Virus record (IMG/VR): IMGVR_UViG_2671180890_000001
From: a virus
Taxonomy: Duplodnaviria > Heunggongvirae > Uroviricota > Caudoviricetes
DNA: 62,572 bases
Strand: one strand, 5' to 3'
In this document: piece after piece, positions 1 through 62,572 of the stretch
How the letters are laid out: each line of letters opens with the position of its first letter
How positions within the stretch are numbered: the stretch's first letter is position 1
The notes under the pieces: model-generated
Seen by the model: only the letters and a program-made list of their open reading frames with translations
Database searches by the model: none
Told to the model about the DNA's origin: nothing
Program-made: the position numbers and the translations under genes

Positions 1-1745
1 ACTGCAGCAAAAAACAGCCAGGTTGCAGCAGCCCAAAGCGAGAGCGCGGCAGCCGGTTCTGCGACTTCAGCAGCTGGATCAGCAACTGCTGCGGCTAACA
101 GCCAGAAAGCTGCGAAGACGAGTGAAACTAACGCAAAGTCCAGCCAGACGGCAGCGAAGACCAGCGAAACGAATGCCAAAGCCAGTGAAACTGCGGCGAA
201 AAGCAGTCAGGATGCAGCGGCCCAAAGCGAGAGTGCCGCAGCCAGTTCTGCAAGCGCGGCGGCTGCTTCTGCCACTGCATCAGCTAACAGTCAAAAAGCA
301 GCAAAAACCAGTGAAACCAACGCAAAGGTGAGCGAAACAGCGGCTGCGAACTCAGCGAAAGCATCGGCAGCAAGCCAGACGGCAGCTAAAGCAAGCGAAG
401 ATGCAGCCAGAGAGTACGCAAGCCAGGCTGCGGAGCCGTATAAATATGTCTTACAGCCGCTGCCTGATGTGTGGATACCATTTAACGATTCGCTGGATAT
501 GATTACGGGCTTTTCGCCATCATATAAAAAAATTGTTATTGGTGACGATGAAATAACGATGCCTGGCGACAAGATTGTTAAGTTTAAACGTGCATCGAAA
601 GCAACCTATATTAACAAATCTGGTGTGCTGACAGAGGCTGCCATTGACGAGCCACGATTTGAACGTGATGGTCTGCTTATTGAGGGGCAAAGAACAAACT
701 ACATGCTCAATTCGGAAAGCCCTGCCAGTTGGGGGCGATCGTCAAATATGGATGTGCCCGAAACAGGGACGGATAATTTTGGTTTTACCTATGGAAAGTT
801 TGTCTGCAACGATTCTCTGATTGGGCAAACCTCAGCCATTAATATGGCATCAATTGCTGCAACAAAGTCAGTTGATGTCTCAGGCGATAATAAATATGTG
901 ACAACCTCATGTCGTTTTAAAACAGAACTGCAGGTAAGGTTGCGTATCCGGTTTGATAAATATGACGTAGCGCAACAACTTTTCTTGGTGATGCGTATAT
1001 TGATACACAAAACGCTTGAAATTAATATGACAGGCGGTGCTGCCTCAAGGATTACAGCGAGAGTCAGAAAGGACGAAGCTACCGGATGGATTTTTGCAGA
1101 GGCAACAATTCAGGCAATTGATGGGGAGTTAAAAATAGGTTCTCAGATACAGTATTCTCCTAAGCAGGGCGGGCAACCGTATCTGGTGACTATATTTATC
1201 TGGCCACCCCACAAGTAGAAAATGGGCCTTGTGTATCATCTTTTATTATATCAGGAACGACGGCGGCGACCCGCGCAAGCGATATAGTTACAGTTCCCAT
1301 TAAGAATAATTTTTATAATCTTCCTTTTACGGTTCTTTGTGAGGTACATAAGAACTGGTATAAAACGCCAAATGCAGCGCCGCGTGTTTTTGATACCGGC
1401 GGTCATCAAACCGGAGCGGCTATTATTCTTGGCTTCGGTTCTTCAGCAGATTACGACGGATTTCCTTATTGCGATATTGGAGGAGCTAACAGACGGGTAA
1501 ACGAAAACGCATCGCTTGAAAAAATGGTTATGGGATGCGTGTAAAGTCAGATCAGTCTACGTGCTCAGTAAGTAACGGCGTATATCCAGCGAAACAAAAA
1601 CCACATGGTCCTGTATTCAGAACACCGCAATTATCCGTATTGGAGGCCAGACTACAGCCGGGTTACGTCATTTATTTGGTCATGTCAGGAATTTCAGAAT
1701 ATGGCACAAGGCATTGACTGATGCTCAGGTGGGGAGTCAATCTAA
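1..1745 (+). pseudogene. stf: Side tail fibre gene, C-terminal two thirds, fold-back copy broken by homopolymer frameshifts
   Basis: Frame 1 translation matches the 793 aa product of 10583..12964(-) except at GG>G and AAA>AAAA sites near 970-1010 and an indel near 1185. Confidence 0.75.
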
Positions 1746-2026
1746 TGAAAGATTTAACACTCAAATTTGCCGACAGGGCCGACTTTTCGGCCTTTATGGA
1801 GAGTATTGGCTATTATGATGACGAGTCGATGCAGGATGATATTCTTATTGACGTGATAGGTAACGTGTACAAAGAAACCGGAGAACTTACTGAAGATGGC
1901 GAGCCGGTATGTGTTAAGGAAGACGGATATTTTGTAAACGTGCGCATCATTAATGATGCAAAAAAATCGTCAATATTCGATGAATACGTGGTTGCTGTTG
2001 AGCATCAACTTCGTGGCTGGATGTGA
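1745..2026 (+). CDS. Hypothetical acidic 93 aa protein (fold-back copy of 10302..10583)
   Basis: Identical translation to 10302..10583(-). Confidence 0.5.
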   Translation: MKDLTLKFADRADFSAFMESIGYYDDESMQDDILIDVIGNVYKETGELTEDGEPVCVKEDGYFVNVRIINDAKKSSIFDEYVVAVEHQLRGWM

Positions 2027-2035
2027 GGAAGAAAA

Positions 2036-3076
2036 ATGGCTACATCGACAGTAATTCCTGAAGACATCAAAACGCTAAAATCCGACGTTAGCAAATTAAA
2101 AAACGATCAAGGAAGCTACGCAACAAAATCATATGTAGACAGCAAAGATGAAACCGTTGGTGACTGGTCTGCTTCATGGTATCAGCAGGTATTGCCAACT
2201 AGCGGAGCTATATTTGGGAGAAAACTCCGCTCAACTCACCGGACGGCAGGTGTTGAGGATGCGTATTGCGAACTATACCTCAAAAAATGGATAGACAGTC
2301 CAGGTAACGCAATGGCGCGCCTTAACCTGAACGATAACGGGACAAACATTTGCTGGGACTTTACCAACCTTTATGGCGGTACGATGATTTTTCCCGGTGA
2401 CAGCGGATACCTCAAAATGGGTAACTGCCTTATGTCATACAGCAAGCGTGGAAGTAACGCGCTTATTAAATTTGATTACACCGACACATTACAGATCAAA
2501 TATGCCAATCATGGGTCAACCATGACATTAAACACACAGGGAACCGCTTATGCTGGTGTTACTGCTCAATTGTGGGGCAACTCCAGCCGTCCTGTTGTTT
2601 ATGAAGTCGGTGTTGATGGTGGCGCTTATATGTTCTATGCGCAGAAAAATACCGATAACACCTATATGTTAAGCGTTAATGGTGCATGTCATGCCACCGC
2701 ATTTAACCAGCATTCCGACCGGGATCTGAAAGACAACATTCAGGTGATCGATAATGCAACCGACCGCATCCGTAAAATGAACGGCTATACATACACGCTT
2801 AAAGAAAACGGTATGCCCTATGCTGGTGTCATTGCACAGGAAGCTCTGGAAGCAATCCCAGAAGTTGTAGGTTCCGCAGTGAAATATCAGGACGGTGCAA
2901 GCGGATCGGAAGGTGAAGAAGGTGAACGTTATTACACAGTAGATTATTCTGGTATTACTGGCTTGCTTGTTCAGGTAGCCAGAGAGTCAGACGACAGAAT
3001 AACAGCACTGGAAGAAGAAAACGCAGAATTAAAACAAAGATTATCTGCAATTGAGGCGGCGCTTGCGTCTAAATAA
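2036..3076 (+). CDS. Tail fibre or receptor-binding protein with C-terminal S74-type intramolecular chaperone domain (fold-back copy of 9252..10292)
   Basis: Identical 346 aa translation. Confidence 0.65.
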   Translation: MATSTVIPEDIKTLKSDVSKLKNDQGSYATKSYVDSKDETVGDWSASWYQQVLPTSGAIFGRKLRSTHRTAGVEDAYCELYLKKWIDSPGNAMARLNLNDNGTNICWDFTNLYGGTMIFPGDSGYLKMGNCLMSYSKRGSNALIKFDYTDTLQIKYANHGSTMTLNTQGTAYAGVTAQLWGNSSRPVVYEVGVDGGAYMFYAQKNTDNTYMLSVNGACHATAFNQHSDRDLKDNIQVIDNATDRIRKMNGYTYTLKENGMPYAGVIAQEALEAIPEVVGSAVKYQDGASGSEGEEGERYYTVDYSGITGLLVQVARESDDRITALEEENAELKQRLSAIEAALASK

Positions 3077-3103
3077 TATTAAGGGGCCGAGCGCCCCGTT
3101 TTA

Positions 3104-3412
3104 TTGGGTGGGATGAAAATGGATATAACACCTTTCCTTCATGCACTTTGTGCTGTGGCTGCGCAGGTACTGGTTGGTCTTTTTACCGGAAACTGGGCTT
3201 ACGGAGCGATAGCCGGTTGTACGTTCTTCATTGCGCGTGAACACACCCAGGCAGAATATCGCTGGATTGAAATGTTCGGGCATGGCAAGCGGATTAACAT
3301 GCCGTGGTGGGGCGGTTTTGATCCGCGCGTGTGGGATGTGGCAAGCCTGATGGATTTTGCTGTGCCGGTGGTGGCGTGTCTGCTGGTCTGGCTGTTGGTT
3401 TATCGTGGGTGA
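3104..3412 (+). CDS. Small membrane protein (fold-back copy of 8916..9224)
   Basis: Identical 102 aa translation, hydrophobic segments. Confidence 0.45.
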   Translation: MGGMKMDITPFLHALCAVAAQVLVGLFTGNWAYGAIAGCTFFIAREHTQAEYRWIEMFGHGKRINMPWWGGFDPRVWDVASLMDFAVPVVACLLVWLLVYRG

Positions 3413-3574
3413 AAAAAGGTGAGCTGTATATGCAACGGAGGAAGAAACCCCGTTGCTGGAAGCCTGGAAAAAGTATCGGGTGTTGTTGAATCGTGTTGAT
3501 ACATCACTATCTCCAGATATCGAGTGGCCAAGTCAACCATAAATCAATATCCCCTGCAATGCAGGGGATATTTC

Positions 3575-4540
3575 TTAATTATCAGTAGATTGTTCCTCTA
3601 GTAACAACTCAATTCTGCTTAGTATTTCTTTAGATATTTTTCGGCTATCAATTTTTATAGTTACAAAATTACCTTTATATCTAGCCGTGATCCCTTCCCC
3701 ATATTTTTTCTCGTCTTTTGTTTTTTCCTCGTCGCCAACCAGAACAGAGTCAGATAATATTTGTATAATCCGTGAAGCTTCTAAATCCTCGCCGTTTTTT
3801 TTAATTGCCAGAAGATGATGAGCAGCATTGCTCATGGCAGCCATGTTTTTTTTGTAGACCTTAAACAAAGAATCTCCAGCACGAGCTGACAGTTCTCCTG
3901 GATGATTGAAGATAGCTAATATATCTTTTGGTAGACCAGCTGTATTAATACAGCGAGTGATAATATTTCTGTCTATATTTTCAGCCTCGGCTAATGCTTT
4001 AACGTTACCATCAAAGTCATTTAGCTTGCGTAAGTATCTCTTTCCTCTTTCGTATGCACTAATAGGCCTATAATCGTTACCAATTTGGGATAACCAATGC
4101 ATCTGTTCATCGTCGAGATCACCTATTAAGACGCGATAGTCACATCCTGTTAATATCGCTGCTTTTCTTCTACGTGAGCCGTCAGCGACTTCAACGATTC
4201 CAGACACTTTTCTGGCGAAAGCTGGATTTTGTTGTCCAGACGTTAGAAAAGATGGGATTAAATCGGCTAGAGAGGATTCATTTAATAAATCTTGATCGCG
4301 TTCATTACCTAGCCATACCATTGTTGCCATTTCAACTTTATCTGCGGGAATTGTCTCTAACTTAAAGTTAACATTACGTCCGCATACTGGCAAAGTTATG
4401 CTGTTACCGGTTAATGAACTCAGTTGACGTTTTAAATCACCAACCATAGGTGATACGGGCTGATGTTCAGGGGCATGATGATTATTACTCATAATGCGAT
4501 TAATATCTGGAGCATTTTTTAGAAGAGAGCGCTGTTTCAT
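3575..4540 (-). CDS. sopB: SopB/ParB partition protein (fold-back copy)
   Basis: Identical to 7788..8753(+). Confidence 0.85.
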   Translation of the reverse strand: MKQRSLLKNAPDINRIMSNNHHAPEHQPVSPMVGDLKRQLSSLTGNSITLPVCGRNVNFKLETIPADKVEMATMVWLGNERDQDLLNESSLADLIPSFLTSGQQNPAFARKVSGIVEVADGSRRRKAAILTGCDYRVLIGDLDDEQMHWLSQIGNDYRPISAYERGKRYLRKLNDFDGNVKALAEAENIDRNIITRCINTAGLPKDILAIFNHPGELSARAGDSLFKVYKKNMAAMSNAAHHLLAIKKNGEDLEASRIIQILSDSVLVGDEEKTKDEKKYGEGITARYKGNFVTIKIDSRKISKEILSRIELLLEEQSTDN

Positions 4541-5707
4541 TATTCGTTCTCCCAGCGAGGTTTTATTAGATCATCAAAAATTTCTCGGCAAACAGGGTCC
4601 CATATAGAAACAGCATTTCTCCATGCATTCAATGTTGAACGTTGGTTTGCTGCTTGTTCAAATACTGTTCTCATTTTTATCTGGCCTTTACCTACTTCAT
4701 CGGTAACGCGTACAACCTGACGTAATACCATTGATCCCCATGTATTTCTTATTTGTTCTTCCATCCATCGTGATTGATTCCCTGTAGTGAGACTATATTT
4801 AGTCAGAAGTAAGCGAACGGTTGGCTCAAATCCACCTAGGTCAACGCTTTCCAATAGATCGAGAAGCATTGTGAAAAAACTGTAGAACAGAAGCGTAATC
4901 AAATAATTCTGCAGGTGTAGCAACAACAATAACGTCAGCGGCACAAACAACGTTAATGGTTCCTGTACCGAGGTTCGGAGCACTATCTATAACGATAACA
5001 TCGTAGTTATCCCAAACTGATTCAATAGCTGCGCGCAGCATAAGGTGTGGAGGATGAGGCAATTTACCCTGAGCATGATATTGCATGAGATCTGTTTCTA
5101 TACGATGTAAAGCTAGGCAGCTAGGGATAATGTCTAGCCCAGGCCAACATGTTGGCTTTATAGCATATTCAGCGTTATCGCGTTCTCCTAAGTAAAATGG
5201 CAGTAAAGTATCCTCGGCATGGATATGTAAATCAGGAACATAACCGTGATACATAGAGGCCGTGCCTTGAGGATCGTTACCTTCAACCAAAAGAACACGA
5301 TGACCTTGTAATGCTAACCATTGAGCTTGATGTACCGCAGACGATGTTTTATAAACGCCGCCTTTGTGTGACATAACGGCAAGCACAACAGGGTTTTTAT
5401 CTTGTGGTCGTTGGTTTGGGTTGCCAAAAACTGCTCGCATACTGTTGATTTGATCTATGGTATAACCAGCACGACGTTCAATTCTTCCTCTCATTTCAAA
5501 GTCAGGTGCAGGTAAACGCCCGCTCTTCTCAGCATCTCTAATTGCTTGAGGAGTTACACCAATTAAATCTGCTACTTCAGTTATACCCCATCGGCGGGTG
5601 ATACGCCGAGCTTCAGGACTATCATCACCGAATTGAGCGATAGCAATTGCTTGGGTCATTTCTTGACCTCTCGTAACACAATCTTGCAATAACTTTTTCA
5701 AAGACAT
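4540..5707 (-). pseudogene. sopA: SopA/ParA partition ATPase, fold-back copy with a 1-nt homopolymer frameshift (A6 here versus T5 in the primary copy near 7450)
   Basis: ORFs 4841..5707 and 4540..4983 together reproduce the 388 aa SopA of 6622..7788 in two frames. Confidence 0.8.
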
Positions 5708-6143
5708 ACTGTCATCTCCAGCTTGTAACTTTGCTTAATAATTAAATCTTTGCTTATTTCTAGCAAATTTGCATGAAAAAGGCAAAGCAAAACGAAAAAC
5801 GCAAAGGTGAATATTTGAGCTAAATCATCTTTTGTTCCCCTCCCGAAATGCATAAAACGAACAACGATATAATCATAACTAATTGATATTTATTATCTTT
5901 TTTAAAGAAAGGAAATCATGTAAAACTAGGGAAACATGATAAGAATCATCAATGAGATACGTTTTCTCTATTAGTTCTCCCAATCTTACCAATACGAGAA
6001 CATAAACAGAGAACATAAAAATCAAGTAATGATACAAACACAATAAAGAACATAAATAAAGAATTAAAACCAATGCTAAATAAAGCAGTACATAATATGA
6101 GAACATTACACCAAATGAGAACATTAATCAAGAACACAACGAA

Positions 6144-6185
6144 ACATAATTCCCCATTATACGTGCGTATAATGGGGAATTATGT
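6144..6185. repeat. Left hairpin telomere (telL) read-through: 20 bp arms around a non-self-complementary TG centre at 6164-6165
   Basis: ACATAATTCCCCATTATACG-TG-CGTATAATGGGGAATTATGT; arms closely resemble the N15 telO palindrome. Confidence 0.85.
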
Positions 6186-6189
6186 TTCG

Positions 6190-6460
6190 TTGTGTTCTTG
6201 ATTAATGTTCTCATTTGGTGTAATGTTCTCATATTATGTACTGCTTTATTTAGCATTGGTTTTAATTCTTTATTTATGTTCTTTATTGTGTTTGTATCAT
6301 TACTTGATTTTTATGTTCTCTGTTTATGTTCTCGTATTGGTAAGATTGGGAGAACTAATAGAGAAAACGTATCTCATTGATGATTCTTATCATGTTTCCC
6401 TAGTTTTACATGATTTCCTTTCTTTAAAAAAGATAATAAATATCAATTAGTTATGATTAT
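6190..6460. promoter_or_regulatory. AT-rich iteron array (about 6 copies of TATGTTCTC-like motif) between telL and sopA; candidate sop promoter or protelomerase/partition protein binding region
   Basis: Repeated ATGTTCTC / GTTGTGTTCT motifs read directly; the predicted ORFs here are mirror-symmetric and low complexity. Confidence 0.35.
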
Positions 6461-6621
6461 ATCGTTGTTCGTTTTATGCATTTCGGGAGGGGAACAAAAG
6501 ATGATTTAGCTCAAATATTCACCTTTGCGTTTTTCGTTTTGCTTTGCCTTTTTCATGCAAATTTGCTAGAAATAAGCAAAGATTTAATTATTAAGCAAAG
6601 TTACAAGCTGGAGATGACAGT

Positions 6622-7788
6622 ATGTCTTTGAAAAAGTTATTGCAAGATTGTGTTACGAGAGGTCAAGAAATGACCCAAGCAATTGCTATCGCTCAATTCG
6701 GTGATGATAGTCCTGAAGCTCGGCGTATCACCCGCCGATGGGGTATAACTGAAGTAGCAGATTTAATTGGTGTAACTCCTCAAGCAATTAGAGATGCTGA
6801 GAAGAGCGGGCGTTTACCTGCACCTGACTTTGAAATGAGAGGAAGAATTGAACGTCGTGCTGGTTATACCATAGATCAAATCAACAGTATGCGAGCAGTT
6901 TTTGGCAACCCAAACCAACGACCACAAGATAAAAACCCTGTTGTGCTTGCCGTTATGTCACACAAAGGCGGCGTTTATAAAACATCGTCTGCGGTACATC
7001 AAGCTCAATGGTTAGCATTACAAGGTCATCGTGTTCTTTTGGTTGAAGGTAACGATCCTCAAGGCACGGCCTCTATGTATCACGGTTATGTTCCTGATTT
7101 ACATATCCATGCCGAGGATACTTTACTGCCATTTTACTTAGGAGAACGCGATAACGCTGAATATGCTATAAAGCCAACATGTTGGCCTGGGCTAGACATT
7201 ATCCCTAGCTGCCTAGCTTTACATCGTATAGAAACAGATCTCATGCAATATCATGCTCAGGGTAAATTGCCTCATCCTCCACACCTTATGCTGCGCGCAG
7301 CTATTGAATCAGTTTGGGATAACTACGATGTTATCGTTATAGATAGTGCTCCGAACCTCGGTACAGGAACCATTAACGTTGTTTGTGCCGCTGACGTTAT
7401 TGTTGTTGCTACACCTGCAGAATTATTTGATTACGCTTCTGTTCTACAGTTTTTCACAATGCTTCTCGATCTATTGGAAAGCGTTGACCTAGGTGGATTT
7501 GAGCCAACCGTTCGCTTACTTCTGACTAAATATAGTCTCACTACAGGGAATCAATCACGATGGATGGAAGAACAAATAAGAAATACATGGGGATCAATGG
7601 TATTACGTCAGGTTGTACGCGTTACCGATGAAGTAGGTAAAGGCCAGATAAAAATGAGAACAGTATTTGAACAAGCAGCAAACCAACGTTCAACATTGAA
7701 TGCATGGAGAAATGCTGTTTCTATATGGGACCCTGTTTGCCGAGAAATTTTTGATGATCTAATAAAACCTCGCTGGGAGAACGAATAA
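6622..7788 (+). CDS. sopA: SopA/ParA partition ATPase, F-plasmid SopA type
   Basis: 388 aa; Walker-type KGGVYKTS motif; near full-length resemblance to F SopA (from memory). Confidence 0.95.
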   Translation: MSLKKLLQDCVTRGQEMTQAIAIAQFGDDSPEARRITRRWGITEVADLIGVTPQAIRDAEKSGRLPAPDFEMRGRIERRAGYTIDQINSMRAVFGNPNQRPQDKNPVVLAVMSHKGGVYKTSSAVHQAQWLALQGHRVLLVEGNDPQGTASMYHGYVPDLHIHAEDTLLPFYLGERDNAEYAIKPTCWPGLDIIPSCLALHRIETDLMQYHAQGKLPHPPHLMLRAAIESVWDNYDVIVIDSAPNLGTGTINVVCAADVIVVATPAELFDYASVLQFFTMLLDLLESVDLGGFEPTVRLLLTKYSLTTGNQSRWMEEQIRNTWGSMVLRQVVRVTDEVGKGQIKMRTVFEQAANQRSTLNAWRNAVSIWDPVCREIFDDLIKPRWENE

Positions 7789-8753
7789 TGAAACAGCGCT
7801 CTCTTCTAAAAAATGCTCCAGATATTAATCGCATTATGAGTAATAATCATCATGCCCCTGAACATCAGCCCGTATCACCTATGGTTGGTGATTTAAAACG
7901 TCAACTGAGTTCATTAACCGGTAACAGCATAACTTTGCCAGTATGCGGACGTAATGTTAACTTTAAGTTAGAGACAATTCCCGCAGATAAAGTTGAAATG
8001 GCAACAATGGTATGGCTAGGTAATGAACGCGATCAAGATTTATTAAATGAATCCTCTCTAGCCGATTTAATCCCATCTTTTCTAACGTCTGGACAACAAA
8101 ATCCAGCTTTCGCCAGAAAAGTGTCTGGAATCGTTGAAGTCGCTGACGGCTCACGTAGAAGAAAAGCAGCGATATTAACAGGATGTGACTATCGCGTCTT
8201 AATAGGTGATCTCGACGATGAACAGATGCATTGGTTATCCCAAATTGGTAACGATTATAGGCCTATTAGTGCATACGAAAGAGGAAAGAGATACTTACGC
8301 AAGCTAAATGACTTTGATGGTAACGTTAAAGCATTAGCCGAGGCTGAAAATATAGACAGAAATATTATCACTCGCTGTATTAATACAGCTGGTCTACCAA
8401 AAGATATATTAGCTATCTTCAATCATCCAGGAGAACTGTCAGCTCGTGCTGGAGATTCTTTGTTTAAGGTCTACAAAAAAAACATGGCTGCCATGAGCAA
8501 TGCTGCTCATCATCTTCTGGCAATTAAAAAAAACGGCGAGGATTTAGAAGCTTCACGGATTATACAAATATTATCTGACTCTGTTCTGGTTGGCGACGAG
8601 GAAAAAACAAAAGACGAGAAAAAATATGGGGAAGGGATCACGGCTAGATATAAAGGTAATTTTGTAACTATAAAAATTGATAGCCGAAAAATATCTAAAG
8701 AAATACTAAGCAGAATTGAGTTGTTACTAGAGGAACAATCTACTGATAATTAA
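7788..8753 (+). CDS. sopB: SopB/ParB centromere-binding protein
   Basis: 321 aa; ParB motif GSRRRKAA; start overlaps sopA stop (TAATGA). Confidence 0.9.
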   Translation: MKQRSLLKNAPDINRIMSNNHHAPEHQPVSPMVGDLKRQLSSLTGNSITLPVCGRNVNFKLETIPADKVEMATMVWLGNERDQDLLNESSLADLIPSFLTSGQQNPAFARKVSGIVEVADGSRRRKAAILTGCDYRVLIGDLDDEQMHWLSQIGNDYRPISAYERGKRYLRKLNDFDGNVKALAEAENIDRNIITRCINTAGLPKDILAIFNHPGELSARAGDSLFKVYKKNMAAMSNAAHHLLAIKKNGEDLEASRIIQILSDSVLVGDEEKTKDEKKYGEGITARYKGNFVTIKIDSRKISKEILSRIELLLEEQSTDN

Positions 8754-8754
8754 G

Positions 8755-8783
8755 AAATATCCCCTGCATTGCAGGGGATATTG
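8755..8783. terminator. Bidirectional hairpin terminator after sopB
   Basis: Perfect inverted repeat ATATCCCCTGC-A-TTGCAGGGGATAT. Confidence 0.5.
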
Positions 8784-8915
8784 ATTTATGGTTGACTTGG
8801 CCACTCGATATCTGGAGATAGTGATGTATCAACACGATTCAACAACACCCGATACTTTTTCCAGGCTTCCAGCAACGGGGTTTCTTCCTCCGTTGCATAT
8901 ACAGCTCACCTTTTT

Positions 8916-9224
8916 TCACCCACGATAAACCAACAGCCAGACCAGCAGACACGCCACCACCGGCACAGCAAAATCCATCAGGCTTGCCACATCCCACACG
9001 CGCGGATCAAAACCGCCCCACCACGGCATGTTAATCCGCTTGCCATGCCCGAACATTTCAATCCAGCGATATTCTGCCTGGGTGTGTTCACGCGCAATGA
9101 AGAACGTACAACCGGCTATCGCTCCGTAAGCCCAGTTTCCGGTAAAAAGACCAACCAGTACCTGCGCAGCCACAGCACAAAGTGCATGAAGGAAAGGTGT
9201 TATATCCATTTTCATCCCACCCAA
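8916..9224 (-). CDS. Small integral membrane protein, function unknown
   Basis: 102 aa ORF with hydrophobic segments; start uncertain. Confidence 0.45.
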   Translation of the reverse strand: MGGMKMDITPFLHALCAVAAQVLVGLFTGNWAYGAIAGCTFFIAREHTQAEYRWIEMFGHGKRINMPWWGGFDPRVWDVASLMDFAVPVVACLLVWLLVYRG

Positions 9225-9251
9225 TAAAACGGGGCGCTCGGCCCCTTAATA

Positions 9252-10292
9252 TTATTTAGACGCAAGCGCCGCCTCAATTGCAGATAATCTTTGTTTTAAT
9301 TCTGCGTTTTCTTCTTCCAGTGCTGTTATTCTGTCGTCTGACTCTCTGGCTACCTGAACAAGCAAGCCAGTAATACCAGAATAATCTACTGTGTAATAAC
9401 GTTCACCTTCTTCACCTTCCGATCCGCTTGCACCGTCCTGATATTTCACTGCGGAACCTACAACTTCTGGGATTGCTTCCAGAGCTTCCTGTGCAATGAC
9501 ACCAGCATAGGGCATACCGTTTTCTTTAAGCGTGTATGTATAGCCGTTCATTTTACGGATGCGGTCGGTTGCATTATCGATCACCTGAATGTTGTCTTTC
9601 AGATCCCGGTCGGAATGCTGGTTAAATGCGGTGGCATGACATGCACCATTAACGCTTAACATATAGGTGTTATCGGTATTTTTCTGCGCATAGAACATAT
9701 AAGCGCCACCATCAACACCGACTTCATAAACAACAGGACGGCTGGAGTTGCCCCACAATTGAGCAGTAACACCAGCATAAGCGGTTCCCTGTGTGTTTAA
9801 TGTCATGGTTGACCCATGATTGGCATATTTGATCTGTAATGTGTCGGTGTAATCAAATTTAATAAGCGCGTTACTTCCACGCTTGCTGTATGACATAAGG
9901 CAGTTACCCATTTTGAGGTATCCGCTGTCACCGGGAAAAATCATCGTACCGCCATAAAGGTTGGTAAAGTCCCAGCAAATGTTTGTCCCGTTATCGTTCA
10001 GGTTAAGGCGCGCCATTGCGTTACCTGGACTGTCTATCCATTTTTTGAGGTATAGTTCGCAATACGCATCCTCAACACCTGCCGTCCGGTGAGTTGAGCG
10101 GAGTTTTCTCCCAAATATAGCTCCGCTAGTTGGCAATACCTGCTGATACCATGAAGCAGACCAGTCACCAACGGTTTCATCTTTGCTGTCTACATATGAT
10201 TTTGTTGCGTAGCTTCCTTGATCGTTTTTTAATTTGCTAACGTCGGATTTTAGCGTTTTGATGTCTTCAGGAATTACTGTCGATGTAGCCAT
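9252..10292 (-). CDS. Second tail fibre or receptor-binding protein with C-terminal peptidase S74-type intramolecular chaperone domain
   Basis: 346 aa; C-terminal SDRDLKDNI ... YTVDYSGITGLLVQ ... coiled-coil tail typical of auto-cleaving fibre chaperone domains. Confidence 0.7.
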   Translation of the reverse strand: MATSTVIPEDIKTLKSDVSKLKNDQGSYATKSYVDSKDETVGDWSASWYQQVLPTSGAIFGRKLRSTHRTAGVEDAYCELYLKKWIDSPGNAMARLNLNDNGTNICWDFTNLYGGTMIFPGDSGYLKMGNCLMSYSKRGSNALIKFDYTDTLQIKYANHGSTMTLNTQGTAYAGVTAQLWGNSSRPVVYEVGVDGGAYMFYAQKNTDNTYMLSVNGACHATAFNQHSDRDLKDNIQVIDNATDRIRKMNGYTYTLKENGMPYAGVIAQEALEAIPEVVGSAVKYQDGASGSEGEEGERYYTVDYSGITGLLVQVARESDDRITALEEENAELKQRLSAIEAALASK

Positions 10293-10301
10293 TTTTCTTC
10301 C

Positions 10302-10583
10302 TCACATCCAGCCACGAAGTTGATGCTCAACAGCAACCACGTATTCATCGAATATTGACGATTTTTTTGCATCATTAATGATGCGCACGTTTACAAAATA
10401 TCCGTCTTCCTTAACACATACCGGCTCGCCATCTTCAGTAAGTTCTCCGGTTTCTTTGTACACGTTACCTATCACGTCAATAAGAATATCATCCTGCATC
10501 GACTCGTCATCATAATAGCCAATACTCTCCATAAAGGCCGAAAAGTCGGCCCTGTCGGCAAATTTGAGTGTTAAATCTTTCAT
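10302..10583 (-). CDS. Hypothetical acidic protein between the two fibre genes
   Basis: 93 aa ORF; start overlaps stf stop. Confidence 0.5.
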   Translation of the reverse strand: MKDLTLKFADRADFSAFMESIGYYDDESMQDDILIDVIGNVYKETGELTEDGEPVCVKEDGYFVNVRIINDAKKSSIFDEYVVAVEHQLRGWM

Positions 10584-12964
10584 TAGATTGACTCCCCCAC
10601 CTGAGCATCAGTCAATGCCTTGTGCCATATTCTGAAATTCCTGACATGACCAAATAAATGACGTAACCCGGCTGTAGTCTGGCCTCCAATACGGATAATT
10701 GCGGTGTTCTGAATACAGGACCATGTGGTTTTTGTTTCGCTGGATATACGCCCGTTACTTACTGAGCACGTAGACTGATCTGACTTTACACGCATCCCCA
10801 TAACCATTTTTTCAAGCGATGCGTTTTCGTTTACCCGTCTGTTAGCTCCTCCAATATCGCAATAAGGAAATCCGTCGTAATCTGCTGAAGAACCGAAGCC
10901 AAGAATAATAGCCGCTCCGGTTTGATGACCGCCGGTATCAAAAACACGCGGCGCTGCATTTGGCGTTTTATACCAGTTCTTATGTACCTCACAAAGAACC
11001 GTAAAAGGAAGATTATAAAAATTATTCTTAATGGGAACTGTAACTATATCGCTTGCGCGGGTCGCCGCCGTCGTTCCTGATATAATAAAAGATGATACAC
11101 AAGGCCCATTTTCTACTTGTGGGGTGGCCAGATAAATATAGTCACCAGATACGGTTGCCCCGCCCTGCTTAGGAGAATACTGTATCTGAGAACCTATTTT
11201 TAACTCCCCATCAATTGCCTGAATTGTTGCCTCTGCAAAAATCCATCCGGTAGCTTCGTCCTTTCTGACTCTCGCTGTAATCCTTGAGGCAGCACCGCCT
11301 GTCATATTAATTTCAAGCGTTTGTGTATCAATATACGCATCACCAAGAAAAGTTGTTGCGCTACCGTCATATTTATCAAACCGGATACGCAACCTTACCT
11401 GCAGTTCTGTTTTAAAACGACATGAGGTTGTCACATATTTATTATCGCCTGAGACATCAACTGACTTTGTTGCAGCAATTGATGCCATATTAATGGCTGA
11501 GGTTTGCCCAATCAGAGAATCGTTGCAGACAAACTTTCCATAGGTAAAACCAAAATTATCCGTCCCTGTTTCGGGCACATCCATATTTGACGATCGCCCC
11601 CAACTGGCAGGGCTTTCCGAATTGAGCATGTAGTTTGTTCTTTGCCCCTCAATAAGCAGACCATCACGTTCAAATCGTGGCTCGTCAATGGCAGCCTCTG
11701 TCAGCACACCAGATTTGTTAATATAGGTTGCTTTCGATGCACGTTTAAACTTAACAATCTTGTCGCCAGGCATCGTTATTTCATCGTCACCAATAACAAT
11801 TTTTTTATATGATGGCGAAAAGCCCGTAATCATATCCAGCGAATCGTTAAATGGTATCCACACATCAGGCAGCGGCTGTAAGACATATTTATACGGCTCC
11901 GCAGCCTGGCTTGCGTACTCTCTGGCTGCATCTTCGCTTGCTTTAGCTGCCGTCTGGCTTGCTGCCGATGCTTTCGCTGAGTTCGCAGCCGCTGTTTCGC
12001 TCACCTTTGCGTTGGTTTCACTGGTTTTTGCTGCTTTTTGACTGTTAGCTGATGCAGTGGCAGAAGCAGCCGCCGCGCTTGCAGAACTGGCTGCGGCACT
12101 CTCGCTTTGGGCCGCTGCATCCTGACTGCTTTTCGCCGCAGTTTCACTGGCTTTGGCATTCGTTTCGCTGGTCTTCGCTGCCGTCTGGCTGGACTTTGCG
12201 TTAGTTTCACTCGTCTTCGCAGCTTTCTGGCTGTTAGCCGCAGCAGTTGCTGATCCAGCTGCTGAAGTCGCAGAACCGGCTGCCGCGCTCTCGCTTTGGG
12301 CTGCTGCAACCTGGCTGTTTTTTGCTGCAGTTTCACTGGCTTTAGCATTCGTTTCGCTGGTCTTCGCTGCCGTCTGGCTGGACTTTGCGTTGGTTTCGCT
12401 CGTCTTTGCGGCTGTCTCGCTATTTTTCGCGTTGGTTTCTGATTTTTTAGCTGCTGTCGCGGAGTTTGCCGATGCAGTCTGTGAGGTCGCTGCCGCCTGT
12501 GCGCTGTTAGCTGCATTCGTTTCTGAGGTTTTCGCCGCGTTCTTCGATGATGCCGCTGCAGTTTCGGATTTCTTTGCCGCCGCTGCGCTCTGAGAAGCGG
12601 CTTCGGCGTTGCGTGCCGCTTCTTCCACCATTTCCTGAAAACGGCGCAATGCCTCCGGCATGACATCATCTTCCGTCATGGCACCGAGAAAATCATTCAG
12701 CGTACCTGGTCTGGAGCCTTCATAGACGGTAATGGTCCCGGCATGTGAAGGCGGAAAACCTTCAACCAGCAGGGTGACGCTGTACTGGCCATACTCAACA
12801 TCCATGCTGTAACGCCCGGCTTCATCAGGATTTTCAGAGGCCACCGTGTTCACCAGTACCGTGGTGCTGTTACGCTTTGCCTTCAGTTGAATAGTGCAGT
12901 TCTGTATTGGTTTTCCCGCACCATCTTTCAGCACACCTGAGATTTTTACTGCTGCCATATCCAC
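10583..12964 (-). CDS. stf: Side tail fibre protein: lambda Stf-like N-terminus, Ala/Ser-rich tandem repeats, divergent C-terminal domain
   Basis: 793 aa; N-terminal KISGVLKDG...SHAGTITVYE as in lambda Stf; repeats of KTSETNAKxSxTAA. Confidence 0.85.
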   Translation of the reverse strand: MDMAAVKISGVLKDGAGKPIQNCTIQLKAKRNSTTVLVNTVASENPDEAGRYSMDVEYGQYSVTLLVEGFPPSHAGTITVYEGSRPGTLNDFLGAMTEDDVMPEALRRFQEMVEEAARNAEAASQSAAAAKKSETAAASSKNAAKTSETNAANSAQAAATSQTASANSATAAKKSETNAKNSETAAKTSETNAKSSQTAAKTSETNAKASETAAKNSQVAAAQSESAAAGSATSAAGSATAAANSQKAAKTSETNAKSSQTAAKTSETNAKASETAAKSSQDAAAQSESAAASSASAAAASATASANSQKAAKTSETNAKVSETAAANSAKASAASQTAAKASEDAAREYASQAAEPYKYVLQPLPDVWIPFNDSLDMITGFSPSYKKIVIGDDEITMPGDKIVKFKRASKATYINKSGVLTEAAIDEPRFERDGLLIEGQRTNYMLNSESPASWGRSSNMDVPETGTDNFGFTYGKFVCNDSLIGQTSAINMASIAATKSVDVSGDNKYVTTSCRFKTELQVRLRIRFDKYDGSATTFLGDAYIDTQTLEINMTGGAASRITARVRKDEATGWIFAEATIQAIDGELKIGSQIQYSPKQGGATVSGDYIYLATPQVENGPCVSSFIISGTTAATRASDIVTVPIKNNFYNLPFTVLCEVHKNWYKTPNAAPRVFDTGGHQTGAAIILGFGSSADYDGFPYCDIGGANRRVNENASLEKMVMGMRVKSDQSTCSVSNGRISSETKTTWSCIQNTAIIRIGGQTTAGLRHLFGHVRNFRIWHKALTDAQVGESI

Positions 12965-12967
12965 TCC

Positions 12968-13000
12968 ACAAAAAAGCCCGCCTGAACCGGCGGGCTGTCA
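12968..13000 (-). terminator. Rho-independent terminator downstream of lom
   Basis: GCCCGCC/GGCGGGC stem followed by a T-run on the minus strand. Confidence 0.5.
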
Positions 13001-13022
13001 TAACACTGTGTTACCTGGCTAA

Positions 13023-13622
13023 TCAGAATTTATAACCGACACCCACGATGAAACCGTCAGTGCGCCAGTCACCACTGCCGGAGCCTTCATAAGCAATATC
13101 AATGGCCACGGATTCGGTCGGGTTAAACTGCACGCCAGCCCCCCACGCCAGAGACGTGTTGCTGTGGCGACCGTCATCACTTCCGGTCAGCACATCGTGC
13201 GTTTTCCCCTTGCTGTCAGTTACGCGGAGATAATCCCCGGAAAAAGTCGAAACACGGCTGTAAGCCACACCTGCCATCGCATAAGCACTGAACCATTCAT
13301 TCACGCGTACAGACGGCCCCGCCATCATGCTGAACCAGCGGTTACGCACTGAATCTTCATGCCAGCGGGTATCGCTGTAATGCGTTTTTTGCTCATCTTT
13401 GGCATTGGCATAACTGAATGACGTCACCAGCCCCAGCGTGTCCGTAAATTCATAACGGTATTTCACGTTAATGCCCTTCAGGTCATCGTTGCCGGGCATA
13501 TCAGTATGGGTCTGAAGATACCCGGCGCTTAGTGTGGACTGATGCTCTGCTGCGCTCGCTGGCGTACCAGCGGCGACCAGCCAGACTACTGTGGACAGAA
13601 TAACAGCACATAATTTACGCAT
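13023..13622 (-). CDS. lom: Lom-family outer membrane protein (Ail/Lom)
   Basis: 199 aa; signal peptide; C-terminal AYEGSGSGDWRTDGFIVGVGYKF as in lambda Lom. Confidence 0.85.
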   Translation of the reverse strand: MRKLCAVILSTVVWLVAAGTPASAAEHQSTLSAGYLQTHTDMPGNDDLKGINVKYRYEFTDTLGLVTSFSYANAKDEQKTHYSDTRWHEDSVRNRWFSMMAGPSVRVNEWFSAYAMAGVAYSRVSTFSGDYLRVTDSKGKTHDVLTGSDDGRHSNTSLAWGAGVQFNPTESVAIDIAYEGSGSGDWRTDGFIVGVGYKF

Positions 13623-13635
13623 AATTACCTCTCGC

Positions 13636-13668
13636 TTTTCTGCAATAAAAAAGGCGCCATTTCTGGCG
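13636..13668 (-). terminator. Rho-independent terminator downstream of J
   Basis: GGCGCCA-TTTC-TGGCGCC hairpin followed by a T-run on the minus strand. Confidence 0.45.
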
Positions 13669-13689
13669 CCCGTATCTGGGTTATAAAAT

Positions 13690-16600
13690 TCAGCTGATAC
13701 TGATGCCTGCAGTGGCTTTCTTCATCACAACAACCAGCAAATCGCTGATACTTGCTGTGGGATACCAGCCATTTACCCACCATGCTGATACAGAAAACTC
13801 CAGTGTCATTACGCCACTGCCTGCAGGCATATCAATAACACCCGTGTAAATCAGAGTATTATCCAGAGCCGTTCGGTTATAAATTTCAGCCCCGTTTTTC
13901 TTCACTATCAGGCGGCATGACGAATAAGTATCGCTATTCTCCCGTTCATGTCTGGCACCGCTGAAAGCCACCGCTGGAATAACAATTTGCCGGTCAAACG
14001 GCTGATCGTCATAAACCCTGACGGTAATGGTCCCTGATGGCCACCGCTCCGGTGCACGGGAGTCCCGGGGGAAAGCTTTGCCCACTGTTTTAACGAGATC
14101 GCCTTCAATCTGGTTCGCGGACAGTTTTCCCAGAACCCGACAGTTCTCGTTAATCGTGACGTTGTTGAGCGTCCCGGAGTTCGCATTCACGCTACCGCTG
14201 ATATCGGCATTTTTCGCCGTCAGCCGCCCGTCCGGTGTCAGGGAAAATGCCGGAGGATTACCGCCGCTGGTAATGGTGGGAGCCGTCAGATATTTCAGGA
14301 ACACTTCATTCATGAATATCTGGTTGCCCTGCGCCACAAACATCGGCGTTTCATTCCCGTTTGCCGGGTCAATAAACGCGATACGGTTAGCGGCAACCAG
14401 GAACTGACTCAGTTTGCCTTCCTCCGTATCCTCCATGCTGAGGCCAAGCCCCGCGACATAATGTTTGCCGTCTTTGGTCTGCTCAATTTTGACGCCCCAC
14501 ATGGCATTCCATTTATCGTTGGCATCTTTCCACTCTTTCGAAAACTCATCCAGTCTGCTGGCGTTATCCTCCGTCAGGTCGACTTTTTCCAGCAGCTCCT
14601 TGCCGAGATGGGATTCGGTTATCTGGCCTTTGAAAAAATCCAGGTAACCTTCTGCATCATCGCTCGCCCGACCGACAGCCTCCACGAATGCCGATTTGCC
14701 AACGGTGTTCACACTGCGGATGTAAAAATAATAATCATGGCCCGGCTTGATATTGATACTGGCGGCTATCCAGTACAGCGCCGTACCAAGATAACGTGCG
14801 CTGGTTTCAACCTGCCTGATATCCGTAATCCGCTTTTCCGAGAACCAGAACTCAAACTGTACCGTCGGATCATAAACGGCAAGATGCGGCGTTGCGGTTA
14901 TCTGAAAATAGCCCGGCGTCAGCTCAATCCGCGACGGTGCTGCCGGTGCGGCAATCCGGAACGATACCGACGCCGGATCTCCCTGCTGCCCCCACGCATT
15001 TACCGCCCGGACTGTCAGCCTGTAGTTCCCCAGCGCCAGTTGCGTGAAGCGGTATGTGGTTTCCGTCGTCCGGGCCGTGCTGACCAGCCGCTCACTGCCG
15101 TCGTCCGCTGTTACGGTCAGACGGAGCAGGAAGCTCACGCCCTTCACCACCTTCGGTGTGTCCCATCGCGCCAGCACCTGATATTCCCCGCTGTCTGCAG
15201 TGACTTCTGCGGTCAGGTGCTGCACCGCTGGCGGCGTGACACCGTTCACCGTGCCACTCTGTTCGCCGTCAAAGTGCGCCCCGTTATCCACGATGGCCTC
15301 TTTTTCCGGCACATGCTGCACGGCGGTGATGGCATACGTGCCGTCGTCGTTCTCACGGATACTCACGCAGCGGAACAGTCGCTGGCGCAGCGTCGGCAGC
15401 TTCAGCCCCCATACGCTGTATTCAGCAACACCGTCAGGAACACGGCTCACTTTTACCTTCACGCCGTCGGTGACGGACTGAACCTCCACGCTGACCGGAT
15501 TGCCACTTCCGTCAACCAGGCTTATCAGCGTGGTACCGGAGGATGGCAGCGTGATTTCACGGTCGAGCGTCAGCGTCCGGGTCTGGCTGTTCACCGCCAG
15601 CACACGACCACCGGTGCTGATACCGGCATAGTCATCATCACAGATTTCAATAACATCGCCCGGTACATGGCGAAGCCCTTCTGCGCCGACGCTGAAATCC
15701 ACGGTCTGCGTTTCCAGCAGTTCTGTTTTAATCAGCCACAGCCCGGCGCGGTGTGCCTGCCCCCGGCTGGTACAGCCAAAGGCGTCCATCTTCGTGACGT
15801 TACGACCGTAACGGAGAATGGCCTGCGTATCTTCAACAAGCTCTGTCGCCGTCTCCCAGCCGTTGTTCGGGTCAATCCAGTTCACCTCAACGGCATTATG
15901 GCGGTCCTTCAGGGCGCTGAAACTGTAGCGGAACGGCGCGCCATCATCCGGCATCACCACATTACTGCGGTTATAGGTCCACACCTTATCCGACGGCCGG
16001 TCCTGCACGAACGTCAGCGTCTGCCCGTTCCATACCGGCATACAGCGCATCGCCGAGCAGAAATCACTGAGCACATCCCACGCCTTGCGCTGTGTGGTCA
16101 GGTAAGCGTTACAGGTGATGCGCGGCTCCGTGCCGCCAAAGCCGTCCGGCACCGACTGGTCGCAGTACTGGCCGATGACATACAGCGCCCATTTATCCAC
16201 ATCCGCCGCACCAAGACGTTTCCCCATGCCGTAGCGCGGATGGGTCAGCATATCCCACAGACACCAGGCCATGTTGTTGCTGTATGCCGGTTTAAACGTC
16301 CCGTCCCAGATACCGCTGTATTGCCGCGTCTGCGGGTTATAGTTCGACGGCACCTGCAGAATGCGCCCGCGAAGATGATAATTACGGCTCACCTGCTGGC
16401 TGCCGAACTGCTCCGAATCCACCTGTACGCCGACCAGTGCCGTGTTCGGGTAGCCCTGTTTCACATCGATGATTTCGGTGTATGACGACCAGAGCGTTTT
16501 GTTCTGCAGCTGGTCTGTGGTGCTGTCCGGCGTCATCCTGCGCATCCGGATATTAAACGGGCGCGGCGGCAGGTTATCCACCACCACCGAGGCCAGATAC

Positions 16601-17085
16601 TGCGAGGTGGTTTTGCCCTTAATGGTGATGTCTTTTTCTGTCACCCAGCCACCGTTACGCTGTATCTGAACCAGCAGGCGGACTTCCGATGGATTCCTGT
16701 CCCCCTTTGAGGTGGTTTCCACCAGTGCCTGCACACCGAAGGTAAAGCGCAGACGGTCGATGTTTGCCGACGTGATGGTCCGGGTGATCGGCGTGTCATA
16801 TTTCACTTCCGTACCCAGCACCGTCTCGGAACCGGAGGATTCAAATCCCTCCGGCGGTGTCTGCTCCTGCTCACCTGCCCGGAACACCACCGTGACACCG
16901 GAGATGTTGGTATTCCCCTCACTGTCCAGCACCGGTGTACTGTTCAGCAGCACGCTTTTTAATCCATCCACCGGACCTTCAATCGGCCCTTCGCTGATGG
17001 CATCGATCACACTCAGTAACTGCGTGGATTTCAGGTTATCCTTCGCTTCGCGCGGGGTATGCCCCTTACTGCTGCCTTTACCCAT
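13690..17085 (-). CDS. J: Tail tip / host specificity protein J with a non-lambda C-terminal receptor-binding region
   Basis: 1131 aa; lambda J-like from [19 protein letters not shown] through about residue 980, then divergent last ~150 aa. Confidence 0.95.
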
Positions 17086-17145
17086 TCGTCATGCTCCATA
17101 AACGACAAAACCGCCCGGAGGCGGTTTCACATAAAACATTTTGCA

Positions 17146-17817
17146 TCAGCGACCAATCACCACAACCTGACCACCGTCCCCTTCGTCTGCCGTGCTGATC
17201 TCCTGAGAAACCACCCGCGACCCCACACGCATTTCACCGTACAGAACAGGCAGAACATTGCCCTGAGCAACCATGTTATCCAGTGAGGAAAAATAGGTGT
17301 TCTGTTTGCCGTTATCCGTTGTCTGTGTACGGGGAGTTCTGGCTTTCGGTGCCAGCATCTGCGCCACACCACCGAGCACCATACTGGCACCGAGAGAAAA
17401 CAGGATGCCGGTCATACCACCGGCCCCAATGGCTGCCCCCCATGCTGCAAGGGTGGCTCCGGCAGTAAAGAATGATCCGGCAATGGCGGCAGCTCCCAGG
17501 ACAATCTGGAATACACCACCTGACTTGGCCCCGGCGACTCTGGGAACAATATGAATCACAGCGCCATCAGGCAGAGTCTCATGTAACTGCGCCGTTAATC
17601 CGGACGTGCTGACATCCCGCCCGGCAATCCGTACCTGATACCAGCCGTCGCTCAGTTTCTGACGAAACGCCGGGAGCTGTGTGGCCAGTGCGCGGATGGC
17701 TTCAGCCCCCGTTTTCACACGAAGGTCGATGCGGCGGCCAAATCGTTGCAAATCCCCGTAAAGGCAGATGCGTGCCATTCCCGGTGACGCCAGAGGGAGT
17801 GTGTGCGTCGCTGCCAT
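17146..17817 (-). CDS. I: Tail assembly protein I
   Basis: 223 aa, lambda I-like. Confidence 0.9.
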   Translation of the reverse strand: MAATHTLPLASPGMARICLYGDLQRFGRRIDLRVKTGAEAIRALATQLPAFRQKLSDGWYQVRIAGRDVSTSGLTAQLHETLPDGAVIHIVPRVAGAKSGGVFQIVLGAAAIAGSFFTAGATLAAWGAAIGAGGMTGILFSLGASMVLGGVAQMLAPKARTPRTQTTDNGKQNTYFSSLDNMVAQGNVLPVLYGEMRVGSRVVSQEISTADEGDGGQVVVIGR

Positions 17818-18458
17818 TTGTCGGTATACCTCTCTCGTTTACTCAGTTGTTCAGGAATATGGTGCAGCAGCTCGCCATCACCACAGTAAATGGCGGCATG
17901 ATTCGGCACCGATGAACCAAAGCAGCACAGCAGCACGTCGCCAGGCTGCGCCTCTGTCAGTGCGACACGGTAAAAACCAGTCGCCTCCATATTGTCAAGA
18001 TAGAGATTCTGACCGTTACGCCACCAGTCATCCCCGCGATGAAAATCCGGCATCTCAATCCCCGCCAGATGATAAGCATCCCGGAACAGCGTGTAACAGT
18101 CCGTCACCCCGTGCTCAAAGCGACGCCCGGTGAGATGCGGCACACAGCGGAACTTGTGAATCGCCCCCCGGCAGACCAGCCACCACGGCAAATCACTCTG
18201 CACCTGCAGCCGCCGGTCAGCCTCACTCAGCCAGGGCAGACCACCGGGATGACTGTGGACCAGTGCCACAATCTCACCCTGCATCTCTGCCTGCAGCCAG
18301 TCCTCCGGAGCCATCCGGAAATAATCCTCCGGCTCACCGGAGATATTCACGCAGGGGAAATATCTTTCCCCCTCCGGCGCTCTCACCACGAAGCCGCACG
18401 ACTCCGCTGGCGCACATCGCCGGGCGTGCGCCAGAATCGCTGATTCTGTCTCTGTCAT
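17715..18458 (-). CDS. K: Tail assembly protein K (NlpC/P60-like)
   Basis: Lambda K-like; ORF start may be upstream of the true start. Confidence 0.85.
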   Translation of the reverse strand: MTETESAILAHARRCAPAESCGFVVRAPEGERYFPCVNISGEPEDYFRMAPEDWLQAEMQGEIVALVHSHPGGLPWLSEADRRLQVQSDLPWWLVCRGAIHKFRCVPHLTGRRFEHGVTDCYTLFRDAYHLAGIEMPDFHRGDDWWRNGQNLYLDNMEATGFYRVALTEAQPGDVLLCCFGSSVPNHAAIYCGDGELLHHIPEQLSKRERYTDKWQRRTHSLWRHREWHASAFTGICNDLAAASTFV

Positions 18459-18463
18459 GGGAT

Positions 18464-19162
18464 TTACTGCGAAAGTTTGTTAATGGAAAGGAAGCCGCCA
18501 AAGTTGCCGACGTTATTGCGAAACTTACAGCCGCTCAGGCATTTGCTGCATTTATCCTTCGTGATATCGGACGTTGGCTGGTCATATTCATCCGCGACAG
18601 CCGGACCGCTATAACCGCACTCGTCACCGCGATAGGTCCAGGTGCAGGTGTTGGCCAGCATGATACGTCCCGGAAAAACAGCGCCATCCGTTTCCGTCGG
18701 CGTGGACAGTACAAAGGAGGCACTCACCGCGCTCAGTTCGCTGCACTGCTCAATGCGCCAGCGGCTGATCACCTCCTGCTCCGGATCGGCGTAACTGTTT
18801 CCGTTGACGAAGTTCACCGCATCCAGAAAACGGGCGTAAACCTTACGCCGGACCACCGTTCCGCCGACCAGACTCTGCATATCTTCCGCCATCCCGGTGA
18901 CCATACCGTACAGGTTAGAAACCGTCAGCGTGGGGCGCGTACTGGTGCCTTTGCCATTCAGTTCAAAACCGCTCCCCTGAATGGGATACGGCTGATACTG
19001 TCGCCCCTGCCAGGTGACCGGCTCACCTTTTTCGTTCTGCTCATTACAGAAAAAATAACGTTCTCCACCGACCTCTGTCAGATCGATTTCCCAGAGCACC
19101 ACGCTGGCCGACTGCTCCGCACGGGTGCATTCATTCAGTGTTTCCTGCCGGATATCCTGCAT
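18464..19162 (-). CDS. L: Minor tail protein L
   Basis: 232 aa, lambda L-like. Confidence 0.9.
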   Translation of the reverse strand: MQDIRQETLNECTRAEQSASVVLWEIDLTEVGGERYFFCNEQNEKGEPVTWQGRQYQPYPIQGSGFELNGKGTSTRPTLTVSNLYGMVTGMAEDMQSLVGGTVVRRKVYARFLDAVNFVNGNSYADPEQEVISRWRIEQCSELSAVSASFVLSTPTETDGAVFPGRIMLANTCTWTYRGDECGYSGPAVADEYDQPTSDITKDKCSKCLSGCKFRNNVGNFGGFLSINKLSQ

Positions 19163-19491
19163 CAGTTCACCACCTGTTTAAACTCTGCGCTGAACTCAAC
19201 ACGCAACATACTGACCTGCGACGACCATTTTGCGCAGGTCACCTTTATCTGCCTGTAACCATAAGGCGGCGTCCACAGAAAGGCCTTCCAGCCCCCGTGC
19301 TCAGCCAGAAACGACTCCAGCGCCGTGGCCTCCTCACGGGAGACAGACAGCGTCACGCTGTACGTTTTCAGGTCAGCGTTCAGCCCGGCAGGCGCACGCT
19401 GGGAATAGCCATCACCAAAGCGCACCTCCCTGACGGAAGGAGCCGATGTCACATCCATCCCGGGTTTCACTTTCCAGCGGAAGGTTTTCAT
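19162..19491 (-). CDS. M: Minor tail protein M
   Basis: 109 aa, lambda M-like. Confidence 0.9.
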   Translation of the reverse strand: MKTFRWKVKPGMDVTSAPSVREVRFGDGYSQRAPAGLNADLKTYSVTLSVSREEATALESFLAEHGGWKAFLWTPPYGYRQIKVTCAKWSSQVSMLRVEFSAEFKQVVN

Positions 19492-22049
19492 CGTCCACCT
19501 CCGGAGAACAGACCACCATCGCGCATCTGTGCCTGGATTTCATCACGGGCACCCTTGCGGGCCATGTCATACACCGCCTTCATCATCTGTGGACCTGGCA
19601 GACCATTCGTACCGTCGTTCTGAATCACCACGTTGTTGTTCTGCTCAAACCTGATACCCTCTGAACGCCGCATTTGCGCCGGACTTCCGGTGCCACCGAC
19701 ATAACCGCCGGTGGCATAGCCGCGCATCAGCCGGTAGAGATTTCCCACGCCAATCCGGCTGGTTGCCTCCTTCGTGAAGACAAATTCACCACGGTGAACA
19801 ATCCCCGCTGGCTCATATTTGCCGCCGGTTCCCGTAAATCCTCCGGTCGCAAAATGGAATTTCGCCGCAGCAGCCTGAATGGCTGTACCGCCTGACGCTG
19901 ATGCGCCACCACCGGCAGCACCGCCAATGGCGCTGCCGATACTCCCGACAATTCCCACCATTGCCTGCTTAAGCAGAATTTCTGTCATCATGGACAGCAC
20001 GGAACGGGTGAAGCTGCGCCAGTTCTGTTCACTGCCGGTCAGCATCGCCGCCATATTTTGCGCAATACCATCAAAGGTCTGCGTGGCAGCACTTTTAACC
20101 TGCGACATACTGTCCGTGGCGCTCTCTTCCCACTCACTCCAGCCTGACTTGAGGCCTGCCATCCAGCTCCCGCGAAGCTGGTCTTCAGCTGCCCAGGTCT
20201 TTTTCTGCTCTGACATGACGTTATTCAGCGCCAGCGGATTATCGCCATACTGCTCCTTCAGACGCTGTTCCGTGGCTTCCCGCGCTGCCTGCCGGTCAGT
20301 CAGCCCCCGGCTTTTCGCATCAATGGCGGCCCGTTTTGCCCGTTGCTGCTGTGCAAATTTATCCGCCTGCTGCGCCAGCGCGTTCAGGTGCTCCTGATAC
20401 GTAACCTTGTCGCCAAGTGCAGCCAGCTGGCGTTTGTACTCCAGCGTCTCATCTTTATGCGCCAGCAGGGATTTCTCCTGTGCAGACAGCTGGCGACGTT
20501 GTGCGGCCTCCTCCAGTACCGCGAACTGACTTTCTGCCTTCCACAAATCCCGGCGCTGCTGGCTGATTTTCTCATTCGCTCCGGCATGCTTCTCCAGCGT
20601 CCGGAGTTCTGCCTGAAGCGTCAGAAGGGCAGCATGAGCACTGTCTTCCTGACGATCGCCCGCAGACACCTTCACGCCGGACTGTTTCGGCTTTTTCAGC
20701 GTCGCTTCATAATCCTTTTTCGCCGCCGCCATCAGCGTGTTGTAATCTGCCTGCAGGATTTTCCCGTCCTTCAGTGCCTTGTTCAGTTCTTCCTGACGGG
20801 CGGTATATTTCTCCAGCGGCGTCTGCAGGCGTTCGTAAGCCTTCTGCGCCTCTTCGGTATATTTCAGCCGTGACGCTTCGGTATCGCTCTGCTGCTGCGC
20901 ATTTTTGTCCTGTTGAGTCTGCTGCTCAGCCTTCTTTCGGGCGGCTTCAAGCGCAAGACGGGCCTTTTCACGATCATCCCAGTAACGCGCCCGCGCTTCA
21001 TCGTTAACAAAATAATCATCCTTGCGCAGATTCCAGATGTCGTCTGCTTTCTTAAACGCAGCCTCTGCCTTAATCAGCATCTCCTGCGCGGTATCAGGAC
21101 GACCAATATCCAGCACCGCATCCCACATGGATTTGAATGCCCGCGCTGTCCTCTCTGCCCAGGTCTCCAGCGTGCCCATGTTCTCTTTCAGGCGGCGGGT
21201 CTGGTCATCAAACCCTTTCGTTGCGGCCTCGTTCGCCGCCTGCAATGCTCCGGCTTCATCGCCGGAACGCTGCAACTGAGCAACATACGCAATCTGCTCC
21301 GCCGTCACGTTATGGAACTGGCGTGCCATCGCCGTCAGCCCCGACGTCGGGTCTGTGGTCAGCTTCCCGAAGGCTTCAGCGACCTTGTCCACCTCCACGC
21401 CGGATACAGAGGAGAAACGCGCCACACTCTGGCTGATGGACGCAATCTGAGCCTCACCGCTTACCCCCGCCTTGACCAGTGCGCTGAGTGACTCGCTGGT
21501 CTGGTTAAACGTCAGCCCTGCCGCCTGCCCGGCTCTGGACAGGACCAGCATACGATCTGCCGTCAGTCCCGCCTGATTGCCGGAAAGGACCAGCGTTTTG
21601 TTGAAATCGGACAGGGTTGAGTTGCCCTGATACCAGGCATACGCCAGCGCACCGGTCGCCACCGCCAGCGAGGTGGCCCCCACCATCGGCAGGGTGATCG
21701 CACCGGCAAGCCCCCGGAACATGGGGATCATCCCGCCGAAGGAGTCCTTAACCTGACCCCCCTGTTGCAGCAGGATCAGCCACGGACTTTGCCCGCCTGC
21801 AAGCTGCGTGGCCACGTCGGTGAACTGTGCAGGCAGCATACGCATGGCGGCTTTATACTGCCCGACGGAAATCCCCGCTTTCTGTGCAGCCAGCGCCTGT
21901 CGGCTCAGCGACTGTTCAACGACTGCCGCTGTTTTTTTCGCATCACTTTCCGTACCGGAAAAATGACGCCTGACTCTGGCCATCTGCTCGTCAAATCTGG
22001 CCGCATCCAGACTCAAATCAACGACCAGATCGCCTACCGGTTCAGCCAT
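19488..22049 (-). CDS. H: Tail tape measure protein H
   Basis: 853 aa, same length as lambda H. Confidence 0.95.
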   Translation of the reverse strand: MAEPVGDLVVDLSLDAARFDEQMARVRRHFSGTESDAKKTAAVVEQSLSRQALAAQKAGISVGQYKAAMRMLPAQFTDVATQLAGGQSPWLILLQQGGQVKDSFGGMIPMFRGLAGAITLPMVGATSLAVATGALAYAWYQGNSTLSDFNKTLVLSGNQAGLTADRMLVLSRAGQAAGLTFNQTSESLSALVKAGVSGEAQIASISQSVARFSSVSGVEVDKVAEAFGKLTTDPTSGLTAMARQFHNVTAEQIAYVAQLQRSGDEAGALQAANEAATKGFDDQTRRLKENMGTLETWAERTARAFKSMWDAVLDIGRPDTAQEMLIKAEAAFKKADDIWNLRKDDYFVNDEARARYWDDREKARLALEAARKKAEQQTQQDKNAQQQSDTEASRLKYTEEAQKAYERLQTPLEKYTARQEELNKALKDGKILQADYNTLMAAAKKDYEATLKKPKQSGVKVSAGDRQEDSAHAALLTLQAELRTLEKHAGANEKISQQRRDLWKAESQFAVLEEAAQRRQLSAQEKSLLAHKDETLEYKRQLAALGDKVTYQEHLNALAQQADKFAQQQRAKRAAIDAKSRGLTDRQAAREATEQRLKEQYGDNPLALNNVMSEQKKTWAAEDQLRGSWMAGLKSGWSEWEESATDSMSQVKSAATQTFDGIAQNMAAMLTGSEQNWRSFTRSVLSMMTEILLKQAMVGIVGSIGSAIGGAAGGGASASGGTAIQAAAAKFHFATGGFTGTGGKYEPAGIVHRGEFVFTKEATSRIGVGNLYRLMRGYATGGYVGGTGSPAQMRRSEGIRFEQNNNVVIQNDGTNGLPGPQMMKAVYDMARKGARDEIQAQMRDGGLFSGGGR

Positions 22050-22476
22050 ACCGGACTCCTCCTGCGATCCCTTCTGATACTGTCATCAGCATTACGTCAT
22101 CCTCCGTCATGTCCGCCACATCCGGGGAAGCGGGGATAACTTCATTCCCGTCCGGGACAAAACGAACGCCTCCGGCAAGCCCTGCCGCTTTCTGCATCAG
22201 CACATCATCTTCAGGCTCTTCGTCAGCCTCGCGCCGGTTCAGCAGACTGAAATCCAGCGGATGCATATCCGGATCGCTGAAAAACAGGCTGAGTACGGTG
22301 TACGTCAGCCCGGAAAAGTGCATATCCAGCAGAACATCATGAAAATAATGGGTACTGTAAAAGCGGTGCCAGTCGGCGTACTCCGTGGATGACATCCCGG
22401 CAAGCATGGCGCGCCAGTCGGGTCGCCCCATCTCTCGCGCCAGTTTCAGGGCAAAACTCAGCTCACCGTCGAACAC
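22042..22476 (-). CDS. T: Tail assembly chaperone T segment, expressed as G-T fusion by programmed -1 frameshift
   Basis: Begins at slippery site G GGA AAG at the 3' end of G; lambda T-like. Confidence 0.8.
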   Translation of the reverse strand: MFDGELSFALKLAREMGRPDWRAMLAGMSSTEYADWHRFYSTHYFHDVLLDMHFSGLTYTVLSLFFSDPDMHPLDFSLLNRREADEEPEDDVLMQKAAGLAGGVRFVPDGNEVIPASPDVADMTEDDVMLMTVSEGIAGGVRYG

Positions 22477-22880
22477 TTTCCCGCAGAAACAGGCTCTGCA
22501 GGCCCGGCGTCCTCTGTCTGTTCAGGAGCATCATTCACCACAAACTCATACATACCGGACAGCCGGTACACCACGTTTTCAGCATGAGAAATTGCCTCCG
22601 CGGGCCAGGTGGTAAGCACTTCCTGCTCAATCTGTTTAACGGCTTCATTCATGGACGGCATCTGCGTCTTCTTCGGATGGTTATGCCACAGGGACATCGC
22701 CACCACAAAAGCACCGGTTCTGATAAGGTCTGCCAAAGCAACCTGTTGGTTGCTGTCGGAGTCCGCCTGTTCTGCCTGTCGTTTCATCAGGGCGAGATGC
22801 TCAATACGCTGCAGGGCTGACAGTTCAGAAAGCGTGACGGTCACGCCGTTATGTTCAAATGATTCGGTTTTCAGGAACAT
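22458..22880 (-). CDS. G: Tail assembly chaperone G
   Basis: 140 aa, lambda G-like. Confidence 0.9.
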   Translation of the reverse strand: MFLKTESFEHNGVTVTLSELSALQRIEHLALMKRQAEQADSDSNQQVALADLIRTGAFVVAMSLWHNHPKKTQMPSMNEAVKQIEQEVLTTWPAEAISHAENVVYRLSGMYEFVVNDAPEQTEDAGPAEPVSAGKCSTVS

Positions 22881-22895
22881 CGCTGACTCTCCGGA

Positions 22896-23636
22896 TTAAC
22901 TGGCGGTGACGTTGATTTCTGCAACCGCAGCAAACTCACCATTACCGGATACGACCGGAATGTTGACCTTGCCTGCAGCAACGCCGTTCACGGTGATGGT
23001 CATACCACTGACCGACACGGTGGCTTTTGTTTTATCCGCAGACACCGCACGAAAGCTCTTGTCGGTTACGCCCTCCGGCTGGAAGGCCACGGTCAGCGTG
23101 GTGCTCTGCCCTTTCACCACCGAGGTGCTGGCAGGCGTCACGGTCATGCCGGTTGCCGCTGTTACCGTGCTGCGATCTTCTGCCATCGACGGACGTCCCA
23201 CATTGGTGACTTTCACCGTGCGGGTGATCACTTCCTTCGCCGTCACCGCCTTACCGATACTGCTGACCCAGCCACGGAACACATCGACCGTGCCGTTCGG
23301 GAAGCGGATTTTATAGGCACGGGTATCGCCTTCATTAAACCACGCCAGCAGCGCCTGCTGCCCCTGCTCTCCGGGCATCCACGCCAGCGTGAAGCTGGTA
23401 TCTCCGGCAGATTTCTGCCCCTGCCCGGTCGCAGTCCAGTCTGCATCTTCATCATCGAGATAGCTGTCGTCATAGGACTCAGCGGTCAGTTCGCCGGGCG
23501 TCAGGTCTTTAACTTTTGCCAGACGCGACCAGTCAACGTCTGAAAGCGGATTCGCATAAGGGTCACCGCTCCCCTTATAAACCCACAGGGTGGTCCCGGC
23601 ACCTTTCACCGGCATTGTAGGATTTGGTACAGGCAT
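22896..23636 (-). CDS. V: Major tail tube protein V
   Basis: Lambda V-like from [14 protein letters not shown]; ORF extends 10 codons upstream. Confidence 0.9.
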
Positions 23637-23643
23637 AGCGTCC

Positions 23644-24039
23644 TCACATTTCATAGGTAATGACATAAGTCAGATCGGCTGAACTCCACAGGCCCGCATC
23701 ATCGTCGCGCCGGTAGTCATAGCCGCTGGCCACCATACTGGTGATCAAATCTGACAGTGCCGGGATATCGCTCATCACCGGATAAATCCGGGACTCCATC
23801 CACGCATCCAGCTCTGAATCCGGCACCTGAGCAGGCAGGAAAACTTCGATATGCAGCTCCGCCTGCCAGGTATCGCTGTCCAGCTCTTCGCCCGTGTATT
23901 CAGCGCCGGTGAGATAAACGGCAACTGCCGGAAAATCCGCCTCATCAAAAACAGCGGGGCGACCATCAAAAAGCGTCGCCCCGGTGTCATGCTTCTCCAG
24001 TGCATCCAGTACGGCTGCACGGAGTTCAGTATGTTTCAT
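23644..24039 (-). CDS. U: Tail terminator protein U
   Basis: 131 aa, lambda U-like. Confidence 0.9.
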
Positions 24040-24613
24040 CGCTTTATTACCATTCTCAGTTGATGCTGCAGCGCATAGCCCAGCTCTTTCGGAAGACGTT
24101 CACGCCGTATCCGCTCAATATTCTGTTTAAACGCCGTGGTCAGCGGCACCGCCATCGGGATTTTCACCACATCAATGGGGTAACGGTTTTTCCCGGCCAC
24201 ACGCTGCATGACATGCCACCGGCCATTTTTCAGTTGCTGAATAAACGCGCCGGGAATACGACGGTTTCCCACCACAAGCACGCTACCGCCACCTTTCAGG
24301 GATGAACGCTGCCCCTTTTTACGACGCCTGCGGCGGGACAGGACAACCCGCGCATTCCCCAGCTTGATTACGGGCAAATCCCCCGGTTAACCTTGATTCT
24401 GGCCTGCGGATTTTTGACCGTGGCCCTTTTCAGCCTGGCCCTTTCCTTTACCAGTTTCCGGCGTACCTTTGTCTCACGGGCAACCTGTGCCGCCGACTGC
24501 GATATCGCGGATGAAGCAACGCGGTTAATGGCCATTGCGGCGGCACCGGGCACCGCCGTTCTGCTGATACGGCTGAGGTTTTCAACGGCCTGCTCAAGAC
24601 CTTTTATGGCCAT
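24036..24613 (-). pseudogene. Z: Tail completion protein Z split by a 1-nt frameshift in a G-run near 24375 (probable consensus error)
   Basis: ORFs 24368..24613 and 24036..24377 together match lambda Z (192 aa) in two frames. Confidence 0.75.
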
Positions 24614-24624
24614 ACATCCCCCTT

Positions 24625-24978
24625 TCAGCGGCGACGGTTAACGGCAGGCGGTACGCCCCGCCCAAGCCAGAGATGACAGCTTCCGCCATCATCCGGCGAA
24701 ATCCGGTCTATCCAGAAGTTTTCCTCACCGATGGTCAGCGTGTCGCCGCGCCGCAGCTGCCGCACATCATCAGTCCGGACAAACAGGAACGGGCTGGAGC
24801 CTTCAACGCGCACGCCCTGTCCGGCATAGCTGATATTTTCAGGATCATCAAAAACACCACGTATCACAGCACCGGACTGCTCACCGGATGTCATGGTGGC
24901 TGACGTTCCCATGTACCCGCGTATCGTTTCATCGGCGCGGGCAATGGCAGCATCGAACAGGTTATCGAAATCAGCCAC
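24625..24978 (-). CDS. FII: Head-tail joining protein FII
   Basis: 117 aa, lambda FII-like. Confidence 0.9.
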   Translation of the reverse strand: MADFDNLFDAAIARADETIRGYMGTSATMTSGEQSGAVIRGVFDDPENISYAGQGVRVEGSSPFLFVRTDDVRQLRRGDTLTIGEENFWIDRISPDDGGSCHLWLGRGVPPAVNRRR

Positions 24979-24989
24979 AGCGCCTCCCG

Positions 24990-25385
24990 TTATTGCATTC
25001 TGGCCAGGCCGCGCTCTGTCATTTCAGCTGCCACACCGGCAGAGACACGGAACGCCGTTCCCGGCAGCACAAATGCCACAGGCTCATCCCGCGTGGCGTG
25101 AAGTGCATCAGTATGCAGCGTCACCAGTGCCACAACCGTGACCAGATCAGCCGTATCAGTCACGGTATCCGGCTGCGCTGATACAACCTCATTTTCATGT
25201 CCGGTCAGCGCATTTTCCGGGCTGACAGATGTGTCCTGACCAGCAGCGTCATCCGTGTCATCAAGCTCCTCTTCCAGCTCTGCCACACGGAGTGCCAGTT
25301 CTTCTTTCGTCCCCGTCAGGCTGACATCACGGTTCAGTTGCTCACCCAGCACCTGAAGACGGGCAATCAGTTCATCTTTCGTCAT
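24990..25385 (-). CDS. FI: DNA packaging protein FI
   Basis: Lambda FI-like from MTKDELIARL. Confidence 0.85.
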   Translation of the reverse strand: MTKDELIARLQVLGEQLNRDVSLTGTKEELALRVAELEEELDDTDDAAGQDTSVSPENALTGHENEVVSAQPDTVTDTADLVTVVALVTLHTDALHATRDEPVAFVLPGTAFRVSAGVAAEMTERGLARMQ

Positions 25386-25426
25386 GGACTCCTCCACAGA
25401 GAGAAAATGGCCCCGAAGGGCCATGA

Positions 25427-26452
25427 TTACGCCAGTTGTACGGACACGAACGCATCAGGGTCAGCCAGCAGCATCAGCGGTGCTGACTGAATCATGGTGA
25501 ACTCACGCGCCGGATCGCCGGTGGTCACCCAGTTTTTCGGGTAGCGGGCAGAGGCGTTAATACCTTCGCGCTGTGCGTCCGCATCCTGAATGCAGCCATA
25601 GGTGCGCAGACCGCGTGCCTGAGTGTTCCCCAGCACCATCGTGTTGTCCGGCAGGAAGTTCTTTTTGACGTCGTTTTCCACGTACTGTCCGGAATACACG
25701 ACGATCGCCGTATCGCCATACATCCCCTTATAGGACACCGCTTCGCCCAGGTCTTTTACCGCTGTCTCCAGCTCGGAATTAGAGCCGCGACGGGTATCCA
25801 GCTTCTCCTTGACGGCTTTGAAGGAACGGAACAGCGCCCAGCCTTTCGGATCAAACACGATGATATTCACCACACCGCTGGCGTTCAGCGCGTAGGCTTC
25901 GATATCGTCGGTCGGGTCATACGTGGACTTGTCACGCTTGCTCCACTCCGTACCGCCGGACTGCGTGATGTTGTTCGCCACACTGCGGCCCATATCCACT
26001 TCAACCGGATCGAAGGCTTCACCGGTCATGGTATATTTGCCCTTAAGCACGGCAGAAACGGCCTGCATCTCTTCGACCTGAGCAATGGCCAGCTCTTCGT
26101 CTCGCATGTTCTGCAGAATGATGCGACGGCGGCGGTAAGCCGGGTCCGCCAGATTCTGTGGATCTTCATCCGGCAGGCGACGCAGGGTCATCTGCGGATT
26201 CACCTCATGCTTCGGCTTGACATATCCCGGTGTAAATTCAGAGGTGGAGCCGCCACGGGAGCGGATAACCTCACCGGAAACAATCGGCGAAACGTACAGC
26301 GCCATGTTTACCAGTCCCGGAATTTGTGAGAGATAGACTTTCTCCGTGGTGAAGGGATAGCTCTCACGGAAAAAGAGACGCAGAAACAGCGGATCAAACT
26401 TAAATTTCTTCTCATTTGCCGCCAGCAGCTGGGCGGTTGTGTACATCGACAT
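25427..26452 (-). CDS. E: Major capsid protein E
   Basis: Lambda E-like from MSMYTTAQLLAANE. Confidence 0.95.
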   Translation of the reverse strand: MSMYTTAQLLAANEKKFKFDPLFLRLFFRESYPFTTEKVYLSQIPGLVNMALYVSPIVSGEVIRSRGGSTSEFTPGYVKPKHEVNPQMTLRRLPDEDPQNLADPAYRRRRIILQNMRDEELAIAQVEEMQAVSAVLKGKYTMTGEAFDPVEVDMGRSVANNITQSGGTEWSKRDKSTYDPTDDIEAYALNASGVVNIIVFDPKGWALFRSFKAVKEKLDTRRGSNSELETAVKDLGEAVSYKGMYGDTAIVVYSGQYVENDVKKNFLPDNTMVLGNTQARGLRTYGCIQDADAQREGINASARYPKNWVTTGDPAREFTMIQSAPLMLLADPDAFVSVQLA

Positions 26453-26507
26453 AAAAAAATCCCGTAAAAAAAGCCGCACAGGCGGCCTTTAGTGATGAAG
26501 GGTAAGG

Positions 26508-26840
26508 TTAAACGATGCTGATTGCCGTTCCGGCAAACGCGGTCCGTTTTTTCGTCTCGTCGCTGGCAGCCTCCGGCCAGAGCACATCCTCATAACGGAA
26601 CGTGCCGGACTTGTAGAACGTCAGCGTGGTGCTGGTCTGGTCAGCAGCAACCGCCAGAATGCCAACGGCAGCACCGTCGGTGGTGCCATCCCACACAACC
26701 AGCTTACGGGTGGAGGTGTCCAGCATCAGCGGGGTCATTGCAGGCGCTTTCGCACTCAATCCGCCGGGCGCGGTTGCCGTATGTGCCGGGTCACTGTTGC
26801 CCAGCGGCTGGTAATGGGTAAAGGTTTCTTTGCTCGTCAT
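26508..26840 (-). CDS. D: Head decoration protein D
   Basis: Lambda D-like from [12 protein letters not shown]. Confidence 0.9.
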
Positions 26841-26849
26841 AAACATCCC

Positions 26850-28149
26850 TTACACTGGTGTGTTCAGCAAATCGTTAACGGCATCAGATGCCGGGTTACC
26901 TGCAGCCAGCGGTGCCGGTGCCCCCTGCATCAGACGATCCAGCGCAGTGTCACTGCGCGCCTGTGCACTCTGTGGTGCTGCGGCCAGAATACGGCGGGCC
27001 GTTTCCACGGTCATACCGGGGGTTTCGGCCAGCACGCATGCCTGTTCTTCGCGTCCGTGAGCCTCCTCACAGTTGAGGATCCCCATAATGCGACTGTTTT
27101 CTGCCGCAACCGCTGCGGTGATCTGCGCGTTCACGTCCGGCTGCGCAGCGCTGGCGTTCTCGCCCTCCGTCGCTGGCACCACGCCAGTAACGTCAGCCTG
27201 CGAAGCAGTGGCTGAAACAGTTGTTGATTGAGTCTCTTTGGTCATTCGCCCTCCTGAGAGACGGGATTTACGTGCATCCAGTGCATCACGCATGACGGTG
27301 ATCGCATCGGTACTGTTCACAAGTTCATCAGCCAGTCCGGCATCAATGGCCTCCTGACCGCTGTACACTGCAGCCTCGGTATCCAGCACAGCCTGCACGG
27401 ACAGGCCGGTATATGCCGACACCTTCTGTGCAAACATCCGGCGGGTTGCATCCATCCGGGACTGCAGTGTTTCCCGGACATCATCCGGTAGATGGCTGTA
27501 GGGGTTGCCATCCACCTTATGGCTGCCGCTGTAAATCAGCGTGATTTCCACGCCCTGTTTCTCCAGCGCAGCGCCGTAATTACTGTGAGCCATCATGACG
27601 CCGATGGAGCCTGTCCGGGCGGTCTGCGTGACCAGACGCCGGGAGGCGGCGCTGGCAAGCAGCTGACCTGCACTGCAGTTCATGTCGTTGGCCAGCGCCC
27701 ATACCGGCTTTATGTCACGCACACGGGCGATGATGTCAGCACAGTCAAATGCTCCCGCCACCATCCCGCCCGGTGTGTCCATATCGAGCAGAATGCCGTC
27801 CACCATCGGATCGCTGGCAGCCTGTTGCAGACGAGCGATAATGCCGTTGTAACCGGTCATTCCCGAATACGGCTGCAGCGCCCGCGTCCGGCTGACCAGC
27901 GTACCGGACACCGGCAGCACGGCGATGCCGTTCATGACCTGATAACTGCGGGCCTGTCGTGGTCCGTCATCATCACCGGATAACGCCAGCGCCGCTGGTG
28001 CCTCTCCGGCAGTCAGGCTGTCGCCGGATACTGCATCCGTCAGGCGACTGATCCCAAGCTGGCCTGCAAGCGCACAAAAGAAAACCCGCGCATAGGCGGG
28101 TTCAAGCATCAGCGGCTCATTAAAAGCCATGCTGGCAATATGCGGGAGA

Positions 28150-28169
<20 letters not shown>
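26850..28169 (-). CDS. C: Head protease / scaffold C, with in-frame Nu3
   Basis: Lambda C-like from (V)TAELRNLPHIASMAF; ORF track extends upstream into B. Confidence 0.9.
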
Positions 28170-31850
<3,681 letters not shown>

Positions 31851-31876
<26 letters not shown>

Positions 31877-32396
31877 TCAGCAACCCCGGTATCAGTTCAT
31901 CCAGCGCGGCTGCTTTGTTCATGGCTTTGATGATATCCCGTTTCAGGAAATCAATATGCCGGTTATCCAGCTCAGGAAAACGTCGCTGCACCGACAGAGG
32001 AATACCGTCGAGAATACTGGATATTTCCCTTGCTATACGCGACAGCACGAAAGTACAGAATGCGGTTTCCACCACTTCAGCCGATTCTTTGGCATTTTTC
32101 AGTTCCTGCGCCGTCGCCTGAGCACGGGTCAGGCGATGGCGCTCAAATTCAAGTGTTCCGGGGTGAAGATCTGCCTCGCTGGCCAGCCGCAGTTCTTCAA
32201 CCTCCCGGCGCAGCTTTTCGTTCTCAATTTCAGCATCCCTTTCGGCATACCATTTTATGACGGCGGCAGAATCATAAAGCACCTCATTACCCTTGCCACC
32301 GCCTCGCAGAACGGGCATTCCCTGCTCCTGCCAGTTCTGAATGGTACGGATACTCGCACCGAAAATATCAGCCAGCTGCTTTTTGTTGACTTCCAT
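31851..32396 (-). CDS. nu1: Terminase small subunit Nu1
   Basis: 181 aa, lambda Nu1-like with winged HTH. Confidence 0.95.
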
Positions 32397-32479
32397 TGTT
32401 CATTCCACGGACAAAAACAGAGAAAGGAAACGACAGAGGCCAAAAAGCCCGTTTTCAGCATCTGTCGTTTCCTTTCTTT

Positions 32480-32600
32480 TCAGGGGGTGTTTTAAATAAA
32501 AACATTAAGTTACGGCGAAGAAGAACGGAAACGCCTTAAACCGGAAAATTTTCATAAATAGCGAAAACCCGCGCGCCTTCCGCCCCGTAACAGGCCGGAT
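32480..32600 (-). promoter_or_regulatory. cos packaging site (cosB-like R and I1 elements, cosN region)
   Basis: Reverse complement closely matches lambda cosB (AAACGAAAACCCGC ... CATAAATAGCGAAAAC ... TTAAATAAAAACATTAAG); cohesive-end core differs from lambda. Confidence 0.7.
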
Positions 32601-32685
32601 CGCCGGAAAGGACCCGCAAAGATGAGAATAATTATTACTTGCATTAATATCCGGCTTCTTCCACCATCGCACCGGACGGGCGACT

Positions 32686-32830
32686 ATGAGGGACAAAACC
32701 GCGCACCATAAACGCGGTAAAAACCCGGTGTGCATCGTTTTTGATTATTCCCGCACACTCGCGCAGAAGGAGTTCCCCGTCGGGCTACGGTCATGGTTAA
32801 TGCGGGAATACAGCGACGATACAGCGCATG
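32686..32830. repeat. Direct repeat copy 1 (about 145 bp, ~90 percent identical to 34472..34620), flanking the AT-rich moron
   Basis: Shared core GCGGTAAAAACCCGGTGTGCATCGTTTTTGATTATT...GAGTTCCCCGTCGGGCTACGGTCATGGTTAATGCGG. Confidence 0.7.
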
Positions 32831-32943
32831 ATGTGTCAGGCTTGAATACATTTATCCGTTAAAAGGGATATCAGTTAAGTTATCCCGTGTAGGGTATAAG
32901 CCATTATCAAAGCCACTCAGTAGCGAATGGCTTTTGTAATGGA

Positions 32944-33393
32944 CTATTTAATTAGTGATGCTGCGTATTCGATTAGATATAACTTAGGTGCCAACCAGAT
33001 TTTTAACCATGTCATATTGGTTACTACAGCAATAATAAAACTTACCCACAGAACAAAAACTGCTGCTAATGGTAAGATAAGAAAACTAATCTCACCGTTA
33101 CTTTCCCAAATCATAGTCGGTTTGTATTTAGGCTTCCCTTTTTCCCATGACCATCCGTCATTATCGAACTTACCAATTTCAACTTTTTGGTACTGTTTCT
33201 TCATAAACCAAATAACCAGCGGAATTGTTGAAATTGCTATTAATGTTTTAATCAGGCTATCAACCATATTCCATACCAGCAACTGATGAACAACATCCGG
33301 AATCTGTGCCTGACTGAATGCAATGGCGGAATCAATTCCATCGCTGGCCTTCTTCAATAAATCAACAAGAATTTTATTTGCTTCTTCTTGCAT
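32944..33393 (-). CDS. Moron gene: small membrane protein, function unknown
   Basis: 149 aa, two or three hydrophobic segments, AT-rich coding sequence. Confidence 0.5.
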   Translation of the reverse strand: MQEEANKILVDLLKKASDGIDSAIAFSQAQIPDVVHQLLVWNMVDSLIKTLIAISTIPLVIWFMKKQYQKVEIGKFDNDGWSWEKGKPKYKPTMIWESNGEISFLILPLAAVFVLWVSFIIAVVTNMTWLKIWLAPKLYLIEYAASLIK

Positions 33394-33517
33394 GTTTATA
33401 TCCTGTAAGTTGTAAGCCTGTTCGAAAAAAAATAAACAACTACGAGAGACAGAAAAAATATCTCAGGCTCTCTTTCTATAAGCTTTTAGTTGAGGATGTT
33501 CTGCAAAACAAAACTGG

Positions 33518-34378
33518 TTAGTTATGTAACTGCTTCCGGAATACAACAGCCGACGTGCTACAACGTAAAATTCGCTTGATTGTGGCAGTTGAGGAAACAG
33601 ACTTGCATTTCTCAACATCATCAATAATGACCACATCCGGTACAGGAATGACGCGGGTATGCAATGTTTTTGCACTAATAACATCACAGCCATTCAGTGG
33701 TCGAATATCTGCATCTTCAGGCACTACCAGAAGCACACGTTTTTCCGGTGCAGAAAAGCCAGCAGCAAGAGTGCGTGACAATAAAGTCATTCCGCTGCAT
33801 GGCTTCATACAAATTTCAGAAATATGATTCTTTTCGTCCAAATGATGCTGGACATCATTTTTATCATCACTCAACAACTCTGCTGTTAATACAATCCCTG
33901 CTGTCTCAGATTTCCAGGAAATGCTGATATCCTGATCATCTGCATCAACATCATATTCCATCGAGTAAGGACTAAAGCTACGTCCAACGAACGCATCATT
34001 TACCAGTACACGCCCACCCTGTCTGACCTGAAAGTCAACGCGCCCTGAAAGCTGATTTGCTGTTACAAGCAATGCCTTTTTTCTTTTTGTTTTATTGCTC
34101 ATTGCCACCAACTGTTCAGCCATCTCTCTTGTCACACTACCAGAAACTCTTTCTTGAATTTTCACAGAAAATTTTCTGGATGTAGTAGCATCGACATTAA
34201 AAAATCTGGATGTCATCAGGCAGTTATTAACAATTGGCATCAGCTCACTTACGATTGTAAAAAATTCCCGGTAAAGCTCATTTTGCTTTTCAACACACAG
34301 CTTTCCACAATCGTCCAGCTTACGCTCAAGAGCACTTAACCTTTCCATTATTGAATTAATTTTTTGCAACTCTTTCAT
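33518..34378 (-). CDS. Moron gene: 286 aa protein with N-terminal coiled-coil, function unknown
   Basis: ATG start at MKELQKIN; ORF-track N-terminal extension to 34639 is an artefact of reading through repeat copy 2 and a sopC-like palindrome. Confidence 0.5.
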   Translation of the reverse strand: MKELQKINSIMERLSALERKLDDCGKLCVEKQNELYREFFTIVSELMPIVNNCLMTSRFFNVDATTSRKFSVKIQERVSGSVTREMAEQLVAMSNKTKRKKALLVTANQLSGRVDFQVRQGGRVLVNDAFVGRSFSPYSMEYDVDADDQDISISWKSETAGIVLTAELLSDDKNDVQHHLDEKNHISEICMKPCSGMTLLSRTLAAGFSAPEKRVLLVVPEDADIRPLNGCDVISAKTLHTRVIPVPDVVIIDDVEKCKSVSSTATIKRILRCSTSAVVFRKQLHN

Positions 34379-34402
34379 CAAAACCTCCTGACAAAGATAC
34401 CG

Positions 34403-34418
34403 TGCGACCACGGTCGCA
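34403..34418. promoter_or_regulatory. sopC-like centromere palindrome (TGCGACCACGGTCGCA), site 1
   Basis: 16 bp perfect palindrome; one G-to-C change per half-site from the F sopC core TGGGACCACGGTCCCA. Confidence 0.6.
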
Positions 34419-34471
34419 CGCTCCTGAATACATGCCCTGTTTCTTCCACCCTCGCACAGGACTGGCGAGCA

Positions 34472-34620
34472 TGAGGGACAAACCCGCGAATCATTAGCGC
34501 GGTAAAAACCCGGTGTGCATCGTTTTTGATTATTTCCGCACACTCGCGCAGAGGAGTTCCCCGTCGGGCTACGGTCATGGTTAATGCGGAAATACGGCGA
34601 CGATGCAGCGCGGTATTTAA
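34472..34620. repeat. Direct repeat copy 2 (pairs with 32686..32830)
   Basis: See copy 1. Confidence 0.7.
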
Positions 34621-34622
34621 TG

Positions 34623-34638
34623 TGCGACCACGGTCGCA
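34623..34638. promoter_or_regulatory. sopC-like centromere palindrome, site 2
   Basis: TGCGACCACGGTCGCA. Confidence 0.6.
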
Positions 34639-34658
34639 AACGAGAAACAAAGAGATTT

Positions 34659-34970
34659 TTATGCTACAGAGGAACAAGCTGGCGGGTAATTCAGCGTAGT
34701 GAATACCGGCATCTCCATCTTGTATGCGTAATGATACTCAGCAGTTGCTCCAGCAGACGCTTTCCAGCCAGGAAGCATCAAAATAGCATCAGCACAACGA
34801 AGCATTGCAAAGCAAATATCCATGTATTCACGTTGTGTCAGACCATTAGGCAAAGTGGCTGGATTCAAGACAGAGTGACCATGTCGTGACAAACGATCTG
34901 CCTCTTTATTAAAGGCGTCACGATTAAAGTTCTCATATCCCGTCATTGGCCCGGCAATATAAATTTTCAT
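34659..34970 (-). CDS. DUF4406-like protein (nucleoside 2-deoxyribosyltransferase-like fold)
   Basis: 103 aa; N-terminal MKIYIAGPMTG motif. Confidence 0.55.
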   Translation of the reverse strand: MKIYIAGPMTGYENFNRDAFNKEADRLSRHGHSVLNPATLPNGLTQREYMDICFAMLRCADAILMLPGWKASAGATAEYHYAYKMEMPVFTTLNYPPACSSVA

Positions 34971-35011
34971 TCACTATCCAACAAATTGAGCTCGTTTTTG
35001 ATACAGAGGGA

Positions 35012-35461
35012 TTAATTCAGGCATTGCGTCTTGATGTATTCCTGCAAGTAGTTAACCTGCGCAGTTATCCTGTCGATCCCACTTCGGAGACGGTAATAAT
35101 TGAGTTCAGCATCTGCTGTAAGTCTTGGGCTTTCTCCATTGCCCATGCCGCTGGCTCCGGTCGTTGACTTTGCACAGGTGGCGGCGACTTGCAGGCGCTT
35201 ACGCCCAGCAGAAACATCAGCACGGAGGCTTTCGATAGTCGCGTTAGCATCAGCAAGCTCCTTTGTATATCTGGCATCGAGTTCCGCTACGTCACGTTGA
35301 CGCTTCTGCATATCAGCGATTGTGGATGTGGCTTTATCGCGCTGCTCTTTGTAGGCGATGGCGTTATCACGGTAATGATTAACAGCCCACGACAGGCAGA
35401 CGATGATGCAAATAACCAGAGCGGAGATAATCGCGGTTACCCTGCTCATTGTTGACCCCAC
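35012..35461 (-). CDS. Rz: Spanin inner membrane subunit Rz
   Basis: Lambda Rz-like ([30 protein letters not shown]). Confidence 0.9.
35065..35277 (-). CDS. Rz1: Spanin outer membrane lipoprotein Rz1, embedded in Rz in the +1 frame
   Basis: Lipobox LGVSAC followed by a proline-rich segment; true start probably an internal Met. Confidence 0.75.
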
Positions 35462-35946
35462 AAACAGACTTCACGCTCAATCTCACGACGAGTCATCAGG
35501 CCTTTCCATTGCTTACCGCCAGCAGATATCCAGCGACGTAGCTGATCACATGCGCCTTTGATATCGCCCTGGTTTATTTTGCGAAGAAGCGTCGATGTTC
35601 TGAAATTACCAGCACCCACGTTGTAAACGAACGAGTAAAGAGCGCCGCGCGTTGTTTCCGGTATATCGACTTTGATGTACGGGTTAATTTGTCTGGCGAC
35701 AGTGGCAAGGTCTTTATTCAGGAGAGCTTTGCATTCTGCTTCGGTATACGTTTTACCTAGCATGATGTCTTTTCCAGTGTGTCCGTAACATACAGTCCAT
35801 ACGCCAACAATATCTTTGTATGGTATGTAACTGACACCTTCCAGACCATCGTTACCACTTGGGCCAGTGATGAGCATAGACGCTATGGCAATAGCCCCGC
35901 CACCAATAGCCGCTGTGACAGCTTTGCGTAATGATGACTGCATCAT
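35446..35946 (-). CDS. Endolysin, lysozyme-type with N-terminal signal-anchor-release segment
   Basis: 166 aa; hydrophobic Gly/Ala-rich N-terminus then lysozyme-like core. Confidence 0.8.
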
Positions 35947-36215
35947 ATTTCCTTCGGTGCTCTCTTCCCCAGCTCTCCAATAACCATCGCTGTAGCAGAA
36001 AGATTATTGGTATTAGTTTTATCCAATATGTCCTGCAATATCTTCGTGCGCTTCATCTGCTCGCGTTTATTGAGCCGGTATGTAAGCACACCGAGGATAA
36101 TGCTGAACGCGACACCGATAATGAAGCCCCAATCCTGCAATGACAGGCTGGCAAAGAACGCAGCAAGACCAGCGCTACCATAAGATGCACTGCTGTATCG
36201 TTCATCCATCTTCAT
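35943..36215 (-). CDS. Holin (pinholin-like)
   Basis: 90 aa, hydrophobic transmembrane segments and charged C-terminus, directly upstream of endolysin. Confidence 0.6.
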
Positions 36216-36310
36216 ATCTCTTACCTCGCAATAGTTGCTGAGGTTTCGGCTTGGAAACTATATGGCGAAAATAACCCCTACCAAAAACGGCAGGGGAATA
36301 TATTCTCCAG

Positions 36311-37432
36311 TTACTCAAATAACTTTTTCACTTCATCAACTGTCTGAAGATAACGTTCGCCCTCAATCTCAATACCTATTGCCTGACGTCCTAACTTCAG
36401 CGCAGCTTTAATAGTTGAGCCTGATCCCATAAAGAAATCGGCAACGATATCTCCGGGGCGTGAACTACTCTTTATAATATGTTCCATCATCGCTGCAGGT
36501 TTTTCACATGGGTGCTTGCCAGGATAATATTGCACAGGAGGAAACTCCCATACATCGGTATAAGGTACATCAGCAGTAACATGAAATGGACGGCGTAAAT
36601 TTTCATACTGAGCCTTCAAATCATCATACTGCTTCTTTACTTCCTCATAATGCAATTTCAGATCGCTATAACGCTTTTCATGTTCTGAATAATCAACATT
36701 AAAAGGATATGGACACGGGACACCGAGTGAATCTGCCTTCCTGCGAAATAATTCGCATAGTTTATTAAAATCAATTAATGATGGAAGCCGCCACTGCGAA
36801 TAAGAAAACCAGTGTGAACACATCTGCTTTCCTGTCGCTGAATTAATGTCTGCGGCTGATATATCTAACTGACGGCGAGCCAGCGAAAAAGCATCAATTA
36901 GTGGAGAAAAAATATTTTTTCTTAAATCTGCACATTTTGAAGCATAACCTGACTGACCTTTAGCATAACCTGACGCGCCGTAATGCTCTGCAAATAATAT
37001 TCTTTCAGTAGCAGGAAAATAAGCCCTTAAACTTTCTTTATGACAACCGCGCCACATACCACTGGGTTTAGCCCAAATGATATGGTTCAGAACATTGAAA
37101 CGGTCGCGAGTTAATAATTCAATTTTTGACGCAAGGCGAGAGCCGGTAAACATATACAGGCTGCCATTAGGGGCCAATATCCGCCAAAATTCTGCCAAAA
37201 ATTCGTCAATCCACCCCAAAAAGTCAGCATCGCTATCCCACTGGTTATCCCATGCGTTAGCCTTTACGCCGAAGTATGGTGGGTCTGTTGCAATCAAATT
37301 GACCGAGTTATCAGGGATGGTTTTGATAAATTGCAGAGAATCTGCGCAAACGAGTTGTGCGCCATGAATATTAGTGGTTTTGAACATAGCTATTATTTTT
37401 TTGCCTGGGTAAGCTAACCCGGCGATGCGCAT
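36311..37432 (-). CDS. Orphan DNA methyltransferase (N6-adenine or N4-cytosine, DPPY class)
   Basis: DPPY catalytic motif near the N-terminus and FxGSGST AdoMet motif near the C-terminus; no adjacent restriction enzyme gene. Confidence 0.85.
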   Translation of the reverse strand: MRIAGLAYPGKKIIAMFKTTNIHGAQLVCADSLQFIKTIPDNSVNLIATDPPYFGVKANAWDNQWDSDADFLGWIDEFLAEFWRILAPNGSLYMFTGSRLASKIELLTRDRFNVLNHIIWAKPSGMWRGCHKESLRAYFPATERILFAEHYGASGYAKGQSGYASKCADLRKNIFSPLIDAFSLARRQLDISAADINSATGKQMCSHWFSYSQWRLPSLIDFNKLCELFRRKADSLGVPCPYPFNVDYSEHEKRYSDLKLHYEEVKKQYDDLKAQYENLRRPFHVTADVPYTDVWEFPPVQYYPGKHPCEKPAAMMEHIIKSSSRPGDIVADFFMGSGSTIKAALKLGRQAIGIEIEGERYLQTVDEVKKLFE

Positions 37433-37517
37433 CGCGGGTGGGCTTTAGGTTCAGCCTATAGCTCTGGCATGGGTTGACCGCAGGACAAGCTGCAACTTGT
37501 CCTGCGCCCACTTTTCA

Positions 37518-37550
37518 GGCACAAAAAAACCGCCATAAAGGCGGCTTGTT
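37518..37550 (-). terminator. Strong Rho-independent terminator (candidate tR-prime-like late terminator) upstream of the methyltransferase
   Basis: GCCGCC-TTTAT-GGCGGC followed by T7 on the minus strand; additional hairpins nearby. Confidence 0.45.
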
Positions 37551-37632
37551 GGCTGTTGGGTACAAAAAACCCAACTTAACAAAACAATAACTAAAAACCG
37601 TCATTTTGCCAAGCTTTTTCGTTTTTGTGCTG

Positions 37633-37648
37633 TGCGACCGTGGTCGCA
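37633..37648. promoter_or_regulatory. sopC-like centromere palindrome, site 3
   Basis: TGCGACCGTGGTCGCA within the 20 bp palindrome TGTGCGACCGTGGTCGCACA. Confidence 0.6.
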
Positions 37649-37654
37649 CAGCTT

Positions 37655-37882
37655 TTAGAAAGTTGCCTGCTTATATTCATCGGTCAAAGAATATCGACCA
37701 GATCCGCTACGCTTTGCAACCCCAAAACAGATCATCTGTTCGATGATAAATTCAACGGCAGCTTGACTCAAAAAACAGGCTTCGCTTAACTCTTTCAGGG
37801 AAATGCGTGGGTATCCACGCATAACACATTCCACACTCAGGGCCGCTTCAGTCATATTTCCACGAATTTCATTAATATTCAT
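37655..37882 (-). CDS. Hypothetical small protein
   Basis: 75 aa ORF. Confidence 0.4.
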   Translation of the reverse strand: MNINEIRGNMTEAALSVECVMRGYPRISLKELSEACFLSQAAVEFIIEQMICFGVAKRSGSGRYSLTDEYKQATF

Positions 37883-37895
37883 AACGCCTCTCTAA

Positions 37896-38135
37896 TCAAT
37901 CTTGAAACTGGAAATCAACATCAGCCATAAAGCGGTTCAACTCAGCCAGTTTTGGCCCCATAGTCCCAACTAAGCGACCAGCCAGTCGGTCTGTTAGGTT
38001 GGTACTGTTGAAACCATATTCCTTTTCGAAACGTTCAATCTTCTGCCACAACTCATACAGTTCGTTAGCTATCTCCGCAACGTCGTCGCGCATTTTTTCG
38101 TTACCTTGATAATTCATAATATCCTCCAAATTCAT
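37896..38135 (-). CDS. Hypothetical small protein
   Basis: 79 aa ORF. Confidence 0.4.
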   Translation of the reverse strand: MNLEDIMNYQGNEKMRDDVAEIANELYELWQKIERFEKEYGFNSTNLTDRLAGRLVGTMGPKLAELNRFMADVDFQFQD

Positions 38136-38282
38136 ATAGTTAGTGGGTTATTACCCCTCAATGACACGAACTGTAACTCTGCCAAACGAACACATCCAGT
38201 GTTATTTTTCGCTTTTTAGTGAAATTTTTAATTTGCGTTGTTTTCTTGTTTTAGTGTATTTTATGGATATGGAGGCTATAAT

Positions 38283-38594
38283 ATGTTTAACGTGATAACC
38301 CACCCTGCAGCACTGGATGAACTGCTTGAACTACCAGATGATTTGCGAGGTCGCATGACCAGATTAATTGAGCGACTGGAGAAAGAAGGCAACAAACTGA
38401 AGATGCCCCATAGCCGTGTAATAGGTGGAGGGCTTTTTGAACTACGAGTAGGGGATAAAAACATCGCAAGAACGCTGTACGCCTACGCGACTGGTAACGA
38501 AATTTATCTATTGCATGCATTTGTAAAAAAGACACAGAAAACACCGGTGAAGGCTATCGAAATCGCCAGAACTCGCCTGAAGGAGATGAACTGA
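38283..38594 (+). CDS. Type II toxin, RelE/HigB superfamily (phage Gp49-like)
   Basis: About 103 aa from MFNVITHP; toxin precedes antitoxin as in hig modules. Confidence 0.7.
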   Translation: MFNVITHPAALDELLELPDDLRGRMTRLIERLEKEGNKLKMPHSRVIGGGLFELRVGDKNIARTLYAYATGNEIYLLHAFVKKTQKTPVKAIEIARTRLKEMN

Positions 38595-38881
38595 TGAAAG
38601 CGAAAGGCATCCCGTTTAACGAAGTAAAAGAAAAACTCCTCAACACTCCAGAAGCCGTCAAAGGATATGAAGAGGCCGACAAAGAGCTGGAGATGGTCGA
38701 AATGTTATACGAAATGAGGGAAAGAGCAGGTTTAACGAAATCAGCTCTGGCTGAACGAATGGGGTTGCGACCGTCAGCCATCAGCCGCCTGGAAAGCAAT
38801 CCTTTAGGGGCAAGTATGAAAACTTTGGCTAAATATGCTCATGCCTGCGGCGCAACCATCGATATTCGCGCTGTTTATTAA
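38594..38881 (+). CDS. HTH (XRE-type) antitoxin, HigA-like
   Basis: 95 aa; HTH segment LTKSALAERMGLRPSAISRLE; ATGA overlap with the toxin stop. Confidence 0.7.
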   Translation: MKAKGIPFNEVKEKLLNTPEAVKGYEEADKELEMVEMLYEMRERAGLTKSALAERMGLRPSAISRLESNPLGASMKTLAKYAHACGATIDIRAVY

Positions 38882-38923
38882 TTAGACTCTTTTACTACCC
38901 CGTCCAGAAGGGCGGGGTGTGCA

Positions 38924-39127
38924 TCAATGATGTGAACGCTCAACAGCGATAGTTTGCTGACAATGCTGGGCAATCTCTCGCGACATGTTGATGAGTCGTG
39001 AAACCTCACCAATATGTAGGCTGGCTTCTGGAGAAGCCAGGGTGACGCTAACCAGATCCAGAACGGCGTCAATATCTCTTAAATTTGAATCGAGTTGTTC
39101 AAGAGTTGATACGGCTGCTTCAGACAT
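38924..39127 (-). CDS. Hypothetical protein
   Basis: 67 aa ORF. Confidence 0.35.
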   Translation of the reverse strand: MSEAAVSTLEQLDSNLRDIDAVLDLVSVTLASPEASLHIGEVSRLINMSREIAQHCQQTIAVERSHH

Positions 39128-39209
39128 TAAATCTCATACCATTTAACTAAAAAAGGTTATTTATACTGTATAAAATTACAGGGTAAAACTCAAACTTTAC
39201 GGTCAATTT

Positions 39210-39452
39210 TCAATGAATTAACTGCGTAAACTGCTGTGTGACCCGATACTTATGCTCTCTCCCTATGCCACGATCAACTTTCTCAAGAAGTCCAGTACGG
39301 ACAGCAGAATCAAGCATCCTTTTAACAATTCTGCTATTTAACCCAACATCAAAAGAAAGCATCGAAGCGAAAACAAAACCATCACCACCATCAGAAAAGC
39401 TCTTTTCGCTCCGTTTTCGTATCATTTCAAAAAGCAATGCCTTTTTATCCAT
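39210..39452 (-). CDS. Hypothetical protein, possible winged-helix DNA-binding
   Basis: 80 aa ORF. Confidence 0.4.
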   Translation of the reverse strand: MDKKALLFEMIRKRSEKSFSDGGDGFVFASMLSFDVGLNSRIVKRMLDSAVRTGLLEKVDRGIGREHKYRVTQQFTQLIH

Positions 39453-39470
39453 TTATCCCTCCGTGACCAG

Positions 39471-39797
39471 TCACGCTTTGAGCGCAAGTTTCAGCCTCGT
39501 GGTTGTAAGGTGGCATGACCCTTCGCCATCAAAAATGCATTCTGAAACAGGCATTTTTTGACCACATCGCTGGCAAGTAGTAGATAGCTGCTTCTGCAGC
39601 TCCTTATAGTTTTTCCTGATCAGCAAACCAATGACTTCGTTCTCCGAATATGGAACTCGCCCTGGTCTACGCAATACACAAATTTCCCCCAACATACGTA
39701 ACTCGTCAGGTTCTAGAATCCAGTCCCGTCTTGATGTGCCTTCCTTCTTCAACCGTTCCCTGCGTCTCCTTTGCCGTTCTGCCGGTGTCAGCGCCAT
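39471..39797 (-). CDS. Hypothetical protein with basic N-terminus and Cys-rich C-terminus
   Basis: 108 aa ORF. Confidence 0.4.
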   Translation of the reverse strand: MALTPAERQRRRRERLKKEGTSRRDWILEPDELRMLGEICVLRRPGRVPYSENEVIGLLIRKNYKELQKQLSTTCQRCGQKMPVSECIFDGEGSCHLTTTRLKLALKA

Positions 39798-39812
39798 AAA
39801 TCCTCCTGAAAA

Positions 39813-40343
39813 TTACTTAACCCAATTAACTACACCGCCAGCGGCCACAACCGCCCTTTCACAGTCACGCTCATATCTCAAAGGTTGAAATACACCATCA
39901 ATAAAATATTTATCTCCACCAAACGCTGCAGGAAGTGAAACAGAAAACTGAATATGACCATCCAGAGTTACCGGAGAGTTGCCAGCCAGTCTACGCAACA
40001 CAGCCTTAACGGCCTCAATACGGTCATCATCAACTTTTTCTACAATATTGGAATTTAAATACTTCGAAGCCTTGCTATGCCAATCGCTGGTTTTAGGGTC
40101 TTGTCCATCCATCAAACGCCAAGCTTCAGCGATTAACTCATAGCCAGTGACAGTGGCTTCCTGCGCATCACCAATAAGTCGTGTAATCTCTCTTTCAAGC
40201 CGACCGCCTAGCTCTGTTTTAGTGCAATGTTCTGACCAATCGCCAGCCTCAAGCAGCGCGAGAATGCTTAAAATATCGTCCAATAGAACGGTAGTATTAT
40301 CGACTTCCTTCTGAAACTCACCGGCTACTGATTTATGCATCAT
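39813..40343 (-). CDS. Hypothetical protein
   Basis: 176 aa ORF. Confidence 0.45.
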   Translation of the reverse strand: MMHKSVAGEFQKEVDNTTVLLDDILSILALLEAGDWSEHCTKTELGGRLEREITRLIGDAQEATVTGYELIAEAWRLMDGQDPKTSDWHSKASKYLNSNIVEKVDDDRIEAVKAVLRRLAGNSPVTLDGHIQFSVSLPAAFGGDKYFIDGVFQPLRYERDCERAVVAAGGVVNWVK

Positions 40344-40642
40344 TCGTCATCCTCATCTGAGTCATCCTCATCACAGGATGAGAGTAGTGGGTTAGTCATT
40401 CGCCCTACTTGAGTGGCGTAGCCACGCCGACAGAGATTGCGCAGCACACTGTATATTTCGAACATCTCGGTTCGTTCATCACCAACATCAAGCTCAGATG
40501 CTATAGCGTGGCATTCAGTCGCGAGAGCCGATATTTTCTGAAATAACTCTGCTTTATTCACTCTTCGACTCCTGCGGCGGTTCTGGTAGTGGCATCCAGT
40601 GAGTTGCTTGCTCAATACCATTACCCGGCTTAATCGTTGCAT
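40340..40642 (-). CDS. Hypothetical protein with poly-acidic C-terminal tail
   Basis: 100 aa ORF ending CDEDDSDEDDE; start overlaps the upstream gene so one start is wrong. Confidence 0.4.
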   Translation of the reverse strand: MQRLSRVMVLSKQLTGCHYQNRRRSRRVNKAELFQKISALATECHAIASELDVGDERTEMFEIYSVLRNLCRRGYATQVGRMTNPLLSSCDEDDSDEDDE

Positions 40643-41303
40643 CTCCGCGCCGAAAGGTGCTTCCGGTATAGCGTGCGGAGCATATTAGCGGTTCAACCAG
40701 AGAGCTATCGAAATTCACCGAAATAAGCACGTTCTGGCCCTTTTCAGGCATTCGCTCACTACAGCTTATCCAACCATCCGGAGTTACCGGATAGTTGCCA
40801 GCCTCATACGCGACCCTTATCCAGTGCATAAGCATTTCAGTACTTACACATCCACAATCAACATCAATTTTGTCATGCTGCTGTTCCAGCCATTGCTCAA
40901 AAGTTAACTTGTAAGTTTGGCTTACAGGTTTGGCTTCCAGTTCTGCTATGTGATTTTTGGCTGATTCCAACTCAATCGACAATTTTTCCAACTGCTCTTT
41001 ATGATTTTTATATTCCTGATATGCGTGCCAGGACTGACCTTTGCGCACACTATCAGTGATATCAGTAATCTGTTCTGGTGTTAGCGTGGTCAGTGGCTGT
41101 GATGGGAAAATAAGCACTTTCCCGGAATCCCAATCAAAACCAGCGTGAATTGACTGAACCTCAACTGAAGGTGTTGAACCAATGCTGCCAGGCGAATGAA
41201 CAACGATTGTTACATCCATATCGCGACGATGGCTGTGGTTGTTGGACAAAATACGATTCAACAAAATACGATTCACCAACTCAGAAAATTTAGAAAATTT
41301 CAT
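40554..41303 (-). CDS. DUF551-type phage protein
   Basis: C-terminal PDGWISCSERMPE ... HWMPLPEPP pattern. Confidence 0.5.
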   Translation of the reverse strand: MKFSKFSELVNRILLNRILSNNHSHRRDMDVTIVVHSPGSIGSTPSVEVQSIHAGFDWDSGKVLIFPSQPLTTLTPEQITDITDSVRKGQSWHAYQEYKNHKEQLEKLSIELESAKNHIAELEAKPVSQTYKLTFEQWLEQQHDKIDVDCGCVSTEMLMHWIRVAYEAGNYPVTPDGWISCSERMPEKGQNVLISVNFDSSLVEPLICSARYTGSTFRRGDATIKPGNGIEQATHWMPLPEPPQESKSE

Positions 41304-41668
41304 GCTGATTCACCTTTCTCTGCTCTCTCCTGTCGGAACATCACTATCATCAGGTCGCCTTTTGTCGCTATCTTGGCTGTTGTGCCTGGCTCAATGCGGC
41401 TAAGTTCAAATGCGTCATAGAACGCCTCCAACGCTTTCTGGCGTTTTTCCTGTTTGCGGCGCTTTCCCCACTGCTTTAGAAAAACAGAGGCCGCCCACTT
41501 CCCCGCACTGAACATGATGTAAAACCAACCGAGAAGTGCCAGACCGGTATTTAGGGCCGTATCGATCGTTATCGTGGTGTCGATATTCACTACGCCACCT
41601 CCTGAAAATTTCCCTGATAAAACGCCAACACACGCTGCATAACTTCGCTCTTCCGACAATCGTGACAA
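41300..41668 (-). CDS. Hypothetical membrane-associated protein
   Basis: 122 aa ORF with one hydrophobic segment. Confidence 0.4.
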   Translation of the reverse strand: MSRLSEERSYAACVGVLSGKFSGGGVVNIDTTITIDTALNTGLALLGWFYIMFSAGKWAASVFLKQWGKRRKQEKRQKALEAFYDAFELSRIEPGTTAKIATKGDLMIVMFRQERAEKGESA

Positions 41669-42009
41669 ATCATGTTCAAGCGCCTGTCGTAACGACGTAT
41701 TTCTCCGTCAGGTAATGACCAGATAAGGTCTGGATCAACCACTACCGATTTCTTCGGCTTTACTCTTGATAGTTTTTTACGGGCGTTTTGCCAGTCCTTG
41801 CGTGCTTGTGCAGACAGAAATATCCCGGAGCCAGAGATATACAAATCACCACTGGCAGCAAGCTCTCTTGATAAACGACTAACAGCACACCGGCTAATAC
41901 CAGTTTCATCCGCAAGTTGCCTAACCGTTCCTCGTCCATTCAGGCGCACGAGTTCCACAATTTGTTTATTCAGTTCTTCCCTCTGTTCTGGTGTAAAAGC
42001 CTTTGCCAT
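41590..42009 (-). CDS. HTH DNA-binding protein
   Basis: 139 aa; HTH-like RQLADETGISRCAVSRL. Confidence 0.5.
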   Translation of the reverse strand: MAKAFTPEQREELNKQIVELVRLNGRGTVRQLADETGISRCAVSRLSRELAASGDLYISGSGIFLSAQARKDWQNARKKLSRVKPKKSVVVDPDLIWSLPDGEIRRYDRRLNMICHDCRKSEVMQRVLAFYQGNFQEVA

Positions 42010-42608
42010 TACGATTCTCCTTGCCCTTTTACAAGACGGGAGAAAATTGCGGATACATATTTAGCCTGATGAATAGCATCAGCCAGGGCATTGTGTCGTT
42101 CGCCATCAAATGGCATATCTTTTTTAGGATTAAAACCAATAAACTGACCAAGATTAACGATTGTTCGAACATCCTGATCATTAAAATATTCCCACGGACA
42201 GGCTAAGCCAACGCGCTCATAAGCACCGCGTAAAATTACATTATCGAACGTTGCTCCATTTCCCCATACTTTCAATTTTTTTAAATTACATGCATGGCAA
42301 GTAATAAAGTGTGATAATTCAAAAAGTGCATCCTTAATATCAAGGACATCATTAGTACAAATAGCGGCTCTGGCTTCCTTGCTCTGTTTCAACCACCATA
42401 AAATGGTATCACCATCGGCGATACCACCATTCAACATCGAGCTTCTGAGATTCACTGGCACATAAAAAGTAGGACCTAATTCCTCACTTTCTGGAGAAAA
42501 AAACACTGCCCCGATAGAAACAATTGGAGCACATGTGTTAGTACCCATTGTTTCAAGGTCAATCATTACATCAGACCGTTTCCTGTCGTAAATAATCTGA
42601 TTAGTCAC
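42009..42608 (-). CDS. 3'-5' exonuclease, DEDD family
   Basis: 199 aa; DLETMG exo I motif and C-terminal H...D motif. Confidence 0.7.
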   Translation of the reverse strand: MTNQIIYDRKRSDVMIDLETMGTNTCAPIVSIGAVFFSPESEELGPTFYVPVNLRSSMLNGGIADGDTILWWLKQSKEARAAICTNDVLDIKDALFELSHFITCHACNLKKLKVWGNGATFDNVILRGAYERVGLACPWEYFNDQDVRTIVNLGQFIGFNPKKDMPFDGERHNALADAIHQAKYVSAIFSRLVKGQGES

Positions 42609-42631
42609 GAATAATTCTCCTCAACGTTTAT

Positions 42632-42835
42632 CTATACCCAAATTTTCTGTTGATATGTTCTGGATGGTTTTGGCGTTCTTTCTGATTCAGGTAAATGAAC
42701 ATAAACGCAATATCCATCACCTAAAAAATCAGAACGAACAACCAGAACTTTCTTACCACGCCGCCGATAAGTATCTGAAAGACGCTCTGCTTCATCATGC
42801 GTCATCGGCCCCTGCTTAAATGGCGTTATTTTCAT
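42632..42835 (-). CDS. Hypothetical small protein
   Basis: Start taken at MKITPFKQ; the ORF-track extension reads through a sopC-like palindrome. Confidence 0.4.
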   Translation of the reverse strand: MKITPFKQGPMTHDEAERLSDTYRRRGKKVLVVRSDFLGDGYCVYVHLPESERTPKPSRTYQQKIWV

Positions 42836-43136
42836 TTTCTTGTGCGACCACGGTCGCACCCTCTCTGATTTCCAAGTAACGCTTAATCCAAAGATTTTCT
42901 ATATGCTTATTACCTGGCTGATTTGATAAATACCAATCGGCAATTACAGACTGCTTATTACTATCTGGTCGTGTCCTGTAACCACAAGTTGGACACCAGA
43001 TAACATATTCATTTCTTACCCCCGAATACCTTAATTCTGGCTTCGACGGTTTCCTGAACATAACTTGTTTACAAAGACAGAATGGCACTTCCTGCCCGAT
43101 GGCGTTTGATGATTTCACTGCGCTTCTCCGCCGCAT
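42816..43136 (-). CDS. Zinc-ribbon protein, possibly Lar-family restriction alleviation
   Basis: CxC ... CPTCG cysteine pairs; start uncertain. Confidence 0.35.
   Translation of the reverse strand: MRRRSAVKSSNAIGQEVPFCLCKQVMFRKPSKPELRYSGVRNEYVIWCPTCGYRTRPDSNKQSVIADWYLSNQPGNKHIENLWIKRYLEIREGATVVAQENENNAI
42843..42858. promoter_or_regulatory. sopC-like centromere palindrome, site 4
   Basis: TGCGACCACGGTCGCA. Confidence 0.6.
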
Positions 43137-43779
43137 TTAATAATGCAGTTCGATTTAAGCTCAGACATCGCGACTTAATTAAAAGCCAGCGTTCTTTATA
43201 ATCTTGTCTCCAGCTATCAATAGATATATTCAGTAGAAAACTCAGATGCCTGTCCTGTTCTCTCTCATCAACTGCCTCAGCACACGTAAGTTCTGATTTA
43301 ACCTGTTGTGCCGCGTAATAAATCAATTTCCGCATGGCTTTTTTCGTGGAGGCCTTCATTTTTTTAAAGCCGCCCCCCGAATGAGCAACCAGAAAATCAA
43401 GCCATAACCACTGACAAACAATCACATCATTGTTGTAATCAGGCTTGCATCCGTAGCAATAATAAAGCCAGGCTGATTCCTCGTTATTCAACTGACCAAT
43501 AGCCCTGCGCCAGCTGGCGCTCTGAAAATCAATATCAGTGAGCAACATTGATGATTGTTTAAATGTTTTCCCCTGGTGGAATCTAACCGGCTCAGCAGGA
43601 ACGGACACTTCGTATGAGTTATCATCCCCCACACTGATTGACCGGACTGGTTTATTGTTAAACCGTCCTGATCTACCGAGACGCATCTGCTCAAGCTGGA
43701 CCTCCAGAATGCCACGCTGGCGATAATGAACATCAGCCAATGCCGTAGAGACGCAGCTGCGTATATACTCAAGCTCCAC
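43069..43779 (-). CDS. Putative late antitermination protein Q-like
   Basis: 236 aa; position immediately downstream of cro on the same strand; family assignment not verified. Confidence 0.4.
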   Translation of the reverse strand: MELEYIRSCVSTALADVHYRQRGILEVQLEQMRLGRSGRFNNKPVRSISVGDDNSYEVSVPAEPVRFHQGKTFKQSSMLLTDIDFQSASWRRAIGQLNNEESAWLYYCYGCKPDYNNDVIVCQWLWLDFLVAHSGGGFKKMKASTKKAMRKLIYYAAQQVKSELTCAEAVDEREQDRHLSFLLNISIDSWRQDYKERWLLIKSRCLSLNRTALLNAAEKRSEIIKRHRAGSAILSL

Positions 43780-44017
43780 GCTTACGACTCTCCTTAATCG
43801 ACTGCTTTACCCGCCGAGTTGTAAAGTCACTCTTCAGCTTATAAGCAGTACGAACTTCAATATCGCTTTGCCGCAATGAAGGAATCTCTCCAGCGGTTAA
43901 CCATTGGTAAACAGCTCCGGGTGTTACACCTACCCCTGCCGCTGCTTTTTCTACACTGCCAAAATGGCGAATAAGTTCTTCTGGTTTCATGTTGTTATTA
44001 TAAACAATAAACAACAA
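43769..44017 (-). CDS. cro: Cro-like repressor
   Basis: 82 aa with HTH (VGVTPGAVYQWL), divergent from the CI-like repressor. Confidence 0.6.
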   Translation of the reverse strand: MLFIVYNNNMKPEELIRHFGSVEKAAAGVGVTPGAVYQWLTAGEIPSLRQSDIEVRTAYKLKSDFTTRRVKQSIKESRKRGA

Positions 44018-44081
44018 TTAAAGCCAGCTATAATAAATAAATTTTATAGCCAGCTATAAGAAGATCATTTATGATTACAGT
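44018..44081. promoter_or_regulatory. Divergent promoter/operator region between cro and cB
   Basis: Repeated AGCCAGCTATAA / TTATAGCCAGCTATAA motifs. Confidence 0.5.
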
Positions 44082-44678
44082 ATGAAAACACGAGGCGAAC
44101 GACTGAAAGCACGCCGTTTAGAGATGAAGCTGACGTTGCGAGAAGTTGCTGAGGCTGTCGATATCTCTATAGCAGGCGTCCAAAACTTAGAACGTGGCGA
44201 CGTAATGCCGTCACTGGAGATAGGTATTGCCCTGGCTAAGTGCTTACGCAAGCCAGTGCATTGGGTGCTATATGGGACAGAATATGACCCTGATCGCATT
44301 CCTGTTATTGGCACAACTGAAAGTGGGCCGGATGAAGAGTGGAAGCCGGGACAGGTTCCAAATACTGAGCGATTCCTGCCATTCATCAGCCAGCGCAATA
44401 CTGTGTATGCGTTAACTATCAGCAATCTTACGCAGGGAAACTATCAGCCAGGCGATTTTCTCCTGGTCGATTCTGCGCTGGAACTGGTCCCCGGCGAGGA
44501 TGTTCTGGTTCGTGATACTGCAGGAAATATCACTATCCAGCGCCTGGCCCGTTTTGATGATGAAAATTACTATCTGGATGGAACAAACTCACAACGCGCC
44601 ATCTTCAGGAAAAGCGATCTTGAATTTGTTCACCAAATAGTCGGAACGATCAAATCATTCATGGTTGAGGGTAGATGA
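44082..44678 (+). CDS. cB: Prophage repressor, CI/CB-like (HTH plus C-terminal S24-like domain)
   Basis: 198 aa; N-terminal HTH_XRE LTLREVAEAVDISIAGVQNLERG. Confidence 0.8.
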   Translation: MKTRGERLKARRLEMKLTLREVAEAVDISIAGVQNLERGDVMPSLEIGIALAKCLRKPVHWVLYGTEYDPDRIPVIGTTESGPDEEWKPGQVPNTERFLPFISQRNTVYALTISNLTQGNYQPGDFLLVDSALELVPGEDVLVRDTAGNITIQRLARFDDENYYLDGTNSQRAIFRKSDLEFVHQIVGTIKSFMVEGR

Positions 44679-44923
44679 CTTAATACGGGGTTTATTGTTT
44701 GCTGTAAATCTGGTTTAATGCAGGGCATATGTTCTGTGGGTTGACTCAGGTTACAGCAGCAGAAAAAAGACGAAAAAAAACCCGAGTCGGCAAACTCGGG
44801 TCCTTTTCAGGAAGCAGCCACAGTAACGCGACGGATTCCGTCAATTCAAGATGCGTTTATTGTGGCTGCTCCTGCGGATTTTTTCAACCCGAAAAAACAT
44901 AATTCGCATGGAATTGCTAAAAA

Positions 44924-47900
44924 ATGACATTAAACGATTTCTATGCGGATCGCTTTGGCAGCGATCCGTTCTCGCTAATTGAAGCAGCACGGGATGAACT
45001 AACCGAGCTGGCACAGATGGCTGGTATCAACTGGCCTGCCTGTTCCGACAACATCCAACTCAACCCTCGCGGGGGGGTTGAGCGTTACTCTTCATACAAT
45101 AAAACATCTCCAGAAGCTCTCGAAAAGAGCCTGAAAGGACGCGTAGAAATTTACTCCAGGCTGGAACACAGCAAAGGGATTGATTACCCGTTCATTAACT
45201 TCGTCCATAAAGGCAGCGATGCTGGCTCATGGAGCGGTTTCTCCTTCCTGTTTTCTGAATATCGCCGTGAGCAACAACGGAATAATGCGACCGTGGTCGC
45301 ACAACCGGAAGAAGAACGGGAAAGAATAGAACGTCAGGCCGAAGCACGTCGTCGCCGTGAAGAACAAAAACGAATTAATGACCTGAAAAACAACCAAATG
45401 GACCATGAACGTTTGCTGGGATGGCTGGCATTCCACAGCGCGTGGGAACATGCTCCGGCTGAAGACGGCTCATGGCCATATGCGATTAAAAAAGGTATTC
45501 GTGACGTTTTTAGTTCATGTGATGTGCGTCGCGTGACCAGTCACGACAGTGCGAAATGGAGCCGGGGGCCAACCACATATATGGCTATCCCTCTGGCTCA
45601 CCTGGACAGTCGTTATGATGGTCGTATTGTGGGTTGGCAGCGAATCGACAAACAAGGTGGGAAATACCAGACCAGCGCAGTAACCAGCGGCGATTTCGTC
45701 GGTGCCTGCTTTGTTATCGGTGAGCTGAAAGGGGCGCAAAACATCGCTGTTACAGAAGGTTTTGCTACTGGTGCATCCATCTGGCTTGCCACGAAAAAAG
45801 ATAAACGCTTTGACGCTGTGGTTGTCGCTGTATCCGCTAACAACATGGTTCATGTTGTGGAACAACTGGTAAACATGTACCCGGCGGCAAAAATCACCTG
45901 CGCACTGGATAATGACCGGAAATCTGCCACAGAAGGAAAAGGGAATACCGGCCTGCGGACTGGCTATGAAATCTTATCGAAATTCAACGATGTCCGCTGC
46001 GTCTATCCAACTTTTGAAGACGATCCGCAAATGGAGTGCAGTGACTTCAACGACCTGCACAAACTACGTGGACTTCGTGAAACAGCACGTCAACTGTTTG
46101 CAACAGCAAACCGCCTGAAAACCGGTACTGATTTGCTATCTCTGACGCTCAACCGCCTGAAGACAATTAAGCGGGATAACCGTCGTACTTTTGCCAAAGA
46201 GCTGCTGAGAGCGGTGGATATTGGCATGCTAACCTGTCCGGTTCCTAACAGTCCGTCAGATTTATTTAACATGTTCTGCATCGTTCTGCGTGAAATGGGA
46301 CTGGAAAATATCTATCGTGCTACGGTAAAAGACCACATTGCCCGTCGCCTGAATAAAAAGTGCCGTATTGCCCAGGCTCCGCGCTCTTTCAGCGAACGCA
46401 TAACTGATCCCAATAAACGACCTCAACATATCACCTATAAGCGTTTTGAAACTTCGGTAATGACCGATGATGTCCTGAAGTACGTGCAATCACTACAGGG
46501 GATAGTCATCGTCCGTGCTGGTATGGGTTCCGGCAAATCTACTGGATTGTTACGACCGTTAATGCATAGCTCAGAACGTGGTATCTCTGTTGCTCACCGT
46601 GTCTCCCTTATTGGTGGCCTGTGGGAAATGATGACAGAAGGAAAAGGTGTAAAAGCCGATATCCTGCACTATCAGGATCCTGGCTATCAGGAAATGGCTC
46701 CATACGCCAGTAAACTGACCATCTGCATAAACTCGATTGTTAAAAACTGCTGGCAACCGTTGATGCGCCAGCACGACTATTTTGGCTTTGACGAGGCCAC
46801 ACAAGGGCTACGTGCCGTTCTTTCCGGTCGGGCTATGGAAAACCCGGTGGCTGTATTCAATACGCTAATTGACGCGCTGGCCAGAACGGAACAACACCCA
46901 ATCATGGTGGATGCTGATGCGAACGATCTGCTGGTTGACCTGGCTGAACTGGCTATGAAACGCCGTGAAGAACTAGGTTTACCGGCATGGCTGCAGATCC
47001 ACGTAATTGAATTACCTGTTGATGTTCGCAACCGCGAAACAGGTGAGCCAATCCGGGTTTTTTATACAGAAAAAGATCGCATCATGACCGAGGTGGTGAA
47101 AGCTGTATCGGATGGCGAAAAAATCATGTTGGCCACCGACAGCTCCACCTTTGCAGAAGATGTGACAGCCACCCTGAGAATGCATTTTCCTGGTAAGAAA
47201 TTTCTGTGTGTAAACCAGAAAAACAAACCAGAGCCAGAAGTTGAAGCATTTACCAATCAACCGAAAAAGATGGTCAAAAAATACGACGGCCTGATTTATA
47301 GCCCGTCTATTTCATCCGGCGTGTCGATTGAGCAAAAACATTTTGACCGTCATTTCGGCATGTTCTGTGGTGAAGTTGTACCCAGCGACGCAGTGCAAAT
47401 GCTACGCCGCGACCGTACAGCAAAAGAATTTATTATCGGCTTTGATAAAGCTCGTGCAAAACGTGAAACTGACCCGCAAAAAATAGAACGAGCATTCGCC
47501 CAGGCATTGCTTGCTACTGCAGGTATGAACGGTGAACTGACGGATGTCGTTTTCGATGGCGACCGTATATCAATGGGGGTGGCCAATACCGACTTTACCA
47601 GGATGAAAATTAAAGCAGCCGCAATTGAAGCGTCTGCACGTAACGACTACGCCAGCAACATGATCTGCATCATGCACAGCGACGGTTATAAGATATCGCC
47701 GCTGGCCACCGATTATGCTGCAAATGATATCGGTAAAGATCTGCGTAAAGAAGCGCGGGATATTGTGTGGGAACAGACACTGGATCTGCATCTCAATACA
47801 GAAACTCCACAAGAATCAGAGCGTGAAGAACTGCTAAAAAAACGCGCGCTGACGCTTGAAGAACAGGCAAAACTTGTCCGCTGGGATATTGAGAACGAAC

Positions 47901-48919
47901 TGAAACTACCGGTTGAAGAAGGCACGCTGAAATTCTATTTCGATGGTGCTCGAGACAAAGTTCGCCGCTATGAAACAATGCTTTTAGATGAGGTAACAGC
48001 TCGTCGTTACGACCGGGAAGAAGCAGCCATCAATTTTACCTACGCATACCGTCAGGCGGGACAGTGGCAATATTTTGTAGTGACCGCAATGACTCGCGAG
48101 CAGGCTGATGATGTCTTTAAAACTAAATTCCCTGGAATAATCGACTACAAGGTAAAAGCTACTCCTACTGTTGAAGTCGGGGCGCGCGGTTTCTATGCGC
48201 TTAAATCAGCAACTCTCCGGCAGTACTTTATCGACTGCGGTATCAACCCTGAGACTATGACCGGCGAGGCGACTCAGGAGCGTCTCAAATTTGCTCGAGA
48301 TAACCTCATGACAGCCGAACGCCGTGACCTGTTGAATAACGTTCTGCACATTGGTGGTTTTATGACGCCAAAAGGGAAGCCTAAAGTGCCGGAAGCGTTG
48401 TTTAAAAACATTTGCGACTCTCTTGGCCTTAAAACAGGTAAACGTCGCGGCAGAGACGGCGATAAGCGTCCAACCTTGCGTTTTGTTGAGCCTGAATCAG
48501 CGGCATTTATGCTGGATATTCTTGCTCAGCGTCAGAAAGATGGCCTAACCCTGAAAACGCGTAAAGCCGAGAAGACTGCCATCGAAATGGATCGCGATTT
48601 GGATCTCAATATATATATGGATGATAAAACGCGATCCACAAACGAGCAGGTTCAAAACGCCCCTCATTCAGTAATTTCTGAGGCTTTGGCTGTGTTGCCA
48701 GTGGTTGTACCTGAGTCCTGGGCGATGAGTGCGCTTTCCGGTGAGGAGCTGGCCACTATGTCATCATGGTCATCAGCTAGCATAGCTATGACGTTTGCAT
48801 CTCTGTACCTCACAGAGTTCATGGATCACTTATCCAGCAATGAACTGCGGCGGTTACGTGAATACATTACCGGGAATAGCCCATGCAGCTACGAAGAGCA
48901 GGGCGCTTTCTATGGGTAA
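44924..48919 (+). CDS. repA: RepA multifunctional replication protein (primase plus helicase), N15 RepA-like
   Basis: 1331 aa; TOPRIM-like CALDNDRK region; Walker A GMGSGKST. Confidence 0.9.
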   Translation: MTLNDFYADRFGSDPFSLIEAARDELTELAQMAGINWPACSDNIQLNPRGGVERYSSYNKTSPEALEKSLKGRVEIYSRLEHSKGIDYPFINFVHKGSDAGSWSGFSFLFSEYRREQQRNNATVVAQPEEERERIERQAEARRRREEQKRINDLKNNQMDHERLLGWLAFHSAWEHAPAEDGSWPYAIKKGIRDVFSSCDVRRVTSHDSAKWSRGPTTYMAIPLAHLDSRYDGRIVGWQRIDKQGGKYQTSAVTSGDFVGACFVIGELKGAQNIAVTEGFATGASIWLATKKDKRFDAVVVAVSANNMVHVVEQLVNMYPAAKITCALDNDRKSATEGKGNTGLRTGYEILSKFNDVRCVYPTFEDDPQMECSDFNDLHKLRGLRETARQLFATANRLKTGTDLLSLTLNRLKTIKRDNRRTFAKELLRAVDIGMLTCPVPNSPSDLFNMFCIVLREMGLENIYRATVKDHIARRLNKKCRIAQAPRSFSERITDPNKRPQHITYKRFETSVMTDDVLKYVQSLQGIVIVRAGMGSGKSTGLLRPLMHSSERGISVAHRVSLIGGLWEMMTEGKGVKADILHYQDPGYQEMAPYASKLTICINSIVKNCWQPLMRQHDYFGFDEATQGLRAVLSGRAMENPVAVFNTLIDALARTEQHPIMVDADANDLLVDLAELAMKRREELGLPAWLQIHVIELPVDVRNRETGEPIRVFYTEKDRIMTEVVKAVSDGEKIMLATDSSTFAEDVTATLRMHFPGKKFLCVNQKNKPEPEVEAFTNQPKKMVKKYDGLIYSPSISSGVSIEQKHFDRHFGMFCGEVVPSDAVQMLRRDRTAKEFIIGFDKARAKRETDPQKIERAFAQALLATAGMNGELTDVVFDGDRISMGVANTDFTRMKIKAAAIEASARNDYASNMICIMHSDGYKISPLATDYAANDIGKDLRKEARDIVWEQTLDLHLNTETPQESEREELLKKRALTLEEQAKLVRWDIENELKLPVEEGTLKFYFDGARDKVRRYETMLLDEVTARRYDREEAAINFTYAYRQAGQWQYFVVTAMTREQADDVFKTKFPGIIDYKVKATPTVEVGARGFYALKSATLRQYFIDCGINPETMTGEATQERLKFARDNLMTAERRDLLNNVLHIGGFMTPKGKPKVPEALFKNICDSLGLKTGKRRGRDGDKRPTLRFVEPESAAFMLDILAQRQKDGLTLKTRKAEKTAIEMDRDLDLNIYMDDKTRSTNEQVQNAPHSVISEALAVLPVVVPESWAMSALSGEELATMSSWSSASIAMTFASLYLTEFMDHLSSNELRRLREYITGNSPCSYEEQGAFYG
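45286..45301. promoter_or_regulatory. sopC-like centromere palindrome, site 5, inside repA codons 121-127
   Basis: TGCGACCGTGGTCGCA encoding NATVVAQ. Confidence 0.6.
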
Positions 48920-49103
48920 TCAGTGGATATTATCTTTGTGTCTCTTGCTTTGTGTGTTCCAGCAATGGTTTTGGTTCATAGATCGAAAGTCTCACAAGGA
49001 AAACATGAAGGCCAGGAAGGCGATGTTTCGTGGTGAACAACTCGCGCAGACTTATCGTATGTGGAAACGTTTCTATCGTGATTTTTCGGTGAACGGGGAG
49101 TAA
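48912..49103 (+). CDS. Hypothetical small membrane protein
   Basis: Internal Met MGNQWILSLCLLLC; overlaps repA stop. Confidence 0.4.
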   Translation: MGNQWILSLCLLLCVFQQWFWFIDRKSHKENMKARKAMFRGEQLAQTYRMWKRFYRDFSVNGE

Positions 49104-49107
49104 AAAT

Positions 49108-49434
49108 ATGTCTACTACTGCATTTTTGGACAAACTTGATTACCGTCAGCTGCAGTTTTGCCGGGATGAATGCGATCGACGCATTAAGGCTATCCAGGAG
49201 GAAGAAAAAAAGGTTGCCTGGGCTGTAACAGATCGTGGCCTTATCTTTGGCTGGTTCCGTACGGAGGATTATCTGAAAGCAGTGGAATTATTGGCGCGTG
49301 AGGCTGCTGAGCGTTGGGAACGAGCCGACAAGGAAAACCCGGAGACGAAGTATGAACTGAATCTCTACATCGAGGGCAACCGTCTACCATTGTCAGAGTA
49401 TAACGCTTTGTTTGCTGATGGTGAGTGGGGTTAA
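49108..49434 (+). CDS. Hypothetical protein
   Basis: 108 aa ORF. Confidence 0.5.
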   Translation: MSTTAFLDKLDYRQLQFCRDECDRRIKAIQEEEKKVAWAVTDRGLIFGWFRTEDYLKAVELLAREAAERWERADKENPETKYELNLYIEGNRLPLSEYNALFADGEWG

Positions 49435-49832
49435 AAATGGCTGTTCAATCATACAAATACGAATCCCCTTTGGATAAGGGATACATTCGTATCAAGTTAA
49501 GTCGTTCTCAACATAAGGCTATTTTTAAGGTAAGGAAAATTCGCATATTGGATGCGTATGCGTATTACTACAACGGTGAAAATGTTGTTGTTGAACACTT
49601 TCTTGCACGATGGTTTGTAGCTCTGATTTTTGTCCCTCTCCTGTTAATTGGTACTTTTGTGGATGGTTTTCCTAGTACATGGCGGGAGATAAAGAAAGGC
49701 CTATTCCCGCGTAAGTACGGCAGATTTTCGCAAGATAGCTGGCGAGTTATACCTGGTAAACATTCTGTGGATGAGCAGCCGATTGTTGATTACTGGTTGA
49801 AGCGTATGGCTGATGCTAAAAAAGTTGATTGA
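49425..49832 (+). CDS. Hypothetical membrane protein
   Basis: 135 aa ORF with a central hydrophobic segment. Confidence 0.5.
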   Translation: MGLKMAVQSYKYESPLDKGYIRIKLSRSQHKAIFKVRKIRILDAYAYYYNGENVVVEHFLARWFVALIFVPLLLIGTFVDGFPSTWREIKKGLFPRKYGRFSQDSWRVIPGKHSVDEQPIVDYWLKRMADAKKVD

Positions 49833-49921
49833 ATAGTGATGACTGTTCAAGTTAAACCGTTCTCGGCATATTTTATTTAATGGAATAACATATTATTAAT
49901 CAAATAGGTTAAGTTAATATT

Positions 49922-50734
49922 ATGCGTAACAAAAAAACAACAGCTTTATTACTCTCTATCTTGTTATTATCTGGATGCACTTATCAATATGATAATAAGG
50001 CATCAACGGACGTTGAGTATAAATTCGAAAAAGAAAAAAGAGTACCTATCAACTCTGTTGGTGATTTTAGCAGCAAAATACTCACAGGTAAGGAATTTAA
50101 TAGAATTATTGCATCAAAGATAGATGATGGTTCATGGCGTGGATATGTCGTTCACTCATTAACATACGCGCCATACAACAACGTTTTAACATCTCAAGGT
50201 TTGTCTATCCCTAGAAGTATCACATACTCAGGAACATATCTTAACCGTGATTTTGTTGAGAATAGCGGTAGTGATAGCGTGATAACATCTCGAGATATGT
50301 CTGGATGGTATGGTTTTCATGTCGATTCCTCTGAAATAACAAAGCATGGAAGCTATGTTGGTGCTAATGCTTTTGGAATATCTGCTGATGTAGAAGTGTT
50401 AAATACTTTAGGTGCCGAAATTATCTTTGGTAGTACACAAATAAATGAAGGGAACCCTGAAACAATATGGGCAGATATTGATATAAAAGGACAAATACCA
50501 AAAGATGTTAATGTAAAAGACCTTAGAATTGAATATTTAGCAAAGATAAATGGGTTAAGCAGTAATCATATTGATATAACATCACCTACTATTTTTAACC
50601 CGTCAGATATGAGCCATAAAACTCAGGTTTTTATGGGTGAGTTATTAGCCGCGCGCCTAATAAATATTAAAACGGGAGAAATTTATCCAGTACAGCTAGA
50701 GTGGGTGTTCCGTTCGCGTGAGGCTTTCTTATAA
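49922..50734 (+). CDS. Moron lipoprotein, function unknown
   Basis: 270 aa; signal peptide with lipobox LLSGC; strongly AT-rich gene. Confidence 0.6.
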   Translation: MRNKKTTALLLSILLLSGCTYQYDNKASTDVEYKFEKEKRVPINSVGDFSSKILTGKEFNRIIASKIDDGSWRGYVVHSLTYAPYNNVLTSQGLSIPRSITYSGTYLNRDFVENSGSDSVITSRDMSGWYGFHVDSSEITKHGSYVGANAFGISADVEVLNTLGAEIIFGSTQINEGNPETIWADIDIKGQIPKDVNVKDLRIEYLAKINGLSSNHIDITSPTIFNPSDMSHKTQVFMGELLAARLINIKTGEIYPVQLEWVFRSREAFL

Positions 50735-50864
50735 CGGAACAATAACATTGTTCATGTTCTGATCGTTTGTTCAAGCAAACTATAAAAACACCTGTCCCCG
50801 TGACTGGTCACGGGGTAAAATGTCTTTGCAAATTATTGACGTGTGCGTCGTTTTGGAGGTAAAG

Positions 50865-50950
50865 TCACCTCGCTGCGGTAAATCCCGCAGTCGGGACTTC
50901 GCAATCCTGGCAAAACGAAGCGCACAACACGCGCCAGCGTGTTTTTTTGT
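50865..50950 (+). ncRNA. Candidate c4-like cis-antisense regulatory RNA upstream of icd-ant
   Basis: TTGACG and TAAAGT promoter-like hexamers, CTGCGG/CCGCAG stem-loop, ACACGC/GCGTGT terminator plus T7; two 8 nt blocks complementary to a site about 100 nt downstream. Confidence 0.4.
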
Positions 50951-51111
50951 GTGTATAGACCTGCGCATATCCGAATTATGGTGGCTCAGGTGGGGCTGAC
51001 TTCGGTCGGGCCGGTTTCTTCGTTTACCGGTATTGCGAACCCCGCCTGGGCTACCACCAATAAAGAGATTCGCAACTCTGGTGGTAGCACGACCAATAAA
51101 ACGGAGTGCAT

Positions 51112-51279
51112 ACCATGTTCAAATTCAAATTTGCGGCAGTCGTTCGCACAGACAAAAAGTCCCACATTCATCATCTTTCCACTATCGCGTCATCTGAACG
51201 GGAAGCTCGTCGCCAGTTCGCCAGCCGGTTTGTCCTGGTATTGTCTGCCCGTATTCCGGTGCGCGAGGTGGCTGCATGA
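51112..51279 (+). CDS. icd: Icd-like cell division inhibitor (55 aa)
   Basis: MFKFKFAAVVRTDKK ... SSEREARRQFAS pattern; not in the ORF track because under 60 aa; coordinates approximate. Confidence 0.45.
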   Translation, partial: TMFKFKFAAVVRTDKKSHIHHLSTIASSEREARRQFASRFVLVLSARIPVREVAA

Positions 51280-51509
51280 ATCAGGTAAAAATGAACACTG
51301 TTGGCCTGCTGGAATCGTTGGATGAACGTCTGGCTCAGGTCTATGCGCTCGTATCATCAGCCCATCGGACAGTCTCCAGTTGTGAGGCGTCGATTTACCT
51401 CTCAGAGGCTGGAAAACTTCTGCAGATTGCGTGTGAGTTAACGCATGAAGCACAGGGATATTCTGCGTCTCTCTCGTCGCACTTGCTGCGCGATAAGGAG
51501 GCTGAATGA
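51276..51509 (+). CDS. Hypothetical protein in the antirepressor operon
   Basis: 77 aa ORF, translationally coupled to the flanking genes. Confidence 0.5.
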   Translation: MNQVKMNTVGLLESLDERLAQVYALVSSAHRTVSSCEASIYLSEAGKLLQIACELTHEAQGYSASLSSHLLRDKEAE

Positions 51510-52288
51510 GCGCGTTAGCAGTCTTTTCCTTTCAGGAAGAGCATCAGGTTCGTGTAGTGATGATTAACGGTGAGCCGTGGTTTGTGGCTAAGGATGTATG
51601 TGATGCTTTAAGACTCGTTAATTCCCGGAAGGCGCTAATGTCTCTGGATGAGGATGAAAAGGGTGTAACTTTAAGTTACACCCCTGGCGGAGAGCAAAAG
51701 CTAAATATTATTTCAGAGTCAGGTCTATACACCCTGATCCTCCGCTGCCGTGACGCGGTGAAGCAAGGCACAACAGCTTGGCGGTTTCGCAAATGGGTAA
51801 CGAACGAAGTCTTGCCCTCTATTCGCAAAAATGGAGAGTACGTTTACATCGAGCCTGAGCCAATGCGAGCAGCGGAGCCGTTGAACTGGAGGCAGAAAGA
51901 GTATCTGCGAGGGCTGATTAACGATATAGCACAAAGTTTTCAGTACCGAAATGCCTGGATTAGCGGTGTATGGTTAGCTTTGCGTCGGGCGTGTCGTAAT
52001 CCATCCCCGAACCCCATAACGGTTGATGATTTGCCAGCAATTACGGCAGAACTGCGCCGGATTTTGACGGCTGCTGAGTCGGCATTGGGGAACATGCGCA
52101 CGTATGAACGAGAGTTGTTGCGTGATGTTGTTCGTGGGGGTAGGCGGAGTATGTCGTGTGGTGATTTACCCATCACCGATATTAACTCTGATCTGGAAAA
52201 GGCGTTACCCGCGCATTTTGAACTGGCAGTTCAAAAACTTGAGCAGTTATCCGCGCAGCTAAAGCCAGCAGAAATCACCAATAAATAG
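51506..52288 (+). CDS. Antirepressor with Bro-N domain
   Basis: 260 aa; N-terminal FSFQEEHQVRVVMINGEPWFVAKDVCDAL. Confidence 0.75.
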   Translation: MSALAVFSFQEEHQVRVVMINGEPWFVAKDVCDALRLVNSRKALMSLDEDEKGVTLSYTPGGEQKLNIISESGLYTLILRCRDAVKQGTTAWRFRKWVTNEVLPSIRKNGEYVYIEPEPMRAAEPLNWRQKEYLRGLINDIAQSFQYRNAWISGVWLALRRACRNPSPNPITVDDLPAITAELRRILTAAESALGNMRTYERELLRDVVRGGRRSMSCGDLPITDINSDLEKALPAHFELAVQKLEQLSAQLKPAEITNK

Positions 52289-52459
52289 GGTTGACCAGCC
52301 CGAATTTATGCCCTTCTTAGAGAAGGGAAGCCTCGCAGTCGGGGCGGTGATGTCTGTGGTTGCAGCCGCGTTTCCTCCGTTACTTCTGCCCTTTGCAGGG
52401 GGCAGGCGAGGTAGGTCACACAACAAGGCACCGTTAATTCGGTGCCTTTACTGTATGCT

Positions 52460-54355
52460 TTAACCGAAATATGTCAGCCATGCTAACTGCATTGCTGACA
52501 TGGGGCTGTTTGCACTGCCGGACCACGCATAATTCTGGCCATTATAATGAAACTCAACAACGTATGAGCCATCACCAATATTTCTCACCGGCTTAAATAC
52601 CGGCTTAGATACAGGCGAAGAAGGTGCAGGCGGTTGCTGTTCTTCTACGCTATCTTCCTCTTCCTCTTCCTCTATCTCAATTTCGTCGTCATCCAGATCG
52701 TCATCCTCTGATAATTCATCCGCCAGTTCAGGTATTGCTTCCAGTTCTTCTTCGTCAGGCATAACGATTTCTGGAGTATCTATTTTCAGTTGCCATTGTC
52801 CGTTTTCGCCAACAAATTGCCCCAGAGCATCAGCAGCAAATTCCAGGTATCGACTAATCATTGTTGGGCTAAATTTGAACGCTCTTAGAGTGCTGTTCGT
52901 GATTTTTATAGAGGGGTCCTGCTCTACCAGCTGCTTAACTGTGTTATGCAGACGAACCCCGGCATCTCCTCTGGCGAATCCAGGCATTTCGTCATCAAGC
53001 TGCTGCAATGCTTCCAGCCTGGTATTTTCGTTTCCAGTATTTGGCCTCCATGTCTTTGAGAAGTTGGCCAGCTTGAATTGCTTATAGTGTAATTGAGTGT
53101 TTTCATCGTCATGGCCTAAAATTTCCATAAAGAAAACATCTTCATCTACGTTTTTCCAACGAGGATCTACGCGGAAAAACATTTCATACGCAATACGGGC
53201 ATAAATAGCACGACTATCTTTATAAACACGGCGGTCATCTTTGAAAAATGATTTAACCCACGGGTTAAAAGCCTTTGCTAATATGGCATTAATACGTCCG
53301 TTTTCAGAGCGTGTGTCGTTATCTCCATAACCTTTAACGACATCATCAAAATCAGATGCTGCTGGGCATGAGCGAAGTACATTTATTAAATAAACAAATG
53401 TTTTTGCTTCGCATAATGTATATATTTTTCTGGTTATATCATCAGAAGTTCTTTTTTTAGCTTGGCCTAAAAAATCAACGGTATACTTACCAGAAACAGT
53501 AAATGTACCTTGATACATAATCTCAATCATTCGTCTTCCTGACAATGCAGCAAGTGCAAATGCCAAAGGAGCCATACCTGAACGAGTGTTTAGATTATTT
53601 AATGTAGCAGGGCTATTTATAATATCGTAAATAGCTTGCATATATTTAGGGTAATCAATGACCACCACGTTACGTTTCTTATTGTGCAGAACGTCCGCCC
53701 ATCGTTGCTGGATAGATGCACGTTCGGCAGGGCTTAGTTGAAGATGATAGAGAATCTCATGGTTAACTTTTAGCTGATTCAACTCCTCAAGTAAGGCAGA
53801 TCCTTGCTGTAGTAATTTATATAAATAATCGCGCTTATCTTTCCAGTTATCGCTAGTTAAATCAGAAATGGCGAATTGCCACTCTTTATATTTATTTGAT
53901 AATTTCAATAACTTATTATGACTTTTGTTATCGCCAATTCTGATATTAGATAAATCTTCTGATAGAGGGAGAATTAATTTTAATTTTGCCTGTAAAGCTG
54001 ACATTCTCTGGCGAATATCGGCAGCAGGTAGAGAAAGCCATGACAATAGCTCCTCATTATATAAAGGATACTTTTCAGATAGGCGATGTATATTTTTTTC
54101 AAAGCTATGATGAAGTTTATCATCAAACCGTTTTCTGGCCCTGCTCATATAGGCATTGAATGTGTTGGCTGTAATTCTTTTTTCTAATCCTTTCCCCCTA
54201 AACTTTCGCTTGTCATTAAATAATGCATTTTTAAATTTTAATGCAACAGCCTTTATTTTTTTTGTTTTCTCCCCTTGAGGACGGTCAGAGTTATCTATTG
54301 ACTCAACATCGCTAACAAGTGAGTTTATTAATTCACCGATTTTTACTTTGCTCAT
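52460..54355 (-). CDS. telN: Protelomerase TelN
   Basis: 631 aa; adjacent to the telomere palindrome; N15 TelN-like length and position. Confidence 0.9.
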   Translation of the reverse strand: MSKVKIGELINSLVSDVESIDNSDRPQGEKTKKIKAVALKFKNALFNDKRKFRGKGLEKRITANTFNAYMSRARKRFDDKLHHSFEKNIHRLSEKYPLYNEELLSWLSLPAADIRQRMSALQAKLKLILPLSEDLSNIRIGDNKSHNKLLKLSNKYKEWQFAISDLTSDNWKDKRDYLYKLLQQGSALLEELNQLKVNHEILYHLQLSPAERASIQQRWADVLHNKKRNVVVIDYPKYMQAIYDIINSPATLNNLNTRSGMAPLAFALAALSGRRMIEIMYQGTFTVSGKYTVDFLGQAKKRTSDDITRKIYTLCEAKTFVYLINVLRSCPAASDFDDVVKGYGDNDTRSENGRINAILAKAFNPWVKSFFKDDRRVYKDSRAIYARIAYEMFFRVDPRWKNVDEDVFFMEILGHDDENTQLHYKQFKLANFSKTWRPNTGNENTRLEALQQLDDEMPGFARGDAGVRLHNTVKQLVEQDPSIKITNSTLRAFKFSPTMISRYLEFAADALGQFVGENGQWQLKIDTPEIVMPDEEELEAIPELADELSEDDDLDDDEIEIEEEEEEDSVEEQQPPAPSSPVSKPVFKPVRNIGDGSYVVEFHYNGQNYAWSGSANSPMSAMQLAWLTYFG

Positions 54356-54525
54356 CTTTCCTCTCCTGATTATCCGCTCGGATTATCGTAACACAATTTG
54401 AGAATAAGATAACTAATAACGCGTTAACTTAGGCACAAACTAACAGAACACAACAACGGATAATAAATAAAAACACAATATCGGAACGTTAAAATTTGTT
54501 CCTTGACTTTGTTCTGAAAATCAGC

Positions 54526-54567
54526 ACATAATTCCCCATTATACGCACGTATAATGGGGAATTATGT
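54526..54567. repeat. Right hairpin telomere (telR) read-through: same 20 bp arms around a CA centre at 54546-54547
   Basis: ACATAATTCCCCATTATACG-CA-CGTATAATGGGGAATTATGT. Confidence 0.85.
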
Positions 54568-54737
54568 GCTGATTTTCAGAACAAAGTCAAGGAACAAATT
54601 TTAACGTTCCGATATTGTGTTTTTATTTATTATCCGTTGTTGTGTTCTGTTAGTTTGTGCCTAAGTTAACGCGTTATTAGTTATCTTATTCTCAAATTGT
54701 GTTACGATAATCCGAGCGGATAATCAGGAGAGGAAAG

Positions 54738-56633
54738 ATGAGCAAAGTAAAAATCGGTGAATTAATAAACTCACTTGTTAGCGATGTTGAGTCAATAGAT
54801 AACTCTGACCGTCCTCAAGGGGAGAAAACAAAAAAAATAAAGGCTGTTGCATTAAAATTTAAAAATGCATTATTTAATGACAAGCGAAAGTTTAGGGGGA
54901 AAGGATTAGAAAAAAGAATTACAGCCAACACATTCAATGCCTATATGAGCAGGGCCAGAAAACGGTTTGATGATAAACTTCATCATAGCTTTGAAAAAAA
55001 TATACATCGCCTATCTGAAAAGTATCCTTTATATAATGAGGAGCTATTGTCATGGCTTTCTCTACCTGCTGCCGATATTCGCCAGAGAATGTCAGCTTTA
55101 CAGGCAAAATTAAAATTAATTCTCCCTCTATCAGAAGATTTATCTAATATCAGAATTGGCGATAACAAAAGTCATAATAAGTTATTGAAATTATCAAATA
55201 AATATAAAGAGTGGCAATTCGCCATTTCTGATTTAACTAGCGATAACTGGAAAGATAAGCGCGATTATTTATATAAATTACTACAGCAAGGATCTGCCTT
55301 ACTTGAGGAGTTGAATCAGCTAAAAGTTAACCATGAGATTCTCTATCATCTTCAACTAAGCCCTGCCGAACGTGCATCTATCCAGCAACGATGGGCGGAC
55401 GTTCTGCACAATAAGAAACGTAACGTGGTGGTCATTGATTACCCTAAATATATGCAAGCTATTTACGATATTATAAATAGCCCTGCTACATTAAATAATC
55501 TAAACACTCGTTCAGGTATGGCTCCTTTGGCATTTGCACTTGCTGCATTGTCAGGAAGACGAATGATTGAGATTATGTATCAAGGTACATTTACTGTTTC
55601 TGGTAAGTATACCGTTGATTTTTTAGGCCAAGCTAAAAAAAGAACTTCTGATGATATAACCAGAAAAATATATACATTATGCGAAGCAAAAACATTTGTT
55701 TATTTAATAAATGTACTTCGCTCATGCCCAGCAGCATCTGATTTTGATGATGTCGTTAAAGGTTATGGAGATAACGACACACGCTCTGAAAACGGACGTA
55801 TTAATGCCATATTAGCAAAGGCTTTTAACCCGTGGGTTAAATCATTTTTCAAAGATGACCGCCGTGTTTATAAAGATAGTCGTGCTATTTATGCCCGTAT
55901 TGCGTATGAAATGTTTTTCCGCGTAGATCCTCGTTGGAAAAACGTAGATGAAGATGTTTTCTTTATGGAAATTTTAGGCCATGACGATGAAAACACTCAA
56001 TTACACTATAAGCAATTCAAGCTGGCCAACTTCTCAAAGACATGGAGGCCAAATACTGGAAACGAAAATACCAGGCTGGAAGCATTGCAGCAGCTTGATG
56101 ACGAAATGCCTGGATTCGCCAGAGGAGATGCCGGGGTTCGTCTGCATAACACAGTTAAGCAGCTGGTAGAGCAGGACCCCTCTATAAAAATCACGAACAG
56201 CACTCTAAGAGCGTTCAAATTTAGCCCAACAATGATTAGTCGATACCTGGAATTTGCTGCTGATGCTCTGGGGCAATTTGTTGGCGAAAACGGACAATGG
56301 CAACTGAAAATAGATACTCCAGAAATCGTTATGCCTGACGAAGAAGAACTGGAAGCAATACCTGAACTGGCGGATGAATTATCAGAGGATGACGATCTGG
56401 ATGACGACGAAATTGAGATAGAGGAAGAGGAAGAGGAAGATAGCGTAGAAGAACAGCAACCGCCTGCACCTTCTTCGCCTGTATCTAAGCCGGTATTTAA
56501 GCCGGTGAGAAATATTGGTGATGGCTCATACGTTGTTGAGTTTCATTATAATGGCCAGAATTATGCGTGGTCCGGCAGTGCAAACAGCCCCATGTCAGCA
56601 ATGCAGTTAGCATGGCTGACATATTTCGGTTAA
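54738..56633 (+). CDS. telN: Protelomerase TelN (fold-back copy)
   Basis: Identical 631 aa translation. Confidence 0.85.
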   Translation: MSKVKIGELINSLVSDVESIDNSDRPQGEKTKKIKAVALKFKNALFNDKRKFRGKGLEKRITANTFNAYMSRARKRFDDKLHHSFEKNIHRLSEKYPLYNEELLSWLSLPAADIRQRMSALQAKLKLILPLSEDLSNIRIGDNKSHNKLLKLSNKYKEWQFAISDLTSDNWKDKRDYLYKLLQQGSALLEELNQLKVNHEILYHLQLSPAERASIQQRWADVLHNKKRNVVVIDYPKYMQAIYDIINSPATLNNLNTRSGMAPLAFALAALSGRRMIEIMYQGTFTVSGKYTVDFLGQAKKRTSDDITRKIYTLCEAKTFVYLINVLRSCPAASDFDDVVKGYGDNDTRSENGRINAILAKAFNPWVKSFFKDDRRVYKDSRAIYARIAYEMFFRVDPRWKNVDEDVFFMEILGHDDENTQLHYKQFKLANFSKTWRPNTGNENTRLEALQQLDDEMPGFARGDAGVRLHNTVKQLVEQDPSIKITNSTLRAFKFSPTMISRYLEFAADALGQFVGENGQWQLKIDTPEIVMPDEEELEAIPELADELSEDDDLDDDEIEIEEEEEEDSVEEQQPPAPSSPVSKPVFKPVRNIGDGSYVVEFHYNGQNYAWSGSANSPMSAMQLAWLTYFG

Positions 56634-56804
56634 AGCATACAGTAAAGGCACCGAATTAACGGTGCCTTGTTGTGTGACCTACCTCGCCTGCCCCCTGCAA
56701 AGGGCAGAAGTAACGGAGGAAACGCGGCTGCAACCACAGACATCACCGCCCCGACTGCGAGGCTTCCCTTCTCTAAGAAGGGCATAAATTCGGGCTGGTC
56801 AACC

Positions 56805-57587
56805 CTATTTATTGGTGATTTCTGCTGGCTTTAGCTGCGCGGATAACTGCTCAAGTTTTTGAACTGCCAGTTCAAAATGCGCGGGTAACGCCTTTTCCAG
56901 ATCAGAGTTAATATCGGTGATGGGTAAATCACCACACGACATACTCCGCCTACCCCCACGAACAACATCACGCAACAACTCTCGTTCATACGTGCGCATG
57001 TTCCCCAATGCCGACTCAGCAGCCGTCAAAATCCGGCGCAGTTCTGCCGTAATTGCTGGCAAATCATCAACCGTTATGGGGTTCGGGGATGGATTACGAC
57101 ACGCCCGACGCAAAGCTAACCATACACCGCTAATCCAGGCATTTCGGTACTGAAAACTTTGTGCTATATCGTTAATCAGCCCTCGCAGATACTCTTTCTG
57201 CCTCCAGTTCAACGGCTCCGCTGCTCGCATTGGCTCAGGCTCGATGTAAACGTACTCTCCATTTTTGCGAATAGAGGGCAAGACTTCGTTCGTTACCCAT
57301 TTGCGAAACCGCCAAGCTGTTGTGCCTTGCTTCACCGCGTCACGGCAGCGGAGGATCAGGGTGTATAGACCTGACTCTGAAATAATATTTAGCTTTTGCT
57401 CTCCGCCAGGGGTGTAACTTAAAGTTACACCCTTTTCATCCTCATCCAGAGACATTAGCGCCTTCCGGGAATTAACGAGTCTTAAAGCATCACATACATC
57501 CTTAGCCACAAACCACGGCTCACCGTTAATCATCACTACACGAACCTGATGCTCTTCCTGAAAGGAAAAGACTGCTAACGCGCTCAT
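56805..57587 (-). CDS. Bro-N antirepressor (fold-back copy)
   Basis: Identical 260 aa translation. Confidence 0.7.
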   Translation of the reverse strand: MSALAVFSFQEEHQVRVVMINGEPWFVAKDVCDALRLVNSRKALMSLDEDEKGVTLSYTPGGEQKLNIISESGLYTLILRCRDAVKQGTTAWRFRKWVTNEVLPSIRKNGEYVYIEPEPMRAAEPLNWRQKEYLRGLINDIAQSFQYRNAWISGVWLALRRACRNPSPNPITVDDLPAITAELRRILTAAESALGNMRTYERELLRDVVRGGRRSMSCGDLPITDINSDLEKALPAHFELAVQKLEQLSAQLKPAEITNK

Positions 57588-57817
57588 TCAGCCTCCTTAT
57601 CGCGCAGCAAGTGCGACGAGAGAGACGCAGAATATCCCTGTGCTTCATGCGTTAACTCACACGCAATCTGCAGAAGTTTTCCAGCCTCTGAGAGGTAAAT
57701 CGACGCCTCACAACTGGAGACTGTCCGATGGGCTGATGATACGAGCGCATAGACCTGAGCCAGACGTTCATCCAACGATTCCAGCAGGCCAACAGTGTTC
57801 ATTTTTACCTGATTCAT
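57584..57817 (-). CDS. Hypothetical 77 aa protein (fold-back copy of 51276..51509)
   Basis: Identical translation. Confidence 0.45.
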   Translation of the reverse strand: MNQVKMNTVGLLESLDERLAQVYALVSSAHRTVSSCEASIYLSEAGKLLQIACELTHEAQGYSASLSSHLLRDKEAE

Positions 57818-58357
57818 GCAGCCACCTCGCGCACCGGAATACGGGCAGACAATACCAGGACAAACCGGCTGGCGAACTGGCGACGAGCTTCCCGTTCAGA
57901 TGACGCGATAGTGGAAAGATGATGAATGTGGGACTTTTTGTCTGTGCGAACGACTGCCGCAAATTTGAATTTGAACATGGTATGCACTCCGTTTTATTGG
58001 TCGTGCTACCACCAGAGTTGCGAATCTCTTTATTGGTGGTAGCCCAGGCGGGGTTCGCAATACCGGTAAACGAAGAAACCGGCCCGACCGAAGTCAGCCC
58101 CACCTGAGCCACCATAATTCGGATATGCGCAGGTCTATACACACAAAAAAACACGCTGGCGCGTGTTGTGCGCTTCGTTTTGCCAGGATTGCGAAGTCCC
58201 GACTGCGGATTTACCGCAGCGAGGTGACTTTACCTCCAAAACGACGCACACGTCAATAATTTGCAAAGACATTTTACCCCGTGACCAGTCACGGGGACAG
58301 GTGTTTTTATAGTTTGCTTGAACAAACGATCAGAACATGAACAATGTTATTGTTCCG

Positions 58358-59170
58358 TTATAAGAAAGCCTCACGCGAACGGAACACCCACTCTAGCTGT
58401 ACTGGATAAATTTCTCCCGTTTTAATATTTATTAGGCGCGCGGCTAATAACTCACCCATAAAAACCTGAGTTTTATGGCTCATATCTGACGGGTTAAAAA
58501 TAGTAGGTGATGTTATATCAATATGATTACTGCTTAACCCATTTATCTTTGCTAAATATTCAATTCTAAGGTCTTTTACATTAACATCTTTTGGTATTTG
58601 TCCTTTTATATCAATATCTGCCCATATTGTTTCAGGGTTCCCTTCATTTATTTGTGTACTACCAAAGATAATTTCGGCACCTAAAGTATTTAACACTTCT
58701 ACATCAGCAGATATTCCAAAAGCATTAGCACCAACATAGCTTCCATGCTTTGTTATTTCAGAGGAATCGACATGAAAACCATACCATCCAGACATATCTC
58801 GAGATGTTATCACGCTATCACTACCGCTATTCTCAACAAAATCACGGTTAAGATATGTTCCTGAGTATGTGATACTTCTAGGGATAGACAAACCTTGAGA
58901 TGTTAAAACGTTGTTGTATGGCGCGTATGTTAATGAGTGAACGACATATCCACGCCATGAACCATCATCTATCTTTGATGCAATAATTCTATTAAATTCC
59001 TTACCTGTGAGTATTTTGCTGCTAAAATCACCAACAGAGTTGATAGGTACTCTTTTTTCTTTTTCGAATTTATACTCAACGTCCGTTGATGCCTTATTAT
59101 CATATTGATAAGTGCATCCAGATAATAACAAGATAGAGAGTAATAAAGCTGTTGTTTTTTTGTTACGCAT
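58358..59170 (-). CDS. Moron lipoprotein (fold-back copy)
   Basis: Identical 270 aa translation. Confidence 0.55.
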   Translation of the reverse strand: MRNKKTTALLLSILLLSGCTYQYDNKASTDVEYKFEKEKRVPINSVGDFSSKILTGKEFNRIIASKIDDGSWRGYVVHSLTYAPYNNVLTSQGLSIPRSITYSGTYLNRDFVENSGSDSVITSRDMSGWYGFHVDSSEITKHGSYVGANAFGISADVEVLNTLGAEIIFGSTQINEGNPETIWADIDIKGQIPKDVNVKDLRIEYLAKINGLSSNHIDITSPTIFNPSDMSHKTQVFMGELLAARLINIKTGEIYPVQLEWVFRSREAFL

Positions 59171-59259
59171 AATATTAACTTAACCTATTTGATTAATAAT
59201 ATGTTATTCCATTAAATAAAATATGCCGAGAACGGTTTAACTTGAACAGTCATCACTAT

Positions 59260-59667
59260 TCAATCAACTTTTTTAGCATCAGCCATACGCTTCAACCAGT
59301 AATCAACAATCGGCTGCTCATCCACAGAATGTTTACCAGGTATAACTCGCCAGCTATCTTGCGAAAATCTGCCGTACTTACGCGGGAATAGGCCTTTCTT
59401 TATCTCCCGCCATGTACTAGGAAAACCATCCACAAAAGTACCAATTAACAGGAGAGGGACAAAAATCAGAGCTACAAACCATCGTGCAAGAAAGTGTTCA
59501 ACAACAACATTTTCACCGTTGTAGTAATACGCATACGCATCCAATATGCGAATTTTCCTTACCTTAAAAATAGCCTTATGTTGAGAACGACTTAACTTGA
59601 TACGAATGTATCCCTTATCCAAAGGGGATTCGTATTTGTATGATTGAACAGCCATTTTTAACCCCAC
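59260..59667 (-). CDS. Hypothetical membrane protein (fold-back copy of 49425..49832)
   Basis: Identical translation. Confidence 0.45.
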   Translation of the reverse strand: MGLKMAVQSYKYESPLDKGYIRIKLSRSQHKAIFKVRKIRILDAYAYYYNGENVVVEHFLARWFVALIFVPLLLIGTFVDGFPSTWREIKKGLFPRKYGRFSQDSWRVIPGKHSVDEQPIVDYWLKRMADAKKVD

Positions 59668-59984
59668 TCACCATCAGCAAACAAAGCGTTATACTCTGAC
59701 AATGGTAGACGGTTGCCCTCGATGTAGAGATTCAGTTCATACTTCGTCTCCGGGTTTTCCTTGTCGGCTCGTTCCCAACGCTCAGCAGCCTCACGCGCCA
59801 ATAATTCCACTGCTTTCAGATAATCCTCCGTACGGAACCAGCCAAAGATAAGGCCACGATCTGTTACAGCCCAGGCAACCTTTTTTTCTTCCTCCTGGAT
59901 AGCCTTAATGCGTCGATCGCATTCATCCCGGCAAAACTGCAGCTGACGGTAATCAAGTTTGTCCAAAAATGCAGTAGTAGACAT
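59658..59984 (-). CDS. Hypothetical protein (fold-back copy of 49108..49434)
   Basis: Identical translation. Confidence 0.45.
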   Translation of the reverse strand: MSTTAFLDKLDYRQLQFCRDECDRRIKAIQEEEKKVAWAVTDRGLIFGWFRTEDYLKAVELLAREAAERWERADKENPETKYELNLYIEGNRLPLSEYNALFADGEWG

Positions 59985-60172
59985 ATTTTTACTCCCCGTT
60001 CACCGAAAAATCACGATAGAAACGTTTCCACATACGATAAGTCTGCGCGAGTTGTTCACCACGAAACATCGCCTTCCTGGCCTTCATGTTTTCCTTGTGA
60101 GACTTTCGATCTATGAACCAAAACCATTGCTGGAACACACAAAGCAAGAGACACAAAGATAATATCCACTGA

Positions 60173-62151
60173 TTACCCATAGAAAGCGCCCTGCTCTTCG
60201 TAGCTGCATGGGCTATTCCCGGTAATGTATTCACGTAACCGCCGCAGTTCATTGCTGGATAAGTGATCCATGAACTCTGTGAGGTACAGAGATGCAAACG
60301 TCATAGCTATGCTAGCTGATGACCATGATGACATAGTGGCCAGCTCCTCACCGGAAAGCGCACTCATCGCCCAGGACTCAGGTACAACCACTGGCAACAC
60401 AGCCAAAGCCTCAGAAATTACTGAATGAGGGGCGTTTTGAACCTGCTCGTTTGTGGATCGCGTTTTATCATCCATATATATATTGAGATCCAAATCGCGA
60501 TCCATTTCGATGGCAGTCTTCTCGGCTTTACGCGTTTTCAGGGTTAGGCCATCTTTCTGACGCTGAGCAAGAATATCCAGCATAAATGCCGCTGATTCAG
60601 GCTCAACAAAACGCAAGGTTGGACGCTTATCGCCGTCTCTGCCGCGACGTTTACCTGTTTTAAGGCCAAGAGAGTCGCAAATGTTTTTAAACAACGCTTC
60701 CGGCACTTTAGGCTTCCCTTTTGGCGTCATAAAACCACCAATGTGCAGAACGTTATTCAACAGGTCACGGCGTTCGGCTGTCATGAGGTTATCTCGAGCA
60801 AATTTGAGACGCTCCTGAGTCGCCTCGCCGGTCATAGTCTCAGGGTTGATACCGCAGTCGATAAAGTACTGCCGGAGAGTTGCTGATTTAAGCGCATAGA
60901 AACCGCGCGCCCCGACTTCAACAGTAGGAGTAGCTTTTACCTTGTAGTCGATTATTCCAGGGAATTTAGTTTTAAAGACATCATCAGCCTGCTCGCGAGT
61001 CATTGCGGTCACTACAAAATATTGCCACTGTCCCGCCTGACGGTATGCGTAGGTAAAATTGATGGCTGCTTCTTCCCGGTCGTAACGACGAGCTGTTACC
61101 TCATCTAAAAGCATTGTTTCATAGCGGCGAACTTTGTCTCGAGCACCATCGAAATAGAATTTCAGCGTGCCTTCTTCAACCGGTAGTTTCAGTTCGTTCT
61201 CAATATCCCAGCGGACAAGTTTTGCCTGTTCTTCAAGCGTCAGCGCGCGTTTTTTAGCAGTTCTTCACGCTCTGATTCTTGTGGAGTTTCTGTATTGAGA
61301 TGCAGATCCAGTGTCTGTTCCCACACAATATCCCGCGCTTCTTTACGCAGATCTTTACCGATATCATTTGCAGCATAATCGGTGGCCAGCGGCGATATCT
61401 TATAACCGTCGCTGTGCATGATGCAGATCATGTTGCTGGCGTAGTCGTTACGTGCAGACGCTTCAATTGCGGCTGCTTTAATTTTCATCCTGGTAAAGTC
61501 GGTATTGGCCACCCCCATTGATATACGGTCGCCATCGAAAACGACATCCGTCAGTTCACCGTTCATACCTGCAGTAGCAAGCAATGCCTGGGCGAATGCT
61601 CGTTCTATTTTTTGCGGGTCAGTTTCACGTTTTGCACGAGCTTTATCAAAGCCGATAATAAATTCTTTTGCTGTACGGTCGCGGCGTAGCATTTGCACTG
61701 CGTCGCTGGGTACAACTTCACCACAGAACATGCCGAAATGACGGTCAAAATGTTTTTGCTCAATCGACACGCCGGATGAAATAGACGGGCTATAAATCAG
61801 GCCGTCGTATTTTTTGACCATCTTTTTCGGTTGATTGGTAAATGCTTCAACTTCTGGCTCTGGTTTGTTTTTCTGGTTTACACACAGAAATTTCTTACCA
61901 GGAAAATGCATTCTCAGGGTGGCTGTCACATCTTCTGCAAAGGTGGAGCTGTCGGTGGCCAACATGATTTTTTCGCCATCCGATACAGCTTTCACCACCT
62001 CGGTCATGATGCGATCTTTTTCTGTATAAAAAACCCGGATTGGCTCACCTGTTTCGCGGTTGCGAACATCAACAGGTAATTCAATTACGTGGATCTGCAG
62101 CCATGCCGGTAAACCTAGTTCTTCACGGCGTTTCATAGCCAGTTCAGCCAG
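60173..62151 (-). pseudogene. repA: repA 3' two thirds, fold-back copy, frameshifted (T6 here versus A7 in the primary copy near 47838) and truncated at the chimeric junction
   Basis: ORFs 60173..61114 and 61240..62136 match RepA residues from about 673 onward in two frames. Confidence 0.75.
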
Positions 62152-62572
62152 CCGCCTTCACATGCCGGACCATTACCGTCTATGAAGGCTCCAGACCAGG
62201 TACGCTGAATGATTTTCCTCGGTGCCATGACGGAAGATGATGTCATGCCGGAGGCATTGCGCCGTTTTCAGGAAATGGTGGAAGAAGCGGCACGCAACGC
62301 CGAAGCCGCTTCTCAGAGCGCAGCGGCGGCAAAGAATCCGAAACTGCAGCGGCATCATCGAAGAACGCGGCGAAAACCTCAGAAACGAATGCAGCTAACA
62401 GCGCACAGGCGGCAGCGACCTCACAGACTGCATCGGCAAACTCCGCGACAGCAGCTAAAAAATCAGAAACCAACGCGAAAAATAGCGAGACAGCCGCAAA
62501 GACGAGCGAAACCAACGCAAAGTCCAGCCAGACGCAGCGAAGACCAGCGAAACGAATGCTAAAGCCAGTGAA
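62152..62572 (+). repeat. stf: Fold-back copy of stf codons about 70-210 (primary 12333..12753), continuous with window position 1
   Basis: Translation ...FLGAMTEDDVMPEALRRFQEMVEEAARNAEAASQSAAAAK... with three homopolymer indels; last codons KASE join first codons TAAKNSQ as in the primary copy. Confidence 0.7.

Follow-up and report, generated by a model that had tools for sequence, protein, structure and literature searches.

The 62,572-bp stretch of DNA analysed here (the window) is very probably a long-read contig that ran past both hairpin ends of a linear phage-plasmid, and the 13 places at which its duplicated arms disagree are, with the same high likelihood, leftover sequencing errors and not biology. 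The arm differences are thus a technical error map in redundant sequence, not sequence variation, and are biologically irrelevant.

A repeat scan revealed two giant perfect palindromes in the window, with 2-nt centres at 6164/6165 and 54546/54547. We worked out the overall layout by BLAST, comparing the sequence outside the palindrome centres to the reverse complement (rc) of the sequence between them. The stretch between the centres is a primary copy of the genome, and the remainder is a mirror consisting of rc(46940-54545) joined directly to rc(6166-12754):

6166-54545, + strand: primary copy, the complete phage-plasmid genome of 48,380 bp between the two telomeres
54548-62572 then 1-6163, + strand: whole mirror, 14,188 bp
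54548-62151, + strand: right mirror arm, rc of 46940-54545, with a second intact telN and a frameshifted, truncated repA
54738-56633: the second, intact telN in the right mirror arm
62152-62572, + strand: outer part of the left mirror arm, rc of 12333-12754 (stf N-terminal region), running seamlessly into position 1
1-6163, + strand: inner part of the left mirror arm, rc of 6166-12331, with a broken stf, sopB and a frameshifted sopA
3575-4540, - strand: mirror sopB
4540-5707, - strand: mirror sopA, frameshifted
62151/62152: blunt join of the arm tips, rc of 46940 to rc of 12754

Because the end and the start of the window are contiguous in the coordinate system of the mirror, the window is a circularised contig. 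Its arms are 100% complementary except for 13 one-base indels, and the duplication begins exactly at the telomere. The 34,185 bp of unique sequence that the arm-tip join bypasses (12755-46939) are exactly the non-duplicated part of the genome. No microhomology, which we sought as a cause of recombination or of a graph merge, was present at the 62151/62152 join, and none of the complete E. coli genomes in RefSeq contained the join (best cover, 50%).

The primary copy carries the following genes and telomeres:

6622-7788, + strand: sopA, whose product is identical at 388/388 residues to RefSeq WP_001533178.1
7788-8753, + strand: sopB, whose product has a SoPB_HTH domain
10583-12964, - strand: stf tail fibre gene, 793 aa, intact
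44924-48919, + strand: repA, 1331 aa, intact, with Toprim and ori-binding matches
52460-54355, - strand: telN, a 631-aa ORF adjoining the right palindrome centre
6154-6175: left (sop-side) telomere, telO-like core CCATTATACG-TG-CGTATAATGG, palindrome centre 6164/6165
54536-54557: right (telN-side) telomere, telO-like core CCATTATACG-CA-CGTATAATGG, palindrome centre 54546/54547

The telN ORF matches TelK_N, TelK_muzzle, ResT-TelK_cat and TelK_stirrup above Pfam cut-offs, and its product is identical over 631/631 residues to the RefSeq protelomerase of E. albertii plasmid pEA8_3. The RepA homologue is annotated CyRepA1 in relatives. Lambda-like virion and lysis genes (tail, head and terminase) are also present in the primary copy, and positions 12755-37000 align at 97.4% to pS159-3, a plasmid with genes for terminase, portal, capsid, tail, J and lysis.

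The sequence at both palindrome centres, CCATTATACG-NN-CGTATAATGG, is the N15 telO core. Phage PhiR46_1 has the same 22-mer core at both ends, annotated there as telL and telR, and an N15 telR hairpin oligonucleotide contains cccattatacgcgcgtataatggg (PMC12624138). The joined ends rebuild a 42-bp palindrome, and the right centre lies 191 bp from the start of telN. Since both centres fall in a telO core and one of them adjoins an intact protelomerase gene, the palindromes can be taken to mark covalently closed hairpin telomeres. Folding back of the contig at telO points in turn to a molecule that would be physically linear, with covalently closed hairpin ends. Because gene content and telO core both fit, the element can be assigned, on its sequence, to the N15-like telomere phage-plasmids, with a prophage of 48.4 kb.

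Like the window, N15, phiKO2, PY54 and PhiR46_1 have a protelomerase gene beside a telomere-resolution palindrome with the N15 telO core, and RepA, SopAB and the lambda-like virion genes occur in the window in the order of the N15-type linear prophage map. The arm regions are covered at 99.7% identity by pEA8_3, and to 77% at 98.5% identity by PhiR46_1. N15 itself differs, its nucleotide similarity to the window being only ~79% over a short immA segment. The stf/tail-fibre module is common to lambdoid phages that are not telomere phages, such as Tritos and 2G7b.

Each mirror arm was aligned globally to the reverse complement of its partner. All 13 differences proved to be run-length indels of 1 nt, with 0 substitutions and 0 multi-base indels; the mirror carries 10 deletions and 3 insertions. 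The right arm (7,606 bp) has 2 differences and the left arm (6,592 bp) has 11, and by gene they divide into 10 in stf and one each in sopA, repA and a non-coding RNA region. All are given below on the + strand of the mirror, followed by the primary run:

R1, 58207-58208: GG versus CCC at 50884-50886; isrK-like RNA, non-coding
R2, 61250-61255: T6 versus A7 at 47836-47842; mirror repA frameshifted
L1, 62167-62168: GG versus CCC at 12737-12739 (stf); also wrong in NZ_LT906558.1
L2, 62217-62218: CC versus a single G at 12688 (stf); insertion in the mirror
L3, 62335-62336: AA versus TTT at 12569-12571 (stf)
L4, 62534: G versus CC at 12370-12371 (stf)
L5, 967: G versus CC at 11364-11365 (stf)
L6, 1009-1012: A4 versus T3 at 11320-11322 (stf); insertion in the mirror
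L7, 1171-1173: G3 versus C4 at 11158-11161 (stf)
L8, 1532-1534: G3 versus C4 at 10796-10799 (stf)
L9, 1577-1578: G2 versus C3 at 10751-10753 (stf)
L10, 1731-1734: G4 versus C5 at 10594-10598 (stf 3' end)
L11, 4874-4879: A6 versus T5 at 7450-7454; mirror sopA frameshifted; also wrong in NZ_LT906558.1

An earlier note on this DNA had described the mirror arms as differing from the primary copy by homopolymer-length indels only. The alignment confirmed that the differences exist, that every one of them is a change in run length and that substitutions are absent; three of the 13 sites, however, lie in runs of just 1-2 nt (G>GG, CC>C and CC>C) and, though run-length changes, are not homopolymers as the term is usually understood. 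The note had placed nine of the 13 sites correctly to within 0-30 nt. These include the sopA site (put at ~4871-4876), the repA T6/A7 site, the indel between 50734 and 50939 (at 50884-50886) and, in stf, the GG>G change at 967, the AAA>AAAA change at 1009-1012 and the indel at 1171-1173, given as lying near 1185. The indels reported near 62200, 62330 and 62540 are also real, although they correspond to four sites (62167-8, 62217-8, 62335-6 and 62534) and not three. One of the pair at 62167 and 62217 had therefore been missed, together with L8, L9 and L10. The error rate is 13 per 14,188 bp, or ~1 per 1,090 bp (1 per 600 bp in the left arm and 1 per 3,800 bp in the right), so the proposed figure of one error per 300-500 bp overstates the overall rate 2-3-fold; a density of 1 per 216 bp is reached only in the 2.2 kb at the tip of the left arm.

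Comparison to relatives indicates which of the two copies is wrong. At 13/13 sites the run length of the primary copy was matched by every relative (3-5 relatives per site, phages as well as plasmids). The primary right arm aligned to pEA8_3 with 22 mismatches and 0 gaps over 7,606 bp, and its mirror showed the same 22 mismatches plus its own 2 gaps; likewise, the primary stf region aligned to phage Tritos with 63 mismatches and 0 gaps over 3,933 bp, to which the mirror adds indels. Mirror sopA frameshifts after codon 277, into stops, and the mirror has only fragments of stf and repA, both of which are whole in the primary copy; the earlier statement that it is the primary ORF that stays intact is thus true of sopA, stf and repA. 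Its attribution of the differences to an uncorrected long-read consensus is likewise supported by the lack of substitutions, by the agreement of relatives with the primary copy at all 13 sites and by the gap-free primary alignments, and further by the intact primary SopA and the occurrence of the same indels in two independent assemblies.

A related discrepancy occurs in the unique part of the genome:

24381-24385, + strand: C5 in the primary copy versus C6 in three relatives; gpZ-like tail gene split

The gpZ-like tail gene is divided there into ORFs at 24368-24613 and 24036-24377. As judged from the sequence, the C5 run is probably a residual run-length error, the alternative being a real frameshift. 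This frameshift and the arm comparison together suggest that the assembly was made without short-read polishing.

The errors are unevenly distributed. The first 1.29 kb from the hairpin is error-free in both arms, and 11/13 errors fall in the 38% of arm length that is more than 4.4 kb away from it (binomial p ~8e-4). The left arm is far richer in errors than the right (11 in 6.6 kb versus 2 in 7.6 kb), an asymmetry that a simple coverage-decay model does not predict. With reference to the + strand of the window, deletions fell in G runs in 8/10 cases and in C runs in 0/10 (p ~0.003-0.009), whereas G and C runs are equally common (520 versus 540). A/T runs of at least 3 nt outnumber G/C runs 3-4-fold, yet they hold 4/13 errors. 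We considered whether the strand bias could be traced to one physical strand or to a platform and dropped the idea, given that records are oppositely oriented and that fold-back reads are self-complementary. A hairpin cause, the rise of errors towards the arm tips and the strand bias did not figure in the earlier note.

These features recall the homopolymer consensus errors of long reads: the changes involve single-base run length exclusively, deletions exceed insertions (10 versus 3), and errors recur in particular contexts and are strand-asymmetric. The three window sites in runs of 1-2 nt set the arm errors apart from the usual homopolymer errors.

The same pattern recurs among deposited sequences. 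One is the 61,544-bp linear record NZ_LT906558.1 (E. coli RL465 plasmid III), which ends in inverted arms of 9.2 and 6.6 kb and whose telO cores are CG-centred. Its arms differ from its genome by 13 single-base run indels and 0 substitutions, and the annotation of its mirror either shows telN, repA and sopA as fragments or omits them. It has two error sites in common with the window (sopA T5/T6 and stf CCC/CC), compared to a chance expectation that we estimate at ~0.06 coincident sites for random errors over ~2,700 runs; these contexts are therefore systematically error-prone. CP088738.1 (pB16EC1020-1; 77,165 bp, deposited as circular) combines a genome of 47,910 bp with a bluntly joined mirror of 29,251 bp. 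Its 55 indels and 1 substitution lie nearly all within ~2 kb on either side of the join, and on the + strand of the record almost every deleted base is C or T. The gradient of errors away from the hairpin was also seen in CP088738.1 and, more weakly, in NZ_LT906558.1. Both records thus resemble the window in having a primary genome with mirror arms, run-length indels confined to the mirror and mirror genes annotated as fragments. They differ from it in coming from other strains (~97-98% identity), in arm lengths and in their CG apex, and NZ_LT906558.1 also in having been deposited as a linear molecule with free arms.

A CG-centred 42-mer had 14 exact matches in PLSDB, and 18 matches in all. 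Two telO palindromes occurred in each of five records of 61-81 kb, and for this reason we regard the artefact as common in public data. Comparable fold-back has been described for long-read assemblers under the name 'hairpin overlaps' in work on Autocycler (PMC12460055), and Oxford Nanopore (ONT) assemblies of Borrelia replicons with hairpin telomeres show terminal inverse duplications of 5-18 kb (10.1101/2025.07.18.665644). In these cases, as in the window, the contig passes a closed end onto the opposite strand and gains a kilobase-scale inverted duplication starting from the telomere; the window's arms of 6.6-7.6 kb fall inside the Borrelia range. Unlike those cases, the window represents an enterobacterial N15-like phage-plasmid in which the two overhangs are joined, so that the contig reads as circular.

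The fold-back itself would follow from the hairpin telomeres of the element. A long read that reaches a hairpin tip would carry on along the complementary strand, and the assembler could thereby have extended the contig beyond both telomeres, creating two palindromes centred on the telomere-resolution core. The overhanging arms of 7.6 and 6.6 kb would then have been abutted and the contig reported as a 62,572-bp circle; the join may reflect abutted contig overhangs, or else a collapsed graph path that passed through the unique edge a single time. The primary copy, covered by ordinary reads of both strands, would have obtained a clean consensus. The mirror arms would be backed solely by fold-back reads, which should become scarcer with distance from the hairpin and map ambiguously, and it is presumably because the arms rest on these rarer reads that their consensus keeps strand-specific run-length errors. 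At the arm tips, under-calling of run length by a few reads of one orientation would not be cancelled. We infer the coverage, read orientation, platform and polishing history that enter into this explanation.

Four other origins of the inverted arms have to be weighed. Replication of such an element proceeds through a circular dimeric intermediate that is normally resolved by TelN, and the palindromes could mainly be its real telLL and telRR head-to-head junctions, with the indels still being consensus errors. Such junctions are identical in sequence to hairpin read-through, and the palindrome data fit both equally. We nevertheless consider this origin unlikely: circular dimers are transient and rare compared to resolved linear prophage DNA, and terminal inverse duplications are routine for hairpin replicons in long-read assemblies. 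It would, moreover, leave the verdict on the 13 differences unchanged.

Very unlikely, in our view, is that the 14.2-kb mirror is a co-resident deletion derivative, that is, a small linear plasmid that retains telN, sopAB and the 3' portion of repA, with its junction at 62151/62152. The clean, blunt join would suit such a molecule, as would the viability of ~14-kb linear miniplasmid constructs with partition genes, telN and repA in related phages (PMC10612081). Against it, the mirror repA is without its N-terminal 672 codons, and the join, as noted above, is missing from all the E. coli genomes searched. The other fold-back records also argue against a derivative: in CP088738.1 the blunt join sits elsewhere, with errors piled up on both sides as abutted low-coverage contig ends would give, and in NZ_LT906558.1 the same arms are not joined but form free contig ends.

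Chimeric inverted reads do occur in long-read data, and the fold-backs might in principle be generic library or sequencing chimeras (read-through from template to complement at random double-strand ends, or amplification) with no link to telomeres. We rejected random chimeras, which we hold to be even less probable than a deletion derivative, because both centres lie on the telO core to the base, 48,380 bp (the full genome length) apart, and the same two centres are found in at least 5 other public records of related elements. Least probable of all, and close to negligible, is a genuine duplication (a palindromic plasmid) in which the 13 differences are real pseudogenising mutations: its sole support is that the copies differ and that one copy per gene is broken, whereas real divergence is ruled out by the occurrence of 0 substitutions in 14.2 kb alongside 13 frameshifting run-length changes, the mirror is always the deviant copy, the errors are strand-biased and concentrated towards the arm tips, an unrelated assembly has errors at identical sites, and the palindrome centres are the exact protelomerase target and would be cut in vivo.

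Read-through of both hairpin ends, the preferred origin, has direct consequences for annotation. Fold-back of this kind is a known technical artefact for which trimming at the inversion point is the standard remedy. The mirror arms (54548-62572 and 1-6163) should accordingly be cut off and the replicon described as linear, hairpin-ended and 48,380 bp long, and the broken mirror copies of sopA, stf and repA should not be annotated as pseudogenes. Several PLSDB/RefSeq records (61-81 kb, with two telO palindromes) share the mis-assembly and are sometimes labelled 'circular', which inflates plasmid sizes and gene counts for N15-like telomere phage-plasmids. A useful by-product of the fold-back is that it fixes both telomere positions to the base.

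The sole remaining point with some biological content is the dinucleotide at the apex of the hairpins. The palindrome centres read TG (6164-5) and CA (54546-7); neither is self-complementary, and they constitute the only substitution-like break in the mirror symmetry. In every relative examined, by contrast, the apex is CG (44 cores in retrieved loci plus the 14 exact 42-mer matches in PLSDB), and CG is also read at the apex of NZ_LT906558.1 and CP088738.1, two other unpolished fold-back assemblies. Searches of PLSDB, E. coli RefSeq and IMG/VR returned no TG-centred telO in any other record; a CG-centred control query worked, and a degenerate telO scan of IMG/VR and GTDB genomes found the CG centre only. 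A methylation-type CGCG>CGTG miscall acting genome-wide was rejected as the cause: the primary copy keeps 169 CGCG and 7 CGCGCG, and 0/22 mismatches to pEA8_3 fall in that context.

Random substitutions arising independently at both apexes are unlikely in arms that otherwise contain none, which leaves either a consensus artefact of the hairpin tip or a real C>T change at the telRL centre. We rate a true C>T variant at the exact centre of the telomere-resolution site as a minority prospect, somewhat doubtful on the sequence at hand. Two points count against a real variant: all the other telO sites examined are CG, and the hairpin tip is a plausible spot for a consensus artefact. In its favour, a single telRL mutation accounts for both ends, which are complementary as such a mutation predicts; the 169 normally called CGCG sites and the CG apex of the two other unpolished fold-back assemblies speak on the same side. 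TelK and TelN cut with a stagger of 6 bp, and by our own reasoning a staggered cut of this length around an asymmetric centre would leave one end with TG and the other with CA, the arrangement observed. If the variant is true, TelN must tolerate an asymmetric centre, and each hairpin tip would exist in 'flip' and 'flop' orientations that swap at every replication, comparable to the telomeres of parvoviruses and poxviruses. Similar single-base mismatches at hairpin centres have been described in Borrelia (preprint 10.1101/2025.07.18.665644).

Several public 61-81 kb 'plasmid' records are fold-back mis-assemblies of N15-like phage-plasmids of the kind seen in the window. Two palindromes of the telomere-resolution site, telO, occur in each of NZ_LT906558.1, CP088738.1, NZ_CP019258.1, CP088562.1, CP088810.1 and NZ_CP126957.1, and the mirror genes are fragmented in both records that we checked for this feature (NZ_LT906558.1 and CP088738.1). 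Some of these 61-81 kb fold-back records carry the label 'circular'. The errors in the mirror arms show a strong strand asymmetry in both the window and CP088738.1: G-run deletions on the + strand in the window, and C/T deletions on the + strand of the CP088738.1 record. The two records are in opposite orientation and, once this is allowed for, both sets of errors would correspond to runs of pyrimidines on one and the same physical strand.

In the window, the two mirror arms meet at a blunt junction (62151-62152) that joins the reverse complement of 46940 to that of 12754, with no bases common to both arms, and leaves out a unique middle of 34,185 bp. This junction was not found in any E. coli complete genome searched. 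At the telomeres, the central dinucleotides of both palindromes are non-self-complementary (TG at 6164-6165 and CA at 54546-54547), whereas CG forms the centre of all related telO examined; searches of PLSDB, E. coli RefSeq and IMG/VR found no TG-centred telO copy. The TG/CA apex is either a genuine asymmetric telRL centre or a consensus artefact at the hairpin tip.

In the non-mirrored, unique part of the genome, a C5 run at 24381-24385, which is C6 in three relatives, breaks a gpZ-like tail gene into two ORFs:

24368-24613, minus strand, gpZ-like tail gene fragment
24036-24377, minus strand, gpZ-like tail gene fragment

The C5 run is probably a residual homopolymer error, or else the prophage is truly defective.

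Two Rfam matches, both scoring above the gathering score, are flanked by a 270-aa ORF and icd/bro genes:

50872-50947, isrK, 52.8 bits
50974-51061, C4 antisense RNA, 82.3 bits

The stretch with these matches looks like an immA-type anti-immunity RNA region, such as N15 and P1 likewise possess. R1, one of the run-length differences between the mirror and primary copies, lies inside the first stem-loop of isrK.

The stf and tail-fibre module (8822-12754) reflects mosaic exchange of the host-range module: it shares 98% identity with Tritos, PhiR63_1 and 2G7b, which are non-telomere lambdoid phages, and for the sop genes beside it the matches are to other N15-like plasmids. Within stf are direct repeats of ~230 nt each, with ~84% identity. 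The G+C content shifts sharply, from 54-59% in the lambda-like virion genes (~12000-32000) to 35-49% elsewhere, where the plasmid, telomere and regulatory functions lie.

Follow-up and report, generated by a model that had tools for sequence, protein, structure and literature searches.

All known protelomerases cut the two strands of their target 6 bp apart (PMC3558466). In the case of the distant relative TelA, the hairpin product of a fully palindromic site has all bases paired save two at the apex (PMC3558466), the central two base pairs are unwound before cleavage and mismatches at these positions stimulate the reaction, while a site with an altered central dinucleotide was resolved like wild type at 30 °C (PMC10686437). 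For phage N15, further repeats flank the 56-bp core of the target, and the Y425F variant of the protelomerase TelN is catalytically dead (PMC12624138). For the Borrelia telomeres, SMRT wrap-around data revealed non-complementary tip bases at many ends, and Casjens and colleagues predicted flip-flop of these bases through replicated inverted dimers (PMC12958805). Outside the target-requirement papers (Deneke 2002 and Aihara 2007), the literature yielded no direct data on how TelN or TelK respond to a single change in the central pair.

The stretch of DNA analysed here (the window, 62,572 bp) was identified by an exact-protein look-up as GenBank CP014491.1 (pG749_3; GCA_001566635.1) from E. coli ST131-H22 strain G749. 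It is rotated by 421 bp, with the CP014491.1 position equal to the window position + 421, as given by the record ranges of loci L081, L082 and L087. The G749 DNA was obtained from a growing lysogen culture and sequenced unsheared by PacBio RSII (P6-C4), assembly was by HGAP3 and Quiver, and the raw data are public under BioProject PRJNA307507 (PMC4994348).

The 20-nt arm ACATAATTCCCCATTATACG occurs exactly four times in the window, at 6144-6163 (+), 6166-6185 (-), 54526-54545 (+) and 54548-54567 (-), with no occurrence expected on the basis of 100 dinucleotide-preserving shuffles. The bases between the arms are TG at 6164-6165 and CA at 54546-54547. The 42-bp palindromes, the shared arms and both centres listed in the preliminary description are thus reproduced exactly. 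The first site (6144..6185) corresponds to the left, sopAB-side hairpin telomere and has a predicted inter-cut hexamer CGTGCG at 6162-6167, while the second (54526..54567) corresponds to the right, telN-side telomere with the same arms and a predicted hexamer CGCACG at 54544-54549. Here, the TelN cut positions are deduced from the 6-bp stagger (PMC3558466) in combination with an alignment to the telRL sites of N15 and phiKO2. [quoted passage not shown] A telO-type inverted repeat with the inner arm CCATTATACG is present exactly at both tips, and the same inner arm is found in N15 and phiKO2.

The 42 bp constitute only the portion common to both tips, and each tip forms the centre of a far longer palindrome. 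Exact arms extend for 1289 bp at the left tip (4875..6163 and 6166..7454) and for 3661 bp at the right tip (50885..54545 and 54548..58208), leaving an error-free stretch of 1.3 kb and 3.7 kb, respectively, around the tips. When single-base indels are allowed, the palindromes span 1..12331 and 46940..62151, in agreement with the proposal of read-through hairpin telomeres of an N15-like element (12.3-kb and 15.2-kb palindromes centred on an N15-type telO). Apart from 13 homopolymer indels overall, the central dinucleotide is the only position in each palindrome that is not self-complementary. The giant palindromes arise because reads went round the tip from one strand to the other, and their exact centring on the tel site at both ends is, at the level of sequence, consistent with covalently closed ends. 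On the left, the palindrome is first interrupted at an A6 versus A5 run in sopA (4874 / 7455), 1289 bp from the tip. In the independent PacBio assembly of RL465 plasmid III (NZ_LT906558.1, tip at 54943), the palindrome breaks at the identical distance, with an exact arm of 1289 bp, and this shared break suggests a homopolymer error that recurs where wrap-around coverage is low. Close to the left tip (within 170 bp), six copies of ATGTTCT(C/T), the reverse complement of which is GAGAACAT-like, are located at 6193..6334 (+), and three GAACA/TGTTC copies occur on the telN side at 54446-54514. These resemble the GGAACAT and GAGAACAT motifs flanking N15 telRL and may be accessory TelN-binding sites.

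The contig consists of the reverse complement of 6165..12754, followed by 6165..54546 and the reverse complement of 46940..54546. The central segment (6165..54546, +) is the 48,382-bp unit genome of the linear plasmid-prophage, starting with GCGTATAATGG and ending with CCATTATACGC, as defined by self-BLAST and collinearity with pEA8_3 and p2011C-4180-1. Sequence wraps around for 6.6 kb and 7.6 kb beyond the respective tips, such that ~14.2 kb is duplicated in all. The left outer copy (1..6164) is the reverse complement of 6165..12331, with 7 homopolymer indel errors and a deviant T at 6164. The right outer copy (54547..62151) is the reverse complement of 46940..54546, with 2 indel errors, a deviant A at 54547 and a second telN at 54738..56633 (+). 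Compared copy against copy, the duplicated 14.2 kb differs by 13 one-base homopolymer indels and by 0 substitutions. Each of these indels is an error in an outer copy, as the inner copy matches the relatives at 13/13 positions, and 10 are located within 2.2 kb of the contig ends. Two TelN proteins are annotated in CP014491.1 (AML08217.1 and AML08218.1), and genes of the outer copies are annotated twice. These features mark the pG749_3 contig as a wrap-around product of PacBio assembly, the underlying molecule being a 48.4-kb linear plasmid-prophage of N15 type with, on the sequence evidence, covalently closed hairpin ends. CP014491 is not a 62.6-kb plasmid, but a 48.4-kb hairpin-ended linear prophage plus a 14.2 kb duplicate carrying frameshift-type errors.

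The protelomerase gene telN (52460..54355, -; 631 aa) has its start codon 191 bp from the right tip. The encoded protein contains the TelK_N, TelK_muzzle, ResT-TelK_cat and TelK_stirrup Pfam domains (E-values from 1e-25 to 1e-50), and is 78.1% identical to N15 TelN, 73.4% to phiKO2 TelK and 43.2% to PY54 Tel, which bears out its earlier identification as TelN. The catalytic Tyr context DDENTQLHYKQFKLANF is the same as around Y425 in N15 and in phiKO2. A Bro-N gene adjoins telN. On the opposite side, sopA (6622..7788, +) adjoins the left tip and is followed by sopB (7788..8753, +), both assigned by Pfam (AAA_31/CbiA and SoPB_HTH). In relatives, including pEA8_3, p2011C-4180-1 and several WGS/metagenome contigs, both flanks are joined in the order telN - tel site - sopA, an arrangement that by its gene order is the natural form of the reconstructed telRL. 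The pG749_3 genome is collinear with N15-like plasmids annotated in E. albertii, whose genes include terminase-to-tail, cI/cro/Q and partition functions. An N15-like organisation is thus supported by Pfam for sopAB and by collinearity for the lambda-like head/tail genes and the immunity region, the large Rep ORF being putative. The element shares the adjacent protelomerase, catalytic Tyr, telO arms, wrap-around palindromes and genome organisation of the N15-type telomere-phage family, with the CGCGCG hexamer as the only one of the features compared that differs in the record, and is a member of that family with an ordinary N15-type tel site.

The GC content of the window is sharply mosaic: it is ~57% in the lambda-like head/tail block (12000-32000) and 35-49%, for the most part 40-48%, in the regions of replication and immunity and those near the telomeres. 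A ~190-bp tandem pair (84% identical) is located at 12005-12424, mirrored at 97-327, inside a 793-aa tail-fibre ORF (10583..12964, -), and a separate 172-bp repeat pair occurs at 32656-32827 and 34441-34611 (91% identical).

We searched for the TG/CA centre in other public sequences; the scan pattern CCATTATACGNNCGTATAATGG is its own reverse complement, so that double matches on the + and - strands say nothing on self-complementarity. There were 0 exact matches to CCATTATACGTGCGTATAATGG (the CA form also being covered) in viral_contigs and genome_contigs, and 0 matches to the TG/CA 42-mer among plasmids and 5,426 complete E. coli genomes, using a 42-bp megablast that seeds only across the centre. 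The same 42-mer with a CG centre was found at 100% in 14 plasmid records. Across 77 loci, made up of four related phage/plasmid records and the scan hits, the centre was CG in 65, AT in 6, TA in 3, AG in 2 and CA in 1. Contigs coding for an identical TelN have CGCGCG in 5/5 independent cases, one of which has identical arms. CGCGCG is also present in three relatives that are 99.1-99.8% identical across the left arm, one being a wrap-around scaffold. An independent assembly of G749 or pG749_3 was not retrieved by look-ups of the exact TelN and of a 346-aa ORF from the tail-fibre region, the nearest relatives thus recovered being 99.1-99.8% identical and all of CG type. Alignment of the junctions with N15, phiKO2 and PY54 confirmed arms of N15 type, but the asymmetric centre is found in none of the three: all contain CGCGCG, even though PY54 Tel is only 43% identical. 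Within the public sequence searched (five collections), the TG/CA centre is private to this record, compared with well over 80 related CGCGCG sites. The tel site had been described as part of a diverged telRL/TelN pair. While both arms and TelN do diverge from N15, the asymmetry is not a trait of that pair because identical TelN and identical arms occur with CGCGCG elsewhere, and the asymmetric centre is not linked to any enzyme change.

The N15 telO inner arms CCATTATACG..CGTATAATGG also occur in metagenome/MAG contigs with AT, TA, AG or CA centres and quite different outer flanks (L043, L045, L054, L056, L057, L063, L064, L069, L070, L073, L075 and L076). Their neighbours include Schlafen/AlbA, GT8-Ocnus and MACPF genes and are eukaryote-virus-like, with protelomerase genes absent from the fetched flanks; L043 (AG) has the same flanks as L064 and L075 (AT). 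Phaeoviruses have been reported with an N15-like telRL (PMC13236599), and these loci may derive from giant viruses of that kind. In the metagenome NN scan, L069 alone shares a TG/CA centre with pG749_3; it has different outer arms and no protelomerase in the fetched flanks, and by these signs belongs to an unrelated element. The AG/CA-centred sites L043, L069 and L073 were dropped as natural precedents since the flanks fetched contain no protelomerase.

At arm position 9 (window 6152 / 6177 and 54534 / 54559; AATT[N]CCCATTATACG), all four bases occur among the relatives (L001-L004, L080-L086): pG749_3 has C, PhiR46_1 and YDC107_1 have T, the E. albertii plasmids have A and N15 has G. The changes usually affect both arms together. 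In L084 (DAEWCW010000059), one arm has C while its partner has the complement of A, so that symmetry between the telRL arms is not required here. In addition, the metagenome scaffold L088 (ENA ERZ28585607 scaffold_64; 94,158 bp) is approximately twice the unit length and is arranged as sopA - tip - sopA with CGCGCG at the tip. It has the appearance of an almost complete head-to-head wrap-around, the source being a relative with 99.8% identity in the left arm.

The reading we favour, with a probability of roughly 55%, is that TG/CA reflects a real and recent single transition, CGCGCG to CGTGCG, in the inter-cut hexamer, and that it was carried by the founding telRL. The same change at both tips is expected in this case because a single mutant telRL would found the lysogen. 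The chance of a random substitution at exactly both apexes is negligible because the 14.2 kb duplicate shows 13 indels and 0 substitutions, and random consensus substitution was rejected on these grounds. A methylation-type or motif-wide miscall of CGCG was likewise rejected: the genome retains 7 CGCGCG and 169 CGCG, while changes between CGCG and CGTG/CACG relative to the closest relative are equally frequent in both directions (7 to 7). RL465 plasmid III, which was PacBio SMRT-finished in 2016 (PMC4994348), provides a control from the same platform with an identical 42-mer. It wraps round both tips and has CGCGCG at both, as do other wrap-around assemblies at the tip. Wrap-around alone thus does not create TG/CA, and a generic PacBio artefact at tel sequences was rejected. 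A maximum-likelihood consensus of a TG/CA mixture would, on an argument from mismatch counts, yield TG or CA but never CG, which agrees with the record. DNA folding predictions returned one and the same hairpin and energy whether the centre was TG, CA or CG. The tolerance of TelA for mismatches and sequence change at the central pair (PMC10686437) and the non-complementary tips of many Borrelia telomeres (PMC12958805) likewise favour a real variant. Two unpaired bases at each tip had been presented as a consequence of the asymmetry; given this equality and the two unpaired apex bases of fully palindromic hairpins noted above for TelA (PMC3558466), that consequence does not hold.

The main competitor, which we consider possible though short of probable, is a consensus artefact: the true centre would be CGCGCG at both tips, with T6164 and A54547 being errors confined to the poorly supported outer copies. 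Such errors could have been introduced by a read-direction-dependent miscall just past the apex, or as unpolished draft bases where palindromic reads map ambiguously. The location of the deviant bases fits well with this proposal. T6164 and A54547 each form the first base of an outer copy, the outer copies hold all 13 other errors, and positions 6165 and 54546 of the inner genome, with its GCGTATAATGG start and CCATTATACGC end, carry the canonical bases. The inbound arm of a hairpin subread must map to the inner genome, and an 'A for G' call after the apex would therefore fall on the first outer base at both tips, a pattern that has a probability of 1/4 under flip-flop. An artefact would also account for a variant that is unique to this record among well over 80 CGCGCG sites, some with identical TelN and arms. 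No part of the tel site is better conserved than the hexamer, CGCGCG being retained as far as PY54, and TelK cleaves an altered hexamer but forms no hairpins on it, which suggests that the hexamer is constrained (PMC3558466). However, RL465 yielded CG at both tips from the same platform and an identical 42-mer, and the G749 assembly errs through homopolymer indels, not a single substitution being present in 2 x 14.2 kb. Furthermore, the tips are located in the error-free part of the palindromes, CGCG is not miscalled motif-wide, and the chance of two independent random errors falling at mirror-image positions is negligible. No mechanism known to us would produce a miscall directly past the apex. 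A real transition is also in keeping with C to T being the change expected at an unpaired cytosine. Deamination of the apex cytosine in stored DNA, to an extent that would give T in most molecules, was rejected by reference to known rates.

If the transition is real, its inheritance can be outlined from the mechanism of the family. The right and left ends would be joined as telRL in the phage or circular form, and a TelN dimer would cut both strands 6 bp apart (TATA/CGNNCG/TATA, slashes marking the cuts). Each 3' end would then be joined to the 5' end of the complementary strand, giving two hairpins, and the head-to-head junctions formed after plasmid replication would be resolved likewise by TelN. 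A mutation of CGCGCG to CGTGCG in the founding telRL would leave both ends carrying the change, which would be tolerated because no protelomerase hairpin pairs its two apex bases. The staggered-cut geometry put forward in the preliminary description is sound: a telRL with CGTGCG on the top strand, cut 6 bp apart, gives one TG and one CA tip. Each subsequent round of replication and resolution would again produce one TG and one CA daughter tip, such that both ends become ~1:1 flip/flop mixtures and the consensus at each tip reports the isomer with more reads.

The complementarity of the left and right centres had been taken as the signature of staggered cleavage. This cannot serve as a diagnostic because the majority isomer sets each tip, and flip-flop in a growing lysogen makes TG-left/CA-right one of four equally likely outcomes. 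A stricter version, in which the left end is fixed as TG and the right end as CA as direct, unscrambled products of one asymmetric telRL, is very improbable. The + strand does read TG on the left and CA on the right, as expected from a single resolution of a telRL with CGTGCG on the top strand. However, the DNA came from a growing lysogen (PMC4994348), in which resolution of head-to-head dimers would scramble each end within a generation, and the same scrambling is predicted for Borrelia (PMC12958805). Palindromic reads can moreover be placed in either orientation, and the contig does not correspond to one physical strand.

The final 421 bases of the window (62152..62572), the far end of the left wrap-around at which the GenBank record starts, are the reverse complement of 12332..12754 and run on into base 1 by self-BLAST. 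Least credible of all is a true 62.6-kb circle (a partial head-to-head dimer or replication intermediate with an internal deletion), which would suit this continuation and the 62,572-bp plasmid (CP014491) given in the source paper (PMC4994348), but was rejected because 62151/62152, the sole non-palindromic join in the window, is placed by the record coordinates at the record end and start and is therefore not a sequenced junction, lacks homology, would fuse the middle of a 1331-aa replication-protein-sized ORF with the tail-fibre ORF, and has indel errors accumulating towards it as at contig ends, while relatives measure 45-49 kb.

Returning to the favoured reading of a real CGCGCG to CGTGCG transition, pG749_3 would be the first N15-type telomere phage with a non-palindromic resolution-site core; TelN would tolerate a change in the apex pair of the otherwise invariant hexamer and the ends would be ~1:1 isomer mixtures, a combined proposition for which we see the odds as even. 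In that event, even the best-conserved portion of the enterobacterial tel site can vary at its two unpaired apex positions, and the variant provides a natural marker for hairpin-telomere flip-flop in a tractable system, with E. coli genetics, the N15 toolkit and public single-molecule reads at hand. It would amount to no more than a single-base change in a known site, within a replicon that had been deposited before, and both a non-complementary apex and its predicted flip-flop have already been described for ResT-type telomeres. Apart from the apex, this is a textbook N15-type telomere in a known plasmid-prophage.

The closest described system is Ravinvirus N15. As in N15, the protelomerase gene adjoins the tel site, sopAB lies on the opposite side and the prophage is hairpin-ended; the telO inner arm CCATTATACG is identical, and TelN (78.1%) has the same four domains and catalytic Tyr context. 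The 20-nt arms had been said to differ from those of N15 at only a few positions, and this is indeed the case (2 and 4 of 20). The pG749_3 arms are perfectly symmetric over 20 nt, in contrast to the two arms of N15, which are unlike each other. The palindrome shared by the ends is 42 bp in length compared with the 56-bp repeat in N15, and the centre is CGTGCG/CGCACG as opposed to CGCGCG. More closely related are the E. coli/E. albertii N15-like elements PhiR46_1, YDC107_1, pEA8_3, p2011C-4180-1 and RL465 plasmid III, with 97-99.8% DNA identity around telN. The TelN protein of p2011C-4180-1 (CP126913, L083) is identical to that of pG749_3, pEA8_3 is annotated with the same protelomerase accession (WP_052985248.1), and RL465 plasmid III and 13 other plasmids have 42-mer arms identical to those of pG749_3. 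Several of these relatives are also long-read wrap-around assemblies, but all have CGCGCG, and some differ at arm position 9 (AATT[C/T/A/G]CCC). The phiKO2 TelK and PY54 Tel proteins belong to the same enzyme family, with 6-bp staggered cuts and CGCGCG between the cuts. phiKO2 shares the telO inner arm, while TelK is 73% identical and the pG749_3 arm differs from the phiKO2 arms at 4 and 2 positions. PY54 is more distant, with Tel 43% identical and arms that are unrelated outside TACGCGCGTA. Among the N15-like phages, a TG/CA apex would be the sole case in well over 80 sites. For poxvirus hairpins, flip-flop is classical, with a Holliday-junction resolvase in place of a protelomerase. The Borrelia telomeres offer the nearest parallel to the apex itself: bases at the apex need not pair, as seen via SMRT wrap-around, and flip-flop is predicted (PMC12958805). 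They differ in the ResT enzyme lineage, and in that non-complementary tips are common (7/12 telomeres in one strain; PMC12958805), whereas the apex of the pG749_3 consensus, with T opposite G and C opposite A, is seen in one record only and at the first base of low-quality outer copies.

Follow-up and report, generated by a model that had tools for sequence, protein, structure and literature searches.

The array of short repeats found between the left telomere (telL) and the sopA gene (6190-6460) is most likely, as judged from the sequence, the counterpart in a diverged Escherichia relative of the tos repeats already described in phage N15. It is probably the telL half of an extended telomere occupancy site equivalent to the 310-bp N15 tos, and would consist of outward-pointing degenerate copies of the TelN outer-arm motif. 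The repeats are non-random, conserved, oriented in one direction and similar to the telomere arm, and they are separate from the SopA and SopB sites. The initial annotation had proposed, among other readings, that they were N15-like tos sites flanking the telomere, and this reading is supported by the distances shared with N15, by the outward direction of the sites, by their likeness to the arm and by the flank repeats of three other telomere-phage lineages.

The window, that is the whole stretch of 62,572 nucleotides analysed, is a circularised fold-back mis-assembly of a linear hairpin replicon in which both ends are duplicated in inverted orientation. Positions 1-6163 are the reverse complement of 6166-12331, bar a few single-base indels, and positions 54548-62151 are the reverse complement of 46940-54545. 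The last 421 and the first 300 bases together read, without a break, as the reverse complement of 12754-12032. The contig was accordingly circularised, and its chimeric junction is at 62151/62152, where this segment meets the reverse complement of 46940. Both fold-back centres (6164/6165 and 54546/54547) fall within the same palindrome, CCCCATTATACG-NN-CGTATAATGGGG, as expected when an assembler handles a linear replicon whose hairpin ends are covalently closed. Without the redundant copies, the element measures about 48.4 kb (6165-54546), with sopA and sopB reading inward at its left end and the protelomerase gene on the minus strand at its right end. Its closest records are Escherichia phage PhiR46_1 and 24 "plasmids" of 45-50 kb from Escherichia coli, E. 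albertii and E. fergusonii, many of which were likewise assembled as fold-backs, several of those in PLSDB with two inverted sopA genes. As the assembly reads around the hairpin, the array is seen twice in the window, and the second copy is an assembly artefact and no second locus:

5995-6140, minus strand: mirror duplicate of the array (inverted repeat; reverse-complement motif matches at 5996-6131)

In the mirror copy, sopA is broken into ORFs of 288 aa (4841-5707, minus strand) and 147 aa (4540-4983, minus strand), whereas the right-hand copy (6622-7788) is intact and encodes 388 aa. The inverted arms slip register by one base near 4876/7452; since such single-base indels separate two copies of the same DNA, the consensus is noisy, as with long reads.

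The identification of the left telomere and of sopA in the initial annotation was correct, the former being confirmed by the fold-back dyad and the latter by a SopA that is 93% identical to that of N15. The elements of the two telomeres are the following:

6164-6165: telL tip (dyad), the fold-back centre; its arms (4875-6163 and 6166-7454), separated by 2 nt, are 100% complementary
6165-6191, plus strand: telL half-site of the protelomerase target, with the telO half GCGTATAATGGGG and the outer arm TTATGTTTCGTT at 6180-6191
54520-54531, minus strand: telR outer arm TTATGTGCTGAT (L3 equivalent), 19-27 nt from the telR dyad (54546/54547)
52460-54355, minus strand: telN, a protelomerase of 631 aa; Pfam TelK_N, TelK_muzzle, ResT-TelK_cat and TelK_stirrup, all far above their cut-offs

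Two alignments were used, A2 for window positions 54330-54560 and A3 for window positions 6140-6640. The latter comprises the telL flank of the window together with those of 12 Escherichia plasmid records, PhiR46_1, N15 and Enterobacter Ravinvirus MStein-2023a (16 sequences). In A3, the telomere core CCATTATACG..CGTATAATGG is invariant among all relatives including N15. The outer arm of telR is the N15 L3/R3 motif. At telL, the arm TTATGTTTCGTT occupies the position where N15, phiKO2 and one Escherichia clade carry TGTGCTGAT (R3), and the clade of the window has there a sequence of the flank type, TGTTTCGTT or TGTTCCGTT, instead of TGTGCTGAT. Comparison of A2 with A3 indicates that the telL arm alone has left the canonical TGTGCTGAT. 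Work on N15 suggests that the outer arm is needed for resolution. The replicated telLL junction carries the telL sequence in both of its arms, so that, if the outer arm is needed here too, the TelN of this clade must accept an arm of the TGTTYC type.

On the telL flank, ATGTTCT is found at 6205, 6223, 6276, 6313 and 6326 and GTGTTCT at 6192 (within GTTGTGTTCT, 6189-6198), all six on the plus strand, which bears out the five or six copies of the ATGTTCT type claimed at first. Whereas 0.26 occurrences of RTGTTCT are expected in 6180-6345, six are present, a number reached in none of 5000 dinucleotide-preserving shuffles. With a stricter test, in which the commonest k-mer of any kind had to be as frequent, 41-85 of 3000 shuffles reached the observed value; this result is less extreme because shuffled AT-rich DNA is itself rich in T-runs. 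Nowhere else in the non-redundant 48.4-kb genome does a stretch of 166 nt contain at least four copies. The copies were scored in bits and are listed below:

6190-6201, plus strand: copy 1, TTGTGTTCTTGA, 15.4 bits; RTGTTCTTG in the Escherichia relatives, ATGTTCC in N15
6203-6214, plus strand: copy 2, TAATGTTCTCAT, 15.4 bits; kept in the Escherichia relatives, not in N15
6221-6232, plus strand: copy 3, TAATGTTCTCAT, 15.4 bits; the aligned position in N15 reads ATGTTCCGA
6274-6285, plus strand: copy 4, TTATGTTCTTTA, 16.6 bits; the best conserved copy
6311-6322, plus strand: copy 5, TTATGTTCTCTG, 15.8 bits; aligned in N15 with ATGTTCTTT, 151 nt from the N15 dyad
6324-6335, plus strand: copy 6, TTATGTTCTCGT, 15.3 bits; RTGTTCT in all Escherichia-clade sequences, GTGTTTC in N15
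6237-6296, plus strand: degenerate copies among the strong ones, TGTACTGCT at 6237, TAATTCTTT at 6263 and TGTGTTTGT at 6287

Copy 4 reads RTGTTCTT in 15 of the 16 aligned sequences, N15 included, the Enterobacter phage having ATGCTCTTT in its place. The degenerate copies at 6237 and 6263 read TGTTCTC and GTGTTCTGT in one Escherichia clade and in N15. The AT-richness first noted for the spacer is real (29% GC for the spacer and 26% for the array, against 49% for the genome; the plus strand of the array is 56% T), but the motif does not fill its roughly 450 bp: strong copies are confined to 6190-6335, about the first 170 bp from the tip of a 457-bp spacer, and 6340-6460 contains weak or inverted copies only. 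The units measure about 10-12 bp and are spaced irregularly, 11-53 bp apart; no helical phasing of 10-11 bp could be detected in the array (Rayleigh p 0.14-0.96).

The same motif is present on the telN side of the other telomere, where three groups of copies were found:

54442-54478, minus strand: two outward copies, TTGTGTTCTGTT (54442-54453; 14.9 bits; 97 nt from the dyad) and TTGTGTTTTTAT (54467-54478; 14.0 bits; 72 nt from the dyad)
54385-54396, minus strand: weak copy TTGTGTTACGAT, 8.7 bits, 30-40 nt upstream of the telN start
54495-54516, plus strand: two weaker copies, TTTGTTCC and TTTGTTCTG, which point towards the telomere and adjoin the telR arm

The second motif of the initial annotation, GTTGTGTTCT, was indeed found again beside telR, on its telN side (54445-54454, minus strand; mirror copy at 54639, plus strand). 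Both outward copies have counterparts in N15, in the same orientation, at 97 and 73 nt from the N15 dyad. Within the weak copy upstream of telN, ATCGTAACACAAT is invariant in A2, from this element through to N15; the copy overlaps an extended -10-like sequence, TGnTACGAT, read on the strand of telN, and, as a speculation, such a putative promoter overlap would suit an autoregulation of telN. The two inward copies beside the telR arm, at whose place N15 has TTGTTCTG and ATGTTCTC, are in the wrong orientation and count against the reading of the repeats as TelN sites.

The matrix used for the scan was derived from 35 distinct homologous copies in the flanks (consensus TTATGTTCTTTT), and the arms were excluded from it. 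A matrix made of the six window copies alone had been rejected as overfitted and unable to score the arms. With the 35-copy matrix, 52 sites of at least 8 bits were detected in the 48.4 kb, ten of them within the 648 nt of the two telomere flanks, and the eight sites of at least 14 bits are all in these flanks. The enumeration of the motif on both flanks thus gave seven sites of at least 8 bits on the plus strand beside telL and three on the minus strand beside telR, and all ten point outward from the dyad, as do the two target arms. Measured from the dyad, the scored sites are found at 19-163 nt on the telL side and at 19-154 nt on the telR side, and telN and sopA flank the two ends. The arms themselves were found by this flank-only matrix in the right register and orientation, TTATGTTTCGTT of telL with 9.9 bits (rank 26 of 96,742 positions) and TTATGTGCTGAT of telR with 7.9 bits (rank 54 of 96,742). 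By a simple count of matches, the likeness of the array to the arm is modest: 6192-6464 contains three matches to TGTGCTGAT at 7 or more of 9 positions where 0.74 are expected, a count reached by 190 of 5000 shuffles. Other genome windows equal or exceed the telL flank in this respect, and the measure was not relied on.

The motif is also conserved in related telomere phages, its cores being kept in 13 Escherichia relatives, in N15 and in the Enterobacter Ravinvirus. Over 6191-6344, the identity to the window across the 15 relatives was 0.92 for the 36 core columns and 0.72 for the 118 other columns; when N15 and MStein-2023a were considered alone, the values were 0.79 for core and 0.40 for spacer columns. 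In every comparison, the observed core conservation was reached by none of 5000 random placements of six 6-mers, a test that partly rests on MAFFT aligning similar motifs together. As MAFFT may favour such motif-on-motif alignment, N15 was also scanned alignment-free, with a matrix made of the Escherichia-clade copies only and leaving N15 out. Six of the 11 matches in 6 kb fell within 155 bp of the N15 dyad, at -97, -73, -36, +103, +116 and +151, and in the window the telR side has sites at dyad distances of 97 and 72 nt and the telL side at 113, 150 and 163 nt. The core conservation and the N15 distances indicate that the array is an old feature under selection, common to this element and N15. 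In a blastn search of the spacer against phage records, PhiR46_1 was the only record found, the N15 spacer being too diverged.

These results bear on the possibility that the copies are non-functional relics, i.e. arm duplications, now decayed, that slippage at the palindromic end or its faulty resolution had generated. Such an origin is compatible with the nature of the copies, which are degenerate forms of the arm and become more decayed away from the tip, and with a telL flank that evolves faster than the telR flank among the same relatives (mean column identity of about 80% on the sopA side in A3, against 93% on the telN side in A2). It is made improbable by cores that were kept while the spacers diverged, by dyad distances that were retained between N15 and this element and by the appearance of the same architecture with unrelated motifs in PY54 and phiARM81ld.

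In the other telomere phages, the flank repeats follow the arm of the phage itself. The phiKO2 flanks carry the repeats ATTGTGTTATGAT and TGTTACGATAA, the former differing from the arm ATTGTGTGCTGAT at 2 of 13 positions, and these repeats are mirror-symmetric across telRL, with a 17-nt pair that is 100% complementary. In PY54, whose palindrome is different, the arm of the phage (AGTAACCTATTTC/GGTTACT) is copied in the flanks as AGTAACCCATTC/GGGTTACT. The telomere site of Aeromonas phage phiARM81ld is an 84-bp perfect palindrome, and its arm segment AAGCGTACCAAT occurs twice exactly in the protelomerase-side flank and as CATTGGTGCGCT in the other flank. In a cross-test, the 9-mers of the PY54 arm matched the PY54 flanks 5.5 times, against 1.1 expected, and the flanks of the other phages 0.5-1.5 times, whereas for arms of the TGTGCTGAT type 4-8 matches were counted in the N15-like and phiKO2 flanks, where about 1.3 are expected, and two in those of PY54. 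The PY54 pal and the phiKO2 telRL thus resemble the present site in having copies of their own arm on both flanks, in mirror symmetry about the palindrome, but their motifs differ from the one described here (GGGTTACT in PY54, TGTTAYGAT in phiKO2) and, unlike here, the icd gene separates the telomere site of PY54 from its partition operon. Sequences adjoining the PY54 tel palindrome are known to matter for processing in vivo (PMC3540006; PMC10612081). As the repeat changes with the telomere arm of each phage, the protelomerase is indicated as the binder rather than a host factor. One observation does not fit with this: N15 and phiKO2 have the same arm and different flank variants (TGTTCY and TGTTAY, respectively), which is not what a single fixed specificity predicts.

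The main rival explanation starts from this last point. The array could contain operators for another DNA-binding protein, either a regulator of the phage-plasmid itself or a host regulator of the OmpR/ArcA/TorR type, that would control divergent telN and sopAB promoters. Regulators of the latter type bind TGTT-type direct repeats, and the array motif may resemble the tor boxes (CTGTTCATAT) and the ArcA half-sites (TGTTA), a resemblance counted in favour of this rival. Short direct repeats in an AT-rich divergent promoter region and variants that differ between N15 and phiKO2 types despite the same TelN arms would agree with it as well. Nevertheless, another regulator is unlikely: the sites of at least 14 bits are found at the telomeres only, the mirror symmetry is about the telomere dyad and not about a promoter, the irregular spacing lacks the 10-11 bp phasing, and in PY54 and phiARM81ld the motif follows the arm of the phage while host regulators are conserved across these hosts.

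The initial annotation had also considered that the repeats might be SopA autoregulatory operators, as they are located upstream of sopA. The partition genes and their operator are organised as follows:

6622-8753, plus strand: sopA (6622-7788) and sopB (7788-8753), ORFs with Pfam matches to a ParA-type ATPase and to the SopB HTH domain
6523-6600, plus strand: SopA (ParA type Ia) operator, with CTTTGC at 6523 and 6542, ATTTGC at 6560 and GCAAAG at 6576 and 6595

The ParA/SopA protein of F binds CTTTGC, present as three direct copies at 13-bp intervals with inverted partners 27-29 bp away, in an operator that overlaps the sop promoter, and this operator layout is kept in N15 and phiKO2 (PMC8465637). 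Here, the hexamers follow a 19-bp step with an inverted spacing of 28/29 bp directly upstream of sopA, in agreement with the spacing known from F, N15 and phiKO2, and they are invariant in the 16 aligned sequences of A3, N15 included. The operator shares its intergenic region with the array, being located 360-435 bp from the tip, and belongs to the same operon as in F, N15 and phiKO2; the array shares neither CTTTGC nor the ordered 19-bp step nor the 28-bp inverted pairs of such operators. No CTTTGC or GCAAAG is present in 6190-6460. The finding of a complete, conserved canonical operator at 6523-6600 means that the SopA operator is a separate element outside the array, and the array motif is also encountered on the telN side of the other telomere, where there are no sop genes. 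The SopA-operator reading is therefore very improbable and has been abandoned.

Two minor features adjoin this operator. A 51-aa ORF (6476-6631, plus strand), annotated as a hypothetical protein in PhiR46_1, spans the whole operator; it lacks a Pfam match, one Escherichia clade has lost its ATG, and it is unlikely to be a gene. The sequence TATCAATTAGTTA at 6441-6453 (plus strand) perfectly matches the IHF core WATCAANNNNTTR, is the sole such match in the 48.4 kb and is kept in the Escherichia relatives. This predicted IHF site has the array on one side and the SopA operator on the other, and it might introduce a bend between two protein-binding regions.

The array was also rejected as SopB centromere, for which a palindrome related to TGGGACCACGGTCCCA is required: no copy is found near the telomere, all of them being at 34-45 kb. 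The 16-bp palindrome TGCGACCACGGTCGCA is present in five dispersed copies (34403, 34623, 37633, 42843 and 45286), against 0.27 expected. These copies are likely to be the SopB centromere, dispersed as in N15, and one of them is inside the RepA-like gene, as reported for N15.

The term "iteron", used in the initial annotation, proved to be a misnomer. The array does share with plasmid iterons its direct repeats in an AT-rich stretch, and could on this ground be regarded as a set of replication iterons bound by a RepA initiator. Unlike such iterons, which are regular, measure about 17-22 bp and lie beside rep or the origin, its units are short (about 10-12 bp), irregularly spaced and symmetric about the telomere, and they have no adjacent rep. 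The RepA-like gene (44924-48919), encoding a Toprim and an origin-binding helicase-like region, is 38 kb away from the array, and no cluster of the array motif was detected in it. A role as RepA iterons is consequently scarcely credible. In N15, the origin reportedly lies inside repA.

Other readings of the region were discarded. The ORFs covering the array (6192-6380 and 6205-6450) vary in frame and length among the relatives and are absent from N15 and the Enterobacter phage. A promoter-like sequence inside the array (TTCTCA-18-TATTAT, 6208-6237) was rejected since its -10 hexamer is not conserved in the relatives; the promoter scan placed no conserved promoter in the array and no sop promoter with confidence. 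In the Rfam scan, no family reached its gathering score; the five strongest sub-threshold matches lie over the fold-back at about 6164/6165 and the two weakest at 6422-6591.

Among the proteins considered, TelN is the candidate that would bind the array, by way of its stirrup domain (residues 443-533). We infer this role of TelN, and all functional consequences described below, from the features of the DNA. In the proposed mechanism, one TelN would remain on the hairpin half-site (6165-6191) and more TelN would occupy, most likely via the stirrup domain, the weaker TGTTCT sites up to about 165 bp from the dyad on both flanks. Such a telomere-proximal complex could hold TelN at a high concentration at the place of resolution of the replicated telLL junction, could help to shield the hairpin end from host nucleases and could dampen the transcription that runs from the telomeres towards sopAB and telN. 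In N15, control of the sop operon is reported to involve both the Sop proteins and the protelomerase, the latter acting on a distal promoter that it would repress.

In each feature of N15-type tos repeats that can be read in the DNA, the array appears to be a member of this class. In both elements, the repeats lie within about 155-165 bp of the dyad, between telN and sopA, the TelN and SopA genes are present, the core is TGTTCY and several dyad distances are equal. The N15 tos measures 310 bp and its L1/L2 and R1/R2 repeats are degenerate copies of L3/R3 (PMC12624138), and the same relation to the L3/R3 arms is suggested here by the ranks of the arms with the flank-only matrix. The binding of TelN CTD1 to the N15 flank repeats, with the formation of a protective assembly, was called "conceivable" in the same 2025 study, in which TelN's C-terminal domains were dispensable for end protection (EMBO J 2025, PMC12624138). 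Owing to this dispensability, the protective role of the array in particular is doubtful. Differences with N15 are also evident: two repeats per side are usually named in N15, whereas at least seven outward copies were scored here on the telL side; the intervening sequence has diverged beyond detection by blastn; and the telL arm is TGTTTCGTT and not TGTGCTGAT. A more speculative extension, which we consider possible but doubtful, is that the platform of at least seven sites would allow TelN to polymerise from the tip over about 165 bp per arm into a shelterin-like cap that would set transcription into sopAB and telN. If this were true, the expression of partition and protelomerase genes would be coupled to the state of the end, which may be a hairpin already resolved, a telLL junction after replication or, shortly after infection, a naked telRL.

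Hairpin-telomere replicons have ends that need recognition, resolution and protection, and TelN/tos is a widely used engineering tool, most often with the 56-bp telRL only. The retention of own-arm copies in the flanks of four lineages, with cores under selection, indicates a natural site several times the size of the minimal one, and the selected cores mark which bases should be mutated in order to learn why. Compared with what is described for N15, the additions are modest: more copies than usually cited, a flank-type motif in the arm position of one clade, and the recurrence of arm copies in the flanks across four telomere-phage lineages. For this window, the outcome is mainly a clean annotation, in which the telomere half-site, the accessory TelN-type repeats, the SopA operator and the SopB centromeres are separated and the record itself is flagged as a fold-back assembly.

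Two observations were made at the telomere tips. On the telR side, a promoter-like sequence (TTGACT-18-CATAAT, 10 of 12 matches; 54503-54532, plus strand) overlaps the inward copies and points into the telR hairpin, its -10 hexamer falling inside the TelN half-site. It is kept in all seven Escherichia-clade sequences aligned and is absent from N15. On a circular or unresolved telRL, this putative promoter would read across the telomere site towards sopAB, and in the linear prophage it would lead into the tip. Finally, the telO centre reads TACG-TG-CGTA at telL (6164-6165) and TACG-CA-CGTA at telR (54546-54547), that is TG/CA in this record instead of the CG of N15, and CGCGCG is found at this centre in all 15 relatives, including a plasmid that is 99.8% identical. 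The two readings are compatible with a single non-palindromic TG centre in telRL, each end being a TG/CA mixture after replication, and equally well with a systematic base-calling error at the hairpin tip.

Follow-up and report, generated by a model that had tools for sequence, protein, structure and literature searches.

One of the closest described counterparts of the locus analyzed here is the three-gene lateral tail fiber module for Gp22, Gp23, and Gp24 of the T5-like phage IrisVonRoten (Bas32). AlphaFold-Multimer modeling has Gp24 sitting on the proximal fiber Gp22, the C-terminus of which carries an extra, 'galectin-like' receptor-binding domain, and the small protein Gp23 was not discussed (PMC11990801). 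A T5-type N-terminus, together with the LtfC collar, anchors Gp22, and Gp24 is a 574-aa 'T-shaped' distal fiber that includes two large receptor-binding domains. A second fiber carried by the first is also found in the branched lateral fibers of the T5-like phages DT57C and DT571/2, where LtfA and LtfB both have receptor-binding parts, S74 chaperones are used, and genetics revealed two O-antigen specificities (PMC4728585, PMC10713586). In lambda, the side fiber Stf is encoded after J and lom, has an N-terminal anchor and Ala/Ser-rich repeats, and continues with a distal half encoded by orf-314.

We analyzed a virus-derived stretch of 62,572 nucleotides (IMGVR_UViG_2671180890_000001; the window), an N15-type phage-plasmid whose cassette at 8916-12964 encodes the part of a lambda-like tail that recognizes the host. 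The minus strand holds the four genes of the fiber locus, stf and the genes of a 93-aa protein, a 346-aa protein, and a membrane protein, with the following features:

12975..12996, minus strand: terminator-like hairpin between lom and stf (consensus scan; phage 21 has an annotated terminator at the same place)
10583..12958, minus strand: stf, side tail fiber, 791 aa (ORF; end-to-end match to phrog_1419 'tail protein'; 2G7b annotation)
12563..12952, minus strand: N-terminal lambda-type anchor of Stf, aa 5-134 (Pfam PF08400 phage_tail_N, E 4.4e-66)
11909..12619, minus strand: Ala/Ser/Thr-rich, heptad-based repeat shaft of Stf, aa ~116-352 (composition; tandem repeats)
11024..11755, minus strand: Stf domain homologous to the RcGTA head-spike fiber, aa ~404-647, hypervariable between alleles (NCBIfam; profile search)
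10586..11017, minus strand: C-terminal domain of Stf, aa ~650-793, with a LamG/ConA-like end (…RHLFGHVRNFRIWHKALTDAQ; sub-threshold Pfam Laminin_G_3)
10302..10583, minus strand: 93-aa acidic partner of the Stf C-terminal half, phrog_1361 (ORF; TAATG overlap)
9252..10292, minus strand: 346-aa short fiber or distal receptor-binding protein with C-terminal S74 chaperone (end-to-end match to phrog_4563 'tail fiber protein')
10218..10292, minus strand: aa 1-25 of the 346-aa protein, the conserved N-terminal motif MATSTVIPEDIKTLKSDVSKLKND, proposed to serve in docking (homologue comparison)
9963..10187, minus strand: aa 36-110 of the 346-aa protein, a hypervariable segment and candidate receptor-binding surface (allele comparison)
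9255..9614, minus strand: S74 intramolecular chaperone domain, aa 227-346, with predicted self-cleavage before Ser227 (Pfam PF13884)
9231..9245, minus strand: GC-rich terminator-like hairpin in the gap between the 346-aa and membrane-protein genes (consensus scan only)
8916..9209 (9224 with TTG), minus strand: hydrophobic membrane protein, phrog_1443, 97 aa (102 aa from the upstream TTG; PHROG match)
8789..8896, minus strand: remnant of a lambda-type tfa, C-terminal 36 aa (tblastn)

The best reading of the locus, which we hold with a probability of about 65%, is a composite side fiber with two diversifying receptor-binding units. The cassette is real and already widespread in E. coli phages, and its arrangement is not unusual, being that of a common cassette previously modeled for a T5-like phage (PMC11990801). 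A second, mirror-image copy of the locus at 1-3416 plus 62152-62572 stems from the assembly having read through the hairpin telomere. As one assembly arm carries frameshifts and the tfa remnant attests to a past rearrangement, the cassette could also be regarded as decaying prophage cargo without function in this element. This is highly improbable, as the 6166-12754 arm keeps each of the four ORFs intact, the two arms differ by seven single-base indels of the kind that read errors typically produce, plaque-forming phages carry the locus too (2G7b, Tritos, HannyBb, and ESCO3), the identity to plaque-forming phages being 97-98%, and the catalytic residues of the 346-aa protein are kept.

The maximal stf ORF (10583-12964) begins at a GTG at 12964, but the ATG at 12958 is likely the true start, giving 791 aa; phage 2G7b, with 97.6% nucleotide identity, has an annotated CDS of the same 791 aa. 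Stf shares with its lambda namesake the genomic position after J and lom, the anchor, and the Ala/Ser-rich repeats. The first-pass annotation, made from the window alone, had described a lambda-like N-terminus, and besides the phage_tail_N match, aa 2-305 are indeed 58.6% identical to lambda orf-401, and PDB 9e7m ('Tail fiber protein', solved chain of 94 residues) matches with E 7.5e-49. The tandem repeats that it had pointed out were likewise recovered: aa 116-352 comprise 87 Ala and 46 Ser in 237 residues, and Tandem Repeats Finder reported 2.2 copies of a 189-nt unit at 12005-12421, with sub-periods of 42 and 21 nt. Because of the 7-residue period and by analogy to the helical bundle of DT57C LtfA (PMC10713586), the shaft is probably a trimeric coiled coil.

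The C-terminal half of Stf is not of the lambda type, as had been proposed, and the distal end is instead made up of lectin-type domains and additional proteins. In a tblastn search with lambda orf-314, Stf gave no match, and NCBIfam NF048003 GTA_spike_fiber matched aa 437-637 instead (49.8 bits, cut-off 36). Profile A5 matched PDB 6tb9 with E 1.6e-16, the solved head-spike fiber Rcc01080 (GhsB) of the Rhodobacter capsulatus GTA (RcGTA), to which Stf aa ~404-647 are homologous. Rcc01080 is located on a capsid vertex, whereas its counterpart in Stf lies at the end of a tail fiber, with a further, weakly LamG-like domain behind it; of this domain type, only the RcGTA protein is known to bind polysaccharide. 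In the LamG-like domain, Laminin_G_3 reached 17.1 bits and thus remained below the gathering threshold of 27.6, and such sub-threshold matches were found in 10 of 10 family members, on the same C-terminal strands and with a best E of 1.1e-5. It is the homologous region of IrisVonRoten Gp22 that was termed 'galectin-like' (PMC11990801). No S74 domain was found in Stf in the Pfam search, whereas LtfA ends in one. The variation is mosaic, with an allelic identity of 20-100% across the GTA-spike-like stretch and a C-terminal domain that recombines separately from it.

The protein encoded directly downstream of Stf is acidic, as had been noted, with a pI of 4.19 and 21 Asp and Glu versus 9 Lys and Arg residues, and the ATG of its gene overlaps the TAA stop of stf as TAATG. 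Searches of Pfam, NCBIfam, and PADLOC gave no match for this 93-aa protein; its AF2 model (pLDDT 87.5) has a small alpha/beta fold, and a fold search with the model found no informative structural neighbor. Homologues directly follow this type of fiber C-terminus in lambdoid, T1-like, Nonagvirus, Dhillonvirus, T5-like, and rV5-like phages. As the Stf C-terminal half and the small protein occur without the third gene in phage 21, ev243, and the rV5-like JeffSchatz, the 93-aa protein cannot be an adaptor alone. This constant pairing, even without the third gene, would suit a Tfa-like chaperone that is not itself structural and serves the assembly of the C-terminal domains of Stf, with the 346-aa protein docking on Stf itself, as would the small size, the acidity, and a gene that has the position and the start/stop overlap of lambda tfa. 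However, the protein is 92-100% identical between loci, whereas the C-terminal half of Stf, and thus the domains to be folded, ranges from 40 to 100%. Tfa-type chaperones vary in a manner matched to their partners, and the constancy of the 93-aa protein does not resemble this. Furthermore, no sequence or fold likeness to known fiber chaperones was found, and no chaperone requirement is known for globular lectin-type domains, so that we consider a chaperone role only as a tentative assignment, with odds somewhat short of even.

With slightly lower odds still, the 93-aa protein would act as a joint in the fiber structure, in a role like that of T4 gp35/gp36, capping the C-terminal unit of Stf and forming a socket for exchangeable distal fibers. 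The gene order would then be proximal, joint, distal, and the 93-aa protein is in fact the most conserved element, flanked by two independently recombining variable cassettes and adjoining a start of the third gene that is conserved as well. On the other hand, the protein is kept in the lineages without the third gene, known fiber joints are not among its structural neighbors, and a Rosetta-stone search among 1.84 billion representatives yielded no fusion of the 93-aa domain to either neighbor.

The 346-aa protein belongs to a 90% cluster of 2132 member sequences, and its residues 132-342 also match the C-termini of fibers of 1210-1567 aa. The first-pass annotation had assigned an S74 chaperone with a Ser-Lys dyad and a coiled coil to its C-terminus and had suggested profile searches for S74 and fiber domains, both of which were detected above curated cut-offs. 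For S74, Pfam PF13884 Peptidase_S74 matched aa 227-278 with E 4.4e-14 and 53 bits versus a cut-off of 22. Ser and Lys of S227-D-R-D-L-K232 are five residues apart, in columns that are at least 90% conserved among 37 homologues, and the S16 gp37 chaperone (6f45) matched with E 5e-4, its SDRRIK aligning to SDRDLK. The claimed coiled coil corresponds to a C-terminal helix at 304-344 in the AF2 model; as a monomer, this model was poor (pLDDT 61), and a fold search with it gave a weak resemblance to T4 gp34 and nothing else. PF13884, the S-x-x-x-x-K pair, and the C-terminal helix are shared with K1F endosialidase, T5 pb1, and S16 gp37, but unlike in these proteins, the predicted mature part comprises only 226 aa and no enzymatic domain (predicted cleavage products of 24.9 and 13.1 kDa). 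The sequence gives good support to a maturation of the 346-aa protein through an intramolecular chaperone instead of Tfa, and hence in a mode different from lambda as originally suggested. The hypervariable segment has 30-40% identity between alleles, with flanks of 95-100%, and overlaps a beta-strand region of the AF2 model (aa 58-118, pLDDT block means of about 67-84). As both this protein and Stf show localized hypervariability typical of receptor-binding parts, the earlier proposal of dual receptor-binding proteins is reasonable.

The module of a proximal fiber, a protein of about 92 aa, and a distal S74 protein is present in many other phages, including lambdoid prophages, Nonagvirus, T1-like, Dhillonvirus, and T5-like phages. 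The same gene order is found on the unrelated tails of Nonagvirus ESCO3, Drexlerviridae tunus, the T5-like IrisVonRoten and T5_ev219, and Dhillonvirus KarlBarth. The third gene occurs in S74 forms of 346 aa or, in prophages, 234 aa, and S74 was found in this 234-aa form, in tunus gp83, and in IrisVonRoten Gp24. The distal proteins of the module start with M-A/V-T-x-T-V-I-P-x-D-I-x-x-L-K. A motif of the MATSTVIPEDIKTLKSDVSKLKND type opens the third gene in all 79 of the 79 assessable IMG/VR loci, as well as in tunus, IrisVonRoten, T5_ev219, and KarlBarth. At this locus, the only proteins that these phages have in common are the C-terminal half of Stf and the 93-aa protein, with the N-terminal motif of the third gene conserved throughout. 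The IrisVonRoten module has the order and the stop/start overlap seen here: Gp22 is 52% identical to Stf over 744 residues (BLASTP, E 0), with C-terminal halves at 63% in alignment A5, Gp23 and the 93-aa protein share 38% identity (tblastn, E 9e-17), and Gp24 begins with MVTKTVIPTDITKLKN and ends in an S74 chaperone. It differs by its T5-type rather than phage_tail_N anchor, by the larger distal protein, and by having no membrane-protein gene.

Based on this co-occurrence in sequence comparisons, it is more likely that the 346-aa protein forms a distal or branch unit and that the Stf C-terminal half/93-aa unit carries it. The 'second short fiber' of the first-pass annotation thus holds as far as an S74 fiber protein is concerned, but probably not as an independent fiber. 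Separate long and short fibers are common among phages (PMC11990801), and the 346-aa protein is encoded by a separate gene that starts 9 nt past the 93-aa stop with its own ribosome-binding spacing, as would be expected of a short fiber attached directly to J or baseplate-like proteins at the tail tip and not to Stf. Such an attachment is nevertheless unlikely, as one and the same N-terminal motif is found across the unrelated tail tips of lambda-like, T1-like, T5-like, and Dhillonvirus phages, always immediately after the pair of Stf C-terminal half and 93-aa protein. In DT57C, whose tail is nearly identical to that of the T5-like module carriers but which has neither the lectin domain of the Stf C-terminal type nor the 93-aa protein, the motif is absent from LtfB, which has an N-terminus (MSRPLMPKSGAM…, phiEco32 gp15-like) that bears no relation to the MATSTVIP motif. 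We infer a docking role for this motif.

For a composite side fiber, we infer virion incorporation, cleavage, binding partners, and ligands as follows. The lambda-type N-terminal domain would fix Stf to the tail tip, and the heptad-repeat Ala/Ser shaft would reach outward to the lectin-type globular domains, the homologue of the RcGTA head-spike fiber and then the LamG-like end, which may form the first receptor-binding unit, probably one directed at glycans. The 93-aa protein, as a translationally coupled product, would be the obligate partner of this C-terminal unit and would act either in assembly or as a small structural element, a cap or a joint. Trimerization of the 346-aa protein would be helped by its C-terminal S74 chaperone, which would then cleave itself off before Ser227 to leave a mature chain of roughly 25 kDa. 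With its conserved N-terminal 20-25 residues, this chain may dock on the Stf C-terminal half/93-aa unit and thus constitute a second, independently exchangeable receptor-binding unit.

We propose that recombination put the cassette in place of a lambda-type stf tip plus tfa. The view that the locus has no lambda-type tfa is correct for an intact copy, as tblastn found only the 36-aa remnant and its mirror copy, but this remnant, 83% identical to lambda Tfa 156-191 (E 6e-15), does persist directly downstream of the cassette, and in sister N15-like plasmids the site is occupied by an intact tfa or by other genes. As a side aspect, the conserved junction of the Stf end, the 93-aa gene, and the third-gene start could be a recombination linker rather than an interface. 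The small membrane protein (GRAVY 0.56) was also confirmed, albeit with a corrected start: as the PHROG match covers aa 6-101 and thus begins at residue 6, the gene is probably 8916-9209, encoding 97 aa. Searches of Pfam, NCBIfam, PADLOC, and PDB gave no match for this protein. Its gene is confined to the lambdoid versions of the cassette, and the homologue in phage 21 is annotated with two transmembrane segments.

The fibre locus lies downstream of J (13690-17085) and lom (13023-13622) and comprises four genes in the same direction on the minus strand, which are arranged with their neighbouring elements as follows.

10583-12964, minus: stf open reading frame, probable start at the ATG at 12958
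10302-10583, minus: 93-aa gene, its ATG overlapping the stf stop as TAATG
9252-10292, minus: 346-aa gene, starting 9 nt past the 93-aa stop
9231-9245: GC-rich hairpin between the 346-aa gene and the membrane-protein gene
8916-9209/9224, minus: gene for a hydrophobic protein of 97-102 aa, downstream of the hairpin
8789-8896, minus, with a mirror copy at 3432-3539, plus: remnant of a lambda-type tfa (C-terminal 36 codons), adjoining parB

The stf start is assigned as probable by reference to lambda and to phage 2G7b, in which the CDS has 791 aa. The view of Stf as a mosaic, put forward in the first-pass annotation, was borne out: the N-terminus is lambda-like (Pfam phage_tail_N, E 4.4e-66; 58.6% identity to lambda orf-401) and also matches the solved tail-fibre chain 9e7m (E 7.5e-49), residues 116-352 form the Ala/Ser-rich tandem repeats (56% Ala+Ser), and the C-terminal half is without similarity to lambda orf-314. 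The repeats consist of 2.2 copies of a 189-nt unit with sub-periods of 42 and 21 nt and therefore correspond to heptads. At aa 437-637, the NCBIfam GTA_spike_fiber domain scored over its cut-off, and a profile from ten diverse members of the Stf family matched 6tb9 (E 1.6e-16), which is Rcc01080, the solved head-spike fibre of the Rhodobacter gene transfer agent. The last ~50 residues (…RHLFGHVRNFRIWHKALTDAQ) gave Laminin_G_3 matches below threshold in all ten family members. The neck (…LQPLPDVWIPFNDSLDM…EPRFERDGLLIEGQRTN) is conserved between alleles, as is the extreme C-terminus; the two blocks between them range from ~20% to 100% allelic identity and recombine independently, the first being shared by phage 21 and the second by ev243. 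Judged by sequence, this pattern is as expected of receptor-binding domains.

The S74 chaperone domain and Ser-Lys dyad proposed for the 346-aa protein were both recovered. In an HMM search, Peptidase_S74 scored 53 bits against a gathering score of 22, and the protein also matches the S16 long-fibre chaperone (6f45). Across 37 homologues, conservation of the dyad residues Ser227 and Lys232 is 90% or more, and their spacing of five residues is as in alignments of known self-cleaving chaperone domains (PMC4728585). Self-cleavage is predicted to yield products of 24.9 kDa (residues 1-226) and 13.1 kDa. The helical C-terminal end that had been anticipated appears in an AF2 monomer model, which closes with one long helix (304-344); the model was built from a 37-sequence alignment and used for secondary structure only (pLDDT 61, pTM 0.32). 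A Foldseek comparison of this model with the PDB returned nothing at E <= 0.001, and its low-TM matches were to T4 gp34 (prob 0.94, TM 0.16). A depolymerase or tailspike identity was rejected, as the protein is without an enzymatic domain and its mature part has 226 aa. The segment aa 36-110 is hypervariable and sharply bounded, with an allelic identity of 30-40% between flanks of 95-100%. Both putative receptor-binding units diversify, Stf in its variable blocks and the 346-aa protein in this segment, in agreement with the dual receptor-binding proteins suggested earlier. The likewise suggested maturation mode, different from that of lambda, fits the S74 score above gathering, the conserved dyad and the lack of an intact tfa.

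The 93-aa protein is acidic, as had been noted (pI 4.2), and is 92-100% identical across loci whose two neighbours both vary. Its family is small: a phmmer search of 1.84 billion representatives returned 52 clusters, all of small relatives encoded on their own. No fusion among the results was credible; the three long sequences retrieved matched over short, repeated stretches of low complexity. The family profile found nothing among PDB sequences, and the predicted fold (pLDDT 87.5), a small beta-alpha-alpha-beta4-alpha domain, had no informative structural neighbour. Homologues are present in 186 phage records. In every inspected case (lambdoids, T1-like tunus, Dhillonvirus KarlBarth, T5-like IrisVonRoten and T5_ev219, and the rV5-like myovirus JeffSchatz), the homologue overlaps the stop of a fibre gene with the same C-terminal half. 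As phage 21, ev243 and JeffSchatz keep the 93-aa homologue without the third gene, its primary partner must, judging from gene content, be the Stf C-terminal half. It may act as a Tfa-like assembly factor, as a structural cap or joint, or as both.

The third gene has a conserved start. Among 80 IMG/VR prophage loci, 79 extend beyond the 93-aa gene, and all 79 have a third gene beginning with MATSTVIPxDIxTLK, in the 346-aa form in 37 and in a 234-aa form, also with S74, in 42; both forms occur in free combination with Stf C-terminal alleles that are 40-100% identical. The same start was found in tunus (MATVTVIPSDITKLKN), in IrisVonRoten and T5_ev219 (MVTKTVIPTDITKLKN) and in KarlBarth (MVTKTNIPADITALKN). 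The tail tips of the phages with this gene are unrelated, and what they have in common at the locus is limited to the Stf C-terminal half plus the small protein; for this reason, the partner of the N-terminal peptide should lie within that unit. The T5-like phage DT57C supports this assignment: it has a closely related tail but neither the Stf C-terminal half nor the small protein, and the N-terminus of its branch fibre LtfB is unrelated to the conserved peptide. In IrisVonRoten, published AlphaFold-Multimer models seat Gp24 on the proximal fibre Gp22, at the C-terminus of which a 'galectin-like' extra receptor-binding domain was described (PMC11990801). Gp22 is 52% identical to Stf over 744 residues, and in our family alignment the C-terminal halves of these two proteins share 63% identity.

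Taken together, the shared unit, the contrast with DT57C and the IrisVonRoten models lead us to read the locus in the window as most likely a composite fibre. A Stf trimer would bear lectin-type heads. A second, short trimer, placed distally or as a branch, would be matured by its own intramolecular chaperone and dock via its first 20-25 residues. That the 93-aa protein is an unrecognised universal joint of side and lateral fibres, which would cap the proximal lectin-type end, provide the socket for the MATSTVIP…LK peptide and let S74-matured distal units swap among lambdoid, N15-like, T1-like, Dhillonvirus, Nonagvirus and T5-like phages, is a tentative proposal to which we give roughly three chances in ten.

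Which O-antigen or capsule types a siphovirus can pass is set by its side and lateral fibres. The present cassette ranks with the most frequent ones in prophages of E. coli: for the 346-aa protein, a single 90% cluster contains 2132 sequences. If the junction, consisting of the Stf end, the 93-aa protein and the N-terminal peptide of the distal fibre, is a standard socket, it would account for the independent shuffling of two receptor-binding units across very different phages and would offer a ready route to new receptor-binding proteins on lambda-based delivery particles. In the Eligo lambda-STF engineering papers, an S74-bearing K1F spike was functional once fused to lambda Stf; use of the present cassette was not found in them. 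The cassette is common and has been annotated before, and a model of its architecture exists for a T5-like phage. For the window itself, the result is chiefly annotation, with some interest attaching to what the conserved 93-aa protein and the putative docking peptide do.

The whole locus is 97-98% identical to that of the plaque-forming lambdoid phages 2G7b, Tritos, HannyBb and PhiR63_1, and in the Nonagvirus ESCO3 the identity is 95% over the stf C-terminal half, the 93-aa gene and the S74 gene. Several variants of the module were seen at or after the third position. After the S74 gene, ESCO3 has an extra 236-aa Gly-rich, Cys-tailed protein that starts with MSDMTLIPG (L002:1295-2005), and in KarlBarth the position is split into a 98-aa docking-motif protein and a 196-aa Phage_tail_C_2 protein (L088:4270-5149). 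In the 234-aa protein (L010:5292-5996 in one IMG/VR locus, and 41 further loci), the conserved N-terminal peptide is combined with a coiled coil, the S74 domain and a very short tip, and the predicted mature chain has only ~115 aa. 93-aa homologues are also present in 'Campylobacter phage' records (MG065635, MG065652-55, MG065666, MG065676, MG065692) and 'Listeria phage' records (OR847733, OR848352). The host labels of these records look doubtful; several of the 'Campylobacter' ones are 99-100% identical to rV5-like coliphages.

The small membrane protein reported downstream is present as the hydrophobic 97-102-aa gene; it is confined to lambdoid versions of the cassette and had no match in Pfam, NCBIfam, PADLOC or the PDB. 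The earlier statement that no lambda-type tfa is present holds for an intact gene, which was not found anywhere in the window, but not for the 36-aa remnant, which is 83% identical to lambda Tfa residues 156-191 and is a scar of cassette exchange. In related E. coli and E. albertii phage-plasmids, this site holds the same cassette, an intact tfa or other genes. Together with the remnant, this variety points to replacement by recombination, in which the N15-type phage-plasmid gave up the tip of a lambda stf, along with tfa, and acquired the present cassette. The sister N15-like phage-plasmids CP056845, CP088745 and NZ_CP117561 differ in their cargo between stf and sopB (a macro-domain protein, an EspS-annotated protein or an intact tfa), and phage 2G7b has small 'tail fiber assembly protein' fragments downstream of the cassette, past a methyltransferase gene.

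The window is an N15-type linear phage-plasmid, as follows from three features that accompany the lambda-like J and lom tail genes.

54738-56633, plus, and 52460-54355, minus: TelK/TelN-type protelomerase with all four Pfam domains
44924-48919: 1331-aa primase/helicase-type replication protein
6622-8753: SopA/SopB partition genes

The stretches 1-12331 and 46940-62151 form two large palindromes (99.87% and 99.96% self-complementary), centred at ~6166 and 54546 on CCCATTATACG(TG/CA)CGTATAATGGG. We take these CCCATTATACG-NN-CGTATAATGGG centres to be telomere palindromes, from the N15 telO core. The last 421 bases (62152-62572) are the reverse complement of 12332-12754 and continue the first palindrome; the unique part is ~12755-46939. 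The window thus looks like a hairpin-ended linear plasmid prophage of the N15 type whose assembly ran through both telomeres, and the fibre locus is therefore present twice. The arms of the left palindrome differ by seven single-base indels only (7450, 10594, 10751, 10796, 11158, 11320 and 11364 versus the mirror positions), which probably stem from errors in the reads or the assembly and not from biology. They put the mirrored copies of parA (4540-5707) and stf out of frame, and the intact genes are in the 6166-12754 arm. A 172-bp direct repeat with 91% identity (32656-32827 and 34441-34611) sits in the region that separates the head genes from the lysis/regulatory part.

Follow-up and report, generated by a model that had tools for sequence, protein, structure and literature searches.

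Gene J and its surroundings

The window, by which we mean the whole stretch of phage DNA that was analyzed (62,572 nucleotides), carries on its minus strand an intact gene J in the setting known from the tail module of phage lambda, with L, K, and I before it and lom and stf after it. The features in and downstream of J are as follows.

13690..17085, minus strand: gene J (tail-tip or central tail fiber protein), 1,131 amino acids, intact (open reading frame list and Pfam)
13652..13671, minus strand: terminator-like hairpin directly 3' of the J stop codon (consensus match only)
13023..13622, minus strand: lom, Ail/Lom outer membrane protein (PF06316, E = 3.5e-126)
10583..12964, minus strand: stf, side tail fiber protein, 793 amino acids (PF08400, phage_tail_N, E = 4.4e-66)

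A Pfam profile search recovered six gpJ domains in J, all above the gathering score and in the lambda order (FNIII-A_GpJ, Phage-tail_3, Ig_J, Ig_J_second, Phage_Tail_Tip, and Ig_GpJ_C). The exact protein is already present in NCBI as WP_061158088.1 and AML08170.1, under the name "host specificity protein J." Positions 14140 to 18591 of the window are 95.9% identical to lambda positions 14000 to 18451, which comprise the end of L followed by K, I, and J. Past J, DNA similarity to lambda returns only at window positions 13150 to 12606 (83%), and the lom product has also diverged from lambda Lom, with 45% amino acid identity. The hairpin behind J has an 8-bp stem with six G-C pairs and is followed by TTTTT. 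The side tail fiber encoded by stf is a second, independent adsorption determinant. Two open reading frames that overlap J in other frames (14027..14407, plus strand, and 13908..14186, minus strand) had no PHROG family match and were rejected as spurious. The window as a whole is an N15-like linear plasmid prophage whose hairpin ends were read through by the assembler. These ends would lie at 6166 and 54545, making the linear plasmid about 48.4 kb long.

Where the likeness to lambda J ends

Compared with lambda J (J02459, positions 15505 to 18903) by BLASTP, the window protein showed 1,021 identities over 1,131 positions, with one one-residue gap. Counted over 30-residue windows, residues 1 to 960 were identical to lambda at 940 of 960 positions (97.9%), versus 81 of 172 (47%) for residues 961 to 1132 and 58 of 142 (41%) for residues 991 to 1132. 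At the DNA level, the megablast match to lambda was 96.5% over nucleotides 1 to 2946 of the gene and then ended, and identity in 150-nucleotide windows went from 91 to 99% in the body through 69% to 53 to 55% in the tip. The gene can thus be divided into three parts.

14166..17085, minus strand: lambda-like J body, approximately residues 1 to 973, with hub, FNIII and Ig domains, helical shaft, and beta-prism fiber
14139..14165, minus strand: mosaic breakpoint zone, gene nucleotides 2921 to 2947, approximately residues 974 to 983, where mismatches to lambda turn dense
13690..14138, minus strand: divergent receptor-binding module of the 1A2/VT1-Sakai class, residues 983 to 1131 plus the stop codon

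The breakpoint zone lies just past a conserved stretch of 19 residues. This stretch, near lambda residue 964, is the neighborhood of the graft point used by Brodel et al. (Nature 2024, PMC11338833), who fused natural gpJ C termini to lambda gpJ at residue 964; one of their chimeras is 1A2. An earlier note on this DNA had described J as lambda-like for about 980 residues and divergent over the last 150 or so, which is correct, with identity falling from 97.9% to approximately 41% across the breakpoint at 14139 to 14165. The interval to which that note assigned the change covers the divergent part, and the peptide it quoted occurs verbatim in the J open reading frame. Its further statement that the tip diverges completely was wrong, since the tip is a homologous allele that aligns to lambda with the single one-residue gap and matches a family profile. 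That profile, Ig_GpJ_C (PF12421, [quoted passage not shown]), matched residues 1001 to 1131 with an E value of 2.9e-37. The match scored 128.2 bits, where the curated cut-off is 26.2, and spanned profile positions 1 to 135 of 135. The tip also has motifs in common with lambda, among them PFDRQIV, DMPAG, and KK..GIS. Judged by its sequence, the J tip is a different natural allele of lambda's own receptor-binding domain.

Could the divergence have arisen in assembly or sequencing? The record visibly contains long-read artifacts, with an inverted second pass of about 14 kb around the hairpin ends, and small indels set one pass apart from the other, the one checked example being a difference in homopolymer length. 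J, however, lies within the single-copy part of the window (12755 to 46939), and its reading frame is open throughout. Moreover, the divergent 451 nucleotides occur with 100% identity in five other complete Escherichia coli genomes, and with at least 99% identity in 200 records. The five identical copies refute an artifact, to which we give practically no weight.

The amino acid identity of the tip was 97.7% to that of phage PhiR47_1, 92.5% to VT1-Sakai, 66.9% to A8 (PDB 9wca), and 48% to lambda. The 1A2 tip was rebuilt from published DNA, available as OCR-damaged PDF text, by frameshift-aware protein-to-DNA alignment that left seven residues unread; the A8 comparison used the clean PDB sequence. 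The reconstructed 1A2 tip is the VT1-Sakai allele, matching it at 174 of 185 positions, with seven of the remainder being OCR gaps. The window and 1A2 tips are of equal length, without indels, and differ at 12 of 173 aligned residues (window residue first: S965N, R1045K, R1048K, N1050H, S1051T, T1053I, K1062R, S1090H, V1092H, W1103L, G1106N, and S1129T). Nine of the 12 differences fall in three short stretches, at residues 1045 to 1053, 1090 to 1092, and 1103 to 1106. When the 13 differences from VT1-Sakai were compared with the hypervariable columns of five allele classes, 7 of 13 fell in such columns versus an expectation of 61 of 173 (hypergeometric P = 0.12). This is not significant, and we therefore claim no clustering beyond the description of the three short stretches.

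DNA related to the J tip is present in 3,371 of 5,426 complete E. coli genomes, and E. coli carries the allele class of the window far more often than that of lambda, so that lambda and the phage in the window can equally well be called the variant. The sequence does not show in which direction the tip was replaced, and any direction given to it would be conjectural. A 2018 study of 1,207 natural J homologs described residues 960 to 1132 as modular and independently exchanged (PMC6646904). The body and the tip of J have separate histories because lambdoid phages exchange the region from about residue 960 to the end as a module.

Phages PhiR47_1 and 2G7b are like the window element in joining a lambda-like J body to a 1A2-class tip across the full gene, with 96.1% and 94.8% nucleotide identity, respectively, to the window J over all 3,396 nucleotides, and in carrying lom and stf downstream of J. 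PhiR47_1 differs in having an integrase beside its tail fiber genes, whereas the window element is a telomere phage-plasmid. These relatives bear on whether J belongs to a defective element with no role in adsorption, so that the divergent tip would have no effect on host range. Many database relatives of the tip are indeed frameshifted or truncated, and J of VT1-Sakai is annotated as truncated by mutation. The window J, however, is a full-length open reading frame with six domains; the adjoining L, K, and I region matches lambda at 96% identity; and a protelomerase, a RepA-sized primase-like open reading frame, and SopAB-like partition genes are present. PhiR47_1, with its closely matching tip, and PhiR46_1, which has the same backbone, have both been isolated as phages that form plaques. 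We therefore regard a defective origin as very improbable.

Predicted fold and probable receptor of the tip

The structure prediction proposed in the earlier note gave an Ig-like beta-sandwich of the kind seen in the lambda and A8 domains. The AlphaFold2 monomer model of the tip is all-beta, with a pLDDT of 81.6, and Foldseek aligned it to PDB entries 9wca, 9wcb, 8xck, and 8xcj with TM scores of 0.72 to 0.75 (E = 1.5e-19 to 9.1e-18). By sequence, the best PDB match to J was 9wca, "A8 gpJ 713" (E = 2e-149). Three variable regions were located on the tip.

14035..14073, minus strand: variable loop 1, residues 1005 to 1017, the same as in 1A2; a non-strand segment between strands 998 to 1003 and 1018 to 1026 in the model
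13927..13959, minus strand: variable hairpin, residues 1043 to 1053, differing from VT1-Sakai at five positions (1045, 1048, 1050, 1051, and 1053) of 13 in total
13747..13824, minus strand: variable segments, residues 1088 to 1093 (AGSGVM) and 1101 to 1113, with four differences from 1A2 (1090, 1092, 1103, and 1106)

Loop 1 is variable and rich in indels across allele classes. The hairpin is likewise an indel site between classes, and indels at residues 1048 to 1049 have been reported among natural J homologs (PMC6646904). In the model, residues 1103 to 1115 form a long stretch outside any strand. In sequence, segments 1005 to 1017, 1043 to 1053, and 1101 to 1113 are unrelated to lambda's loops; to equate them with the published L1 to L4 numbering of lambda would be a tentative step resting on the model.

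What is known of the 1A2 chimera points to the receptor. It delivered DNA into more than 90% of MG1655 cells carrying the OmpC of E. coli EDL933, into approximately 5% of wild-type MG1655 at a multiplicity of infection of 50, where LamB and K-12 OmpC are present, and into approximately 2% with K-12 OmpC (PMC11338833). The earlier note had reasoned that a swapped J tip implies a receptor other than LamB, and this is supported by the nearly identical 1A2 tip, which uses EDL933 OmpC and not LamB. The window thus holds an intact lambda-family J with a natural 1A2/VT1-Sakai-class tip, and we consider it likely that its receptor is OmpC rather than LamB. By analogy with 1A2, the exact allele in the window would be specific for OmpC, and would probably be limited to certain OmpC alleles, accepting the EDL933 type but not that of K-12. 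The host ompC allele is absent from the window. The GenBank phages with a 1A2-class tip have ECOR13 or E. coli C as listed hosts, and none has MG1655, which fits, as weak evidence, the failure of 1A2 on K-12 OmpC. A full-text literature search for PhiR47_1 by name gave no match. The PhiR phages reportedly come from Brenes and Laub in 2025. For these phages, the SNIPE paper (Nature 2026) gives ManYZ dependence only and no receptors. A receptor-prediction preprint of 2026 deals with GpJ of the Drexlerviridae type and explicitly leaves the lambda tip out of its alignment.

The 12 differences from 1A2 leave room for a change in fine specificity, or even in the porin used, because two of the three stretches adjoin lambda positions at which one or two substitutions suffice to switch the porin used. 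We think it possible, although on the improbable side, that these substitutions make the window allele, which is shared with PhiR47_1 and 200 genome records, a distinct specificity subtype that recognizes a different set of OmpC alleles or an additional porin. If so, the 1A2 class would be a natural series for mapping how few loop changes retune the recognition of porin alleles. An alternative, that the substitutions make the tip bind a different outer membrane protein from 1A2, such as OmpF, PhoE, OmpN, another porin, or LamB, seems to us unlikely. It draws on lambda J, in which changes at a few positions, with 1012 and 1107 critical, add the use of OmpF (PMC6646904); differences 1090, 1092, 1103, and 1106 lie near the equivalent of 1107, and five more are in the 1045-to-1053 hairpin. 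For J of Gifsy-1, furthermore, binding to OmpC, OmpX, and BtuB has been reported, and tips of the gpJ family can therefore be promiscuous. Against this, the window tip is 92 to 93% identical to a tip with a demonstrated requirement for OmpC, loop 1 is the same in both, and even A8, at 67% identity, uses OmpC. The differences are also not enriched in hypervariable columns, and for LamB in particular, the tip is just 41 to 48% identical to the LamB-binding tip of lambda.

With OmpC as the likely receptor, a trigger mechanism can be proposed from lambda, in which loops L1 to L4 enter LamB, the receptor-binding domain opens, and the fiber rearranges (PMC11101478). By analogy, three copies of the tip domain would stand at the end of the central fiber, and their distal loops would enter the extracellular mouth of the trimeric porin. 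Binding of the porin would push the tip domains apart, and this spreading would pass up the fiber, leading to the opening of the tail tip and the ejection of DNA. We infer this sequence of events for the window J from the lambda system.

The J tip finding is real but ordinary, in that the tip is a common and already described alternative. Exchange of the J specificity region (2018) is already known. That a 1A2-class tip redirects J from LamB to OmpC has been demonstrated as well and put to use in phage-vector engineering, and a related tip has already been solved on OmpC. The value of the finding lies in annotation, where adsorption of the phage-plasmid via OmpC, probably of non-K-12 alleles, and not via LamB would be predicted. 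This prediction bears on the choice of indicator strain for the phage-plasmid, and the window allele offers a ready natural variant for mapping how tips of the 1A2 class discriminate between OmpC alleles.

Comparison with known systems

The 1A2 chimera has the same architecture as the window J, a lambda body and a 1A2-class domain joined near residue 964, and the two tips are 92 to 93% identical. However, 1A2 is an engineered graft, whereas the window J occurs naturally. Among solved structures, the closest is A8 gpJ 713, available closed (9wca) and open with OmpC G17 of E. coli EDL933 (9wcb). The tip of this OmpC binder has the same domain and predicted fold as the window tip, with 64 to 67% identity and a TM score of 0.72, but it belongs to another allele class (4A7, BP-4795). 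Compared with the window tip, its loop 1 is shorter by 4 residues, and its hairpin carries 5 additional residues at 1048 to 1051. A8 also accepts K-12 OmpC, whereas 1A2 does not (PMC11338833).

Lambda gpJ (8iyk, 8k35, 8xcj, and 8xck) shares with the window protein its family, its domain order, and an Ig-like fold (TM score of 0.74 to 0.75 for the predicted structure), and its trigger mechanism is presumably common to both. Its tip, however, binds LamB (8xcj, "gpJ713-LamB complex") and is only 41 to 48% identical to the window tip, which lacks lambda-like sequence in the distal loops that enter LamB.

Phage N15 resembles the window element in lifestyle, with a protelomerase, a telRL-like site, and sop partition genes. 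N15 depends on FhuA. Its tail tip fiber, gp21, is only 32% identical to the window J, over residues 4 to 836, and was rejected as a relative of the tip, having no detectable homology to the C-terminal domain in the window. The two also differ in what follows, N15 having cor (superinfection exclusion) downstream of gp21 and the window element having lom directly after J.

The J tip and the lambda receptor-binding domain

The peptide quoted in an earlier note on this DNA is present in the product of J, whose gene and downstream neighbors are laid out as follows.

13690-17085, minus strand: J, tip attachment protein, open reading frame of 1,131 amino acids
13671-13652, minus strand: terminator-like hairpin, GC-rich with a T tract, directly after the J stop codon
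13023-13622, minus strand: lom, Ail/Lom family, 45% identical to lambda Lom
12996-12975, minus strand: terminator-like hairpin, GC-rich with a T tract, directly after lom
10583-12964, minus strand: stf, side tail fiber, 793 amino acids, with a long Ala/Ser/Thr-rich region of degenerate repeats (...AAKTSETNAKSSQTAAKTSETNAK...)
10302-10583, minus strand: 93-amino-acid protein of unassigned function (phrog_1361), downstream of stf
9252-10292, minus strand: tail fiber protein of 346 amino acids with a C-terminal Peptidase_S74 intramolecular chaperone domain

Upstream of J, the end of L followed by K and I matches lambda DNA at about 96%. The protein contains six Pfam domains in the lambda order (FNIII-A_GpJ, Phage-tail_3, Ig_J, Ig_J_second, Phage_Tail_Tip, and Ig_GpJ_C), all six well above their gathering cutoffs. 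Two open reading frames overlapping the tip region, 14027 to 14407 (plus) and 13908 to 14186 (minus), had no PHROG family match and are regarded as spurious. The hairpins at the ends of J and lom bracket lom; four terminator-like sites lie within 1.5 kb, where shuffled sequence would be expected to give 1.3. Within stf, internal DNA repeats at 12005 to 12232 and 12194 to 12421 are 84% identical and lie in a region of strong AT skew. The two genes that follow stf point to a second fiber or adhesin module.

In a BLASTP alignment with lambda J there were 1,021 identities over the 1,131 residues and a single one-residue gap, but identity was unevenly spread, at 97.9% over residues 1 to 960, 47% over 961 to 1132, and 41% over 991 to 1132. 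At the DNA level, megablast matched lambda over gene nucleotides 1 to 2946 at 96.5% and dropped out beyond, while identity in 150-nucleotide windows fell from 91 to 99% to 69% and then to 53 to 55%; dense mismatches begin at gene nucleotides 2921 to 2947 (14139 to 14165 in the window). The earlier note was thus right about the site and the sharpness of the loss of similarity. Its statement that J "diverges completely" beyond this point does not hold, however, as the J tail aligns almost without gaps to lambda and matches PF12421, the gpJ "C-terminal receptor binding domain," over the whole length of the profile (E = 2.9e-37). Several motifs are also common to the J tail and lambda J. The J tail is the lambda domain in a divergent allelic form, not an unrelated replacement; the feature is real, and its description was slightly overstated.

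Receptor of the J tip

The best sequence match of J among solved structures is A8 gpJ 713 (9wca/9wcb; E = 2e-149 over 299 residues), which ranks ahead of lambda gpJ. A8 and 1A2 are chimeras in which natural gpJ C-termini were fused to lambda gpJ at residue 964 (Brodel et al., Nature 2024, PMC11338833), a graft point that fits the breakpoint in the window, which lies some ten residues beyond it. The C-terminal 173 residues, modeled with AlphaFold2 (pLDDT 81.6), were all-beta, and the model matched the closed A8 fiber (9wca), the [quoted passage not shown] (9wcb), the closed lambda fiber (8xck), and the lambda fiber on LamB (8xcj), with TM scores of 0.72 to 0.75 and E values of about 1e-18 to 1e-19. 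Long non-strand segments of the model at 1004 to 1017 and 1103 to 1115 and a hairpin tip near 1049 to 1050 coincide with indel-rich variable segments of the gpJ family, and likewise with lambda positions 1012 and 1107 and the natural indels at 1048 to 1049. When lambda gained OmpF use in the laboratory, changes at positions 1012 and 1107 were critical (Maddamsetti et al. 2018, PMC6646904).

The A8 chimera delivered DNA via OmpC of both MG1655 and EDL933, and the 1A2 chimera delivered efficiently only via the EDL933 OmpC variant (PMC11338833). In the source data of that study, 1A2 gave about 5% delivery at an MOI of 50 into wild-type MG1655, in which LamB is present, about 2% with K-12 OmpC in a strain without lamB and ompC, and over 90% into MG1655 carrying EDL933 OmpC. 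The DNA text in the supplement contained OCR indels, and the 1A2 tip was recovered by frameshift-aware protein-to-DNA alignment. The recovered tip equals the J tip of phage VT1-Sakai at 174 of 185 positions, 7 of the remainder being unreadable codons. The window tip differs from that of VT1-Sakai at 13 of 173 positions, with no indels. At 12 of these (965, 1045, 1048, 1050, 1051, 1053, 1062, 1090, 1092, 1103, 1106, and 1129) 1A2 agrees with VT1-Sakai, and at position 1081 it agrees with the window. Loop 1 is identical in the window tip and 1A2.

OmpC use is therefore documented for two relatives of the window tip, by function for the one at 92 to 93% identity and by structure for the one at 64 to 67%, and the J protein of Gifsy-1 is also a reported OmpC user. 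Phages of this tip class have ECOR13 or E. coli C, never MG1655, as their GenBank hosts, which fits, circumstantially, the failure of 1A2 on K-12 OmpC. Taken together, these relationships make OmpC the probable receptor of the window tip, and they support the proposal in the earlier note that the swapped C-terminus implies a receptor other than LamB. The twelve differences from 1A2 could mean a shifted range of OmpC alleles or, less likely, use of another porin. Nine of them fall within three short stretches (1045 to 1053, 1090 to 1092, and 1103 to 1106), leaving room for either outcome; the 13 differences from VT1-Sakai were not significantly enriched in columns that are hypervariable across the family (7 of 13, P = 0.12).

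In lambda, four distal loops of the C-terminal Ig-like domain enter the lumen of the LamB trimer on its extracellular side. The tip opens after the three domains have parted at the bottom, the beta-prism fiber has twisted, and the helical shaft has folded back (PMC11101478). The A8 entries comprise analogous closed and open states. By homology, the window J would go through a similar series of events, with OmpC, the favored receptor, replacing LamB.

Distribution of the tip allele and its exchange

When the last 163 residues of J were compared with 50,697 phage records in a translated search, tips of at least 92% identity were found in PhiR47_1 (98.2%), PhiR46_1, PhiR5_1, VT1-Sakai, many Stx2a phages, and PPompW prophages. 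A second band at 61 to 65% held 4A7, BP-4795, Lambda_2G7a, and YYZ-2008, followed by Fels-1 (48%), lambda (44.8%), and the h434/mEp332/cdtI group (about 43%). Over the tip region, 2G7b is 91.8% identical in DNA and 93.6% in protein. Among database relatives of the tip, many are fragments with frameshifts, and for the VT1-Sakai J gene (AP000400.1, 11228 to 13648), which has the 1A2-type tip, the annotation gives truncation by a mutation.

The whole gene, lambda-like body and tip together, recurs in PhiR47_1 (96.1% over 3,396 nucleotides) and 2G7b (94.8%), so this pairing circulates in nature. NCBI lists the identical protein as WP_061158088.1/AML08170.1, "host specificity protein J." DNA related to the divergent 451 nucleotides (at least about 80% identity) occurs in 3,371 of 5,426 complete E. 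coli genomes, and 200 records have the segment at 99% identity or more, five at 100%. By frequency, the rarer form is the LamB-type tip of lambda.

No lambda similarity was detected at the blastn level from the J breakpoint to the 3' part of lom; it returns, at 83%, only in that part and the start of stf (13150 to 12606). The mosaic patch thus comprises the J tip and most of lom. An analysis of 1,207 natural J homologues had called J residues 960 to 1132 "an evolutionary module," with recombination independent of the remainder of the protein (Maddamsetti et al. 2018, PMC6646904), so the phenomenon was already described, and the interpretation in the earlier note was correct but already known.

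The element that carries J

Positions 1 to 12331 and 46940 to 62151 are each their own reverse complement, centered near 6166 and 54545, and positions 62152 to 62572 mirror 12332 to 12754. The window, an entire 62,572-bp public contig, thereby runs round both ends of about 48.4 kb of unique sequence (6166 to 54545) and back. The following features lie at or near the centers.

54517-54573 and 6137-6193: telRL-like site, CCCCATTATACG(CA/TG)CGTATAATGGGG, resembling telRL, the telomere site of the linear plasmid prophage N15
6622-7788 and 7788-8753, plus strand: SopA/SopB-like (ParA/SopB-like) partition pair, adjoining the 6166 center
44924-48919, plus strand: primase-like open reading frame of 1,331 amino acids, some 6 kb inward from the 54545 end; its Toprim and origin-binding-protein matches are weak, both near or below Pfam cutoffs
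52460-54355, minus strand (mirrored at 54738-56633, plus strand): protelomerase of 631 amino acids with TelK_N, muzzle, catalytic, and stirrup domains, adjoining the 54545 center

The centers read CCCCATTATACGCACGTATAATGGGG and the complement form with TACGTGCGTA, close to the N15 telRL core CCCATTATACGCGCGTATAATGG. They are mutual reverse complements in the central dinucleotide, as expected of two hairpins from one site. The window is not a chromosomal lambda prophage. Most simply, it is read as an N15-like linear plasmid prophage of about 48.4 kb, the palindromes looking like the product of a long-read assembler reading through covalently closed hairpin ends. Small indels separate the two arms of each palindrome, and the one example checked was a difference in homopolymer length. 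The mirrored blocks meet abruptly at 62151/62152. J lies in the single-copy part and is unaffected by the read-through. Elsewhere, a 172-bp direct repeat (32656 to 32827 and 34441 to 34611, 91% identity) lies in a region with two 373-amino-acid open reading frames (33518 to 34639 and 36311 to 37432).

The replication and telomere arm has relatives in PhiR46_1 (98%) and YDC107_1 (96%), many E. coli plasmids of 46 to 48 kb are further relatives, and the element belongs to the known N15-like family of E. coli phage-plasmids. Several plasmid records of 61 to 91 kb have two or more matching places, perhaps because of the same hairpin read-through artifact. The C-terminus of the N15 tail tip protein is unrelated to that of the window J, and the element thus combines the lifestyle of N15 with a tail of the lambda type, not of the N15 type.

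Follow-up and report, generated by a model that had tools for sequence, protein, structure and literature searches.

In the prophage-like sequence deposited as plasmid pG749_3, the tail gene Z is divided between two open reading frames at a G run that is one base shorter than in related phages. The question is whether the phage has really lost this gene or whether the frameshift arose when the sequence was determined. The whole stretch of DNA analysed here (62,572 nt, referred to as the window) is identical, by exact string identity, to GenBank CP014491.1 (62,572 nt) rotated by 421 nt, the window position being the record position minus 421. CP014491 is plasmid pG749_3 of the E. coli ST131-H22 strain G749, which was sequenced by PacBio RSII P6-C4, assembled with HGAP3 and polished with Quiver; short-read polishing is not described (PMC4933990). 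The source paper treats the replicon simply as plasmid pG749_3, and neither 'N15' nor 'phage-like' occurs in its text (PMC4933990).

The split Z gene

The two open reading frames had been taken in the first-pass annotation for the two halves of lambda Z. The domain search bears this out, since the two products cover adjoining parts of the Pfam Minor_tail_Z model (positions 1-76 and 79-190; Table 1). When one G is added to the run, a protein of 192 aa is obtained which matches PF06763 Minor_tail_Z over the complete model (1-190/190, E=9e-82, 273.9 bits at a cut-off of 23.9 bits). The run had also been described as G5 where the frame calls for G6, and this is what the alignments show: G6 is present in lambda (NC_001416), in Escherichia phage PhiR46_1 and in every top E. 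coli match, and one isolated 1-nt gap separates the window from these sequences. The Z region spans 902 nt in the records of the relatives vs 901 nt in the window. The deletion had been placed near 24375, within 24360-24390; the interval was right, but the run itself lies about 5 nt from the proposed point, at 24380-24384.

The genetic neighbourhood of Z is that of lambda. The minus strand between 22.4 and 32.4 kb carries morphogenesis genes in lambda order (Nu1, A, W, B, C/Nu3, D, E, FI, FII, Z, U, V, G, T, H), and the order around Z is conserved in comparison with the lambda annotation, with FII upstream and U directly downstream, followed by V, G, T and H. The restored protein is like lambda gpZ (PF06763, UniProt P03731) in its FII-Z-U-V-G-T-H position, in the 4-nt overlap of its gene with U and in its length of 192 aa, and differs from it in 2 residues (K18R and S42A). 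Unlike the lambda gene, the deposited gene lacks one G of the G6 run and falls into two ORFs of 81 and 113 aa, which is almost certainly an artefact.

K18R and S42A are common alleles, and the restored Z carries no private substitution; the exact 192-aa sequence is present in 17-23 public contigs. An exact look-up of the 81-aa truncated product in public data returned no record, and G5 on the Z haplotype of the window thus has no independent support there. The FII protein is common to more than 9,000 blocks, and Z was intact in 10/10 places among the matches listed.

Table 1 Features of the Z locus and of the replicon (positions refer to the window)
Feature	Position	Strand	Description
Whole Z gene (tail completion protein)	24036..24613	-	192 aa once one G is restored
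5' Z fragment	24368..24613	-	81 aa, ending in KVNRGICP*; Pfam Minor_tail_Z 1-76/190, E=2e-28
3' Z fragment	24036..24377	-	113 aa, TTG start, MPVIKLGNARVV..., one base out of frame; Pfam Minor_tail_Z 79-190/190, E=2e-47
Homopolymer run, site of the apparent 1-nt deletion	24380..24384	-	Plus-strand C5, i.e. coding-strand G5; G6 in relatives
FII (head-tail joining), upstream neighbour of Z	24625..24978	-	Intact
U (tail terminator), downstream neighbour of Z	23644..24039	-	Intact; 4-nt overlap with the end of Z, as in lambda
Protelomerase	52460-54355	-	631 aa; Pfam TelK_N, TelK_muzzle, ResT-TelK_cat, TelK_stirrup
Non-redundant genome	6165..54546		Putative 48,382-bp N15-like linear plasmid prophage between two hairpin-telomere centres; delimited by palindrome centres
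Outer left fold-back copy	1..6164		Reverse complement of 6165-12331, apparently read round the left hairpin; 7 single-base indels; ParA and Stf broken
Outer right fold-back copy	54547..62151, then the first 421 nt of the record (62152-62572)		2 + 4 single-base indels

Nature of the replicon

Both ends of the window are duplicated as inverted copies of 6.6 kb and 7.6 kb (window 1-12331 and 46940-62572). Near-perfect inverted repeats, their arms 2 nt apart, have their centres at 6164/6165 and 54546/54547, and both palindrome centres lie in the motif CCCCATTATACG-NN-CGTATAATGGGG, which is shared with the annotated telL and telR of PhiR46_1. N15, PY54 and phiKO2 are telomere phages of the N15 family, whose prophages are linear plasmids. 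Like this family, the window has a protelomerase, partition genes of the SopA/SopB type and lambda-like structural genes; a plasmid maintenance module (ParA/ParB-SopAB and a RepA-type primase) is found together with lambda-like virion genes. It is unlike the family in the deposited size of 62,572 bp, which apparently results from both hairpins having been read through.

The closest phage record is Escherichia phage PhiR46_1 (PV340565.1), in which telL/telR, ParA/ParB, a 1,331-aa primase and cI are annotated. Its tel repeat CCATTATACG..CGTATAATGG is found at both palindrome centres of the window, although the tel centre is the symmetric CGCGCG in PhiR46_1 and the asymmetric CGCACG in the window. 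The protelomerase of the window is 98.6% identical to the PhiR46_1 protein adjoining telL, and 58 of the 61 PhiR46_1 proteins can be aligned with the non-redundant genome in one frame over >90% of their length. Judged from these sequence features, the 62,572-nt record probably represents a 48,382-bp linear plasmid prophage with both hairpins read through and not a circular 62.6-kb plasmid, and its fold-back arms would have arisen from the assembler reading round real hairpin telomeres. By coordinate arithmetic, a 48,339-nt contig of another assembly appears to correspond to window 6186-54524, leaving out about 21-22 nt next to each palindrome centre. Since the deposited contig folds back and the 48,339-nt contig appears to stop near both palindrome centres, the molecule is probably linear with covalently closed ends. 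The 62151/62152 junction was also considered as a collapsed 'dumbbell' circle; this was ruled out, the junction being the end-to-start join of the record rotated by 421 nt.

The left telomere turn (6155-6174) reads TATACGTGCGTATA and the right turn (54537-54556) reads TATACGCACGTATA. A short-read-type junction contig from SRR8871715, in which the right flank is joined to the left (its positions 12836-12880), also reads TATACGCACGTATA; it could be a k-mer graph artefact owing to the palindrome of about 42 nt that is common to both ends. With an asymmetric 6-bp spacer, the hairpin sequences would reveal the polarity of protelomerase cleavage. They fit cleavage at the 5' edge of the spacer under several assumptions, the PacBio read being taken as the complement of a single physical strand.

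Two small intergenic indels distinguish the window from PhiR46_1, A8 vs GAGAAAAA at 33425-33432 and a compensating pair of 1-nt indels at 36268-36279. The former is a real divergence from PhiR46_1, since DABNDR010000016.1, which covers 14036-34613, is identical to the window there.

Distribution of errors in the contig

The first-pass annotation based its suspicion of a consensus error on the fold-back arms, which were said to show the same type of error as the Z run. Errors of this type are indeed present: the outer and inner copies differ by 13 single-base indels and by no substitution over 14,190 aligned positions, nearly all of the indels being changes of homopolymer length. All 13 (13/13) are errors in the redundant outer copies, and in 8 of the 13 one G is missing from a plus-strand G run, even from runs as short as 1-3 nt. 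The last 421 nt of the window (62152-62572) belong to the outer left copy. False frameshifts were found in the outer copies of the ParA gene (4874-4878), the Stf gene (about 966-1730) and the primase gene (61252-61255), and the inner copies of all three are intact.

Every indel site is settled in favour of the inner copy by a second assembly. The telomere-junction contig of SRR8871715 is 100% identical to the inner copy over 12,867 nt (41701-54567) and aligns without gaps with a further 2,729 nt of it (6144-8872), differing only at two central telomere bases, whereas its alignments with the outer copies are gapped. The inner-copy Stf (791 aa), which spans the other ten indel sites, is exactly shared with a 20-50-kb contig. 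As the errors are confined to the outer copies and eight of them are plus-strand G losses, these data suggest that the outer copies were polished from few reads of essentially one orientation (fold-back subreads).

As an argument about Z, however, the indels of the fold-back arms are weaker than had been stated, since all of them lie in the outer copies, whereas the inner copy, with which Z is contiguous, has no further errors. Among the 61 PhiR46_1 genes tested, only Z is frameshifted in the inner copy. Sixty-two homopolymers of at least 6 nt, including five C6 and one G7, lie inside inner-copy CDSs that are still in frame, and no other frame-breaking error was detectable across about 41 kb of coding sequence. 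With the inner copy so clean and 13/13 demonstrable errors outside it, an error at the Z run is a rare event for the inner part of the assembly. Single-base deletions in homopolymers are the typical residual error of PacBio CLR assemblies polished with Quiver only. The Z run resembles these errors in the loss of one base from a G/C homopolymer and in the lack of substitutions; it departs from the usual Quiver-only picture in that it lies in the well-covered single-copy part, where there are no other frame-breaking errors. On the window alone, the choice between an error and a real mutation would be close to even.

The same phage clone in other assemblies

The contig DABNDR010000016.1 (NCBI GCA_014081925.1) aligns with window 14036-34613 over 20,579 nt; the alignment is free of mismatches, and its one gap is an extra G at 24380-24385. 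Similarly, the Logan contig SRR8871715_190 aligns with window 23975-28942 over 4,969 nt with 0 mismatches and 1 gap, the G of the Z run. A further SRR8871715 contig is 100% identical to the window across 4,891 nt. Together with the junction contig described above, the SRR8871715 comparison amounts to about 25 kb with 0 substitutions, the extra G at the Z run being the only indel. The clone-level DNA comparison covers about 36 kb of the 48.4-kb genome, with 8873-14035 and 34614-41700 (about 25%) outside it; within these 36 kb there are no substitutions and, apart from the Z run, no indels. Stf and J are nevertheless shared exactly at the protein level.

All other public relatives are only about 96-99% identical to the window, the nearest of them about 98-99%. 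In view of this divergence, the complete lack of substitutions indicates that GCA_014081925.1 and SRR8871715 carry the same phage clone. Another candidate for a sister assembly, MOLB01000075.1 (62,607 nt), was rejected as a different phage with >100 substitutions over 8.4 kb. Both comparison datasets are probably short-read data, as can be seen from the k-mer-type fragmentation of the contigs and from the perfect identity; raw long reads in a k-mer assembler could not give 100%. The difference at Z is a pure change of run length, with flanks identical to those in the other assemblies of the clone, which are probably of high accuracy. A single uninterrupted Z frame of about 192 codons is missing from the deposited sequence and present in the other assemblies of the same phage clone, and its interruption in the window is therefore put down to a sequence error.

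These results lead us to conclude that the Z frameshift is very probably a consensus (base-calling or polishing) error and that Z of the real phage is intact, the reading which the first-pass annotation had also thought most likely. The conclusion follows from a run shorter than in all relatives, from G6 in the assemblies of the same clone and from errors of the same kind elsewhere in the contig; the PacBio-only platform and the absence of decay in the restored Z also favour it. It stands despite the weakness of the fold-back argument because the data from the same clone are independent of it. The G6 homopolymer of Z would have been under-called as G5 in the PacBio RSII consensus made with HGAP3 and Quiver only (pG749_3, CP014491), and the real phage would produce an intact 192-aa gpZ tail completion protein. 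We infer that G749's own DNA contains G6.

Other explanations of the G5 run

The main alternative is that G5 is real and arose by a very recent slippage private to the G749 isolate or to its laboratory stock, gpZ being cut at residue 81. We consider this unlikely. It would agree with the inner copy, in which about 41 kb of CDS and 62 long homopolymers are otherwise free of frame-breaking errors, and a plasmid prophage can be maintained without its tail genes. Moreover, SRR8871715 and GCA_014081925.1 may come from an isolate other than G749. On the other hand, the run is G6 in the otherwise identical copies of the phage (0 substitutions over 20.6 kb and about 25 kb), Z shows no further sign of decay, and the assembly is PacBio-only with G-run deletion errors elsewhere.

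The G5 run is not restricted to pG749_3 and may therefore be a true slippage hotspot. The G6-to-G5 change in Z was found in eight other public sequences among the matches listed, on at least 5 Z haplotypes, and some of the G5 copies are identical to G6 copies except for the run. The same G5 is present in the STEC chromosomes CP028112, CP027587 and CP031355, in each of which a 'frameshifted' phage tail protein is annotated. In IMG/VR contigs, G5 was found in 5 among the matches listed vs at least 120 with G6. A megablast comparison of 60-nt G5 and G6 queries gave 3/446, a rough frequency only, as the search is biased by its 28-nt seed requirement. The Z run is thus a hotspot at which sequencing error, real slippage or both recur. 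The recurrence of G5 fits a site-specific error as well as a slippage hotspot and does not help to decide how G5 arose in the window; the eight other sequences may carry the same long-read artefact and not real prophage decay, which weakens them as support for a private mutation.

The recurrence of G5 on independent haplotypes would also be compatible with a mixed G5/G6 population, i.e. slippage resembling phase variation, or with -1 ribosomal slippage on the G run yielding full-length gpZ; translation would return to the Z frame by a -1 shift after the GGG codon. Both are highly improbable. With 5-6 G, the run is short for phase variation. CGG-GGG-A does not conform to the canonical slippery heptamer X XXY YYZ, and none of the relatives uses such a frameshift, a single frame encoding Z in at least 120 sampled copies as well as in the top E. 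coli matches. Programmed frameshifting or a functional split gene was rejected, the canonical slippery heptamer being absent and Z being split in no relative.

Implications for annotation and for the biology of the prophage

Should G5 nevertheless be real in G749, which has only a small chance of being so, slippage at the recurrent G6 hotspot would only just have cost a resident N15-like plasmid prophage its tail completion gene. The infectivity of the virions had been predicted to depend on this protein, in agreement with the behaviour of lambda: without gpZ its particles are normal in appearance and yet mostly non-infectious (PMC11099176), and the same would be expected here. With G5 on at least 5 public haplotypes, a change at the Z run would then be the step with which the domestication of lambdoid prophages preferentially begins.

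Several plasmid records seem to share the fold-back structure of CP014491. CP088810.1 in PLSDB (81,175 nt, 'circular') has this fold-back artefact too, with two inverted copies of the telomere resolvase gene at 15343-17250 and 17633-19540 and two inverted SopA/ParB sets. The Z-region query also had 2-3 matching places in several further E. coli plasmid records (75-92 kb), which may be fold-back records as well. In comparative studies, such records can make replicons look larger and richer in genes than they are and can add apparent inverted duplications. The mis-sized deposit of a hairpin phage-plasmid, the asymmetric tel spacer and the fold-back records in PLSDB are of known kinds and mildly useful for curation.

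A known gene with an artefactual frameshift is not a novel finding; its biological significance is small and its value is practical. In the annotation of pG749_3 (CP014491), Z should be given as intact or flagged as a probable sequencing error, and it should not be used as evidence of a defective prophage. Equal suspicion is due to the 'frameshifted' pseudogene calls at the same G6 run in at least three STEC chromosomes.
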